Shown here in pieces: positions 1 to 64,000 of a stretch of DNA of 64,000 bases (positions are counted from its first letter, which is position 1; each line of letters starts with the position of its first letter). The stretch spans positions 248,001 to 312,000 of the forward strand of contig JAAOMT010000525.1 in NCBI GenBank assembly GCA_016748015.1, given 5' to 3'. A program made the position numbers and the translations under genes. Origin of the DNA: Geosiphon pyriformis uo1 (taxonomy: Eukaryota; Fungi; Glomeromycota). The notes beneath the pieces were generated by a model. It saw only the letters and a list, made by a program, of their open reading frames with translations. It had not been told where the DNA came from and did not search any database.

Positions 1-478
1 TCTATTGATCTTGAATCAATGATTGTAAGGAGTTCTCTATTTTTGCTTTGGCGTTTTTACTCAAAACAAGTAAAATAATAACTTTTTAAACGGTTTAAGA
101 AAATCTCATTAGTAGTCTTAAACTGTTAATTTTAATGGTTAATGTTAATGTTGATGTTGGTTTTTTTGTTTTTGTTATGTTGCTCTTGTTGTTGTTGATT
201 GAAAAATTGATAAAATTTTCAAGTATAAAAATCTTTTAAAAGGCTTACTATTAAATTCAGATCCCCTTCACACATAAAACTCTATTTATCCCTTTTATAA
301 CGCGATATCTGAAAACCAGTTTTTTTTCAAAGGTTTTTTTATAGTGTCTTCAAATAAGTTGTTTTCATTCAATTTTATTTTTCGTAAAAAAAAAAACTCC
401 CGTATTACGAAATCTTAAGAGTTTGAAATTTGATTGTTAAAATACTAATATTTTTTAAAATAAATTCATAGCTTCATA

Positions 479-1592
479 ATGACACCAACCTTAGACATGA
501 ACGTAGTTCCTATAATAATGAAATACCTACGTCCAAAAGATCTTTACGCTTGTACTCTAGCCAGCAGACAACTTTGCAAAATAGCAATACCAGTACTTTG
601 GGAGTCACCATTTGGGAAATCATTTTCCAGAAATATTGACGTATTTCTTTGCTATCTGGGTTTCTTAAAAGATCAAGAATTACAAGATATACTTCGAAAA
701 TTTAATATACCAGAATTAAAAGCCAAGCACATGTTTACCTCCAATCGACCATTATTCGATTACCCATCATTTATCAGGGAGCTTCATTTCAATGCATTTT
801 TCTTGGTCGGAAGTTTTTTAGAGGATAGAGGGTACCGATGCGATTCTGATATTGACATTTATCCAAACGAGTTGATTCATTTGGTTCTAAAGATTTTTAA
901 AAGACGACGTGTAAGGTTCAATTCTTTCTTAATTAGCGAGAACTCGCAAAAGTTTTATTCGGAGGATTTTCAAATTTTAGAGGATTATCGGTATGCGAAA
1001 TTATTTGCTTCGGTTAAATCGGTTGTTATCGAACGAGTTTTTTATCCAAATCCTTTGATTGAGGTCAAGAGAGTATTCAGTAATTTGGTAAATAAAATGA
1101 AAAAAGAAAAATTTATTTTTTTCTTCAATTTTTGTTGATTGATTTTATGTTAATTTTATAAATTTTTTTTTCTAGGAACATATCGAAATCTGGTTTCGTC
1201 CATTATACACGATTGACCTTATCGATTCTGGGGTAGAACAAATTTGTAACTTTATTGAATCTCAAAAACAATTAATCAGTTTTCGAATTTTCGGTTTAGT
1301 GGATTGGACCTGGGAAATTTTCGAAGCGATCTCGAAACATTCGAATTCTTTGAGATATTTAGAGTTTGATTTAGTTAATTTTCGTGATTGTACACCCGAG
1401 GATTGGCGTGTTATTGTTAAATGTCAGAAATTACGTAAATTAGTGATTACAGATTATGAAAATATTGACGAGGATTGTGCGCGAGAATTACATTCGGGAG
1501 AATTTTTATCCTTGGAAAAGATTAATATTACCAATAAATTATTCAACCGATGTCGAACTTTGGAAGATTGGGTTGAATCGAGAAAGAGGTGA
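479..1592 (+). CDS. F-box domain protein with RNI/LRR-like C-terminus, 2 exons: join(479..1087,1176..1592), ~341 aa
   Basis: N-terminal F-box-like motif (VVPIIMKYL..KDLYACTLASRQLCKIAIPVLWESPF) plus the 'LFDYPSFIRELHF' motif typical of fungal F-box proteins. A GT..AG intron at 1088-1175 joins the two ORFs in frame (..FSNL|EHIEIWF..). A GTGAGT at 1589 could mark a further 3' exon. Confidence 0.85.
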
Positions 1593-2885
1593 GTATGAAG
1601 ATCCAAATATTGTTGGATGGGTTCTTTTTTGTTTTGTTGTTTTTTTTTTTGTATTTTTGTATTTTTTTTTTAAGAAAAAATTGTTTTTATCAAATCCATT
1701 ATATCCAAAAGTAATATTAATAGATTTAAAATAATTCTAAATTAAATAATTAATTTAAAACAATAGGGTTTAAAGGTAAAAAGGCCGAATTTAAATATGG
1801 TAAGAAATTAAGCCTTTTCTCTTTTCAAATAAAACTATTTATTTTTGGATAACTCATATCTAAATAAATACCAAGTTTATTTTCAAAATATGTAAAATTC
1901 AATAATATTACCATAGAAATATTTCGTAAACCATTCAGACTATTGTTTATATTTTGATCCTAGGCTTGGGAATAAGAATATTTCCAAAAATATGTATATT
2001 TTATTTCTGACTAACTTAAAAAAAAATTCCCTCATCATTTGATATTTAGTTTTTAAAGAATGTGATTCTCTTTTTTGAGTAGTTGTGTATATTCTATAAT
2101 TTTTTTAAATTGTTGTTAAAGTCATTTTTCAACACCTTTTCCCGTATAAAATAAAAGTAATTTCAGCGATTTTAAATGTTTTAAATATCTTATTGTTTTC
2201 CCCCCCCCCCCAAAAAAAATTACCTAATCCAATTCTAATAGTTTATATATAGACACTCTAAAAATTTTAAATTTCTAATAAAAAAATGGATTTTTTAAAG
2301 AAATATTTCAGTTATATTCATAGAAAAAATATATATATTATAAAGTCATTTATTATCATGAAAATAAATGTAATATTATCTCACTTACTTTTATTATTTA
2401 TATTTAATTATATTTAAAATGTTCAAAAAGGATAAAACACATAATTCAAAATTTTTTAAAAGAAATATTTTATTAGATTAAAAAAAATGAAACGAACTAA
2501 TACACAGATTATTAAATAGCTGAAATAGTGTGATATATTGCCTCTTCATCAATATCATAAAATATATTTAATATATGCCAAATTTTTATAATTAATGATG
2601 TTTGTCTAAATGATTTATGATAAGAAACACGTATCTATCAACGAAAATTCACAAATAAAGAAACGTCATGGTAAAAATTTAATATATTACCTGAAATCTC
2701 TCCTTAAGAAACGCTTTCATTTAAATTATGTTTAAAATGTATGGAAAACCTATGTTTTTTGGCAATAATTATATGTTACAGTTCATTTTCAGTTGATTCT
2801 TTGATCATTTAGGGAGTTACTTTTTTTCGAAACAAAATCTATTTTTTCTAATCTTTGTATTTTTAAGTCATAATTCAAAGACTAT

Positions 2886-3427
2886 NNNNNNNNNNNNNNN
2901 NNNNNNNNNNNNNNNNNNNNNNNNNNNNNNNNNNNNNNNNNNNNNNNNNNNNNNNNNNNNNNNNNNNNNNNNNNNNNNNNNNNNNNNNNNNNNNNNNNNN
3001 NNNNNNNNNNNNNNNNNNNNNNNNNNNNNNNNNNNNNNNNNNNNNNNNNNNNNNNNNNNNNNNNNNNNNNNNNNNNNNNNNNNNNNNNNNNNNNNNNNNN
3101 NNNNNNNNNNNNNNNNNNNNNNNNNNNNNNNNNNNNNNNNNNNNNNNNNNNNNNNNNNNNNNNNNNNNNNNNNNNNNNNNNNNNNNNNNNNNNNNNNNNN
3201 NNNNNNNNNNNNNNNNNNNNNNNNNNNNNNNNNNNNNNNNNNNNNNNNNNNNNNNNNNNNNNNNNNNNNNNNNNNNNNNNNNNNNNNNNNNNNNNNNNNN
3301 NNNNNNNNNNNNNNNNNNNNNNNNNNNNNNNNNNNNNNNNNNNNNNNNNNNNNNNNNNNNNNNNNNNNNNNNNNNNNNNNNNNNNNNNNNNNNNNNNNNN
3401 NNNNNNNNNNNNNNNNNNNNNNNNNNN
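2886..3427. other. Assembly gap (N run); additional 20-N gaps at 4605-4624 and 60671-60690
   Basis: Runs of N; all three flank or interrupt the repeat-protein genes. Confidence 1.
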
Positions 3428-4501
3428 AAACGTGATGAGGAGGAAAAACGTTGGGGCAAGTATAAACGTGATGAGTATAAACGTGGAGGTAACGGAAACA
3501 ATAACGGTAACGGAAACATTGGCAGCCAGAATGGAAACAATAACGGAAACAACAATTTAGGAGGAGGATTTAACGGCAATAGCAATGGTAACAACAATCT
3601 TGGCTCATATAATGGCAATAGCAATGGTAACAACAATAGACCATCTTACTGGTATAAACGTGATGAGGAGGAAAAACGTTGGGGTAAATATAAACGTGGT
3701 TTGTATAAACGTGATGAGGAGGAAAAACGTTGGGGCAAGTATAAACGTGATGAGTATAAACGTGGAGGTAACGGAAACAATAACGGTAACGGAAACATTG
3801 GCAGCCAGAATGGAAACAATAACGGAAACAACAATTTAGGAGGAGGATTTAACGGCAATAGCAATGGTAACAACAATCTCGGCTCATCTAATGGCAATAG
3901 CAATGGTAACAACAATAGACCATCTTACTGGTATAAACGTGATTTGTATAAACGTGATGGAAGTGGTAACGGCAATGGAAATGGAAATGTCGGTAGCAAC
4001 AATGGCAATGCTAATGGTAACAACAATGTAGGCGCCAACAATGGCAATGGAAACGGCAACAACAATCTTGGATCCAATAATGGAAATAAAAATGGTAACA
4101 ATAACCTTGGCGCCAATAATGGCAATGCTAATGGTAACAATAACCTTGGCTCCAATAATGGTAATCTCAATGGCAACAATAATCTTGGATCAAATAACGG
4201 AAATAAAAATGGTAACAATAACCTTGGCTCCAATAATGGTAATCTCAATGGCAACAATAATCTTGGATCAAATAACGGAAATAAAAATGGTAACAATAAT
4301 CTTGGATCAAATAACGGAAATAAAAATGGTAACAATAACCTTGGCTCCAATAATGGTAACCTCAATGGCAACAATAATCTAGGTAACAATAATGGAGGTA
4401 ACAACGGGAACAACAATGTAGGAAGCAATAACGGAGGTAACAATGGTAACAACAATGTGGGATCTAACAATGGTGGTGGCAATGGAAATAACAACCGTTA
4501 A
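3428..4501 (+). CDS. 5'-truncated copy of the Kex2-processed Asn/Gly repeat precursor; gap-bounded contig, possibly the misplaced interior of the 60093 copy
   Basis: Open frame from the gap to TAA 4501 with KR-delimited modules and a 181-aa 13-mer repeat tail. Its 5' part matches 60378-60670 in module order and silent variants. Confidence 0.7.
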   Translation, partial: KRDEEEKRWGKYKRDEYKRGGNGNNNGNGNIGSQNGNNNGNNNLGGGFNGNSNGNNNLGSYNGNSNGNNNRPSYWYKRDEEEKRWGKYKRGLYKRDEEEKRWGKYKRDEYKRGGNGNNNGNGNIGSQNGNNNGNNNLGGGFNGNSNGNNNLGSSNGNSNGNNNRPSYWYKRDLYKRDGSGNGNGNGNVGSNNGNANGNNNVGANNGNGNGNNNLGSNNGNKNGNNNLGANNGNANGNNNLGSNNGNLNGNNNLGSNNGNKNGNNNLGSNNGNLNGNNNLGSNNGNKNGNNNLGSNNGNKNGNNNLGSNNGNLNGNNNLGNNNGGNNGNNNVGSNNGGNNGNNNVGSNNGGGNGNNNR

Positions 4502-4627
4502 AGAGTTATAAGCTCGAACAATTTTTCATATTAGCATTTCTTTTGTTCATAGCGTAGAATATTTAAAAAATATTTGATCCTTCTTTTTATCAATTTGCAT
4601 TTGCNNNNNNNNNNNNNNNNNNNNTCT

Positions 4628-4635
4628 TATAAAAG
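4628..4635 (+). promoter_or_regulatory. Putative TATA box of the repeat precursor gene (equivalent at 60001-60008)
   Basis: TATAAAAG about 92 nt upstream of the ATG in both copies. Confidence 0.5.
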
Positions 4636-4720
4636 TAAAGCTTTCCCGTTAAATTTTTACCCATCTCATCAAGAAGAAAAGCTTCTCTTTCTAAATCTTT
4701 TACACTCAAAGAATTAAAAA

Positions 4721-6211
4721 ATGTCAAAAACTAGCATTTGCCTTAGCATTTTGTTTGCCAGCACCCTGGTGCTCGGAGAGCCATTTCCTTATTGGTATAA
4801 ACGCGGAGGTAACGGAAACAATAACGGTAACGGAAACATTGGCAGCCAGAATGGAAACAATAACGGAAACAACAATTTAGGAGGAGGATTTAACGGCAAT
4901 AGCAATGGTAACAACAATCTCGGCTCATATAATGGCAATAGCAATGGTAACAACAATAGACCATCTTACTGGTATAAACGTGATGAGGAGGAAAAACGTT
5001 GGGGTAAATATAAACGTGGTTTGTATAAACGTGATGAGGAGGAAAAACGTTGGGGCAAGTATAAACGTGATGAGTATAAACGTGGAGGTAACGGAAACAA
5101 TAACGGTAACGGAAACATTGGCGGCAACAATGGAAACAATAACGGAAACAACAATCTAGGAGGAGGATTTAACGGCAATAACAATGGTAACAACAATCGC
5201 GGCTCATCTAATGGCAATAGCAATGGTAACAACAATAGACCATCTTACTGGTATAAACGTGATTTGTATAAACGTGATGGAAGTGGTAACGGCAATGGAA
5301 ATGGAAATGTCGGTAGCAACAATGGCAATGCTAATGGTAACAACAATGTAGGCGCCAACAATGGCAATGGAAACGGCAACAACAATCTTGGATCCAATAA
5401 TGGAAATAAAAATGGTAACAATAACCTTGGCGCCAATAATGGCAATGCTAATGGTAACAATAACCTTGGCTCCAATAATGGTAATCTCAATGGCAACAAT
5501 AACCTTGGCGCCAATAATGGCAATGCTAATGGTAACAATAACCTTGGCTCCAATAATGGTAATCTCAATGGCAACAATAACCTTGGCGCCAATAATGGCA
5601 ATGCTAATGGTAACAATAACCTTGGCTCCAATAATGGTAATCTCAATGGCAACAATAATCTTGGATCAAATAACGGAAATAAAAATGGTAACAATAACCT
5701 TGGCGCCAATAATGGTAATCTCAATGGCAACAATAACCTTGGAGCAAATAACGGAAATAAAAATGGTAACAACAACCTTGGCTCCAATAATGGTAATCTC
5801 AATGGCAACAATAACCTTGGCGCCAATAATGGCAATGCTAATGGTAACAACAATCTTGGATCCAATAATGGAAATAAAAATGGTAACAATAACCTTGGCG
5901 CCAATAATGGCAATGCTAATGGTAACAATAACCTTGGCTCCAATAATGGTAATCTCAATGGCAACAATAACCTTGGCGCCAATAATGGCAATGCTAATGG
6001 TAACAATAACCTTGGATCAAATAACGGAAATAAAAATGGTAACAATAACCTTGGCTCCAATAATGGTAACCTCAATGGCAACAATAATCTAGGTAACAAT
6101 AATGGAGGTAACAACGGGAACAACAATGTAGGAAGCAATAACGGAGGTAACAATGGTAACAACAATGTGGGATCTAACAATGGTGGTGGCAATGGAAATA
6201 ACAACCGTTAA
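4721..6211 (+). CDS. Secreted KEX2-processed repeat protein (KEP), Asn/Gly-rich, 496 aa, intronless
   Basis: Hydrophobic signal peptide MSKTSICLSILFASTLVLG and 10 KR sites. These delimit EPFPYWY, two 57-aa NG modules ending RPSYWY, DEEE x2, WGKY x2, GLY, DEY and DLY. A 311-aa C-terminal domain of 13-aa repeats follows. Confidence 0.9.
   Translation: MSKTSICLSILFASTLVLGEPFPYWYKRGGNGNNNGNGNIGSQNGNNNGNNNLGGGFNGNSNGNNNLGSYNGNSNGNNNRPSYWYKRDEEEKRWGKYKRGLYKRDEEEKRWGKYKRDEYKRGGNGNNNGNGNIGGNNGNNNGNNNLGGGFNGNNNGNNNRGSSNGNSNGNNNRPSYWYKRDLYKRDGSGNGNGNGNVGSNNGNANGNNNVGANNGNGNGNNNLGSNNGNKNGNNNLGANNGNANGNNNLGSNNGNLNGNNNLGANNGNANGNNNLGSNNGNLNGNNNLGANNGNANGNNNLGSNNGNLNGNNNLGSNNGNKNGNNNLGANNGNLNGNNNLGANNGNKNGNNNLGSNNGNLNGNNNLGANNGNANGNNNLGSNNGNKNGNNNLGANNGNANGNNNLGSNNGNLNGNNNLGANNGNANGNNNLGSNNGNKNGNNNLGSNNGNLNGNNNLGNNNGGNNGNNNVGSNNGGNNGNNNVGSNNGGGNGNNNR
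5276..6208 (+). repeat. Coding minisatellite, 39-bp unit encoding (L/V)G(S/A)NNGN(A/L/K/G)NGNNN, ~23-24 units
   Basis: Visible 39-nt periodicity. The tail in 3428-4501 is exactly 130 aa (10 units) shorter. Confidence 0.9.
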
Positions 6212-7982
6212 AGAGTTATAAGCTCGAACAATTTTTCATATTAGCATTTCTTTTGTTCATAGCGTAGAATATTTAAAAAATATTTGATCCTTCTTTTTAT
6301 CAATTTGCATTTGCATAAAAAATTCCATATCTGTATATACCAAAGATCGAATGATGTAGTTAGCCAAGTAAATTTCAATCTAAAAAACCGGCCCTCTACA
6401 TTAATACCATTTTAAATTATTGAATCGATTAAATGTTGTTCCTGAATATTTTTTGAGGCTCATTATTCTTAAGAGGTCGATTCTTAAATTCTTCAAATTT
6501 TATTAGCATTTAGATCAATAAATTTTTGATACGATTTTTATTCTGATTTATAAACTTGGGAAGAAGGATGCATCTTATTTTATTGAAATGAAGGCAATTT
6601 TTTATTAATACTAAAAGTGATCTAATTTTTAAAAAATGCGAATGTTTTGCGGCAAAATTTTGTTCTTGTAATTAAGTACAAATTCATTACAACACGTCAA
6701 TATTTCCTGAGGAGAAAATTAAGGGTCCATGAAGTAGTCTTAAAGATTTTTTAAGAAACTAATCTTTTTTTACCTGTAACAATATCCAAAAGCTCATTCA
6801 TAGCTTCAAGGACTGCTTCTGAGGCAGTTGATTATTTATTAGATTATTGATATAAAACACGCTAAATAGTGCTTTTAGAGGTCATTAATGTTTGGAAATG
6901 TGAATTCAAAAAAATAAAGACAAAAAACTATTTCGGGCATTACCATTTTCTTGCTTTATTTTTTATTTTTTTTTTGATCGATCTATTTTGTTATCTATCA
7001 GTCAATAATAAAAATAGAAAGAAATTTTTTTGCTTCTTTTCTCTCTTTCATAAATATGCAATAATAATAAGATGATAGTAGTACTTCATAAATATTTCTA
7101 TGAACCCCATCATCTTTAGCTTTTAACTTTTATAATCGCGAAAACCTTGATATGAAAAAAAAAGATTTCTGAACCCAAACTTCAAATTTCATTTTAGAAC
7201 AAATTCTCTAAATAAAAATTAATTTTTATTATTTATTTTGAAGAGAAAAATACTTAAAATTTTATTCCCAAGTGTTCCATGATCTTTTAAATTAATTGAC
7301 TTTAAAAAGATTTTTTCCAATTTCTTTAATTTCTTTTAGAGCGACTTAGGTACAAAGAAAATAATAATAATAATAATAATAAACCTGACATCCTTATTTT
7401 TATATTTAAGGCCTGAATTAGAAAACATAAAAACTCTGCAAAGTCATTAAAATGGAAAAGTATTCAGAGAAACACACTATCTAGCGTTAACATGGTAAAT
7501 AAAAATTGCCTTTTAAAAAAATTCAATATCAACTTTATTCTATACAAGATCATCGACAAAAAATTATGGAGAATCCTTGTCACACAGCAAGAACGAAACT
7601 TGTTCCCACACACAAAATCATATAATGCAACAATGGCATTTGGCTGAGTTACATGCATGAAAAAATAATAAGGCTCATCATGTTTATTAATAAAAAAAGT
7701 TTATTTACATTCTTGATGATGATGAATCAAGATAATTCAGTACAAGAGATTTATAAGAGGGAGAGTTTTCACTAATTTAATAATATTAAGTCTAAGTGAA
7801 AAGTGAAAATTTAATTCCAGAAGGTGATGTTCGAGGAAGGTAATATATTAATAAAGGGGAAATTATACAAAATTATATATATCTTTGGTTTTACAACGAT
7901 TTTTTGGCAAATGTACTGATACAATTGCAATTCAGAAAAATAAAATTAGACATTGGATTTCACAAAAATTAATTAAATTAAA

Positions 7983-8774
7983 TTAAATTATATGGAATGG
8001 ACCGCTGTAAAGAATAAGGAAAAAGTGAAATCTGCGTTAGACAATGAAAATAGTACCTTGTACATTTCGATTCATCAAATCAAATATGAATAAAATTCTC
8101 ACCTAAAAGTAATACAGTTTGGACCTTCAGCACTACTTCCCCAACTTTTCAGTGTAAACTTAGTGGCAGTATCATCGTTGCCATAGGTGACCCAGTCGAC
8201 AGTGTTCGGAATTGTAAGAGTGGTAACAAGAGATGCTTCACCATGCCCATCAAATGGTACTTTCTCTGAACCAACTCGGAGGTCAGCAACCCAACCATGT
8301 TCGTAGTACAACTCAACAGAATCAATAGCATTGATGAGAGAATCATTTTTCTCGTAGTAAACTTTGATGGGCTGGCCTCTTTGAAAGGTTTCCGATCCTT
8401 CTGGTGATACAATCTTGAAATCTGTCAAGCAACAGACAAAAAGGATGCGAAATTGGTCAGTAACAAGACTCGGCTTGTTTAAAGAAAAGTTATAGGAGGT
8501 TTTCTTTTTGACATTCAAACATACCTTGACAATTCATTACGATGGGACCATCTGTTGAGTAAAAACAAAAATGGTAAAAATTTTAAGAGAGATTTTTGAA
8601 AGAAATATTTTTTTGATTCTTGCAAAAATGAGTCAGTCAAATTATTCAATAGATTTTAATATTACCTCTTTGGCGTAAATTTAAGGGTATTGCGCTAGTT
8701 TGTAAAATGCATAGGAGCAATATACTTGAGATCAATAGTAGAACGGTTGAAAGGAACTTGGTATTTGAAATCAT
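7983..8774 (-). CDS. Small secreted protein with Kre9/Knh1-like Ig-fold signature, 4 exons: complement(join(7983..8004,8103..8421,8525..8551,8666..8774)), 158 aa
   Basis: Spliced product MISNTKFLSTVLLLISSILLLCILQTSA-IPLNLRQR-DGPIVMNCQDFKIVSPEG...GPNCITFSGPFHII. All introns are GT-AG, the last has a CTAAC branch point, and the total of 477 nt is in frame. The I-x-S-P start and S-x-x-F-x-I end resemble PF10342. Confidence 0.8.
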
Positions 8775-10129
8775 GATTTGGTTGAAATGAAAAAAATTTA
8801 TGTTCAAAATTTCTTAGAATGATAAATAATCCTTTGGAAAAAAAAGAGATTTTTTTTTTTGGTAAAGAATATGAAAAATATTCGATTTTCTGTCACTGAA
8901 AGGCCAAAATGTATCTCTTTTTATAAATAATCGAGTATTAAATAAACAGAAGCTCATTTTAGACGTGTATGGACGAGAACGATGATGATGATTATTAAAA
9001 TCTCATGATGACTCGAGTGACCATGATGTCATTAACAGTAATGATTTTCTCAACCCAAAAATAGACTGAGACCCGACAAAAGTTCCCCATGATTAAATGT
9101 CGGGTAGCTCCATCTTCTAGTGAAGGGGGCTGATTGATGAAATTTAAGTTTGTCACCAAACAGAGAACATCGAGATTTCGACAGGAATCCGCCAAAAAAA
9201 AATTCAACTTGTAACCCTTTTATCGTCATTGTTATGCCTGAACCCGGTGCTAAGACACAAATGTATATATGGGTACTTATTTTATGTTTGGCCAAATATT
9301 CAACCCTTAACGATTATGGCAAAGATCATAGCTGATCCGGAGATTTTTAAATATTATTTTTCAGTTCCCCTAATATTGATCAACAGAATAAACGAAACTA
9401 GGCTTTTTGGTGGACATGTAATAATGATTTTGATTTCTCGTAGCGAAAAAACTGGCGAGAATACAGGGGTAGCAAGTTGGAATAAAGATCGAAATTTGAA
9501 AAAATTCTCGAGACATCATTATTTTGATTATCAAATATCATGCAAGCCACACACTACTGAAGAGGCTTTTCAATTATCACAACTTTCCAGAACAATACGG
9601 GTATTGTCAAGTTGTGATAATTCAAAAGCTTAACACACTCACAACCATGAACAGCCACAATTAGGAAACAATACCAATAGAACCAACACCAAATGAGGCA
9701 GTGCAAGCTTGCAGAATTTCAAAAAAGAATCGTTTTACTTTTTTTTTCCCTAATTTTTTTTATCAAAGAAATCCCGAATTCACAAGCTTTACTTTCCTTG
9801 AAGCCACAAAAGAAATTGAAACGAAACTAGTTCTTTGCATGTTTTCTGGGTCGTTTCATAGATAAATCCTTTGAAAAAAAAAACGTGCTTTGACGTTGGC
9901 CTGAGGCTAATGTCTCGGGCCCAGCGTGTTGGAAGGTCTTGCTCTTCCTGTTTTTCTATCTCAAGCGTCATTATAAAAGTGGCAATCCTTTTGTCACCTT
10001 TCAAACTCCTTTTTAATTGTCAAAGAAACTTTTCCCTTGTCTTTTGTTTTACTTTGACTCGACAAAAATCATTGTTTGACAAGTTGCTATTAATAATTCT
10101 CAAAAAGTCAATCACCTTTTCTAAATCCA
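8775..10129. promoter_or_regulatory. Bidirectional promoter region between the two secreted-protein paralogues
   Basis: Divergent ATGs about 1.35 kb apart. TATA-like boxes at 8917-8925 (minus) and 9972-9979 (plus). CpG is retained. Confidence 0.5.
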
Positions 10130-10924
10130 ATGTATTACACAAAATTCACTTTGATAATATTAGTTCTCTTATGTGTCTGTTCCATGTTCGTCAATGCGGC
10201 CCCGAGTAGACTAAGTAAAAAGATATATGATTTATAGTTGAAAGATAAATAAATTTTTTTTAAACCTTAGGGAGAGATAAAAATTAATTCTTTTTTCGAT
10301 TCTTCCCATAACAATTACAATAGAGATCGGAAAACGTGATCCAAAATGTTCAGGTAAAAAACTTTTTACCAAATTGGAATTCAAAAGTTGCTTGCACATC
10401 TTTACAATATATCACCAAGTAATTGAAATACTAGCTAAATGTAATTTAATTTTTATCTTCGACATGTATTTCACACAACCCTGCATATTCAGAGTTTAAA
10501 ATAATTAGCCCAAAATCTGGTGATGCTCTACCTAAAAATGGTCAAGTGACGGTTCAATACAAGAAAAATGGATCAGGAGTTGACGAAGTTACCTCGGTTG
10601 ATCTATACTACGACAAAGGTGTCGTCGCATTCCTACCTACCCAAAAAACAAAATTTGACTCAAATGGTATCGCTAAAATCAAGATTAAATTAGATATGCC
10701 CAATAATTCAGATATAAAGTTGGGAAAAGGCCCTGGCACGACTAATTTCAAGTTTAAGAGTTGGGCTAATACTCGTGAGGGTCCTCATTGTACTACTTTT
10801 AGGTGAGGGTTTTTTTTTTCTTTTTTAAAAGCTATGAAGATTATATGAACTTTCATTTCTGATAATTGACCGATTTTCATTCGAATGAATTTTCAATAGT
10901 GATGATTTCAAGATTGCCCCTTAA
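10130..10924 (+). CDS. Paralogous small secreted protein, 4 exons: join(10130..10214,10324..10353,10493..10802,10900..10924), 149 aa
   Basis: Product MYYTKFTLIILVLLCVCSMFVNA-APSRLKIGKR-DPKCSEFKIISPKSG...KFKSWANTREGPHCTTFSDDFKIAP. Intron phases (1,1,2) and the two mature-domain Cys match the minus-strand paralogue. An alternative first donor exists at 10206. Confidence 0.8.
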
Positions 10925-11134
10925 AGATTGTTGAATCCTTCCCTTCTTTAAATTTGCACCTCAGATCACTCAAAAAAAAATTCTTTTTGTATATCTTTTG
11001 TGAAACTATGCCCATCAGCAAATATCTTCTTTTTGTAGATACATGTTTCCTAAATACTCACTTTTGAGAATTTGTTTACTTAGTTACCATTTCCCTCTTG
11101 ATTGCAAAACAGTTCTATAATAATAAAGATGATA

Positions 11135-11168
<34 letters not shown>

Positions 11169-11181
11169 GTAATAATAATAA
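11135..11181. repeat. (AAT)n microsatellite
   Basis: Near-perfect AAT tandem run with one AGT interruption. Confidence 0.85.
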
Positions 11182-14100
11182 AATAAATCAAGTTGTAAAT
11201 GGAGAACTGCTCAAATTCATTCCTCAAAAAAAATTTTTTTTTTTTTGATTCATTTTCGAAAATCCCGTTTGTTAAACGATCGCTGCCAAGATTCATATAT
11301 TGAAAGAAAAGAAGGTAAAACTGGAGATTAGAAATCAGATATTCTCGCAAGTTCCCTCAAATGCAACGGCATGCGCGTCATTTAATCACAATGGAAATGC
11401 ATAACAGATATCAACATCATAGGGATTCATTAAAGATCGATCATTGATGTCGTATTGTTCTCATGATTACAACTACGCCAAATATCATTAGGATACCGTT
11501 CATTCGGATAATGTACCGTTCATTTATTCCATTTAGCCGTGAAATAAAGTTAGTTGGGGGAATATATATTTTTTTTTTTTTAGTCTCGGAGATCACCATC
11601 TGGCAGCTGATTTAGGTTCCTCATGAATAGCATTTGTTAGGAATGATTTTCATATTGCTAAAATTAAAAATGTTTAATAATAACCTGGGTACAACACAAA
11701 TCTCACGGTCACTGGCATGCTGTCAAATTATAATCAGTCAATAATAATAATGTCAATAACAAGTTGAATAAAAAAATATAATGAAATTTTGTTTCTGAAG
11801 AATATTCTATTTTATGAAGGTCTATTAAAAACAAGAATTTTTGAGACATTAAAAGTTCCTCGTCAAAGAAAAAGAGAGAAACTCCTTTAAAAAAAAACAA
11901 CAACAACAACCAGTGAAAAGAGATGTTAATAAACTGATTGATTATAATCTTTGGATGTGGAGGGATTAATTTCATTCACCTAAGGCTATGAAACGTGGTC
12001 CAAAAAATCAAATATACATTAATTTGGTAGCTTCGAGGAACCATCTTTTCTGAAAACTCTTATGTGCATGAGATGATAACTTGTCTCATTTTATGATTAT
12101 TCGAGATATGAAGAAGACGACGAAATTTAATCATCTTGTACGTGTAATCCTGGTTATTTTGATCAAAAAACCTTAAATTCCCAGTCTTTGGAATGAATTA
12201 ATCTAGTATATAATTGTGAAAATCTTTATTTATTTATTTATTTATTTTTTGAATATATGAAAATATAATTTTTTTTTTTGTGATCAGCTGCTGCTTTGAT
12301 TAACCAAAGCAATCACTTCATTAAAATTTAATTGTATCATCTTTTAATTTTTATTTTAATTAGAAAATTATGCCATTCCGTTTTCCAAATATTTAAAAGT
12401 TAATATTCGCCCAAACTTTATTTTATTATTAAAATTTTGTCACATTCTTGTTTAATAACCTTTAAAGAGTTTCTTTAATCCTGTAAGAAATGATTCGAAT
12501 TTCTATATCTTAAAAATATTATGTAATTATTTTCCAAAATGAGCAGCAAAAAATTTTCTTTTCATTTCCCCCTGAAAAAAAAATAGATCACATTCTAGAA
12601 ATCTAACCTGAATAATCATGCGAGATTTTCCCTTTCACCACCTTTGAGCATTTGAAAATTTATAAGCGAGGCGATGATTATTGTAAGTTCAAAAAATAAT
12701 TCACTCACAAAATTGTAATTAATTTGGATTAATTAGGAAATGAGTGGTTTATGCGAGAATTACAAACTTATACTGAAAGTTTGTTAGAATTTGGTTTTGA
12801 TTATCCGTTATTTGATCAATGAATTTTGAACAATGTAAAAATGTGATTGTATAGTTTTATCATTTTCAAGGGGACACAATGTTAATTTTTTCAAAAAAGT
12901 TGGGATTCTTTTGATCAATTTTATTTCATCATTCGATTAATAATATTTCTAAAATAAAGAGTTATTTTATTTTGAATAATTTACTCAATCACCCATTGTG
13001 TTATCAAAAGATTCCATTTTTGATACATTTTTTACTTTGAAAACAGCATGAGAAAATATTTTTCTTTTCTTTTGACCTGGAATAAAACAACAATATCAAG
13101 TAACCTAATATTCAAAATTTTATTCCTCCAATCGTTTCATCAGGTTTCTATTTGACTTTGAGGCTGAATTCAAGATATATGCCTAAGATGGTAAGGTCAA
13201 GTTGTAAAAAAAAAATAATAATAATTATTAGTATGATAGTTTTTTTGTCGTAGTTTACATCCTAATTATAAATTATCCAGATATCTAATATTTGTCAGCT
13301 GATATTTTTTATTAAAACAGAAAAAGTTACATTGATATTAGAAGCTTTCACAATAATCTGTTTTTGTTTTTTAGAATTTTCGTCAAAGCCTTTTGATATT
13401 AGAATTTGTGATTATCATATCTTTTTAACCATTTGTAATACAACTTTCAATTACCGCTTTTATCTCACAATAGAAAAAAATTTAGGAGAAAAACAGCAAT
13501 TTCAGGGGATCTTATTATTTAAAATAATAAACACACATAATGAGTTTAATCTCAAAAGTGATTTTGATTAATGTATTTTTGATCGAGGTGTTTTGATCGA
13601 AATGCTTAAACTGTTCCGAGGCCGAATTAAGATATAGAATTTTTTATAATATAATTAAAATCTTATAATTTTAAAACAAAAAAATAACATAATCTGATTA
13701 CAATACAAAAAATTCTTAAAAAAAAGTTTTTTGGCAATTATTACTGTTTTTAACCAATAACATTATTATTTTATTAGCATTCAGCATTTAATTATTGTTT
13801 TTTGTAATCATAAAAATTTTTAAGAATAAATTCTAGGGTTTTTAATTCCCATAATCAAAGCTCAATGGTTAATTTTTTATCATTCCAGTTTTTTTGTATT
13901 ATTTGAAATTTAAATCTAAAGAAAATAATAAAATTTATAATTAAAAAAACTATATTACTTAAAACCAAATAATTAAAAATTATTGCTTGCTTTTTTTTGT
14001 TTTGATTCAAAGTTTTTAACCAATTAAACAAGCTATAAATATTGATAATTTTGCTGATAATTTTATTAACAATATTTCAAATTTTATTTTATTTACCATA

Positions 14101-14979
14101 AAATATAAATATGATAATGAATTTTATTTTACAATAATCAGATTTATGTTTTAAAAAGTTTAGAATAATTACAAATCATTAAAAAAAAATTATAATAACT
14201 TATTTACTAAATATATAAAATCAATAAAACTCTTAAGTTAATTATTAAAAATTTTGGTAATTATTACAAAAAAGTTAAATAAAATTTTTATAAATTTATA
14301 TAATATTTGTTTTTAGTTTAAATTTTATTTTTTGGTTTATTATGACTTTAGTTTATCTTTAAATAGTTTTAAAGATTTATTTTTTAATAAATTTATATAT
14401 GGTCAAAAAAATTGTTTAATTAAAATAACTTACTTAATTTTATGGTTAAAAAGTATATTTTTGTAAAAAATAGCTTAATTAATTCTTTAAAACATTGTTA
14501 AATAATATAGTTTCTAAATAAAATTGTTTTAAATTACAGTTTTTAATTTGTGTTACAATTTTAAAAATATTTCTTTGAATTTTTAATATTAATGTATTTT
14601 ATTGTTAAATTAATAATTAAATTGAATATATTAATTAAATTATTAAACAGTATTTGTAATATTTATAAATTATTAACAAAATTTTAATATATTAATATCA
14701 TTTAAATCTTAATTAAAACAATATTATTTGTTATTAATTATGAATAAAATACTTAATTTAATATTTTTATAATTAAAAAACAATAAAATTTACTGTTAAA
14801 AAGTATATTTTATAATGAAAAAAAAGCTAATTTTTGAACTTAAAAATAGTATTAATAAGTATAAAAAAAAATTTTATTTGTTTTAAATAATTTAATAAAT
14901 TATTTTTGTAATTTATAAAATAAAACTACTAATATATATTAAGATTTGTAATGTTTTTTACATTTTATTATTAATATTT

Positions 14980-17860
14980 TATTTTAATTCAATTTTATTT
15001 AATCATAATTAATCTTATTAATATTATTATATTAGCTATCTTATTTTTAAAATTAGTTATTAATATAATTATTAACTTATTTATTAATTATTGATTAAAT
15101 TATTAATTTTTTTTAAGAATACATAAGCAAAACTCTTTAATACTATATAAAAATATAAAATTTAAATTAAAGCTTTAAACAAAAATCAATACAATAATAT
15201 CAATTTTTTTGTTTTTTTTGTTTTTTTTTTCTTAATTTATATAAATATTAATTTTTGTAAAATATATTAAATAAATATTTATTAAAAAACATAACTAATA
15301 TCTAATATTAAATTCTAAAAATATTAACATAAAATAAAGAATTATAATAATGTATTATTTTTTATTAACAATATAAACTATCTTTCTATTTAAAAAATTT
15401 TTTGTTATCTTTTAGAAAAATAGCAACCAAATTATTTATAAGACTAATTTGTTTATTAAAGTTAAATTACTATTTTATTATTTTTATTGTTGTATAATAC
15501 TGTTTTTTTTTGCTATTTATTAATATATTATATTTAATTATAACATAAAAGTAATGCTTTTTATAAAGTTATTAAACTATTGAATTTATTTACTATTATA
15601 TAAGTAATTACTTTTTTTTAGCACAAAAAATCAAAATTTATTTTATTGTTTATAATTAAAATAATTTATTTTATATTAAACTTGATTTTTTTCTATTTTT
15701 AACCAATTTTTTTTTAAGTTTAAAATTCTAAATCAACAAATTTATAATTAAATAATTGATTGTTAATTGATTAAAACTTTTGTAAAAATTAAAAACAAAA
15801 AAATTATTAAATTATTTCTATTTTTAAACTCTTTTAAAACAATTTAAATTTTTTATTTCAAATTTCAACAACTATTATTATCTTTACTAAAACATATATA
15901 TTACTTGTTTTTCAAAATATCCAAATTATTTTAAGTTACTAAAATATAAATTTCTTATTTTTATTTAGTAAAAACTTTTAAGATTCAATAAAATAATTCA
16001 AAAACTTTAAAAAAACTGTTATTATAAGCTAGTATAATAATAATTATAAGTTTTAAATTGCTAAAAAATATTTTTAAAATTTCTGGCGGTATAGTTTACT
16101 TAAAAAATTGCTGATAAAATTGTTCAAAAAATTGTTTAATAGTTTTTTATAAATATTAGTTAAAATAAAATTTTTTTACCACCAGATTTAAAAAAAATTC
16201 AAAACTATAATATTAATATTTAAGTAAAATTTAGATTAAAACAAAAAATACAAGAATTAAAAAAACTTGTTATTAAATATGCTAAAACAATTTAAAAGTT
16301 AATAAAACAAAAAGATTTAAGAAAAAACTAAACAAAAAAACAAAAAATTTAATTTTTACCAAAAATTTACAAACAAATTTATTATATGTTCTATGATTTA
16401 TTTTTGTTATAAAAAATAATTTAACATTAAATATATATAGAAAATAACCAAAAAATATACTTAAAAATATTTTTTTATCTTAAATATTTGTTTTAATTTT
16501 AATTTTTGTTTTTTAAATAACTGCCATATTTTTTATCACTTATGTTTAAAATTTTAATAAACAATTAATAAACAGATTAATTACGGATTTTGTTAGATTC
16601 TTGAAATCTTAAGCTCAAATTATTTAAAAAAAAATTAAAGTTTTTAAAAATTTTAATATTAATTTTATTATAATTAGCTACAACAATATTAATATAATTT
16701 ATTTAAAAACCAAAAATTTTCAGTCTGTTATTAATACAAAAATACTGACTATATAGCATAAAATTAAACAATTTTTCTATGGTTTTACTAAATAATAATT
16801 AAAAGAATAATAAAAACAATAATAATTATGCTTCTAATTAAATTTATATTAACTTTTTTGAAGAAATTTTTTAATTAAAACAATGGAATATTAGTTTTAA
16901 ATTAATAAACACATTTTTTAAGAATAAAAATACAAACTAAGAGAAAAACAAATTTTTGTTTACTTTAAATTTAATTAATAATGATATAGAATTATAAAAG
17001 CAAAATAGCGAACTATTTAGTAAAATTTAATCCAAAAAATTGAAAATAAACTTTAATATAGATTTTAGTACTATTATTACAATATTTAAAAACAAGAATA
17101 AAGTCCTAAAATTAAAATTGTTTAGAAATTAAATTTTTTTTTAATAATAAAAAATTTAATAAAAACTTTAGCATATATTATTTTTAAACAGTTCATAATA
17201 TATTTACAGTTCCAAAAAATCTTTAAAAAATTATTGATATTTAAAAAAAATCAACTTAAAATCAACAAATATTTTTAATAAATAACTTTTGTTCTTAATA
17301 ATAATATTATTTCTCTAAATTTAATATTAAAAATTAGTTTATTAGTTAATATAATAGCTTAATATTTTTTAAATATAATTAAAAAAAAGTTAATAAATTA
17401 TTAACTAAACTAATAATTAATATTTATAATAAATATAATAATAATAATAATTTTAATATTATTAAAGCTATTTTAATTTAAATTAATAAAGTATGTATTA
17501 AAATTAATAAAAATATTAAAATTCAAAGATTATATTATAATCATAAAAAATAAATAATTAAAAAAAACAAAAGCTTTTTTAAATTACAAACTATATAAAC
17601 TTATAATTTATAATAAAATTAAATTAATTATAATTAAATACCAATATTAAACAATGTTTTTAGAAATAATTTAATAATTATTACAATAGCAAAATAATTA
17701 TAATAATAATTTTAATAATTTTGAAAACTTTAAAATAAAAAAAGCCAAATTGGCATTTATTATTTTTAGCAATAATTAAATTTTTTACATAATATGCAAA
17801 AATTAACAAAACTTTTGTAATTAATAAAAAACTTAGCTATTAATCTTATTATTATTTTTT
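14980..17860 (+). mobile_element. Heavily eroded Gypsy relic (LTR + gag/protease) related to the 27969 element
   Basis: 15010-15110 resembles the U3 start and 12-bp repeats of the 27969 LTR. 16520-16620 aligns with gag at ~29915-30020 after C>T/G>A erosion. Boundaries are approximate. Confidence 0.55.
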
Positions 17861-17869
17861 TATTAACTT

Positions 17870-20130
17870 TTAATGAGTGAGACCCAAAAGCTACCTAGAA
17901 CAATATATTAAAGAATTAATTTAAACTAGGCATTAATCATGTACTTTCTACACATGACTAGTCATTTAAACCAGTCAAAAACACACTATACTGATGCTAC
18001 AAAAGAAAACTTATCCAAAGACAACATCTTTTAAATAACAAAAAACAAAGTTGTACTACAAGATACCAAACCAACTAGTCACTTAGTAGTTTTAAAGAGA
18101 TTAGTTTTAACATCAACAGACTTATGTTCCCAAAGAGACATCAAGTTGAAAAACATCTCATCACTAACAACAGGCAGAAGCTCTGAATCACCAGACATAT
18201 CAATGTCCTCTATGTAGCATTCCTTTTTTAAAGAAACTACTTCTCTTTCTAACTTATCAACAGTTCTACTAAAAAAACTCATATGCACCAAAATCTTATT
18301 GATCTTAAGATCAAGAGCACTACTTAAAACCAAATTATTATTAATAAACTGTTCAAAAGTTGTAACCAAAGAGCCAATAGACTTAACAATAGACTTAACC
18401 AAAGCAGAAAGTTTAGTTAAATCAGATTCTAAAGAAGACAATCAGAACAGCACCAAAAGATCACTAAAAATAACTGGAGAAGAAACAAAAGGTAACAGAA
18501 GTGGAAATTCAGGAGAGTTCAAAGAAGCAGAAGTCTTGGCATAAGATTTGGAACCAACAAAGTGTGGTGTAAACACCTTAGAAAACTTGAGAGGGGGAGA
18601 TAGAGAAATCTTACAGTCTGTAGCCAGATGGTCCAGCTCTTAATACTTGAAACAATACTGACAACTAGGAGTTTCTTACCAAATACAGCATTTCCTTAGT
18701 GTACTAGTTTTGACAATAGTAGAGTCCAAATCAGCTTGGGAATCAAATGTAACCAAAGCAAACTGGAAATAATGACCAGACTCAGGAAAATGAGGAATAA
18801 AACATGTTCAACCACTTACTTAAGAAATCATATCACTAATTTCAAAAGCTGTGCATCTAGAAAGAAGATTGACCAACTTGGTCTTAAACTTATTATGAGA
18901 CAAAATAGTCTTATTTGATTTACCAGAAAGAGGATTCTAATACTATCCTTGCCTATTAAAACTGATTAATGATTCAAAGCAGATATAGCAAAGTCTAATT
19001 TCTCAAAATAAACCACCACATACTGCCAAATGCCAGCAGGTTTTAACACAACACAAATAATACTAACAAACACACTAAGAGTCATCTTAATGTCAATAGT
19101 AAACATATTTAAGAGCACATCATGCAATACAACAGCAGTAAAAGGAGAACCAGACTCAAAAATCACCAAAAACTTGGCAATTTTGAGAGTGGCCAAATGT
19201 ACAGAGCTTGTAAGCTTAACCAAAAATGCAGTTTCTAAAGATACTTAAAAAGCAAACTCTACACAAAACAGCTTTACATTGTTTTTTAATACTGACTTTA
19301 CACCCAAAAAACCATGTACTGACTGAAAAACAGCCTTAACATAAGCCAATTTGATCTTAAAAGTAGCACCAAGTACCAGAGTAGAGGTCACCCACCCAGC
19401 AAATTTTTGACAACTAGTAATAGTTTTCCAAGTACCATCAAAAGTAGTACCAAAAACTAAAAGAGGAAATAATTCAGTTTCTATTTGATTAACCCAATTC
19501 CTAAGAACAGGTGACTTAACAGAAGAAGATTGCTTTGCTTCTAAAACTGGCAATGATTTGCTAAAAGACACCACATTCAGCAACACAGCTAGTGGTTGAT
19601 CTTGGCTTATCTTGGACAACATACTGGATGATGCTATAGAGATTTCATTGGGAATCACAAAGGAGTTTGGTGTAATAATAGCAGAGGCAAGTGACTGTTC
19701 CCACTTTTCTGAACTTTTGGTCTTTTTGACCATTTTTTTGAAAAGGTAGTGCTAACAGCACCAGGTGTTAAATCTATGGAAGGAAAAACCAGGTTATTTA
19801 CTGATCTATTATTAAAAACTTTTAGGCTCTTAGTTAAAGTGGAAGCAACACTGGAACTAGCCCAAGTGTGTCTCTTTGAGGGAACTTTGACTGATAAAAA
19901 ACCAGCCAAAGATGAGAAAGTTGCTTTAGTGTTTACCAAAGACAGCTTATTATGATTACTGAGTAAAAAGAAGGCTTCTAAAACGTTTTGTCTAGTTGTT
20001 TCTACAACAAAGAGAACTTTTCTGGTTGAAATTTTATTAGATATCTTAGAACAGATATTAGGTACAGCTTTTCTACTCTTTGCTCTGGTTTTGGTCATAA
20101 AATTAAAGAAACAAAGAGTTATATTTTCTT
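17870..20130 (-). mobile_element. ORF1-only non-autonomous LINE derivative (HAL1-like), degraded
   Basis: A broken ORF from ATG 20098 to ~17988 has RRM-like segments and a degenerate CCHC knuckle (~18655-18615). It is followed directly by a 3' tail homologous to that of the full LINE (37095-37148). No endonuclease or RT is present. Confidence 0.65.
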
Positions 20131-20759
20131 ATTACAATATGCTTAAAAATGTGTTTAAATAAAATAAAATAAAACTGTTAATAATATGGCTTTTGTATTT
20201 AATATTTATATAATTATGTTTTCTATTTTTTAAATAATAAATATAAATTATGTCTAATTTTTATAGAAATTAGAAACTAATTAATTTAATTCTTAATAAA
20301 AAATTAAAGCTGTACAAAAAATATTTAAAAAAGTATTCAAAGTTCAATTTTTAATTATTAAACAAAAATATCTTTTAAAAAAACAGAAAAATTAATATCA
20401 AAAATCTATTAATCAAAAATAATGCAATAATATTAAAAAAAAAAATTTTTTAGATAAACTAATTTTATTTAACATGTAATTAAAATAAAAATAGTTATCT
20501 TAACTATTTAAAGTTATATTAATTAAATTATTAAATTATTAAAATAATAAGTTTATCAAAAATAAATAAATTAAATAGAAAAGCTTATATAAAAAACGAA
20601 AAGTAAATATATATTTTCAGTTGTAATAATATTTAAAAAAAAACTTTACAATTTTACATTAATTATTACAATTTTTAAATAAAATATATACTTATTTCTA
20701 AAAATTAACAACACTTTTAATAAATTTAACTATTAGATTTTGGTAAATAAAAATGAATT

Positions 20760-21600
20760 TTGCTAGCAGAAAAAAAATCACATTTTTTATAAAATATAAC
20801 TTACAAATTTATAGTTATGTCTTTTAAATTAACAAATATTCTACTTATTTTTTAAAAATTAATAGATAAAATATTTAAACCAATATATTATAAGTTTATT
20901 TTAACATATTTCAATAATATTATTATGATTAAATATAATATATTAATAAATAGTAAAAAAGAACAGTATTGTATAATAATAAAAATAATAAAAGAATAAT
21001 TCAACTTTAATAAGCAAATTAAATTAGTAAGGATACAATATGTAAAAATAGTCTTATAAATATTTTAGTCATTATTCTTTTCAAAAAATAACAAAAAAAT
21101 CTAAAAATAGAAGAATAGTTTATATTGTCAACAAAAAATAATATACTAATATAATTTTGTATTTTATATAAGTATTTTTACAATATTAGATATCAATTGT
21201 ACTTTTTAATAAATGTTTATTCAATATACTTTATAAAAATTAACAATTATACAAATTAAAAAAAAAAAAAGAAAATAAATAGTAAAAAGAAAATAAAAAA
21301 GTTGATATTATTATATTGATCTTTGTTTTAAATAAATTTTTGATTAATATATAAATGTATTTCTACAACTTTAAAAAATTTTACTTATATACTTTTGAAA
21401 AAAGATTAATAATTAAATTAGTAATTACATTAATAATTTAATTAATAATTAAGTTAATAATTGGATTAATAATTAAGTTAATAATTAAATTAATAATCAA
21501 ATTATTGATCAAATTAATAATTATATTATTGATTATTTTTAAAAATAAGATAGCTAATTAATAATATTAATAATAATACATGTAATTAACTATAATTAAA
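20760..21600 (-). mobile_element. Eroded LTR relic; related copies at ~14980-15700 (+), ~55800-56460 (-) and ~61980-62900 (-)
   Basis: Shared blocks (e.g. 20931-21060 vs 62291-62410, and the reverse complement of 15430-15540). 21530-21590 is the eroded reverse complement of the 27969 LTR start. Confidence 0.6.
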
Positions 21601-24600
21601 TAAATAAAAAATAAAAGTTTTAAAAATAACAATATTATTGTTTACTCAAAAACATAAATAAATATTTGGATTATTTTTAACAAATCATTAATTTTTTCAA
21701 AAATACTTAACTTAAAATTAATTCAATAAAATCATTTTTTAAATAACAATTTACTTAGTTTATAGAATATTTTATAATAAAAAATAAAATTTTTTTGGAT
21801 TTAGCCAAAATAAAAAAAGTACAAAAACTTAAATACTTAATAAATTTACAATATTACAATCTTTTTTGAACTACTTTTTTATTATTAAAAATTTTTCTGA
21901 AATTGCATATTTATTTATAAAATAATATTAAAAACTTTCAAAAAAACTGACTTTTAAATTAATATTAAAGCAGCTTAATTTTAACAAGTTTTTTATTTTT
22001 TATACTAAAATTTTAATGTTTTTCTTAATACTATCTTATCATAAAAAATAATAAAAAAAAAAAACATATTATAATATATAAAATAAAACTATTTAACAAG
22101 CTAAAAAGAATTACATTATTGTTAAAACAAAAAAATTTCTATTAAATTATATATTTGTATAAATATAATTATAAATTCAAGTATTACAAAAAAAACAATT
22201 AAAACACAAAAATTTTATTTTAATTGATTATTTAATAAGAAAAATAATTGATATTAACCAATTATTTTAAATTAAACACAGTAATAAATTTAAAAACTAT
22301 TTAATATTTATGAATTTTTAAATAAAAAACAAAATTAATCAAAATACAATTAAAAATAAAAAAAGCATTTGCAAAACAATTAAATTATATTAAAAAACCA
22401 AAAAAATTTTGATTAATTTTAAAGAATTATTTAATTTAAGAAAAAAAATTTTGATATAATATACACACTAATTTTTTTAGTATGATATTTCAAAAAAACA
22501 AAAATAAATTAAAAGATATTAAGAAAATATTATTTATTGATTATAAAAAATATATTAGAGAATACATTAAAATCTGTAATATTTATTAATAAAAAAATAA
22601 ATCCAATTAAAAAAATATTTAACCAAATAACTATTTTAATTGTTGATTTTATATATATATAAAATTATATATAAATATTAAATAGAATTACTTTTAAATA
22701 AAATAAAGAATTGTTTTTAGTTTATTGATAGAAATTTTTTTAAAAAAACAAACTTTTTTATTATTATTATTTATAAACAAATAGATTAATAAATATTTTA
22801 ACAGATTGCTATGTAAAATTTTAATAAAAACCAATAAAAAAAACAAACTTATAAAATAAAATTTTGTTTTTACCATTTTTTGTTTATTAAACAATAAATT
22901 ATTATATAATTAATTATAAATTTTTCTACTTATTATAAGTTAAATTAATAAAAATTCAGCTTTTAATATAATTAAATAAGTTAATTGGATTTAATAATAG
23001 TTTGGTTTTTTTTAATAATTGGTTTGTAAAACTAATTGATTGTTAAAATTATTTTTGTTGTTAATTAAGTAAAAATAATTTAAAAATATAAATTTGTTTA
23101 ATTATATTAATTTTCTGGCTGGTATTTATATTTTTAAACTAATAATAATTGTTTATAGTATTATTACATTAATAATCTTGGTAAATAATAATTTTATAAT
23201 CATAATTAATAATAAAATTGGAATTGTTTTTACTAATTTTATTTTTTTTTACAATTTATTTTTCTAATTTTTAAAAATAACAATAGAAAATTGTTTTAAT
23301 TTTAATATTAATTAATGAAATGATTATCAATTTTTTTTAGTTGTAAGACTTGTTTTTTTTTATAGTTAAATTAACAAGTTTTGTGTTAATTTGTTTTTTT
23401 ATAACTATTTTGTTGATTTTAATATATTAAATTTTTTAAGAAGTTTGTCTTTTAATTTTGCAATAAATTAGTTAAGAATTTAAATATTAAAATAATTATT
23501 ATTGTTTTTAACTGTTTAATATTTTAAAAAATTTGTTAAATTTTCTAAAATTAATAGTAACAGATTTAAAAAAATTTTGTTTAATAATTTAAATTAATTT
23601 TGAAGAGTAATAAAAATATAATTATTAATAAATTGATTAATAAAAACAGTTTTAAATATTTGTTATTTAGCAGAAAAAATGGCTATAATTTCAATATATT
23701 TGTCTGTTATTCTTTAAAAAAAATAGGATATTGATTTTAATGTTCTGGTTTTTGTCTTTTTATTAATATATATTGCTTTTATTATATATTAAATCATTTT
23801 TAAAAACTAGTTTTAATTTTTATTTGAAAATTTAGAAGTTTTTGTTTTATTTTTATTTTTTAAATAAGTTCAGAAATGTTTTTGGCAATTTTTGGTTTTT
23901 ATTTTTTTTGGTTTTTTGAATAAATACTTTGTTGTTGTTTTTTAAATAGTCAATTAAGCTAATAATAAAATGAATTAGTTTTTTGTTGTTAAATTAAGTT
24001 TTTTGGTAATGTAAACTCTTCTGGTATTAAAAAGCAAACAAGCAATGAATTAAGTATTTAAGTTTAAACAAATAATTTTAAAAATAATATGATTAAAAGT
24101 GATAGGTTTTTATTAGTTTTTTGTTTAAGTATTTGAAATTATTTAATAGTTATTTCTGAAATATTGTGTATTGTTTAAACAAGATTTCGAATTTTTTTGT
24201 TTTTTGTTATTGCTGTTTTCTGTTTTAATTTTAATTTAAGTAAAAATTATTGTTTAATTAAATATTTTTTTTTATAAAACTTTACAATGTTTTAATCAAG
24301 TTTTTAAAAGTAAGTTTGATAAATACCAGAATTAATAGTTTCTATTTTTATTATTAAATAATAAATTAAGTTTTAAAAAGATTGTGTTTTATTTTTGTAT
24401 TATTGTAATTTTCAAATAAATAGTTGTTAATTTAATTTTCAAAATATTTGTAAAGTGTTTTTTTACAACTAAAATTTTATTAAATTTTAAAATTTATGCT
24501 TATAGTAAGTATAAATTAACAAATAGTATTTTAAAACTATTATGTTAAAAATATTTACTATTTTTTTTGCTGTGTTAAAATTTTAAAAGAATATTAAATG

Positions 24601-24888
24601 TTATTAAAGATATTAGTCATTATTTTTAATGTTGTTAATACTAAATTTATAGTAAATAATATTATTAATAAAAGTTTTTGACTTTTTAATAAGTTATGTA
24701 TTTTCAAAGTATTTTTTTATAATTTAAATCTTGTATAATATTAAGTTTATTAATTTTATGCCAATAACTTTTATGTAATTACTTTAATAATTTAAAGTTT
24801 ATTTTTTTACAAATAATTTTAATTATATACTTTTCAATAAATAAAATAAAAAAATAAAAATAATTTAATAATATAGTAAAGTAGAAAT

Positions 24889-25975
24889 TAAAGCTCTGAA
24901 AAAGTCGAATCAACTTTTTTTGACTTGGTACTTAATTTGTAAAAGTTAAATTCGAGTTATAAATATTTTGATTCAGAATAATATGAGTTAAAATCTCATG
25001 ACTTGACTTAACTTGCCAAGTTTTATATATAGTTGATTAAATCTTAATTTAACTTTTTTTAACTTAAAAAATAACAAATAATCAAAATAATATATTTGTT
25101 CCTGAAAATAATATGTTTAATAATAATATTAAAATAGATACTATTGTTACTATGATTAAAAAAAAGAAATAAATATGGGTTTAGAATCTTTATAAACAAA
25201 CAAAATATGTTTATTTCTTAAACAGACTTCCAATTTCTGATATTTAACAACATTTTTTTTTGGTTATTATGCATTATTCTTTTTTTATAGTTGTAATAAA
25301 GCAAAGAATTAATTTTATTAATAAAAGTATAAACTTAATTATTTACAACTACAAGCATTAATAAATATAAATCTACTTAATAATTTTACAGTTTTAAATA
25401 ATTTTTTCAATTTTTTTATTATCAAGAACTTATATATATTATTGTAAAAAAAATAATAATTACAAAATAGAAAATATTAGTATTTTAGATATTTTCTTTA
25501 TTAAATACTCTGATAACAACTAAAATAACTTTTTTTTATAATTAAAAATTCATATATACTTTTTTTTTAATTAATAGTTGGAATTATTTACATATTAACA
25601 CTATTTATCTGTCCAAAACTCGAACTTTAAGAACTTATAACCATAATATTTATATTGTTAATACTATTTTTTATAGATAAAAAAAGTTATTAATAATAAA
25701 ACAAAGCTTTAGAATAATTAAGTACTTAATATTTACTAATAATAAACATAAAATTCATCTTTATTTATCATAATTTATAGTTTTTTTATAAATTGAATAT
25801 TATTTTTTCTATTGATTGAAAATCTAATAAAATCTTTATATATAACCAATAATGAATCGAGTTGAATTATAGGTAACTAAACTTAACTCAATTTCTTAAA
25901 AATAAAATTTTTTTAAGTTGAGTCTAAGCCAGATCAAAACTCGATTCAACTCGACTCAACTTGTTAAGAGCTTTA
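24889..25975 (+). mobile_element. Non-autonomous hAT-like DNA transposon/MITE, copy 1 (~1.09 kb)
   Basis: TIRs TAAAGCTCT..AGAGCTTTA, subterminal GAGTC/GACTC-like repeats, and 8-bp TSD-like flanks. Confidence 0.75.
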
Positions 25976-26784
25976 ATTATTCCCAATAAAATTATTATTT
26001 AAACTTATAAATTCAAATTATTATTGTTATTATCAAATCTATTAATAATTATTCTGTATTAGCAAATACTAAAGACATATTATTATTAATTATTACTAAG
26101 ATACTAATTTCTTATTTTTTATTTTATTATTTTTGTTATTAAGTTACTTATAAAAAAACTAGTATTAAAAAATATAATATTATGAATAATAATTTGTAAA
26201 AAATGCACATTATAAGTATAAAATTAATTTATTAAAGTTGAATAGCTTACTAAAAAAATAAAAATGAGAACAGACTTGTCAAAAAAAGCAAAAAATGTTA
26301 AATACTAATATTACCAGATGAAATTTGAATTACTAAAAACATAAAATTATTCTTATAAGTTTTGCTATTAATTAATATATATTATTAATTTCGATTTTAT
26401 TTTTTATTATTAGCCAAATCATTAATTATTATTATTTAATTAATAATTAAAAATATTTATTAGTTTACTAAAATATACAGTTAGTTTTCAAAATTTATAA
26501 AAATATTAACAAAAAAAGAGTATTAAAACTCGAAATAGTATTATAACTAAATATACATAAAAAAAACTTCTTTTTTCGAAACAATAAATCTTATCTTAAA
26601 AATATTAATTTTTTAATTAGTTATTATAAATCAATAAAATAAAATCATTATTGAAAAAATCAAACTTTTTCATAAATATTTTCTTTAAAATTAATTATTT
26701 TTGGTTAATATTTTGAAATTAATTAGTTACCAATTTCAGTAGACCAAATTAGTTTTTTTTAGATTTGCAAAGAATTATTTCTAC

Positions 26785-27854
26785 TAAGACTTTTAATAAG
26801 TCAAGTCAAATCAAGTCTTGATTTAGCTTAGACTCAATTTGGAAAATTTTTATTTTTTAGAAATTAAGTTAAGTTTAGTAGTCTATGACTTAACTTGACT
26901 TATTATTGATTACATATAGAGATTTATTAGATTTTTAACCAATGAAAAAATAATTTTCAATTAATAAAAAAACTATAAATTATAATAAATAAAGATAAGT
27001 TTTATGTTTATTATTAGTAAGTATTAAGCATTTAGTTATCTTAAAGTTATGTTTTACTACTAATAACTTTTTTTATTTGTAAAAAATAGTATCAGCCATA
27101 TTGATATTATGGTTATGAGTTCTTAAAATTCAAGTTTTAGGTGGATAAACAGTATTATTATGCAAATAATTCCAATTATTGATTAAAAAAAAAGTATATA
27201 TGAATTTTTATTTAAGAAAAAAAGTTATTTTTATTGTTGTTAAAGTATTTAATAAAGCAAATATTTAAAATACTAATATTTTCTATTTTTATTGTTATTA
27301 TTATTTTTTACAAATAGTATATATGAGTCTTTAATAATAAAAAAATTGAAAAAATTATTTAAAATCATGAAATTATCAAGTAGATTTATTAATGCTTATA
27401 ATTATAAATAATTAAATTTATATTTTTATTAATAAAATTAATTCTTTGCTTTGTTATAACTATAAAAAAAAGATAATACATAATGGCTAAAAAGAGTTAT
27501 TAAATATCAGAAATTGGAAGTTTATCTAAGAAATAAACATATTTTGTTTGCTTATAAAAGTTCCAAATTCATGTTTGCTTTTTTTTAATTGTAATAACTA
27601 TAGTATCTACTTCAATATTACTATCAAACATATTATTTTCAAAAAAAAAATATTATTCTGATTATCTGTTATTTTTCAAGTAAAAAAAGCTAAATTGAGA
27701 TTTAATCTATTTATATATAAAACTTAGTGAATTGAATTAAGTTATAAAATTTTGACTTATATTATTTCAAGTCAAAATATTTATGACTCAAACTTGACTT
27801 TTACAAGTTAAGTACCAAGTCAAAAAGAGTTAACTCGATTTTTTTAGAGTCTTA
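26785..27854 (-). mobile_element. Non-autonomous hAT-like DNA transposon/MITE, copy 2 (inverted)
   Basis: Reverse complement of 24889-25975 along its length, with mostly transition differences. Confidence 0.75.
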
Positions 27855-27968
27855 AGAATAATTTTAACTCAAAAATAAAAATAGCTTTTAATTTTTTGAT
27901 TGTCTAATTGCTAAATGTTTTTATATTGTTAAATATTTCTTTCAATTAATTAATACTATTTTTAATAT

Positions 27969-28670
27969 TGTTACAGTTGAAACTTATACTTCTTATTAAT
28001 TATTACATGTATTAGTTATTGATGTCATTAGCCACTCTATTTTTAGAAAGTGATCATTGACCTAATCATTAACCTGATTATTGACCTGATCATTGACCTA
28101 GTTGTTAACCTAATTATTGACCACTTTTGATAGCTATATAAGCAATGAATCTTTTAGCTATAAAAAAGTATGAAGAAATAAAGAAATGAAAAAATCAAAA
28201 GAAATAAATAAATAAAATAACAACTTTCATCTCAATCATTCTCTTATTGCTAAATTCTTTTTCCCTACTTTCAAGTATCTGAACATCTTAAAGATAAAAA
28301 ATTACTTGTTGGTTATTCTTTATTCTTTTTCTGAAACGTGTAATTGCAGCATTTTGAAGATTATTGAATAAAATGTGACTGAAGAGCATATTTGATACTT
28401 GATATTAAATTCTAAGAGTGCTGATGTAAAGCATAGAATTATACCAAGTGTGATCATTTGTTGACAATACAGACTATCTTTCTACCTTCAGATTCTCCAA
28501 TTATCTTTGAAAAGAATAGTGACTGAGATATTTTATAAGACTAATCTCACACATTGAATCCATACTTATTCAATTTGCTCTTTAAAGTTGAATTTACTTT
28601 GATTTTTTTCATCACTCTACAATCCTGTTCTCCTTTGTTATTCATTAGCTTGTTATTCTAACCCATAACA
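27969..28670 (+). repeat. 5' LTR of Gypsy element 1 (702 bp)
   Basis: TGTTAC..ATAACA, direct repeat of 35047-35816, contains a 12-bp CTGATCATTGAC array. Confidence 0.92.
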
Positions 28671-28676
28671 TAAAAG

Positions 28677-28693
28677 TGGTGCTCCCTGTGAGG
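28677..28693 (+). promoter_or_regulatory. Primer-binding site
   Basis: TGGTGCTCCCTGTGAGG, complementary to a tRNA 3' end ..CCUCAC.GGAGCACCA (Ile-UAU- or Met-like; not resolved). Confidence 0.7.
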
Positions 28694-29254
28694 TTGTCAA
28701 AATCCACTTTGTTTTTTATTGTATAGGTAATTATTCATACCTGCCACAACAATCAGAAGAACACTTTAAAGCACACAACAAAAATGATCTAGATTTTATT
28801 GAATTCAATCTTTTGTCCTTTTGCTTAATTTGCTTTCTCATTGAAAAACAATTCAGCAGACAATTCCAAGACTTTTGGAACTCTTCAGTTTGCACTCATT
28901 TTTTAAGTTTAAAGCTTGTGAAGTAAGGAATAAACCTCAAATGTCTGGTTTCTGAATGAGCATTCAGCTGAAACCTACACAGCTTATACAACCTATTACT
29001 TTAACCAAGCTTTTTTTGAAGACAACTTTGAAGAAAGAAACAACAGTATCAATTAGCTCTTATATTCTGTAATCTTTGAACAACAGCCCTCTGATTTGAA
29101 ATATCTGAATCATCAAATCCACATTTGGATTGCTGCTCATTAATCAACAGAAACTCCTCTTGAAACAGAAGAAGAAAGCTATTAAACTGCTCTTGTTTTT
29201 GATCTTTTTTCAAGTGAATTAAAACACTCTACACAAACTGTTACACCTGAACCA

Positions 29255-32200
29255 ATGGCTCAAGAACCTTTACAACAAAACATTCTGATTGCCCTCCAAG
29301 GTATACAGACTGCTTTAGGACAAAGAAACAACACCCTATTACTATTAATCAGAGATGATGCCCAAGATCCAATCAAATGGCTAGATGATTTTGAGAAAAC
29401 TGCCACAGTAAACCAATATAATAATGAATACAAGTTTTAAATCGTTGGTGGCTACCTCTAAGGCTCTCCTGCTACTTGGTTCTTACAAAAAATTAATGCC
29501 AATGCTCAACAAAAAATTATTAGATAGGCACCAGCAAATGCTAGAAAAGACAACATCTCTTTTACTATTCAGTTTGAAACAAAATTCAGAATTCCAATAT
29601 TAATATCCAAATGGCACATGGAACTGGAAAGAAAAACCCAAAGCCCTAGAGAAGTAGTGACAAAATATGCCAAAGCAATAAGAAAACTTATTAAATGAGT
29701 AGATTCTGGAAGAAATTGGACAGAAGAGCAGAAAATACATTCCTTCACAAAAGAATTGAGAACTGATCTATCATATGCTCTTTGGCCTCTCTTGGCTTTA
29801 AAAAACAACCCAACAATGGACATGGCCATTGAACTTGCCCAATGAATTGAAAACAACCAAAGGATGCATTTGGGATCCATGCTTCTGCTTCTATTATGGC
29901 TCCTGCTCCACAAATGGCTGCGACCTTTTTTGCTGCCCAAACTTAAAACCCAAATGAACATTTAATAGATAGGCTCACAGCAAATCTTGCCTGACTATTA
30001 GAACCTTTGGCCCAAGCAGTTAAAGAAAATCAACAACTCCAAAGACCCAGATTTGAACTTTGCTTCAATCAGCCTCAACAACCACCATATCAAAGACAGC
30101 AAAATTGTGATCCACCTGTGTGCTATTGCTGTGGACTAACTGAACACTTTTTAAGAAACTGCAACAATCCTCTATTGTCCCCTCCAGCTCTTAAAAACAA
30201 TGACAATCAAAACAACAGAACCACCAACAATAATGTTCCCAACCAAAGACCCAATCATGCCAACATCAATTTCTTTAGAGAGGATCCCCTAGTTGAAGCC
30301 ACTGTTTATCAGCCTTTAAACTAGTAGGTGCACTTCCAAAGGGTAAGAGTGCAAGCCAATCAGAAAAAAACTTTTTTTATGCTTTTAACCTAACTGATAA
30401 TGATTATGATATGGATGAACTAGCAATCAACACCTCTGAATCAACCAGAAAGAAGAAGAAAGCCAAGGCTAACTTTATCTTAGACCCAAACAAAACATTC
30501 AAATCATCTGCTAACAACAACAAGCCACCAAAGGTTAAAGTTTTTAAAAATTTTCCAAAGTTAGAACCCCTAAAAATTGTACAAAAATCTGAATTCTATT
30601 TTGTTGTTAAAGATTTCATAAAAACCCCAGCACACATTACATTTGGCCAACTAATGACTCATCCACAGTTTAGAAAAGATCTTCACAAATCATTGATACC
30701 AAAGAAGAAAACACCAAAGACCAATAAATGCCCATGTCAAGCTGGACTTGCTGACAACAGCAATGTTACCCCTCTGATTTGCAAAGCCCAAGTGGCTGGC
30801 TACTTTATTGACTTGATTCTAGACAGTGAATTATCTGTCAGTGTAATTGCCAAACACTTTCTGGAAGCCATTGGAAGAAAAATTGATGAGCCTTCCACAA
30901 GACCAATAACTAATGTACATGGTGACAAGAAGAAAAGTCTGGGCATAGCCAAAGCTATTCCTGTCCACATCAATAGTATCAGCATTGAAACAGATATGGA
31001 AGTATCTGAAGCAAAAAAGTACATCATCATTGTTGGTAATAAATGGTTTAAAAAAGCCAAAGCACTACTTGACTATAAACTTTGTAAGCTAACCATCAGA
31101 TATAGTGAGAAACCCATTGTGGTTAAATGCCGACATTGAACAACTCCTCCAGTACCCAAGCAGAACCAAAAAGAAGAACAATCAGATGAATCAGATAATA
31201 ATGAGAGCAATGATGAAAAAGATCAAAAAGAACCAGAAGAAACTGCTGAACTTGTTTATACCATCTTCACCAGCAATAGCAAGCCACTGGACAATGTTAA
31301 AGCTAACAAAGAAGAAATCATGGTAAATGGCAAACTAATTTGCTGGCCCTACTATGATATCCTCAGAAGAATCTTTGACAAGAAACCTAGCAAGAAAGCA
31401 AAATACAGTTATTGGTGTTATGGCTTTTGTGCACAGTACTAGTGTAATAAACCTTTGTATTCACCAAGTGATGAATGCAAATCCTGCTTAATCTACTACA
31501 AAGATTGGAAACCAATTAGCTTAATACCTTAAGAAGAACTTAAAGAAATACAAAAGTTTTTTGAGAATGAACCACCTAAAATCCAATCACTAGTTGTAGA
31601 ACAAAGAAAACCTTTCCCTAAAGAAAAAAAAGTAAACATTGAAAATCTGTTGCCTAGAAATAGCCTAGTTATCTCAAAAGAAAGTGATGCCCTTGGACGA
31701 ACTTATGTGATACAATACACTATCACCACCAAAGAAACTTACCTTATCCATTTGAAGCCTTATCAATTCAATTGACACAATAATGAGTTTATCAAAAAAG
31801 AGATAAACCGGATAAAAGATCTTGAATTCATATAAGAAACCAAGAGTAAATGGGCTTTTCCAGTTGTAGTGGTATCCAAGAAAGGTGGAACCCTACACTT
31901 CTGTGTTGACTACTACCAATTAAATGCCATTACTATAAGAGACATGTACTCACTTCCCAAAATTGATGCAATGCTAGATAAATTCAATGGTGCTGCTTTC
32001 TTCTCAACCATTGACTTAACTGCTGGATTCGGGCAAGTAGAGATGAATTCAAAAAGCAGAAAGAAAACTGCTTTTATCACCAAGTATGGCATCTATGAAT
32101 TCACAGTCATGTCTTTTGGTCTCACCAATGCTCCTTCCACCTTTCAATGTTTGATAGACAAAGTATTTGAATCAGTAAAAAAAAACTTTGTCTGGTCTAC

Positions 32201-34378
32201 TTAGATGACATAATAGTCTACTCAAAAATCTGGGATGAACATCTTGAACATTAACAGAAGGTTTTTGACCTGCTCAGAAATGCTGGCCTTAAGATTAACC
32301 CAATTAAATCTTTCTTTGGACATCAATTCACCCAGTTTCTTGGTCATTTGATTACAAAAGATGGAATCTTCCCTGATCCAGCTAAAGTTAAAAAAGTTCA
32401 GAACATTAGACAATTAATAAATGTTCTTGAACTATGCTCTTTTCTTGGTTTGGCCTTTTACTATCACAAATTTGTAAAGGATTTCTCCAAAATTGCCTTT
32501 TTTCTCAATCAGCTACTCAAGAAAAATGTCAATTATTACTGGAGCACTTATCAACAAAAAGCTTTTGAAATTCTGAAGGAAAAACTTGTTACTGAACCAA
32601 TTCTCAAGCAACCTAATCTAGACCAACCTTTCATCCTCCACACTAATACATCTGGCTATGGACTTGGTGCTGTTTTTTCACAGAAAGATGAAAATGACAG
32701 AAAACATGCCATAGCATATGCCAGTAGATTCTTTACACCAGCAGAAAAAAACTATTCAGTTACCAAACAGGAATACTTAGCAGTAGTCTGGGCTACTAAT
32801 TACTGGGATCAATATCTTTTTGGTGCAAAATTCTTAGTGATAACAGATTATCAAGCCTTGGTTTGGCTCCACAATAAAAAGAAGCTAGAACACAAATGAA
32901 TAAATTGCTGGATATTCCACTTGGATAAATTCAACTATGATATTCAACACCACAAAGAAGCAAATCATCAAAATGCTAACACTCTTTTTAGACTTACCAT
33001 CCAGTAATAATACAACCTCTTAAACCAAATCAACTTAATTATTAATTCTTTCATAAACAAACATAATAATGGACTTGAACAACTACTCTGCTTTAATGAA
33101 ATTTTTGGGTAAAGGACAATATCCACCAGAATACACCTGATAGCAAAGAGAAAAATTGTGCAAACAATCAAATTTCTATTTAATCTATCAGAACCAATTA
33201 TACAAAAGAAACAAAAAAGATCCTGACTGCCCCCAGAGAGTCATTAGATTTGAAAAAAGAGAATTTGTAATATACAACATGCACATTGACCCATTAGTTG
33301 GACACTTTGGAAAAACAAAAACAATTCAGAAAATTTTAGCTTGCTATTATTGACCTACCTTGGGAAAAGACATTGCTGAATACATTAAAACCTGTGACAT
33401 CTGCCAAAGAAGAGGCAAACCCAATCACAAAAAAGATATCCATCCAATCTCTATTGGTCAACCATTTGACAGAATTGGTATAGATGTTGTTAAATCTTTA
33501 ACAATCACTCCTAATGGCAACAGATATATTATTACAGCTACTGACTATCTTACAAAGTGGGTAGAAGCAAGAGCCACCCCAGATCAAACAGCAGTCTCAA
33601 TAGCCAATTTCATTTATGAAGATATCATCTGCCATTATGGCTGTTCCAAAAAACTTTTATCTGATAGAAGAAGAGCTTTTCTCAATACACTGGTTGAAGA
33701 ACTTTGCAGAAAAATGAGAATACATTATAAAATTTCCTTCCTTTATTACCTTCAAACAAATGGCCTAGTGGAATGTTTCAATAGAACATTATGTGAAACC
33801 CTAGCCAAAACTAATGAAGAAACAAACTTATGGAACAAAGTACTGTCTTCAGCTTTGTTTGCTTATAGAAATGTGAATTATAACATAACAAGTTATGAAC
33901 CTTTTTATCTGCTCTATGGATACATGGCAACACTATCAATAGAAACTGATATTGAAACAATACCCTTTGAAGAGATCACAATAGGGAATTACAAAGCCAT
34001 TTTGTAAAGAAAACTTGGTACCATTCTTGACTTCTTGGTAAAAGCACAAATAATTGCTTTTAAAAAGATAAAACAATTCCAAGAAAAGCTTAAAAAAAAA
34101 ACCTATAAAACACTTTCTTTAAGTGTTGGTGACTTGGTACTAGAATACTGTTCTAACAGAAACAATATTTATGGTGATAAATTTTCTAACTAGTGAAAAG
34201 GACCCTTTATAGTCAACAAAGTCTTGAACAATGGTTTTTATATTCTTCAAGATCAATTCAGAACAATCTTCAATAATTATCTTGTTCATGGTACACGACT
34301 CAAGAAATATCATAAACGACCTAATTGGCTGCCTGTTGTGGTAATACTAACTCAAATAATCAGCAAAAATCAAGTATA
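29255..34378 (+). pseudogene. Disrupted gag-pol of Gypsy element 1
   Basis: ORF fragments 29255-29440, 30007-30324, 30411-31139, 31869-32204, 32348-32899 and 33360-34007 lie in PR-RT-RH-INT order. Confidence 0.9.
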
Positions 34379-34420
34379 AATAAATGCACCATTCCCAAAA
34401 CAGAGGTATCTTCAATCGAC

Positions 34421-35077
34421 ATGAACAATTATTTTCTGGATCAAAACATTCAAAACATCTTCTATACTCTTCATGAGTATTGGATCAAAAACTATCTAAA
34501 TGCTAGTCTGATCATTGGAAAACAAACCACCATAACCAATAATAGTAGAACATATACTATTATTAAACCAAAGAAAACTACTATCAGAAGAGAAAAAATT
34601 GATAGTAAAATAGATAAATATCTGTTGAAAAGTATAACAGCAGTTATACTTCCACCTTCCAACACAATTAAAAAAACACTTCAAGAAATCTTACCCATAG
34701 ACAAAAACTTGTCATATGGAAGGCAATTAAAACTCTATGGTCGCCTTGGTGAAATCATAGAGGATATAAAACTCATGAAGAAAACAACTTCAGAGATACA
34801 GACAGAAATTTTGGGCATTATATGGTTAGATGTCTCAAGAGTTTTAACTATTGCTAGAAGAGCCAAAACTTTAATACAAAGATTTGGTTTCTTGAATACA
34901 AAACTCATTTTGCCTCAAGCATTATATACTTTATCCACAAAAGACTTCAACAAACTAGTTAGTCTTGAGTTAGATAAAACCCTTCCAATAGATTACACCA
35001 TAAATAGCTTGATTTTGCCAGAGCTTAATCTCTTTAGAGAAGATAATGTTATGGTTGAAACTTATATTTCTTATTAA
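34421..35077 (+). CDS. Additional ORF of unknown function between pol and the 3' LTR
   Basis: Uninterrupted frame of ~218 codons from ATG 34421 (open from 34325), running across the PPT into the LTR. No obvious signal peptide or TM segment. Confidence 0.5.
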   Translation: MNNYFLDQNIQNIFYTLHEYWIKNYLNASLIIGKQTTITNNSRTYTIIKPKKTTIRREKIDSKIDKYLLKSITAVILPPSNTIKKTLQEILPIDKNLSYGRQLKLYGRLGEIIEDIKLMKKTTSEIQTEILGIIWLDVSRVLTIARRAKTLIQRFGFLNTKLILPQALYTLSTKDFNKLVSLELDKTLPIDYTINSLILPELNLFREDNVMVETYISY

Positions 35078-35816
35078 TTATCACATGTATTAGCCACTGA
35101 TGTCATTAGCCACTCTATTTTTAGAAAGTAATCATTAATCTAATCAATAACCTGACTATTAATCTGATCATTAATTTAATTATTGACTTGATCAATGATC
35201 TGATCATTAATCTAATTATTGACCTGATCATTGATCTAGTCGTTGACCTGATCATTAACTACTTTTGACAGCTATATAAGCGATGAACCTTTTAGCTATA
35301 GAAAAGTATGAAAAAATAAAAAAATGAAAAAATGAAAAAATCAAAAGAAATAAATAAATAAAATAACAACTTTCATTTCAATCATTCTCTTATTGCTAAA
35401 TTTTCTTTTCCTACTTTCAAGTATCTGAACATCTTAAAGATAAAAAATTACTTGTTGGTTATTTTTTACCCTTTTCCTGAAACATGTAATTGCAGTATTT
35501 TGAAGATTATTGAATAAAATGTAACTAAAGAGCACATCTGATACTTGATATTAAATTCTAAGAGTGCTGACATAAGACATAGAATTATACCAAGTGTGAT
35601 TATTTGTTGACAGTACAGACTATCTTTCTACCTTCAGATTCCCCAGTTACCTTTAAAAAGAATAGTGACTGAGATATTTTATGAAACTGATCTCACATAT
35701 TGAATCCATACTTATTTAATTCACTCTTTGAAGTTGAATTCATTTTGATTCCTTTCATTACCTTACAATTCTGTTCTCCTTTGCTATCCATTAGCTTGTT
35801 ATTCCAACCCATAACA
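35047..35816 (+). repeat. 3' LTR of Gypsy element 1 (770 bp)
   Basis: Longer than the 5' LTR mainly through extra 12-bp units. Confidence 0.92.
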
Positions 35817-37013
35817 ATATCATAAAATATCTTAGTTTTCTTAGTTATTTCTTAATTATTTTACAATTAATCTTAATATTTCTAATATTTCCAAAAATTT
35901 TTTTAATATTTCTAGAATTTTTATTATTATATTATTTTATAATTTTAATATTTTATTAAATATTTAATATTATTATTACTTTTGCTATTTTTTATTAAAA
36001 TAATATTAAAATCTTTAAAATTGTTATTGTTATTATTATGTTTGAATTATTGTTGATGTTGAATTATTTTTAAAAACTTTATTTAATATTAATACATAAC
36101 AATAATTGGTTTTTTGTTATATTAAATAATAAATTTACAAAAATTATAATCTAACAAAATCTTGGGTTTTTTTAACTACTTGTTTTTTATAATTATAATG
36201 TATTTTTGCTTTAAATTTTTTTTATCTTTTTAATACATATTTTATTGATTTATGCAATATAGTTTTGGCAATTTTTAATTCTTTTTTCTTATTATTGTGT
36301 ACATTGGTTATTAATTATATTAAAAGTTTTTTTAACTATTTCTAAAAATAATAAATTATTATATTAACTAAGAAGTAATTATTTAAAATAATGATCATAA
36401 ATATTTAATTACTTAACAAAATAGAGAGATAATATTGTCATTATTAATAAAAACTGCTTGACAAAAATATTTATTGGTTTTTATATTTTTTTAAAAATCA
36501 ATAATTTTTGTAAATTTTTTAAAACCATAAATGTATTATAAGTTAGCCAAATATTAAGTAAGCAAAAGTTTCATAAAATTTTTGACTATTAAAAAAAATC
36601 TGACTTCTGAACTATTTTTAAGAATTTTAACTTAAATAAATTTTTAGATATTTTTGTTTTTAATGCTTTATTTTTGTTATTAAATATTAAAATAAGTGTA
36701 TTAAAATTAAAATCAAAGCTAAATTTTTATTTTTTAAACTTGTATAGCAAAATAATTTGAGATTTATACCTTGTATTTTAGTATTGTTGTTAAATAAATT
36801 AAAATTAAACAAAAGTTTTTTGGACTTGTACTTTTATTCTTGAAAAGTGTATTTATTAATATAAAAATTAATATTTAGTTGCTTTAACTAGAAATTATTT
36901 CCAAAAAAAGTTTATTTAAATCTGGTTGGGTCTTTAATTATTATTATTTTCGAGATTTAAAAAACTTCCTTAAGACTTTTTAAGCAACAATAAAAGCATT
37001 GTAAAATTATTGT

Positions 37014-40000
37014 ATTTTTTTTTTTATTAATAAGTATGACTCAACCACTATTTAACATACAGAAACATAATTAAAAAATCCAACTAAATGTGGCTTATGT
37101 GCCTGTTATATGTGACTAACCACTCTGACCAGTCTAAACTATACTATGTACTTATAAAAACTTTTACATCATTATTAATATCTGAAAAAAAATTACACAA
37201 CTTATGCAAACCAAAACTAATAGCAAAAGACTTAAAATACCAAGCAGCTAAACAGTTCTTCCAGACAAAAAACCTGAATTCTCATTCAAAGGCACATTAA
37301 TCAAGCCAATATCTTTAGTTAGATCAGTCTTTTTTAATCCTACCCTGAATTTAGCCCTGAACAATTACAATTCACTCCAATGTTTTTTAGCCAAATCATG
37401 AATAAAATTAACCATCACTTATAGTGCCTTTTTCTAATTATTGAAAATATTAATTGTTTTGTCCACCCATTTTTTAAAAACAAAACTCTTATACAAAACT
37501 ATATAAACATTAATGTTCAAGATTCCAAAAAAAAGTGAATATAGCATCTTAGAAAACAATATATAGCTATTATTTGTCAGAGATTTCCAGAGTTAAACAT
37601 GATCCAATAAAATATTAGTCTGTGTATTAGAGTTTTTTGGACAAGTAAAAACGTGATTAGGTAGTTCAATATTACCACAAGACAAATATAACACACTCAG
37701 ATATATTTTGTTATAAAGTTTCTTTGTTATCATAGTTAATAGTCTTCTGTAAACAGTCTTTATTATATAAGTATAAAGAATGGCAAAAGCTCTGCTTATA
37801 AACTCAGTCAGCATGTGTAAATTTGGATGTCAAACTGCAGCAGTACTAATCCAATCAAAGATTTATTTACTATCTTGGCACTAGGACCAGCTTTCTATTG
37901 AACACAATATATAAACTAATAAACATTTCGAACAAAATGACAAATATTCTTAGAAACAATTTGGCCATTAGCCATTATAAATCTTTTATGAATTTTTACA
38001 AAAAACAACAAACCAGAATATATAGCTTTGCTCATTAGAATATCAGTTTTATCATTGCCCAAAATCCCTGAATGCCCCTTGATCTTTATTAATTTAACAG
38101 AAATGTTTTTAATTCTAATCAAATTAGCAATATAATGTTTCTTTACTCAACACTTATTACAAAAATTTGGACAATTCAGCATGAGTTCTAAAACACATGT
38201 ATTCAATATAACTTGACTATCTAAATGCACAATTACAAAGCAATTAAAAAGAACACACTCTAAAGTTAAAGCTATTACCTGCAATTTAGTTAATATAGAA
38301 AATAACAGCCTATGTACTTCAATACTTATGCCTATCCCAATATCTGAAAAGTAAGTCACTGTTCTACTAGAAATTTTCAACATACTTAAATGTTTCAAAG
38401 AGCTATCTGTATACACACTGAAGCTATCTGTCTATAGTTTATGTAAACTATTATAAATATTTAGAAAGGCATTTGAATATAATAGATCTGAATAATCCAA
38501 ATTAAAGACTGACACAACAAAAACAATTGAAAGTTTGTCTATATAAAATAAAGCTTTTTTAAATCACAAAAAAGCTAGGCCCCTAGAATCTAATATCTTT
38601 TAGTGATAAAAAGTTTTTCACTTTATTAAAACTTCATATCTATTTAGTAATCTATTACCAAAAGTAATACTAAAATGCTTCAAAAAGCAAACCACACTGA
38701 AATAAAAATAATTTCCTAAAATTTCAGACATAGAAAAGTGGCCAGAACCATAGAATATACTAAAAAAATTATTAATTAAAAAGATTCTGTTGTCCAAAAG
38801 CACTCTTACTGTATTTATGAAAAAATTATTTGAAGAATTGACTATCAATCTGACAAGATGCTGTAGAGAGTTCACAAAAGTCTATTCTAAAATCTGCAAA
38901 TCCAAAAAACAATGCTTAAACAACTGTTTTAAAATTCCAGGTAAGTTAGCAAATACCATTAATATAGCAATCTTACTTTCAGCTTAAGCTGTACAAATGT
39001 TTTTAAACTGTAAATAGATAGATAATACAGAATTTTGTTGAGGAAATTTTTGAGCAAACTGACTTTTAATCTTAGCTTTTTTCTCATAATAACATCTTAT
39101 TTTTGACATATCACTTTAAAAACAAAGCTGAATTGTGTATAATAGCTAACAATAGGCTACAAAACAGCCAAGATCAGATATGAAAATTGTTTATCAGATA
39201 CAGTCTTCCTAAGAACCAAATTTGAGAAAAACTTAACATCAAACTGTGCTTTGACAAAACTAGATTTGGACATGTTTTCCATAAAAAGATAGATCTCCAA
39301 GTATAATGATGTTTACTGTACTTGGCTATTAAAATAGGCTGTTCACAAATATGCAAGGAAGCATTACTGATTCTCTGATTAATAAGAATGGCTACCATTT
39401 TATTATTGTTAATAAAAATATTATTTATCCTAAAAAACTTATTAACAATATCCAAAATATGCTGTATTAAAGTCTAACCATTTTTTATCCAAATTGTGTT
39501 GTCAACAAAAGCACCTGTTATGAAAAAAAAAGATCTGCCTTCACTAGATTTTAATCTGCCTGTCCTTGCCATAAAGTTCATATTAACTTTATAACTACAT
39601 AAATATTCTTTTCTTTTGACCTTACACAACAAAAAATTATAAAAAATTCTCCAAAAGAGCAGTGAAAACATCTTGCTCTAATCAAGCCTATCCAATACTC
39701 TGTAACCATTAGAGAAACCAAAATCAGTTATTACTTTGTTGACTCTGTCTTTATATATGTATTCAAAAAACTTTATGAATCTGTTACACATTTTAGTATA
39801 CTTTAAACTAGTCTCTAGATAATATTATCTTATTAAATTGTATGCTTTTCACATATTTTAAAGGACAAACCAGATTTTATGGCCTTTTTTCAAAGTATCT
39901 TTTATTATTGAGCCAACAGCAAACACAGAAAACTGAGTTGAAGTACCCTTTAGAACAAAAAAATTGTTACTATTGAGGACATTATATTTTGAACAAAAAG

Positions 40001-42748
40001 AGAAAATATAATCCAATAAAATTTTTGAAAGAATTTTCTTGGCTGTTTTAATTAGAACAATAGATCTAGTATTTGTTAAGACATTTTTCCACTTATATGA
40101 CTTGGGAATTATCAAAATTTATGACTTTTTTTAAAGATTAGAAACATTTTCATAAGATAAACAAGAATTCAGTAGACACAACAAGCATTATAACATTATA
40201 TTATCACAATGTTTTCACAGTTCATTAAAAATTCCAGACAAATCAGTTGCTTTGCCTTCAGACAAGTTACTAACAACTTGAATCAATTTACTTATACTAA
40301 TTACATCTATTACACCAGAAAAAACACTCTTACTAACATAGCTCAAGAGCACATATTGGCAAGACCACACAGTAAAAAGTACTAGTTGTATTTTATACTT
40401 TCTTATCTAATTCACCATAATCTTATCCACCTTATTCTTTACTTTATTAGGTTCTAAAACCAACTCATTTCCAAATAATCCAGAACAACTTTTCAAAAAA
40501 AACATTTTAGAATACTCTTTATTATGCCATCTTTGTTTAAACTAAAATTGTTCATATGCTTTTCAATTGTTTTTTTTATGATTGCATCTTCTGTCACTTT
40601 AGATTCACAATATTTGGATTTTTTGTACTTTTTCTTAAGCAGAGACAGCTGTCTCAAAACTTCACTCATTTCTATATTATTACAAAACATATCTGCAATT
40701 TTTAAAGTTTCTTTATTATTTAAACTCAATTATTTTTTGATGAAACAATTAAATACTAACAGATTGTCCACTACTACACTTTTTACTATCTTAGAAACTA
40801 GTATTTTCATGTTAAAAAACTTTGAAAACTTCTTATTTTTTAAGTATTCAAAATCATTAAACCATTGTTTAGAAAGATTTCTATTAGCTGAGTTGATTAT
40901 CACTCTCTTTAAAATCTTTCACATAGTATCCAAATTCCCTAAACTTTTTGCAAAACTACTCAAGACTTCAAGCATATTAGTAAAGACATCATTTTGAAAA
41001 CAAGACTAATTAGCATCATCCAAATCTTTAACTCTAAATTTTCAGTGGTTCTTATTAGTTTGTTTACAAATTGTAAGCAAATGTTTATCCAATAAACCAC
41101 CAAGACCAAGATTAATTATAATAGTATTATAATTAGTATCAAAAAATTTAGCCATACTTTTAACATTCTGAGTCATCACAAAAGAGAAAAAATGTTCACT
41201 AACAAAAATATAGTCAATGGTATTTTTCACATCCCAAAAATTTGAACCATGTTAATAGCTTAAAGACTGCACCACTAAAGAGAAAGTTACATAAACCCAA
41301 ATCAAAACACTTCTTGAAACTAGCACTGTATCTTATTTTATCTTCATTGAAATTACTATCCAATACAACATAAGAGCTTGAATTAATTACTTGGGCAACA
41401 AAAGAGTTTACCATGTTGGTCTGACCAAACTGCAGATTAGCCAAAACACCAGCATACAAACCAATCAATGTTATCAAAATTTTATTGCCAAATAGTAAAT
41501 AAACTAAAATAAGATTACTTGGAATTTTAGAGATCTTATAGATATGCCAAGCCAAAAAATTATTTAACACAATAGCCACCCCAGCATCCATGTATTCAGC
41601 ATTTAATCCAGAAACAAAAACTTTTACACTTTGAAACCTATTCTTAATCCAAGATTGAGTCTGACATTTTAGCTTAGTTTTAATAAAAAAAATCCCCAAT
41701 TGTCAGACTTAATATGTTATCTTATTATATCTTTCTGTTTAACTAAATTGTTTATTTCTTGAACATTACACATAGCAATCTTCCAGATAAAGTCATTTAT
41801 TGAGAGGAAGTTGATGCTAACAAGACTGAATTGACACATAACATATTTAACTTTACCAAAACTGAACTCACAGATGCCTCAAGAGCTGACAATTTTGACT
41901 TTAGACTGTTCACCTTAAAGATTAGAATTTTTGAATTACTTAAATCCAATGCCAAAGTGGCTTTATTTAAAACTAAAGAGGAGATACAAAGGGAATTTGT
42001 AGGACATCCAAAACCATATTCAAATTTAAATCTAAACTCAAAAACACAATTATGACAAGAGAAAAAAGTTGAAAAATAAAAACTTAAAGTGTTAGGTCAA
42101 TTATACTTAATTTTTTTTACAATATTTGCTACTTAATCAGCCAAAAGCTCCAAAGAATATTCCAGACAATTATTAATTAAAAAACCATTTTGAGAGACCA
42201 GATTGTTTACTTTATTATATAAAGCACTAAAGAAAGAGGCACCAAAGCAAGAACCAGAATTGAATTAAGAGCTTCCAAAAAAAGCAGAAGTGATTGAGAC
42301 TATTTGTGCTCAAGATTTGTTACTAAAAGCAACAGAATAAGAGATTGGCACACTTTTTTTTGTGTATAACTTGACAAACTGAAAATGGTTTACTTCTGAA
42401 ACAAATTTTTTATAAGGTTTTGTAGAAGACATAACTAATGTATCTAATGTATCACACTCTAAGGCAAAATAACCAAAGTGTTCACACTTTCCACAACAAA
42501 CCAAATCAAATTTAATCCAAAAAAGTTTAATCCCACCAAGGATCAGTTTTATGTAAAAAACAGAATCAAGTTTTTTCTCAGACTCAAAGCCAATTACAGC
42601 ACAGCAGATCTTATTACCAGATTCAAGTAAACAATTGATGATACAAGTTTTCTTATCAGCTCCTTCCAACAAAGTGCCCAAATCATGAGCCATTGTTCTC
42701 ACAAACAAAATAAACAAAAATGTTCTGAACTGATCCCTTAATGCCCAG
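37014..42748 (-). mobile_element. LINE (non-LTR retrotransposon), 3' portion: ORF1 C-terminus and ORF2 (APE-RT-RNase H-Zn finger), degraded
   Basis: ORF1 knuckle CGKCEHFGYFALEC. APE motifs WKIAMCNV, GVAI, DSNFN, TIDYIF. RT motifs TRSIVLI, AFVDNT. RNase H motifs YTDSSL, KIKGHSGILGNDKTD. C-terminal CGNIELPNHVFTC. Poly(A) as a T-run at 37014-37025. Confidence 0.88.
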
Positions 42749-45700
42749 TATTACAGATAATTATTTGGGGTTTTAAATCAAATAACAAACTCATAACTTG
42801 GTGCTTGATAACTGATCTTGTTAATAATTATCTGAAGGTTTTAGTAATCTGAATGTTTTGATTAAGTTTTATGTATAATAGACAAAGATTCAATGGTTGT
42901 TTTTAGTAGTCTTTTAGAATCACAATTTCATTAATTTTTTTCTTGGCTTGGTGACTGGCAATCTTTTGGTAAGTAATTCATAATCTTCAAGTGTTTACCC
43001 TTTTACAAAGGTCTTTTACTAGGCAATTCTTGATGTCAATAACTTAGCAATTAATCTTTAATCAATTAGTCAACAACAAAAAATAACAAAAAGAAAAAGA
43101 AAAAAAAACAAAAATAAAGAAATAAGCCAAGATAATAAATGTTAGTATTCTGTTAATAGCTGTAATCAAAAACTATTGTTCTAGTGTGATTAAGTATCAA
43201 TTATTATCAACATGGAGTGTTGATAGTGAAAATAAGGATTTAAGATAGCAAATAGTTATTTATTAATATTTGTGAATTTGAAGAATTGCTTAGATAAAAT
43301 CTGAGCTGATAGATCTTGGTAAATAATTTTATTTAAGGAATTTTGTCTTTTTCTGCTTCTAATGCTCTTGCTATATATACATAATTTAGGTTCTACAAGA
43401 TTATTTACATTTCTGAGCAATGTGCTATAATTTTTTAAGCAATGCTTATATTGCTGAGCAATATGTCTTAATTTTTTGATATTGCTCTACATTGCTAAGC
43501 AATATGCTGTAATTTTTAATATTGCTCTACATTGTTGAGCAATATGCTCATATGCTAACTACTATTCTCCTATTAATCTATCTGTTTTCTCTTTATACAT
43601 TTTTTTTATAAGTAATATTATCTTTTTTTTTTAATATTGAGCTCTATTGAAATCTTCACTTTGAATTAAATTTAATACTTCTTTTTCTAATACTGTTTAT
43701 TCAACTTTGTTTTTTATATCTTTAATTTGTATATTGTTTATTCTTCTCCATTGGTTAATGGTAATTGTCTTTATGTTAGAGTGTAACAATATTTTTGGGT
43801 AAGTTTGAAATATTGTGTGTAGTCAATAGATTGTTTTAATGTATAGTATTAGATTTGTTTTTTTCCCAATAATATTTTCAATATTTCATATTATTTTTTG
43901 ATTGAATATTCTTTTAGTTTTATTAAGATATAATTTCTAAATGTTCAATTTTTGTTCTAATTGATAGTAGTAATATGGTATTAGAAGTTGTTTTGTTTAT
44001 TATTTTTCAATTTTCTTTTGAAAGTTCTTCTATTGGAATTATGCTGAGTTTTTTCCCAAAAGTGTTTTTTACTTTCTTTACAATTTTATCTGACCAGTTT
44101 ATTGATTGTTTTTGTGGTTACTGATATAGTGTACTTTTTTCTTTTTGTTTAATGTTTTGATAACAAATTGTTTGGTAGTTGATAACAATTTCTATGTTTA
44201 ATTGTTGTTGACTTAAGGTCTGAAACAATTGTTAAGCTAAGGTGTGAATATGATCTGGTATTTCTATTTTTTTTATTGCTTTTGTCATGTATTTCATGTC
44301 TTTATATACTCTTTTGGTTGTTTAATTTGATGTATTTGGTTTAATAATTATTACTGGTTCCAGATTTTGTGAAATCTTGTCTGGTTGAACTAGTATTCAT
44401 TGTATTTTCAGTTGTAAAATATTATTAGTAGATGACAATACTATATGATGATATGGTTTTAGTCAATCACTATGTGCTGCTTTGGCTAAGATTTTGTTGT
44501 TCTATCTTAATTTATAAGCTTTATTTCCTAGAATATCTTTTATGTAAAATGATCTATCTTATTTGGAGTCAAATTTTTCATTCCATTGTTTTTCCACTTT
44601 GGTATAATGTAAAAATACTTTGTCTCTAATCTTGAATTTAACTAGTTTATCTAATAGTTGGTTATCATCTTTTTCTTTTTGTTTTTTTTGTGACTTTTGA
44701 ATATTATTAGCTACTCTTTATTATTTATTTTCTAGTGTTTTTATTTAGTCATATGTTCTTTTCAACAATGTTTCTTGGAAATTGTTTTCTGTTATTAGTT
44801 CAATTGGATATGTGCTGACTTTTATTTTCACTGATAATGTTGCTGTTCTACTATATACTAATTTAAATAGTGTTACTTGTATAGTGTTTTGCTTTATTGT
44901 CTGATAAGCAAATAATACTAATAATATAAACAAATTTCATTCATCTTGATTTTTTTGGCTGATTTTGGCAATTGTTTTACACAATGTTTTATTAAATCTT
45001 TCGACTAAGCTATTGGTTTGTGGATAATATGATAATAATAATAGTCTTTTTATTCCAAATCTTTGATTTAATTCTGCTAATATTCTATTTACAAAGTGAA
45101 TTCCTTGGTTGAATAGTAATTTTTTCAGGCATCTGTGTTGACAAATTAAATCTTGATGAACAAATTTGGCAATGAATTCTGCATCTACTTTTTAAATGGC
45201 TTTTGCTTCTGGCCACTTAGTAAGATAATTCATGGCTACTGCAATATATCTGTTTTCTCTGCTGGTTATTGTTAATGGTCTGACTAAGTTAATTCCAATT
45301 TGATTAAATAGTTGTTCTACTTTGATTGGTTTTAATGGTTTACTGGGTCTTGTTTCTTCTCTTCTTTAACAAGCATTACAATTTTGAACATATTAGATGA
45401 TGTTTGAATATATTGATGGCCAATAATATTTTTTTCTAGTTTTTTCTATGGTTGTTTTTTTATAAAAGTGTCCTGCTGTTAGATTAGAATACATGTTGAA
45501 TAGTATTGTTTCTTTTTCTGGTTCAGTAATTACTCTAGTTGATTGATCTGGATTCTTTCTGTTTTTTCAATAAAGTATATCTTAGTAAAAAATAAAATAT
45601 TTGGATTGTTGTTTAATATAATTTCATTCTTTTGGAGATAATTTCTTCTTGAACTGTTAAGTATTTATAAAATGTTGCAGTTGTTAATATTTTTGTATAT

Positions 45701-46309
45701 TTATTTTTTGTTATATTTTTGGATTGAAATGTTCTTAGATTTGTTTTATCTGTAACAAACTGTTAGCATTTTCATTTTTTTTCCCCTTTTTGTTATGTAC
45801 TGTATAATTAAATAATAAAAGTTCTATTTTCTATCTAGCATAGCAATTATCTCCAAATTTTTGCTTCTAAATTAAAGTCAATCCTTTATGGTCAGTATAT
45901 ATGTCGAATTTCTGGCTTAAGTATTCTTTTTATTTCATAACTGCCCAATAAATTGCTAAATGTTTTAGTGCTAGAGTTTTATAGTTTTTTTTAGCTGGAC
46001 TTAAGCTGCAACTAACATATGCTACTGGGTGTTCTCTTTTATCTGGTCTTTTTTGAGATAGTACAGCTTCTAATGCTTAACCTAACACATTGGTTGTGAT
46101 TATGAATGGCTTGTTATAATTTGAATAGATCAGTACTAGAGCTTGAATAAGCTTTCTTTTTAATGTATCAAAAGCTTCTTGCTGGTTTTCTGTCCATTTA
46201 TATTTGGTGTTTTTTGTTTGGAGTTAGTGTAATAGCTGAGCCAGTTTAGAAAAGTCTTTGATAAAGCAGCAGTAATAATCTGTAAATTCCAAAAATGTTT
46301 ATAGTTTGG

Positions 46310-47139
46310 TATTATGAGAGTGTTTTCTTGGTATATTTTAATTATTGATATCTCATTTTAATTGCAATCAGTCTCTTGTGAGTTTTTCGACTTTATGTGT
46401 TGAATATTAATGATAATATATTGAAGGTTTTCTCTTGATGTTGTGATGTAAGTTTTATTTTTAATTTTAATTGTCTTTGTATGTTGTGTACTTCTTTTCA
46501 GAGGCTAATCTGAAATCTACCTGCTGTCTGGGGCTATCTTTGCAATTGTCTAATGTGTTTTTCTAATTTAGAAACACAGAATGTTAATGGTTTTTTTGCA
46601 ATTTCCCTAAGTATATAATAAAGTTTTTTTAATTTAATTAGTAACTACATGAATAATTTTGATCAGAAATTATTCTTTCAAAGGATTCAAAAATGGAATA
46701 ATAGTCTTATTTGCTAAAAAGAATATATAAATTCTATTGTTAATTTCGTAATTTTAATGTTCATTCAATTTATTATTTTTTTTATTAATTTTTTTTGAAT
46801 AAGATTTTATTTAAATATTTGTTGTTTTGAGTTGAAGCTGCTTTATTCTTCATTATTAAAAACTATTGCATATATATATAATTATTGTTTTACAAAATAA
46901 CGTCTTGTAATATTCTATTTTCATTATTTCTAAATAAGGTTTGCTACTATTGTGAAATAGTGCTTATTGCTTTTGCACAATAGTACTTGTTGCTATTGTA
47001 AAATAGTGCTTGCTGCTATTGCATAATAGTGCTTGCTGTTATTTGTAAATCATTTCTTTTTATATATTATTACTGTGCTATTTTATAATTAACTAATTTA
47101 TATTATTTATAATTTCTATTAAATTCTTGAACTATAATA
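46310..47139 (-). mobile_element. Solo LTR (830 bp) inserted into pol of Gypsy element 2
   Basis: Perfect 4-bp TSD TTGG (46306-46309 and 47140-47143), eroded TA..TA ends, and an LTR-type internal tandem repeat with TATA. Removing it restores the frame NLTKL*TFL. Confidence 0.8.
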
Positions 47140-48404
47140 TTGGTTAAATTGGTGAGTACTGAAAAGTTTTTAACTATCTTAATTTTGTCTGGATCTGTCT
47201 TGATTCCGTCTTTGCTTACAACATGTCCCAAAAATTTTAATTTTGTTTTTTCAAAAAAATATTTGTTGGCATTTAGCTTTAGTTTTGCTTTTCTTAATCT
47301 TTCAAATACTTGCTGTAAATAATGAAAATAGTTATCAAATATCTTTGAAAACACATTGGTATTATCCAAATATATGACTACTGATTTCTATAACAATCAC
47401 ATATAGACAATTTTTATGAGTTGTTAGAATATTGCTAGAACATTTATTAAGCCAAATAATATTACTTTTAACTCAAAATTTTCTTCTCAAGTTGTAAAAG
47501 CTGTTTTCTTCTTATCTTCTGATTTCATGATTACTTGCCAATAACTGCTATTCAAATTTAATATTAAGAACCATTTCTTTTCTCCAAAAGCATTGAAAAG
47601 TTCTTGGATCTTTGAAGTTGGCTAGCTATCTCTTTTGGTTACTTCAATAAGTTTTTAGTAATTCACACAAAACCAAATTTTCTCATTTTTTTTCGAACTA
47701 ATACAACTGGTAAAGATTATAGACTTATTGATAGTTAAATTAACTTATTGTTCAGCATTCTATTAATTTTTTGGTAAATAATTTTATGGCTGGTTGGTGG
47801 TACTTGGTATACTTTTTGTTTTATTGGCATGGTATTTTCAGTTTTAATTTGGTGTTGGATTATGTCATTTCTGCTAAATTTATTTTTACTCACAAAAATG
47901 TTGGTGAAATTATTGAGTAGTATTTTGAGTTGTATCTGTTGTAATGGGTCTAGATTTTCTAAGTTTATCTGTTTTAATTGTTTTAGTTAAAGCAAATAAC
48001 ATTTGTTCCATTTATAGATTGTTTGTAATATAATATCCACATATTTGCAAAGCTGTGTAAAATTTAGAATGGTGTTTGGTAGTTGTTCTTCAACTTCAAT
48101 ACTTAAATATCTGATGGTAGTTTCTTTTAGTATCTCAATAATATCTTCTGTTGTATTGTAAATAAGAATTTTGATATGTTTCGGGCTTTTGGCTGGTATG
48201 TAAAAATTGGTAAGTCTAATCTTTTCTAATTCACAAATGATAGTTTTTACTTCAAAAATTTAAGCTTGATCCTTTACTCTTTTTTCTATGGCTAATATGT
48301 ACTAGTTATATGATAGAATAAAAATTGGTTGATAAATAAAGATAATTTTTTCTTTGTCAACAATTTTTTTCTTTGTCATATTGACTGGTATATTTATTTT
48401 ACTT

Positions 48405-48800
48405 ATGGATCCAAATCTATTAGTTTCTCTTATTGTTATCCCTAATTTTTTTCTGTTTCTTATTGATATTAATTAAGCTATTTTAACCAGAAGCAGGAAT
48501 ATTGCTTGTGCTATTTTTTTGTTTGGCTCTATAATATAGATTTTTTCTGAATTATTTTGTAGTATTACAATAATATTTTCCACATATTCTGTATTAATTA
48601 TTCCTTCTCTAATATTGATTTTTTTTCACTAAACTACTCCTAAATATTAATTAAACCATTGTTGTTGCTGAGATTTCCAGTGCTATTTTAAAATCAATGC
48701 ATATGTATGAGTATGATTCCAATTTAATGACATCTTTCCCTAAATATCTTAGATCAAATCCAATATTGGTATTATGTATATGTTCTGACATAATACCTTC
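48405..48800 (-). pseudogene. Retroelement-borne dUTPase domain (degenerate)
   Basis: Manual translation gives the five trimeric dUTPase motifs in order: GFDL, RSSL, GIINTEY (GIID..Y), KIAQ and RETNRFGS (RG..GFGS). Confidence 0.82.
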
Positions 48801-51800
48801 ATTATTATTGCTAAACCATTTTAGTTTTTGCTCTTTAGTGAGATCAAAAAGTGCAATGTATTGTTCAGTGTTTGAATCATAATTTGGATTGTTGTTATTT
48901 TGGTTATCATATTAAATAGAACTGGAACCATAGTTATTATTGTTGTTGTTGTCAAAGTTTAAATTGAAATTGAAATTTACTTTCAATTTTAATGTGCAGC
49001 TGCTGATTGGTTCTACCTTTTCTAAAATCATGTAGATCATATGTGACGGTAGATTGTAAATGAGGTCACAATTGTTACAATATTCAAAATTAGTAAGAAT
49101 TAAATCATGTTAGCATAATTTAGTATTTAACTGTTTTAGCCATTGTTTTTGCTCTTCTTTTGTTAGAACCAGTTGTTTATAGTGCTTGTAAAATTCTTTG
49201 GAATTGTCTTTAATATCATTAAAAATGTCAAAAGTTTGAATGTATTTAGGTTCTGGAAGTAATAAAAAGTTGTTTTTGATTTTTAGTAGTTTATTGGTTA
49301 TTGTGTTTTCTGTTTTTGCATTCACTATTTTCCAAATTTTATGTTTGTCATGAAAATATCTTTTTAATTGTCACAATGCTCTTTTTTATGTATTATCAAT
49401 TGGAGTTTTTTTACATATCCAATTATTTATTAGGATAGTATATTAACATGTTTTATTGCATGTTTCTCTACACTCAGGAATATTATTCTACATTCTTTTG
49501 TTAGGCAGAATGGTTTTATAGGTGAAACAAGACTTATTTTTCTATTTTTCTTGTTTTTTTGGTCATCCAAACCATTCAAAAATGCAAGAATGACAATAGA
49601 ATTTTGTTGCTGTTGAATATTTTTTATTGTCATTACAGTATGTGTTTATTGATAACAATTTTTTGCCACAATCAACACACACCAGTTTCGGTCAGCAATA
49701 GTTAGATGATTGTGGTAAGATATAAATATATGGGCTATAAGTTGTAGTGATTACTGGTGCTGGGTCTTTTTTTTTTTGGTTTTTTCCTATCTCTAACTTG
49801 GTGTCTGCTTGTTCTGATTACTGTCAATTCACAATATTTAATTGGTTTTTCAGATAAGTTTTTCTTTTCACTTTTCTTTTCTATTGTTGTCCCATAAAGA
49901 TATGAGCAGTAGTTTGTTGTGATTATTGTCAGTTCATAAAACTTGATAGACTTTCCAAATAGGTTTATTTTTTTTTTCTTCCAGCTCAATCAACAGTTCC
50001 TTTTTTTAAGAGGCTTTAAAGTGATTATAGATAGCAGGTATACAAATATGCTGTCCATCAAAATTCAACTGGAGCTTTTGTGTATTCTAATCAAAAATGG
50101 CATTAGTTTTGAACAGCCAATTATTACCAATGAGAGCTTAATACTAAGTGGCTTTCATGATTAATATTTTGATAGATATAATGATGCCATTGACTTCAAA
50201 CAAAAAGTTATTGATTTTACTTATTAGAGTCTTTGTCATTTTATCAGCAGTAATAATTCTGGTGTTGGCAGTGTGATCAACTCAGCAACCTAATTGGTCT
50301 ATGAGTTGTCAAGTAATGATGCTGCCTGCTGACCCACTGTTCAAAATTAACTTAATAGAATGGCCATCAGTTTTAGCATCAGTATATATTGCAGTTATGG
50401 GTTTTTTTTCAAGAGCAGCACAACTAAAAAAAAGTATTTTAGACTGTTCCTCAAGTTTGAAGAGAAAGATAGCTGCTAATGAGTCATTATTGATGATGGT
50501 TGTTAGTAGAATGTTGTTGATAAGTGGTTTTGAATAGATCTCTAAGTAGTTGGGTAAAATGTCTTTTGGAGTAACCAGAAGACTTAAATAGTATTGGGAA
50601 CTTGGGTTTAGAACATATCTAGTTTCCAAATTTTTTGGATGTAATTCTGAGGGTTGTTGAAATGTGTTGAAAATTGGTTAATAAACAACTATAGCCAATC
50701 TTCAGTTTTGTTGGAAGATTTTCGGCCTTTGATTTCTGTTGGACACAGTTATTTGTGGTGGTGTTTGAATGAGTTGAGGTTAATAGATTAGTTGTGGCTA
50801 CAGTAGTTGATATATAATAAGTGTTATTGGTTGATATATTGGAGGTACATATATTAGTTGTTGTGTTATTTGGATATAATTAGATTGATACTAATCTTGA
50901 TTTGGATAATAATTCAAAGTTTAAAATCTGCAATCAGGATTTCAATATTGATTTCCCAATCATAGATTATTATTATATACTTGGCAGCTAGCTTTAACAT
51001 GACTTTGTTTACCACAATTGTAGCAAACACACATCTCTGGTTGCCATAGTTAATTGGTTAACAATAATAAATATGCTTGATTTTGGAAACAATTTGAGTT
51101 TTTTGCATTATTACATTATTGTGGAAGTTGATAAATTGCTTGATTGTTAGCTAAATATCTCTCAATTTTCTGATTAATTGATTTACTAAACTGTTTTAAT
51201 TTGGAATCCAAGTCAGATAATTTATTCATTACTAAATTTACAGCTTAGGCATGGTTGGCTTTTAATTCAGCTGATTCAAAATCTCTGGCATAGATAATGG
51301 TGGCTTGAAAGTTGGCTGGATATAATAAACATATGCATTGAAGGATGCTATTGTGTAGCCCACAAATAAACTAATTCAGAATCTGGGCCACTGTAAAATA
51401 ATCTGCATCAATGGCTTAAATTTGGCACAGATTCCTGTGGAAGCATTCTAGATAGATAGTAACTGCTTTACTTTCTCTTTGCTTGATAATAATAAAGGTA
51501 TTTGTCAAGCACTTAATACTATTATTGTTACTGAAATATCTCAAGAATTCAAGTTTGAAGTCTTGAAAAGTTTGTGGTTTGGTAGCTAAATTTTGATATC
51601 ATGAATTAACAGTATTTTAGAAAAAATAGAGAATTGTTTAGAGGGCTCTGTTGTCATTCCATCTATTGGCTGCAATGGTTTTTTTCACATTATTAAGCCA
51701 TACTTGGGCATTATTCTTCTTGCTGGTAAATTTTTTAATTTTGGCAATGGGTGCATATATTATCAGTATTAATAGTAGTTGTTATTGCAGTTGGAGTTGG

Positions 51801-53554
51801 GGTTGCTGTTGCAGTTGCTGCTAGAGTGGTGGTTGTGACTGTTGCTATTGTTGTTTGGCTATTGGTGAGACTAGAGGTAGATTGATCATGATTACTAAAG
51901 ATAAGTTTTTGGCAACAATAAGAACAGTATTTAGATTGTTCTGATTTTGCTGAGTTGGAATAATCAGGGTTTAAATTTCTAGGTTTTCTAAAATCAGATT
52001 TTGCTTATTAATTTCTTGATTGTTATCTTTTTCTTCTTTGAAGTTGGTTATTTCCCAAGGACTAACAGTTCTGAAATCTGGTTATAATGATGGTAATTGA
52101 GTTTCTGATGGCATTAAAGATTGCAATTTAAATCTCTTAAAATAATCACTATATGTTTCTAATAACTCTGCTTTCTTCTGTTTACTTTGGAACAGAATTT
52201 TGTTTAGTGGTGTTGTTACGTTTACTGTAGACACAGCTATTATATTGATAGTGCTTTCAAGTGTGTGATAATATGATAGATTAACAGATAAATCAAATCT
52301 TTGTTTTTTCCAAGTGGATAGTTGAATTTGCTTTGGGGTTTCTGCTGATGTTTGTAGTCTTTCTTTTCCTTTGTCAGCAAAAGTAATAAAGAATTTTTGT
52401 TTAGTGTATTTTTCTATTTTTTTATTTATTTCTGTAATTAGTGGTACAAATAAATAATTCTGTGACAATGTGGTGCTTTGGAGTAGTTTATTAAAGAAAT
52501 TGTTAAAGACAGATTCTGAATCTTTTTGGTCTTCCAAATAATATACTATTTTTTTGTTGATGTAGCAATTGAAAGCTGATTCTATTGGCCAATTATTATT
52601 TTTTAATTCAAGATAAATGTAATAATATTAAAATAAGAATTTTGTAAATTCCAAATGGTTTGTCCCTATTTTTTCAGATTCTGTCATTGTTTTGGATAGA
52701 TGCTGTTGATGCTGGTTCTCTGTTGAATTAAATCTCACAAAAAGCACCAAATGTTACAGGTAATTATTTGGAGTCTCAAATCAAATAACAAACCTGTAAC
52801 TTGGTGTTTAATCACTGATTTTGTTTGTAATTATCTAAAGGTTTTAGTAATCTGAAGATTTTGGTTAAGTTCTATGTATAATAAACAGAGATTCAATAGT
52901 TGTTTTCAGTAGCCTCCCAGAATTGCAATTCCAGTCGGCAATTCTCTGATAAGTAATCCTTAATCTTCAAGTATTTACCTTCTTGCAGAGGTCTTTTACT
53001 AGGCAATTCTTGATATCAATAATTCAATGCTTAATTTTTAATCAATTAGTCAACAACAAAAAATAACAAAAATAAAAAAAATAAAAATAAAAATAAAAGA
53101 ATAAGCCAAAGCAATGAATATTAGTATTCTGTCAATAGCTGTAATCAAAAGCTATTGTTCCAGTATGATTAAGTATTAATTACTATTAATATAAAATGTT
53201 GATAATGAAAATGGGGATTTAAGATAGTGAATAGTTATTTATTAATATTTGTGAATTTGAAGAATTGCTTAGATAAAATCTGAGCTAAAGATCTTGGTAA
53301 ATAATTCTATCTGAAGAATTCTGTTTTTTTTTGCTTTTAATACTCTTGCTATATATACATAATTTAGGTTCTATAAAATTGTTCACATCCCTGAGCAATA
53401 TGCTATAATTTCTTAAGCAATACTTATATTGCTGAACAATATGCCCTAATTTTCTAATATTGCTCTACATTGTTAAACAATGTGCTCATATGCTAAATAT
53501 TACTTTCCTATTGGTCTATATGTTTTTTTTTTATACATTCTTTTATAAATAACA

Positions 53555-54600
53555 CTAAATATCACAATTTTTTACGGCTTTGGTTATTTGTACAGAATTT
53601 TTCTCAATTAAAAATGACTATTTTACAATCAACATATTAGCATAACTTGATTTAGCAAACTCTATTACAGCTTTCTGCCATATTTTAATCAGTTAAATTT
53701 TGATTAACTTAATCTCTTCAAATTCAGATACTGTGGTGATGATTATATTTTTAAGTGTATTTATAAGAATCTTTTTAATTACTACAGCCCAATCTGATCT
53801 TATTTCTTGTCTTTTTAGATTACTGTTTATATTAATTCTCTTTTTCTTAACCAATAAAGTGGCTATTTCTATGTTTTTTTCTGAAGTAAAAATAGATCAG
53901 ATAGTTTTTTCAAATTTTGAGGAGATAGTGGCTCTCCCAAAACCATTGACAACTGAAAAAATTTTTCTAACAAACAAAGTTTTTGCCAATACTGATTTTT
54001 TTTCTACTGCTGAGAAATTAATATCCAAAACAAAAGATTTTCTAATAGGCACTTCAATCTGAGTTTTTACCATTTTGGAATCAATTTACTTTTTGTTAAA
54101 AGAGATATTAAGAAGAAAAGGGAAATGAATCATATTCTTATCTATTTCAAAGTCAATAGTATCAACAAAAAAACTACTAATTAAAGCATTATTGACTTTC
54201 TTAGCTTTGAGAGTTATTGCAACTAAATTGAGAAAAGAATCACTACTTAAATCCATTATAATACTACCAAGCTCATTGTTACTAAGCTTACTATTCATAT
54301 CCAAATACACACTACTATTGACATTAAATTTGGTCAAAGAAATTTTTTTTTTATAATCTAAGTGCTTAATATTGCCAACAGAAACTTTTTTCTTTTAAGA
54401 AAAGTACTACCAACAGAATCATAAAAAACATCTTTTAAAGCTTTTTTCTTAGACATATTACTACTCAAAACAGCCTTCAGATTTACCACAAAAGAGTTAT
54501 TAGCTTGAAAAATGTTAAAGATAATAAAGCAAATAAGATAAAAAACAAAAAACTTTTTTTTCAAAAAATTGCTCTTTGGGAAATTTGGACAAAGAAGAGA
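53555..54600 (-). mobile_element. 5' portion of the interrupted LINE (5' UTR and ORF1 N-terminus)
   Basis: The frame ..AVKNCDI(W) continues as WALRDQFR at 42747 once Gypsy 2 is removed. Confidence 0.78.
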
Positions 54601-57351
54601 AAGAAGTGTTTTATTGCAATTTTAAATATATAATCTGTTATTTTATATTAATAGTATATTAATTTTAATTTCAATATTTTTAATCATATTGTTATTGTTA
54701 TTGAAATTTTTGAAATTTTTAATTATTTTAAATAGTTTAGACTAATAGTTTTAAAAGTTTTGTAAAATTTATAGTTATCTATTTATTAACTATTTATTAA
54801 ATCTAAAGCATAAATAATAAATAATATAATAGTCATTTAAAAAGTAAGAACAAATACAAAAAAAATTATTAAACAAGAAAAAACATATTTAAGTCATATT
54901 TGTTAATTATTTTCTATTATTAAGCTAATTTCACAATTATATTTAATATTAAATTGTTTTTTAATGCTAAAAAAAACCATAAAGTATAAGAAAAATTAGT
55001 TTTTGATTTTTTTGTAAAAAATATATTTATAGTTTTTTAGTATAACTTTTTCAGAATTTACATATTTAATTAACTTTAAATTGTTTTTACATATTTGATA
55101 ACTACTTTTTTTAAGCTTTATATATATTATTTAAGTTTTATTTTCTATTTAAAAATTAGAATAAATATTTTAATTTTTTTATTATATTAAGTAGTAAAAA
55201 ATATGTTATGTAATTTTTTAAAAACTATTAAATAATTTGTTAAATCTGTTTTTATTTCATTTTTTATGTAAATTATATAACCAAAAAATCTTGAAAATAT
55301 TTTTTTACTATTTAAAACTTGTAGTTTTTATTATGTTAATTAGCTGCTATTGCTTTCTTAAAAATATTTAATTATTCAATTATATTTAAGTATTATTTCA
55401 GAAAAAAAATAAAAAATTGTTTTAATGTTTAAAAACTGTTTATATTTTTTTAAAAGCTAATAAAATATTTTGATTTAAGAAATACTCTATTGTTGTATTA
55501 TATTAGATATTAAAATTTAAAATAAAAAGTTTAAATATTTGTAATATAGAAATGATTTAATAGTTTTCTTTGTTTTTAGTTTTTAAAAAGATTTTATTTA
55601 ATTAATAAACAGCTATCTAATTATAAATTTAATAATTTAAATCTTTAAATTACAAAAGTAATTATTTAAAAATAACAGAGAATATTATTTGATTAATTTA
55701 ATTAATTCATTTGTTTTTGGTTTTAAAATTTTTTTAAAATAGACTTGATTAAAAAAGTAGATTTTAGCTAAATAATTAATCTGAAACCAATTTTAAAAAT
55801 CTTGAAACTGTTAACTAAACTAAATTTTAATAGAAAAAAGTTAAAACAAAATAAAAAAAATTATTAATTATAACCAATAAAATAATTTTGTATATTTTGT
55901 GCTAAAAGTAATTGTTTATATGATAATAAATAATTTAAAAATTTTGACAATCTTACAAAAAACATTACTTTTATGTTATAAATTAAAATAATATGCTAAC
56001 AAAAAACAAATATTGTTTAATAAAAAAATAATTGATAATTAAATTTAACTTAAAAAGTAAATTAAATTTGTAAAGATTTAATATATAAAATTAGTTTTAT
56101 AAATATTTTAATTGCTATTCTTTTTAAAAAAACTAAAGATAAAAAATAATACAGTTGTTATAATTAATAATAAGTATTATTTGTATTTTATATTAATATT
56201 TATTTAATTTATTTTAAAAAATAATAATATATAAATTAAAAAAAAATTAAAATAAATTTTTACAGTTTTAAAAAGTTTTATTTATATATTTTTTAAAAAG
56301 ATATAATAATTAAGTCAATAATTATATTAATGAGTTAATTAATAATCAAATTATAAAATTAATAATTAAGTTAATAATTACATTAATAATTTATTTTAAA
56401 ATTAGAATAGTTAATATAAATAATATTAATAGCTAATATATGTAACTAAATATAATTAAATAATCAATATAACTAAAAATTAAAAGATTTAATTATAATA
56501 TTATTAATAATATTAAATTGGTTTTTTAAAAACGTAGCTTCAAATTTGTTAATTTAAAGTTAAATTTATTAATTTTTGGTTGTTTTGATTATGTTATTAT
56601 TGGTCATTAAAAAAATTAATGCAAAGCTATTTTTAAATTTAGTTATTAAAAATGTAAATCAAAAATTTTAATTAAATGATTATTAATATGGTTAGAAATT
56701 TTTAAATTAAAAATAAATTTAATGTTATTTATTATGTAATAATAATAATAATAAAATAGTTAAAAAATCAGATATTATTGTAAATAATAATGTTTTTTTC
56801 AATAAACAACTTTTTAGTAAAAAACAAATGTATTTGCAAAATAAAATATCTGTTTTTTATTGATTTAAGTAATATTAATTAGCTTAAATGGCAAATTATG
56901 TGTTGTATATACCACAATTCATGTTTAATATAGATAAATAAATTGCCCAAAAATAGTTATTGATTAGATTACATTTACAAAACATGAAATAACTTATCAG
57001 ATTTTATGTATTAAGTATTAATAATAAAATTAAATAATTTCAATTTTTTATTTTGTTGATTGTATATATGTAATAATAATTGTATTTTGTAATAAAGATG
57101 TTGTTTTCAAAAACTGAATTACCAAGTATAAAACATTTTTAATTAAATTAAATAAAAGGTTATGTAAAAAACTTCGTTTTTATTATTTTCAAAGCAGAAT
57201 TGATTTGCAGTTTTGAAAGCAAAATTTTTAAATTCTATCACTCATAATTGAAAATAAATTTACCCCTAACTTTTTAATAATTGTTTTACATATAAAGATA
57301 TTTTTACTATTTAAACAAGAAAAATAAAAAAATGTTCATACTTGTTTGAAT

Positions 57352-60300
57352 AAAGGTAAATGTAAAAAAGCCGAATTTAAAAATGGCAAAAAATTAACCC
57401 TTTTCTCTTTCAAATAAACCCATTTATTTTTGGACATTCAAAGAAACTAAGGTTTTCAACTCATTTCTAAATAAAAACCAAGTTTATTTTTTTATATATG
57501 GTTTAATTTCAAAATAAGTAAAATTCAATAATATCCCATAGAGAAATTTCGCAAACCATTTAGACTATTGTTTATATTTTGATCTTAGGCTTGGGAACAA
57601 GAATATTTCCAAAAATATTTTTTTTCTGACTAACTAAAAAAAATCCCTCATCATTTTATATTTGGCTTTTAAAGAATGTGATTCTATTTTTTGGGTAGTT
57701 GTGTATAATCTATGATTTTTTATATTGTTGTTAATGTTATTTACAACACCTTTTTCCGTATAAAATAAAAGTAATTTCAGCGATTTGAAATTTTCAAACA
57801 TCTTTTTTATTCCCCAAAAAAATTACCTCATCCAATTCTAATCGTTTATATATAGACACTCTAAATTTAAAATTTCTAATAAAAAAATATATTCTTTAAA
57901 GTAATATTTGAGTTATATTCATAGAAAATATATATTTATAAAGCCATTTATTATCATGGAAATAAATGCAATATTATCCCACCTACTTTTGTTATTTACA
58001 TTTAATAATATTAAAAACATTCAAAAAGGATAAAACACATAATTCAAAAATTTTTCAAAGAAATATTTTGTTAGATTAAAAAGAATGAAACGAAGTAATA
58101 CACACTCAGTACAGAGTATTAAATAGCTGAAATAGTGTGATACATTGCCTCTTCATCAATGTCATAAAAAATATTTAATATATGCCAAATTTTTATAATT
58201 AATGATGTTTGTCTAAATGATTTATGATAAGAAACGCGTATCTATCAACGAAATTCACAAATGAACAAACGTCATGGTAAAAATTGAATATATTACCTGA
58301 AATCTCTCCTTAAGGAACGCTTTCATTTAAATTATGTTTAAATGTATGGAAAATCATGTTGCCTGACAATAATTATATGTTACAGTTCATTTTCGGTTTA
58401 TTCTTTGATCATTTAGGGAGTTACTTTTTGTCGAACAAAATCTATATTTTCTAACCTTTGCATTTTTAAGTCAAAATTCAAAGGCTATTTTTGTCACAAG
58501 AGAATTTACATTGTCTCATCGTTACTGATTATTACCCCATTTAATTTTGACCCAATTTTGTATGTATCGACATTTGGCGAGAGGTTTTGATAGGTCAAAG
58601 AACATGTGAGATTTAAAAAGGTGAAAAAATATTATATTTTTAACAACAAATTAAGTATTCATTATTTCCCTGACTTTTTAATGGGAAACAAAAGATGTGA
58701 ATAAGAATGTTCTAGCCACATTTCTTTAAAAAATATTTCCATAATATATTTTTTTAAGCGAAACTGATCATAAAATTCATTAAAAAGTTTCTTGGTTCAA
58801 TTTTTTTAGTAATTTAATTATTTTTGTTCGAAAGAAATATCGAGACAATTTTATTCCAAAATCGTAAAGTTTAAATTACTTTTCAAAAAACCAGCTTTTT
58901 TTAAGATAAAACGGAAAAAATATTTTCCTCAACAAAACCTGTTTTACCTAGAACTAAACCAGATTTTTGTTTTTCATAATATTAATTTATTAGAAAATGA
59001 AACCAATTTTGTAATTTTTATAGCAGTAATAACTACAATCAACTGGTTTTGCCCAAGAAGATTAACCGGATAATTAGAGAAAGGGAAATAATTTTATCTT
59101 TCAAGAATTGTTCTCGCTTTTCTTTTTTCAAATCCCCCAAATCAAAGATGTTGGAATGAAATATTTTTCGATTTTTTTTCTGATTTAAATCTTGTAGGAA
59201 TAAAATAAAATTTTCATATTTAAAGATATCCAATCCATCGATCAAAACATCTAAAAAAATTTCAAAAGCCTAAGCCAATTTTTTGGAAAAGCCACCTTTA
59301 AATTTTAATTATGAAGGAGGTTTCAATATTGAGTTTTTGATTCATTTCGCAGCGCCGAAAAATTTCTTTTAAACGTATTTTCAAATTTTGTAAAAGGATT
59401 TTTTTCAGGTTTTACAGCCGAAATCTCAAAACTGCAGTAAAACGATTGGATATCTCAAAATTAGGATATATTTGGAAGGATAAACAGGGGTAAAACTTCC
59501 CCAACCAAAAAGCCTGTAAATAATAAAATTTTTTTATCAAAGATCAAAAGATCTGCGGATTATCAAAAAATTTGCCCATTAACCGTCATCATCATCAATA
59601 AAATAAGCCATCAAATGGCTTGGTTCCCTTTAAAGTATTAACCGCTGAATCCTTTTTTGTAACTATAACTTAATTATCATGGCCTTTGCCCACCTTTAAT
59701 TTTTGTAGGTTTAAATTGTCAAATTTCAGGCTAAACTATTGTGAGAGAATTGATTATCAGTCATGTTGATTTTTGCCAAGTAACTGGGCTTGGATCTCAA
59801 ATTTTAGATAATCAATCATTTTGTTCCATTATTATTATTAGAGGAAAAACAGGTGGGCTTATTATATGAGTTCTCACAAAATTACCCAAATAAGTGATGA
59901 AAAGTCAAATTTAACGAAAATGAATTTTGAAGAAAGGAAGCCACAGTTTTCAAAACTGTTTCTCTAAAAAAACATATAATTTACTAGCAAAACGATTTCT
60001 TATAAAAGTAAAGCTTTCCCGTTAAATTTTTACCCATCTCATCAAGAAGAAAAGCTTCTCTTTCTAAATCTTTTACACTCAAAGAATTAAAAATGTCAAA
60101 AACTAGCATTTGCCTTAGCATTTTGTTTGCCAGCACCCTGGTGCTCGGAGAGCCATTTCCTCTTTGGTATAAACGCGGAGGTAACGGAAATAATAACGGT
60201 AACGGAAACATTGGCAGCCAGAATGGAAACAATAACGGAAACAACAATTTAGGAGGAGGATTTAACGGCAATAGCAATGGTAACAACAATCTCGGCTCAT

Positions 60301-61100
60301 ATAATGGCAATAGCAATGGTAACAACAATAGACCATCTTACTGGTATAAACGTGATTGGTATAAACGTGATTTGTATAAACGTGATGAGGAGGAAAAACG
60401 TTGGGGCAAGTATAAACGTGATGAGTATAAACGTGGAGGTAACGGAAACAATAACGGTAACGGAAACATTGGCAGCCAGAATGGAAACAATAACGGAAAC
60501 AACAATTTAGGAGGAGGATTTAACGGCAATAGCAATGGTAACAACAATCTTGGCTCATATAATGGCAATAGCAATGGTAACAACAATAGACCATCTTACT
60601 GGTATAAACGTGATGAGGAGGAAAAACGTTGGGGTAAATATAAACGTGGTTTGTATAAACGTGATGAGGANNNNNNNNNNNNNNNNNNNNCTTGGATCAA
60701 ATAACGGAAATAAAAATGGTAACAATAACCTTGGCTCCAATAATGGTAACCTCAATGGCAACAATAATCTAGGTAACAATAATGGAGGTAACAACGGGAA
60801 CAACAATGTAGGAAGCAATAACGGAGGTAACAATGGTAACAACAATGTGGGATCTAACAATGGTGGTGGCAATGGAAATAACAACCGTTAAAGAGTTATA
60901 AGCTCGAACAATTTTTCATATTAGCATTTCTTTTGTTCATAGCGTAGAATATTTAAAAAATATTTGATCCTTCTTTTTATCAATTTGCATTTGCGTAAAA
61001 AATTCCATATCTGTATATACCAAAGATGGTTAGCTAAGTAAATTTCAATCTAAAAAACCGGCCCTCTACATTATTACCATTTTAGATTAAAGAATTGATC
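57352..61100 (+). repeat. Segmental duplication copy B of the KEP locus
   Basis: Collinear with 1770-6430. Retains CpG, unlike the flanking transposon DNA. Confidence 0.85.
60093..60891 (+). CDS. Second KEP Asn/Gly repeat precursor gene (interrupted by assembly gap 60671-60690)
   Basis: Identical signal peptide, then EPFPLWY-KR, modules DWY, DLY, DEEE, WGKY, DEY and GLY, and an identical C-terminus ending at TAA 60891. Confidence 0.85.
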
Positions 61101-63619
61101 AAATGTAAATAACTCACATTTGAAATAAAAAATCAAAGCTATTATTTCAACTATTTTTAAACACACTTAAATATTAAAACCAAAAAAATATTCAAATATT
61201 CTTAGATAAAATAACTTCATTTATTTTCTGCATATTATAAATCCCAAGTTTAATATTAAGATTTTACAACATATTGGAAAGGTTAATGAAACACTTAAAA
61301 ATAACACTTTAACATAATAACAATTTCAAGCATACAAGTTAAATAATTCAAATATTATTTTAAAAGTTATTATGTAATTTGGATTTAAATTTTATTGAAA
61401 AATTGTGAAAAACTGTTGTACATGAATTTCAAAAACAAATATCCAAAAAAAAAAATTATTAATTTTTTCAAGAACACAATAAAACATTATTACGAAACAA
61501 GAAGTCTGTTTTATCTTCAAAAATTTTTGCATAAAACAAATTTTGTGCACAAATTAAGATCAGTCTTTTTTGCTTTTAATAATTATAAATGTTTTACAAA
61601 TATATTGTGAAAATTATAATATAATTAAAAATAAATATTTCTTTCAATAAAACGATAAATAAAATATATAATTATTTTGCTATAATAATTTTTTCAAAAC
61701 ATATGGTTGAAATTATTGGATAATTATTAAAAAATTCTAATTTGAACTTAATAAAAAAACAATATTAATAAATTAAAGCAATATCACTTAGCAATTTTTA
61801 AAATTAATAACAAATATTATTGTGTTTTTTAATTATGTTTTTATTTAATAAATTTTAAGACCAAGCTTTTTGTTTCGTAGATTAATTTAATACAATTAAG
61901 AAAAGAAAAATTATTTTATTTTATAATTTAAATAATTTGATAATTTTTATAGTTAAAAAAACATTATTTATATATAAATTCAAATGAATTAATAACCAAA
62001 TTAACAATTGAGTTAATAAGTTAATTAAAAATTAATAATTAGGTTAATAGCTACTATTTAAAAATGAGATAATTAATTAATTATACTTTATTTTAAATTG
62101 TATTTAATAAATTTAATTGTTTTTAGTTTTAGTTTTATTTATTAGATTTTTTTGCAATAATTAATGTAATTTAACTACTACCTAATATAATACAACATAA
62201 TTGTTTAAAATTAAACATGATTTATATATATAAAATATATAATTAGCTATTTAAGTTAATTAAAATTATATTATTATGATCTAGTTTAACATATTAAAAA
62301 ATAGTACAAAAAAATAATATTGTATAATAATAATAATTAAAGAATAATTTAATTTTAATAAGCAAATTAAATTAATAAAAATTTAATATATAAAATTAGT
62401 CTTATAAATATCACAATTATTATTTTTTCCAAAAAATAACAAAAAAATCTGAAAATAAAAAGTTAATTTATATTGTTAATAAAAAATAACATATTATATA
62501 ATTTTATGTTTTATATTACTGTTTTTAAAATTCAATACTAAATATTAGTTTTATTTTTAGTAAATATTTATTCAATATACTTTATAAAAACTAACAATTA
62601 TACAAATTAAGAAAAAAAAATAGTTAAAAAAAATAAAAAAGTTAATATTATTGTATTAATTTTTGTTTTAAATAAATTAATTCAAGTGTAAATAAATTTT
62701 ACTTAACTGGCTGAGTAGCTAATTATATTTAAAAAATGTATAAATTATATTTAATTGGAAATATTTAATTTGTTTTTGTATATTAAATAATAGTAGAGTT
62801 TTACTTATTAATTATAAAATATTTTTACAGTTTTGAAAAGTTTTATTTATATACTATTATAAAAAATTAATAATTAAATTAATAATTAGATTAGTAATTA
62901 GATTATTTTTATTTTTATTTTATTTAATAAGTGTAGTTCAATTACTATTTAATATAATACAATTAAAAAGCATCCTAAATTAACCATAGTTTATGTTTTT
63001 TTACACATAATCAGTCACTTGGATCAATTAAAACTATATTATATATATATACTATTAAAAATACAAACATTTTCAAATAAGCCAAATAACAGTAAAAATA
63101 AAGACTTATACTTTTCAAAGCTCATTATAACACTTTTGTTGACATTCAAAATTAAAACATCTGAAATATTTACAGAACTTGAAAAACCCAAAATCAATAG
63201 AAAAACCAAATTATTATAAGAAATTAAGTCATATTTCTTATAATATGCACATAATTTTGTATTTGGCAGCCACAAATTAGATCTATATTATTTAGCAAAT
63301 TTATAAATAAATCTAATTACATACTTGTTTGTTTTTAGTAAATTAATAAATATCTTTAAGGCTTTTTTAATCCAATTATATAAAATAAAGTTTTTTACCA
63401 AAGTTATATACAAAATATCTGACTTTTTAACTTCAAAAAAAAATAAATAATTGATAAATTTGTTGCTAACAATCCAAACATAATAATTGATTTTTTTATA
63501 ATATTATTAATAATGTTTTTTTTAATACCATAATTTTGTATATATTGAAATATGTAATCAAAATTTTTTATCAAATTATATTATAAGTATCTAATACTTA
63601 AATAGCTTAGATCATATAG

Positions 63620-64000
63620 ATTTTTTTTTATAACAGTTAGTAACTGGCAATACAAAGCTTTTATGAAATACAAATAAAGTACAACAAAACCTGAACTAGT
63701 GTAATCAAATTACATATGACTATTAAAATGCCAGACATTTACAAATTACCTTAAATATAATCTATTAAATAATAAAATATTAATAATGCTGACAATATAT
63801 TTGATCTTTTACTCTATATACACAACAAATTCACATATATTCTTAATAATATAACAAACATTCTTAATATTAAATGACTATTAGTACACAAAAACCTAAA
63901 AAAAAATTTAATTGACAAAATAAAAACAAAACTTATGGCAAAACCAGCAAAAAAATCTGCTTTATTATTATTAATATTACTTAAATAATCTTTGATTTTG
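63620..64000 (-). mobile_element. Probable eroded LINE 3' end
   Basis: T-run at ~63620 and weak similarity of ~63700-63760 to the LINE 3' tail motif. Confidence 0.35.

Follow-up and report, generated by a model that had tools for sequence, protein, structure and literature searches.

An Unannotated RIC-Like Gene of Geosiphon pyriformis: A Putative Kex2-Type Precursor with Short Tyrosine-Ending Linker Segments

The open reading frame (ORF) at 4721-6211 of the window (the whole 64,000-nucleotide stretch of Geosiphon pyriformis DNA analyzed here) is a real gene that lacks annotation and is apparently highly expressed. Its product is a secreted Asn/Gly-rich repeat protein that fits the published description of the named RIC type, and it has the appearance of a precursor that is secreted and carries sites of the Kex2 type. 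Our analysis favors, as probable though well short of certain, a precursor of the kind exemplified by Rep1 of Ustilago maydis, cut by a Kex2-type protease into Asn/Gly modules, with the short peptides between them as by-products of the linkers.

According to this reading, the signal peptide would be removed and a Golgi kexin would then cut after each Lys-Arg (KR), leaving ends from which a Kex1-type S10 carboxypeptidase would trim the basic residues. As main products we would expect two modules of 57 aa ending in ...RPSYWY and one 311-aa Asn/Gly repeat domain, which may serve outside the cell as abundant wall, matrix, or interface material, like the Rep1 repellents. The Tyr-ending peptides of 3-4 residues would be released as pieces of the multi-site linkers that separate the modules, in which the x-L-Y-K-R units would provide high-quality kexin sites after the bulky aromatic end of a module.

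Structure of the Gene and Its Copies

The ORF (copy B) is intact from ATG to stop and translates into 496 aa (window 4721-6208). Its parts, and two paralogues in the same window, are as follows.

3428..4501, + strand: tandem paralogue A, with two modules, cassettes as in copy B, and a shorter tail
4705..4720, + strand: likely 5′ untranslated leader (a contig of run X2 starts at 4705; flank identical to copy C)
4721..4777, + strand: signal peptide, residues 1-19 (translation; -3/-1 rule applied by eye)
4778..4804, + strand: short propeptide EPFPYWY, beginning with two X-Pro dipeptides, and the first KR
4805..4975, + strand: Asn/Gly module 1, 57 aa, with N-cap GGNGNNNGNGNIG and end RPSYWY (module alignment)
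4976..5083, + strand: linker 1, KR-DEEE-KR-WGKY-KR-GLY-KR-DEEE-KR-WGKY-KR-DEY-KR (translation)
5084..5254, + strand: Asn/Gly module 2, 57 aa, with end RPSYWY (translation, module alignment)
5255..5275, + strand: linker 2, KR-DLY-KR (translation; unit also in the diverged paralogue L034)
5276..6211, + strand: C-terminal module, 311 aa of 13-residue Asn/Gly repeats, with N-cap DGSGNGNGNGNVG; stop at 6209-6211
6212..6322, + strand: likely 3′ untranslated region (X1 and X2 contigs stop at 6322; flank identity)
60093..60891, + strand: paralogue C, with propeptide EPFPLWY, broken by a 20-N gap at 60671-60690

The signal peptide, recognized by eye, has the n-region MSK, a 15-residue hydrophobic core, and the end VLG, in which V occupies position -3 and G position -1. 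Module 1 consists of about four 13-residue repeats with a conserved N-cap and an aromatic end; linker 1 holds seven KR sites, the terminal KR of module 1 included; and the 311-aa C-terminal module has neither a hydrophobic tail nor an N-x-S/T sequon. Asn accounts for 217 and Gly for 116 of the 496 residues; all 12 Tyr lie within residues 1-185, and the aromatic and charged residues are all concentrated in the KR cassettes. A Pfam search with the 496-aa protein found no family, and a feature search of the ESM Atlas gave no usable match. AlphaFold2 returned no confident structure for the mature protein as a single sequence (pLDDT 31.6) or for module 1 with a 14-module alignment (pLDDT 36.3).

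Residues 20-185 contain exactly 10 K-R, eight of them as Y-K-R and two as E-K-R (both after DEEE), and the fragments follow one another as EPFPYWY, 57-aa module, DEEE, WGKY, GLY, DEEE, WGKY, DEY, 57-aa module, and DLY. The translation thereby bears out the signal peptide, the 10 sites, and the list of products (WGKY and DEEE twice each, both modules ending in RPSYWY) given in the initial annotation, which had described a polyprotein at 4721-5275. The cassette anatomy of that description stands, but its coordinates stop at residue 185 and omit the 311-aa tail; because these 311 further residues of 13-aa repeats continue to 6211, the "polyprotein" is mostly repeat domain.

Contigs of runs X1 and X2, recorded neither as RNA nor as DNA, span about 4705-6322 with very high word depth but leave the flanking spacers uncovered; this transcript-like coverage is not assignable to copy B alone, because near-identical paralogues share reads. 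Run X3, which is DNA-like, covers the whole region evenly, upstream spacer included. The same leader precedes copy C (about 60000-60092, by flank identity), and the sequence of 6212-6322 is found again downstream of copies A and C.

The 5′ end of paralogue A is lost in a 542-N assembly gap (2886-3427), and the NCBI annotation covers part of this copy inside a chimeric model (G9A89_006378). A paralogue with DWY and EPFPLWY, also noted at the outset, is indeed present as copy C, in which module 1 is followed by DWY, DLY, DEEE, WGKY, and DEY in that order; a sister copy at C580:223 kb carries three modules. In the Geosiphon genome the 13-residue NGN repeat occurs in over 20 secreted proteins, and at least eight genes of this family lie on the present contig (about 184-309 kb). 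In the public annotation the family is largely absent or mis-modelled.

It is very improbable that the cassette pattern stems from mis-assembled repeats or that the ORF is a dead copy. N-gaps flank or break copies A, B, and C (2886-3427, 4605-4624, and 60671-60690), the repeat arrays are of unequal length between copies, and degenerate copies occur nearby (L010 with nine stops and L007 with a TAG), all of which would suit such an artefact; yet the ORF itself is unbroken, four copies that were assembled separately share the cassettes, as do contigs from three independent runs of two studies, and loose-end junctions in X1, such as EEKR-DLY, match the copy at C580:223 kb.

Lys-Arg Sites and the Processing Route

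KR marks module boundaries across the family; each linker closes with a KR, and immediately after it comes the conserved start of a module, G-[GS]-x-NGN-x-NGNGN-[ILV]-G. Among 100,000 shuffles of residues 21-185, none reached 10 KR (the maximum was six) or eight YKR, and the dibasic pairs of the family comprise 120 KR, 10 KK, five RR, and three RK. Kex2 prefers Arg at P1, Lys at P2, and Leu or another aliphatic residue at P4, and P3 is uncontacted (PMC8528282); by this measure L-Y-K-R is a good, near-ideal Kex2 site.

A kexin gene is present at C608:604 kb, with a P_proprotein domain (53 bits) and, after this domain, a transmembrane segment and an acidic tail; the genome also encodes a DPP-IV-type enzyme (DPPIV_N) and S10 carboxypeptidases (Peptidase_S10). 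In the protein described here neither X-Pro nor X-Ala comes after any KR, so that no Ste13 signature of the alpha-factor type stands directly after a KR, and EP-FP occurs only after the signal peptide; KR-DP, KR-EP, KR-NP, and KR-YP are present in paralogues. The Kex2/Kex1/Ste13 route put forward in the initial annotation agrees with the KR bias of the family, the KR at module boundaries, and the enzyme genes, but not as a source of YWY as a conserved product. Release of YWY by Ste13 from EPFPYWY was dropped in that role because the propeptide varies among three near-identical copies (EPFPYWY here, EPFPLWY in copy C, and EPFPRWD in the copy 24 kb upstream).

A composition of G, N, Y, K, R, and W recalls adhesive low-complexity proteins, and the protein might instead be uncut or partly cut, the cassettes acting as charged aromatic "stickers" (through cation-π and Tyr contacts) in a disordered wall or adhesive protein. 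The confinement of aromatic and charged residues to the cassettes would suit this role, as would the absence of an AlphaFold-predicted fold and the view of Schultz et al., who class GN-rich proteins as intrinsically disordered cell-surface proteins. We nevertheless regard it as unlikely: the strict K-then-R order seen in the dibasic counts is needless for electrostatics, KR stands exactly at module boundaries and, in relatives, after the propeptide, the dipeptide is retained despite synonymous change in its codons, and the genome has a kexin gene.

Short Units of the Linkers

Linker 1 is assembled from 15- and 18-nt units with the common codons TAT AAA CGT (Tandem Repeats Finder [TRF] period 51). 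In K-R-D-L-Y-K-R, six of the seven codons differ between this gene and the diverged paralogue L034, all synonymously, and KR is kept through the change from AAA CGT to AAG AGA; judged from these codons, the DLY-KR unit is under purifying selection. WG[KA]Y-KR is common to this gene and the C609 lineage, and xLY and WGxY are found again in at least four diverged lineages. Tyr ends 11 of the 22 lineage-unique internal short-segment types, against a background of 3.3%. This enrichment of Tyr before KR is real, and kexin specificity alone does not explain it, because Kex2 makes no contact at P3.

Tyr counts are inflated by the common descent of one duplicated 15-nt unit. Neutral replication stutter was considered as a full account of the short units and dropped, because DLY-KR is conserved through synonymous divergence.

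The number and order of the short units vary among copies that are about 97-100% identical in the region. Among the 24 types of non-repeat segment outside this cluster, nine have X-Pro (DP, EP, NP, or YP) at their start. X-Pro often opens the short non-repeat segments of paralogues, and in alpha-factor a Ste13-type signature marks product, not spacer; Ste13-type trimming would convert DPLLY to LLY and DPWGAY to WGAY, which match the peptide types of the present gene.

These observations bear on a different reading, in which the short Tyr-ending peptides (xLY, DEY, DWY, WGKY, and possibly Ste13-trimmed YWY) would be the intended secreted products and the modules their carriers, the peptides acting as signals or effectors toward Nostoc or the fungus itself, or as substrates of Tyr cross-linking. 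Arguing for it are the excess of Tyr ends, the survival of D-L-Y-K-R through six synonymous codon changes, the recurrence of xLY and WGxY in diverged lineages, and the X-Pro starts, which are of Ste13 type; for Le Marquer et al., Ste13 signatures mark the hormone-like peptides among Kex2-processed repeat precursors (KEPs). The inflation of Tyr counts weakens the first of these points, and an optimal kexin site is a simpler account of L-Y-K-R. Units that change in number and order among near-identical copies, and a propeptide that changes from EPFPYWY to EPFPLWY and EPFPRWD, are not what intended products would lead one to expect; short peptides and Tyr-KR are both missing from many members of the family and from its Paraglomus and Ambispora relatives; and genome searches revealed no UstYa or tyrosinase gene, although the control genomes were silent too. 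We know of no unmodified fungal signalling peptide of 3-4 residues, and we consider this reading quite unlikely. More doubtful again is the fuller proposal that the mini-peptides (x-L-Y, D-E-Y, and W-G-x-Y) are genuine, abundant Tyr-terminal products with a function of their own in the Geosiphon-Nostoc symbiosis, as a cyanobiont signal or as a Tyr cross-linker of the Asn/Gly matrix, the forms in paralogues being exposed by Ste13-type removal of X-Pro.

The preferred reading, that the short peptides belong to linkers, appears to be backed by the variation in unit number and order and by the many family members in which a junction is one lone H-KR, V-KR, or I-KR, or in which KR is missing altogether. 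Because the Tyr-ending peptides lie within conserved multi-cleavage-site linkers, the peptide library proposed in the initial annotation is not demonstrated; it is further undercut by the variable EPFPYWY and by the Paraglomus and Ambispora relatives, which keep KR without Tyr or short peptides. That annotation had itself allowed that they might be nothing more than spacers, and this is the more likely reading.

Relatives, Comparable Systems, and Significance

GpRIC1-3 have been described as secreted, GN-rich, KR-containing proteins accounting for 22.3%, 5.0%, and 3.0% of the reads of a cDNA library, RIC-type transcripts together making up about 30%, and their KR dipeptides have been read as Kex2 sites (PMC8786786). 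The present gene shares with them the organism, an ER signal peptide, Gly/Asn repeats, and KR, and its 496 aa are similar to the 456 aa of RIC2 and the 470 aa of RIC3; its transcript-like coverage may parallel their very high transcript abundance. Membership is assigned by this published description rather than by alignment to MH580277-MH580279. GN-rich proteins with KR were thus already named, and the system cannot be called undescribed, as had been suggested at first; the portions of the RIC literature available to us do not mention 3-4-residue Tyr-ending cassettes.

Strong database relatives in protein searches are G. pyriformis proteins only; searches for RIC-named proteins or for homologues in Glomeromycotina yielded nothing beyond "hypothetical proteins" of G. 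pyriformis and a few repeat proteins from metagenomes, and six full-length family ORFs had no exact match in a collection of 15 billion proteins. With a cyanobacterial origin of the repeat in mind, one bacterial look-alike (P0022) was placed in its context; it lies on a metagenome contig of 58% GC with no informative neighbours. The 13-residue NGN repeat is common to over 20 paralogues and to sequences of Paraglomus (Pabra) and Ambispora (Amlep). Pabra_AGL1/2 and Amlep_AGL4/5 (Schultz et al. 2022) resemble the present protein in their signal peptide, in a short propeptide with KR at its end, in the module start NGNGNGNGN[IV]G, and in the repeat. KR stands at the same places in Pabra_AGL2 (..EKR, ..HKR) and Amlep_AGL4/5 (..IKR), and Pabra_AGL2 has it between modules, as H-KR; unlike the present protein, these relatives are shorter and have neither Tyr before KR nor short inter-KR peptides. 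Of the two features by which the initial annotation would have judged homologues, KR is thus kept and the preceding Tyr is not.

[quoted passage not shown] 2019). The present protein would yield 11 fragments, and the genome encodes a kexin; only two 57-aa modules are similar, however, and the three xxY tripeptides make up less than 2% of the protein, so that it falls outside the definition on similarity, where the three-module sister copy at C580:223 kb would fall inside. The signal peptide and the logic of KR processing are common to the present protein and to KEPs, those of the alpha-factor type included (Le Marquer et al. 2019; Umemura 2020). The alpha-factor type repeats peptides of 9-13 residues, whereas the repeated units here are of 57 aa or 3-4 aa. 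Yeast alpha-factor reportedly also ends at Y-K-R (..PMY-KR). Dikaritin (ustiloxin/phomopsin) precursors likewise have short KR-flanked cores with Tyr, but the inter-KR segments here are of 3-4 aa and have no recognition flank. No candidate for UstYa/DUF3328 (PF11807) or tyrosinase (PF00264) was found in the whole genome, with control genomes equally silent, and Pfam found no gene of either type among the window ORFs; to our knowledge, dikaritins do not occur outside Dikarya.

Kex2 cleaves Rep1 of U. maydis into several short peptides of 37 aa, which assemble on hyphae as amyloid-like fibrils, and Rep1 has no Ste13 signature (PMC6339444, PMC8528282). Compared by architecture and literature only, it shares with the present protein a signal peptide and a division by KR into modules some tens of residues long, and its products are structural or surface-active rather than hormonal. 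The Rep1 precursor is also said to yield one long C-terminal piece, which would parallel the ~57-aa peptides and long tail seen here. Its peptides are amphipathic instead of Asn/Gly repeats, and sequence kinship is not expected; each of its linkers, as far as we know, is one KR site and contains no tandem mini-peptides.

The family extends beyond the three named cDNAs to over 20 genes, several of them in a ~125-kb cluster, and has a common plan of N-capped Asn/Gly module, aromatic end, and KR linker. The L-Y-K-R and WGxY-K-R units and the X-Pro starts provide concrete masses for peptidomics. Geosiphon is the only fungus known to us with a nitrogen-fixing cyanobacterium inside its cells. If the mini-peptides are active, they would represent a new type of symbiosis signal, Kex2 products far shorter than the described KEP peptides; if they are inactive, the gene would be one more Rep1-like matrix precursor. 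The locus also bears on a possible use of the Kex2/Kex1/Ste13 route by early-diverging fungi in the processing of structural precursors.

The predicted copy B precursor and its named relatives

Copy B, the gene studied here, is organized as follows.

4721-6211, + strand: copy B ORF, 496 codons, uninterrupted in translation
Residues 1-19: signal-peptide-like segment
Residues 20-185: KR-bearing region with ten Lys-Arg dipeptides, eight after Tyr and two after Glu
Residues 186-496: Asn/Gly repeat tail, 311 aa, with a 13-residue repeat, lying beyond the span first annotated

From the N- to the C-terminus, the KR dipeptides bound EPFPYWY, a 57-aa Asn/Gly module, DEEE, WGKY, GLY, DEEE, WGKY, DEY, a second 57-aa module, and DLY. 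The initial annotation had reported ten KR sites, all Y-K-R except two E-K-R; translation bears this out, and shuffling residues 21-185 100,000 times never produced 10 KR or 8 YKR. Because ORF anatomy and the shuffle test agree, that observation is confirmed. The one amendment is that the so-called "polyprotein" consists mostly of an Asn/Gly repeat domain.

Three Geosiphon cDNAs, GpRIC1-3 (MH580277-9; RIC2, 456 aa; RIC3, 470 aa), encode GN-rich proteins with ER signals and KR sites interpreted as Kex2 sites, and account for 22.3%, 5.0%, and 3.0% of cDNA-library reads, respectively (Schultz et al. 2022, PMC8786786). Copy B probably belongs to this family, as judged by its match to every feature described. 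Relatives in Paraglomus brasilianum and Ambispora leptoticha share the module start and have a propeptide ending in EKR or IKR; in one, Pabra_AGL2, H-KR joins the modules (PMC8786786 supplement). Unlike copy B, they lack both a Tyr ahead of KR and short peptides. Of the two features named in the initial annotation's refuting condition on homologues, KR is thus conserved and the preceding Tyr is not.

Gene copies, coverage, and annotation

The window (C580:248001-312000) has a GC content of 24.6%, in an assembly of 128 Mb. Three further copies and the neighboring features are as follows.

3428-4501: copy A, its 5′ end falling in a 542-N gap
60093-60891: copy C, interrupted by a gap of 20 N
24 kb upstream of the window: fourth copy
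2886-3427, 4605-4624, and 60671-60690: N-gaps of the window, all three touching RIC-like copies
464-1731, + strand: F-box-like gene, the first ~345 residues of NCBI protein G9A89_006378
3440-4501, + strand: copy A part of G9A89_006378, the remainder of the model, joined over the 542-N gap
C580 184.0 kb: P0002, carrying a TAG
C580 221.0 kb: L010, a dead copy with 9 stops
C580 222.8-223.7 kb: family gene, the upstream copy
C580 239.9 and 242.4 kb: two KR-poor family members
C580 251.4, 252.7, and 308.1 kb: copies A, B, and C in contig coordinates

All four copies are ~97-100% identical across the first 185 residues of copy B and have 5′ and 3′ flanks in common. Since the N-gaps touch RIC-like copies, the number of repeats is uncertain, as is the junction between A and B; two of the three gaps are exactly 20 N, marking scaffold joins. 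Run X3 reveals, behind the gap at 4605-4624, sequence similar to what lies upstream of copy C, and at position 4716 an A is missing from X2 and X3 contigs, as in copy C. That copy B is itself an assembly artefact is extremely unlikely.

The RIC-like cluster on contig C580 (~184-309 kb) holds eight or more genes or gene remnants of the family with retroelements between them. Between copies B and C, Ty3/gypsy-type ORFs (29995-35074, +; 47106-47387, -) show gag zinc-knuckle, reverse-transcriptase, and integrase-like sequence, and further fragments are present there too. Two small ORFs (8102-8533, -; 10450-10803, +) have the common motif ..SP..G....G..i.V.Y.. and weak, sub-threshold Big_7 matches; possibly they encode two small paired proteins that are secreted or belong to the wall.

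Contigs of X1 (the 2019 study) and X2 (the genome study) run from about 4705 to 6322 with very high word depth and do not extend into the flanking spacers; X3 contigs span gene and spacers evenly, in a DNA-like manner. The X1/X2 pattern is what an abundant short-UTR transcript would give (the RNA or DNA nature of the runs is unrecorded, and ends and levels lie beyond contigs), and it agrees with published RIC abundance, with paralogues sharing reads. Some loose ends of X1 contigs read EEKR-DLY, as the upstream copy does; more than one RIC-like copy therefore appears to contribute to the signal.

In protein searches, the sole strong matches anywhere were NCBI "hypothetical proteins" of Geosiphon pyriformis. 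Six full-length ORFs of the family (copy B, L008, L011, L014, L030, and L032) were looked up as exact sequences in a 15-billion-protein collection, and all six were absent; it therefore seems that the family is overlooked or truncated in public annotation. Annotated fragments (P0002-P0005) are 98-263 aa, and copy A is represented only within G9A89_006378 (P0001, 697 aa; 464-4501, +), which looks like a chimeric gene model.

The repeat family and its linker peptides

A genome search with copy B and one diverged paralogue as queries identified more than 20 distinct secreted proteins sharing the repeat x-NGN-x-NGN-x-N-h-G-x.

Architectures in the Geosiphon repeat family
Zero KR: L021, L022, L023, L025
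Single KR behind a short propeptide: some members
65-91-aa modules with single H-KR, V-KR, or I-KR joints: L030-L032, L011
Modules with multi-KR linkers and short non-repeat peptides: C580 cluster, L008, L013, L034, P0005

Linker peptides
Copy B: DEEE, WGKY, GLY, DEEE, WGKY, DEY
Copy C: DWY, DLY, DEEE, WGKY, DEY
Upstream copy, one linker: DEEE, DLY, DEY
L008: DPQEY, DPLLY, DPLVY, IEE-R
L013: DPWGAY
L034: DLY
P0005: YLY, DVS, YELK

The last KR of every linker directly precedes the conserved module start G-[GS]-x-NGN-x-NGNGN-[ILV]-G, and KR dominates the family's dibasic sites (KR 120, KK 10, RR 5, RK 3). This strict K-then-R order and the placement of KR at module boundaries argue against an uncleaved "sticker" protein, which is unlikely. 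L008 (G000:C773:416301-417770, -; 490 aa, 19 KR) has 30-aa modules with W-W-W-KR ends; a single junction has decayed to W-W-W-Q-R, and two modules follow IEE-R rather than KR, making it a useful natural series on kexin site requirements. Metagenomic, bacterial-looking proteins (P0021-P0024, P0006, P0008, and L035:4001-5419; one on a 58% GC contig) share the 13-residue repeat, as x-F-N-G-N-x-N-G-N-x-N-V-G (E about 1e-21). They begin with a signal peptide and have a C-terminal domain that is globular, plus a hydrophobic/Arg tail of PEP-CTERM-like type; the common repeat may reflect convergence or an old transfer.

At the DNA level, C580 linker units are 15-nt (GAT nnn TAT AAA CGT) and 18-nt blocks, 1-3 substitutions apart, that reuse module-end codons (TGG TAT AAA CGT) and vary in number and order among near-identical copies; they look like a duplicated cleavage site. 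Even so, they are not neutral. At its W-KR-DLY-KR junction, L034 has AAG AGA GAC TTA TAT AAG AGA and copy B AAA CGT GAT TTG TAT AAA CGT: six of the seven KR-DLY-KR codons differ, every change being synonymous, between proteins whose modules are only 65% identical. The x-L-Y pattern recurs in L008, P0005, and L034 and closes L008 and L024 at the C-terminus (ALY and RLY), and WG[KA]Y-KR is common to the copy B cluster and L013.

The initial annotation suggested that the short Tyr-ended peptides may be products in their own right, or equally well spacers. Selection on DLY-KR favors this, as does an enrichment of Tyr unexplained by kexin specificity (11 of 22 types of internal non-repeat segment end in Tyr, counted once per lineage, against a 3.3% background, a count inflated by common descent). 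X-Pro starts in paralogues, a Ste13-type signature, point the same way (9/24 segments outside the C580 cluster against a Pro background of 1.1%, likewise inflated). However, the copy number of short units is variable, many family members and the other genera lack these features, and EPFPYWY is not conserved, being EPFPLWY or EPFPRWD in other copies. A peptide library is thus quite unlikely. A dikaritin-type RiPP is not supported; UstYa and tyrosinase genes were not found, in searches in which control genomes were equally silent.

Predicted processing

Y-K-R is also the site ending yeast alpha-factor. The Geosiphon genome encodes a kexin with a P-domain, transmembrane segment, and acidic tail, as well as a DPP-IV-type enzyme and S10 carboxypeptidases. 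Kex2 requires a P1 Arg, favors Lys in P2 and an aliphatic residue such as Leu in P4, and makes no P3 contact (PMC8528282); x-L-Y-K-R is a near-ideal kexin site because it fits the P1, P2, and P4 preferences. The module ends ahead of it (Y-W-Y-KR, W-W-W-KR, and D-D-W-KR) have a bulky or acidic P4.

On the simplest account, cleavage of a precursor would give two 57-aa modules and one 311-aa domain, each opening with the same N-cap, and the mini-peptides would be leftovers of tandem cleavage sites under selection. AlphaFold modelling of the Asn/Gly modules yielded no confident structure. In U. maydis, Kex2 processing of Rep1 yields multiple short (37-aa) peptides that form amyloid-like fibrils on hyphae. 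Rep1 reportedly has modules some tens of residues long and a single long piece at the C-terminus, a layout that copy B would parallel.

Copy B is a real, unannotated, and probably highly expressed gene and a likely member of a known, functionally unexplained family, to which the multi-site Tyr-KR linkers add a small new detail whose predictions can be tested.
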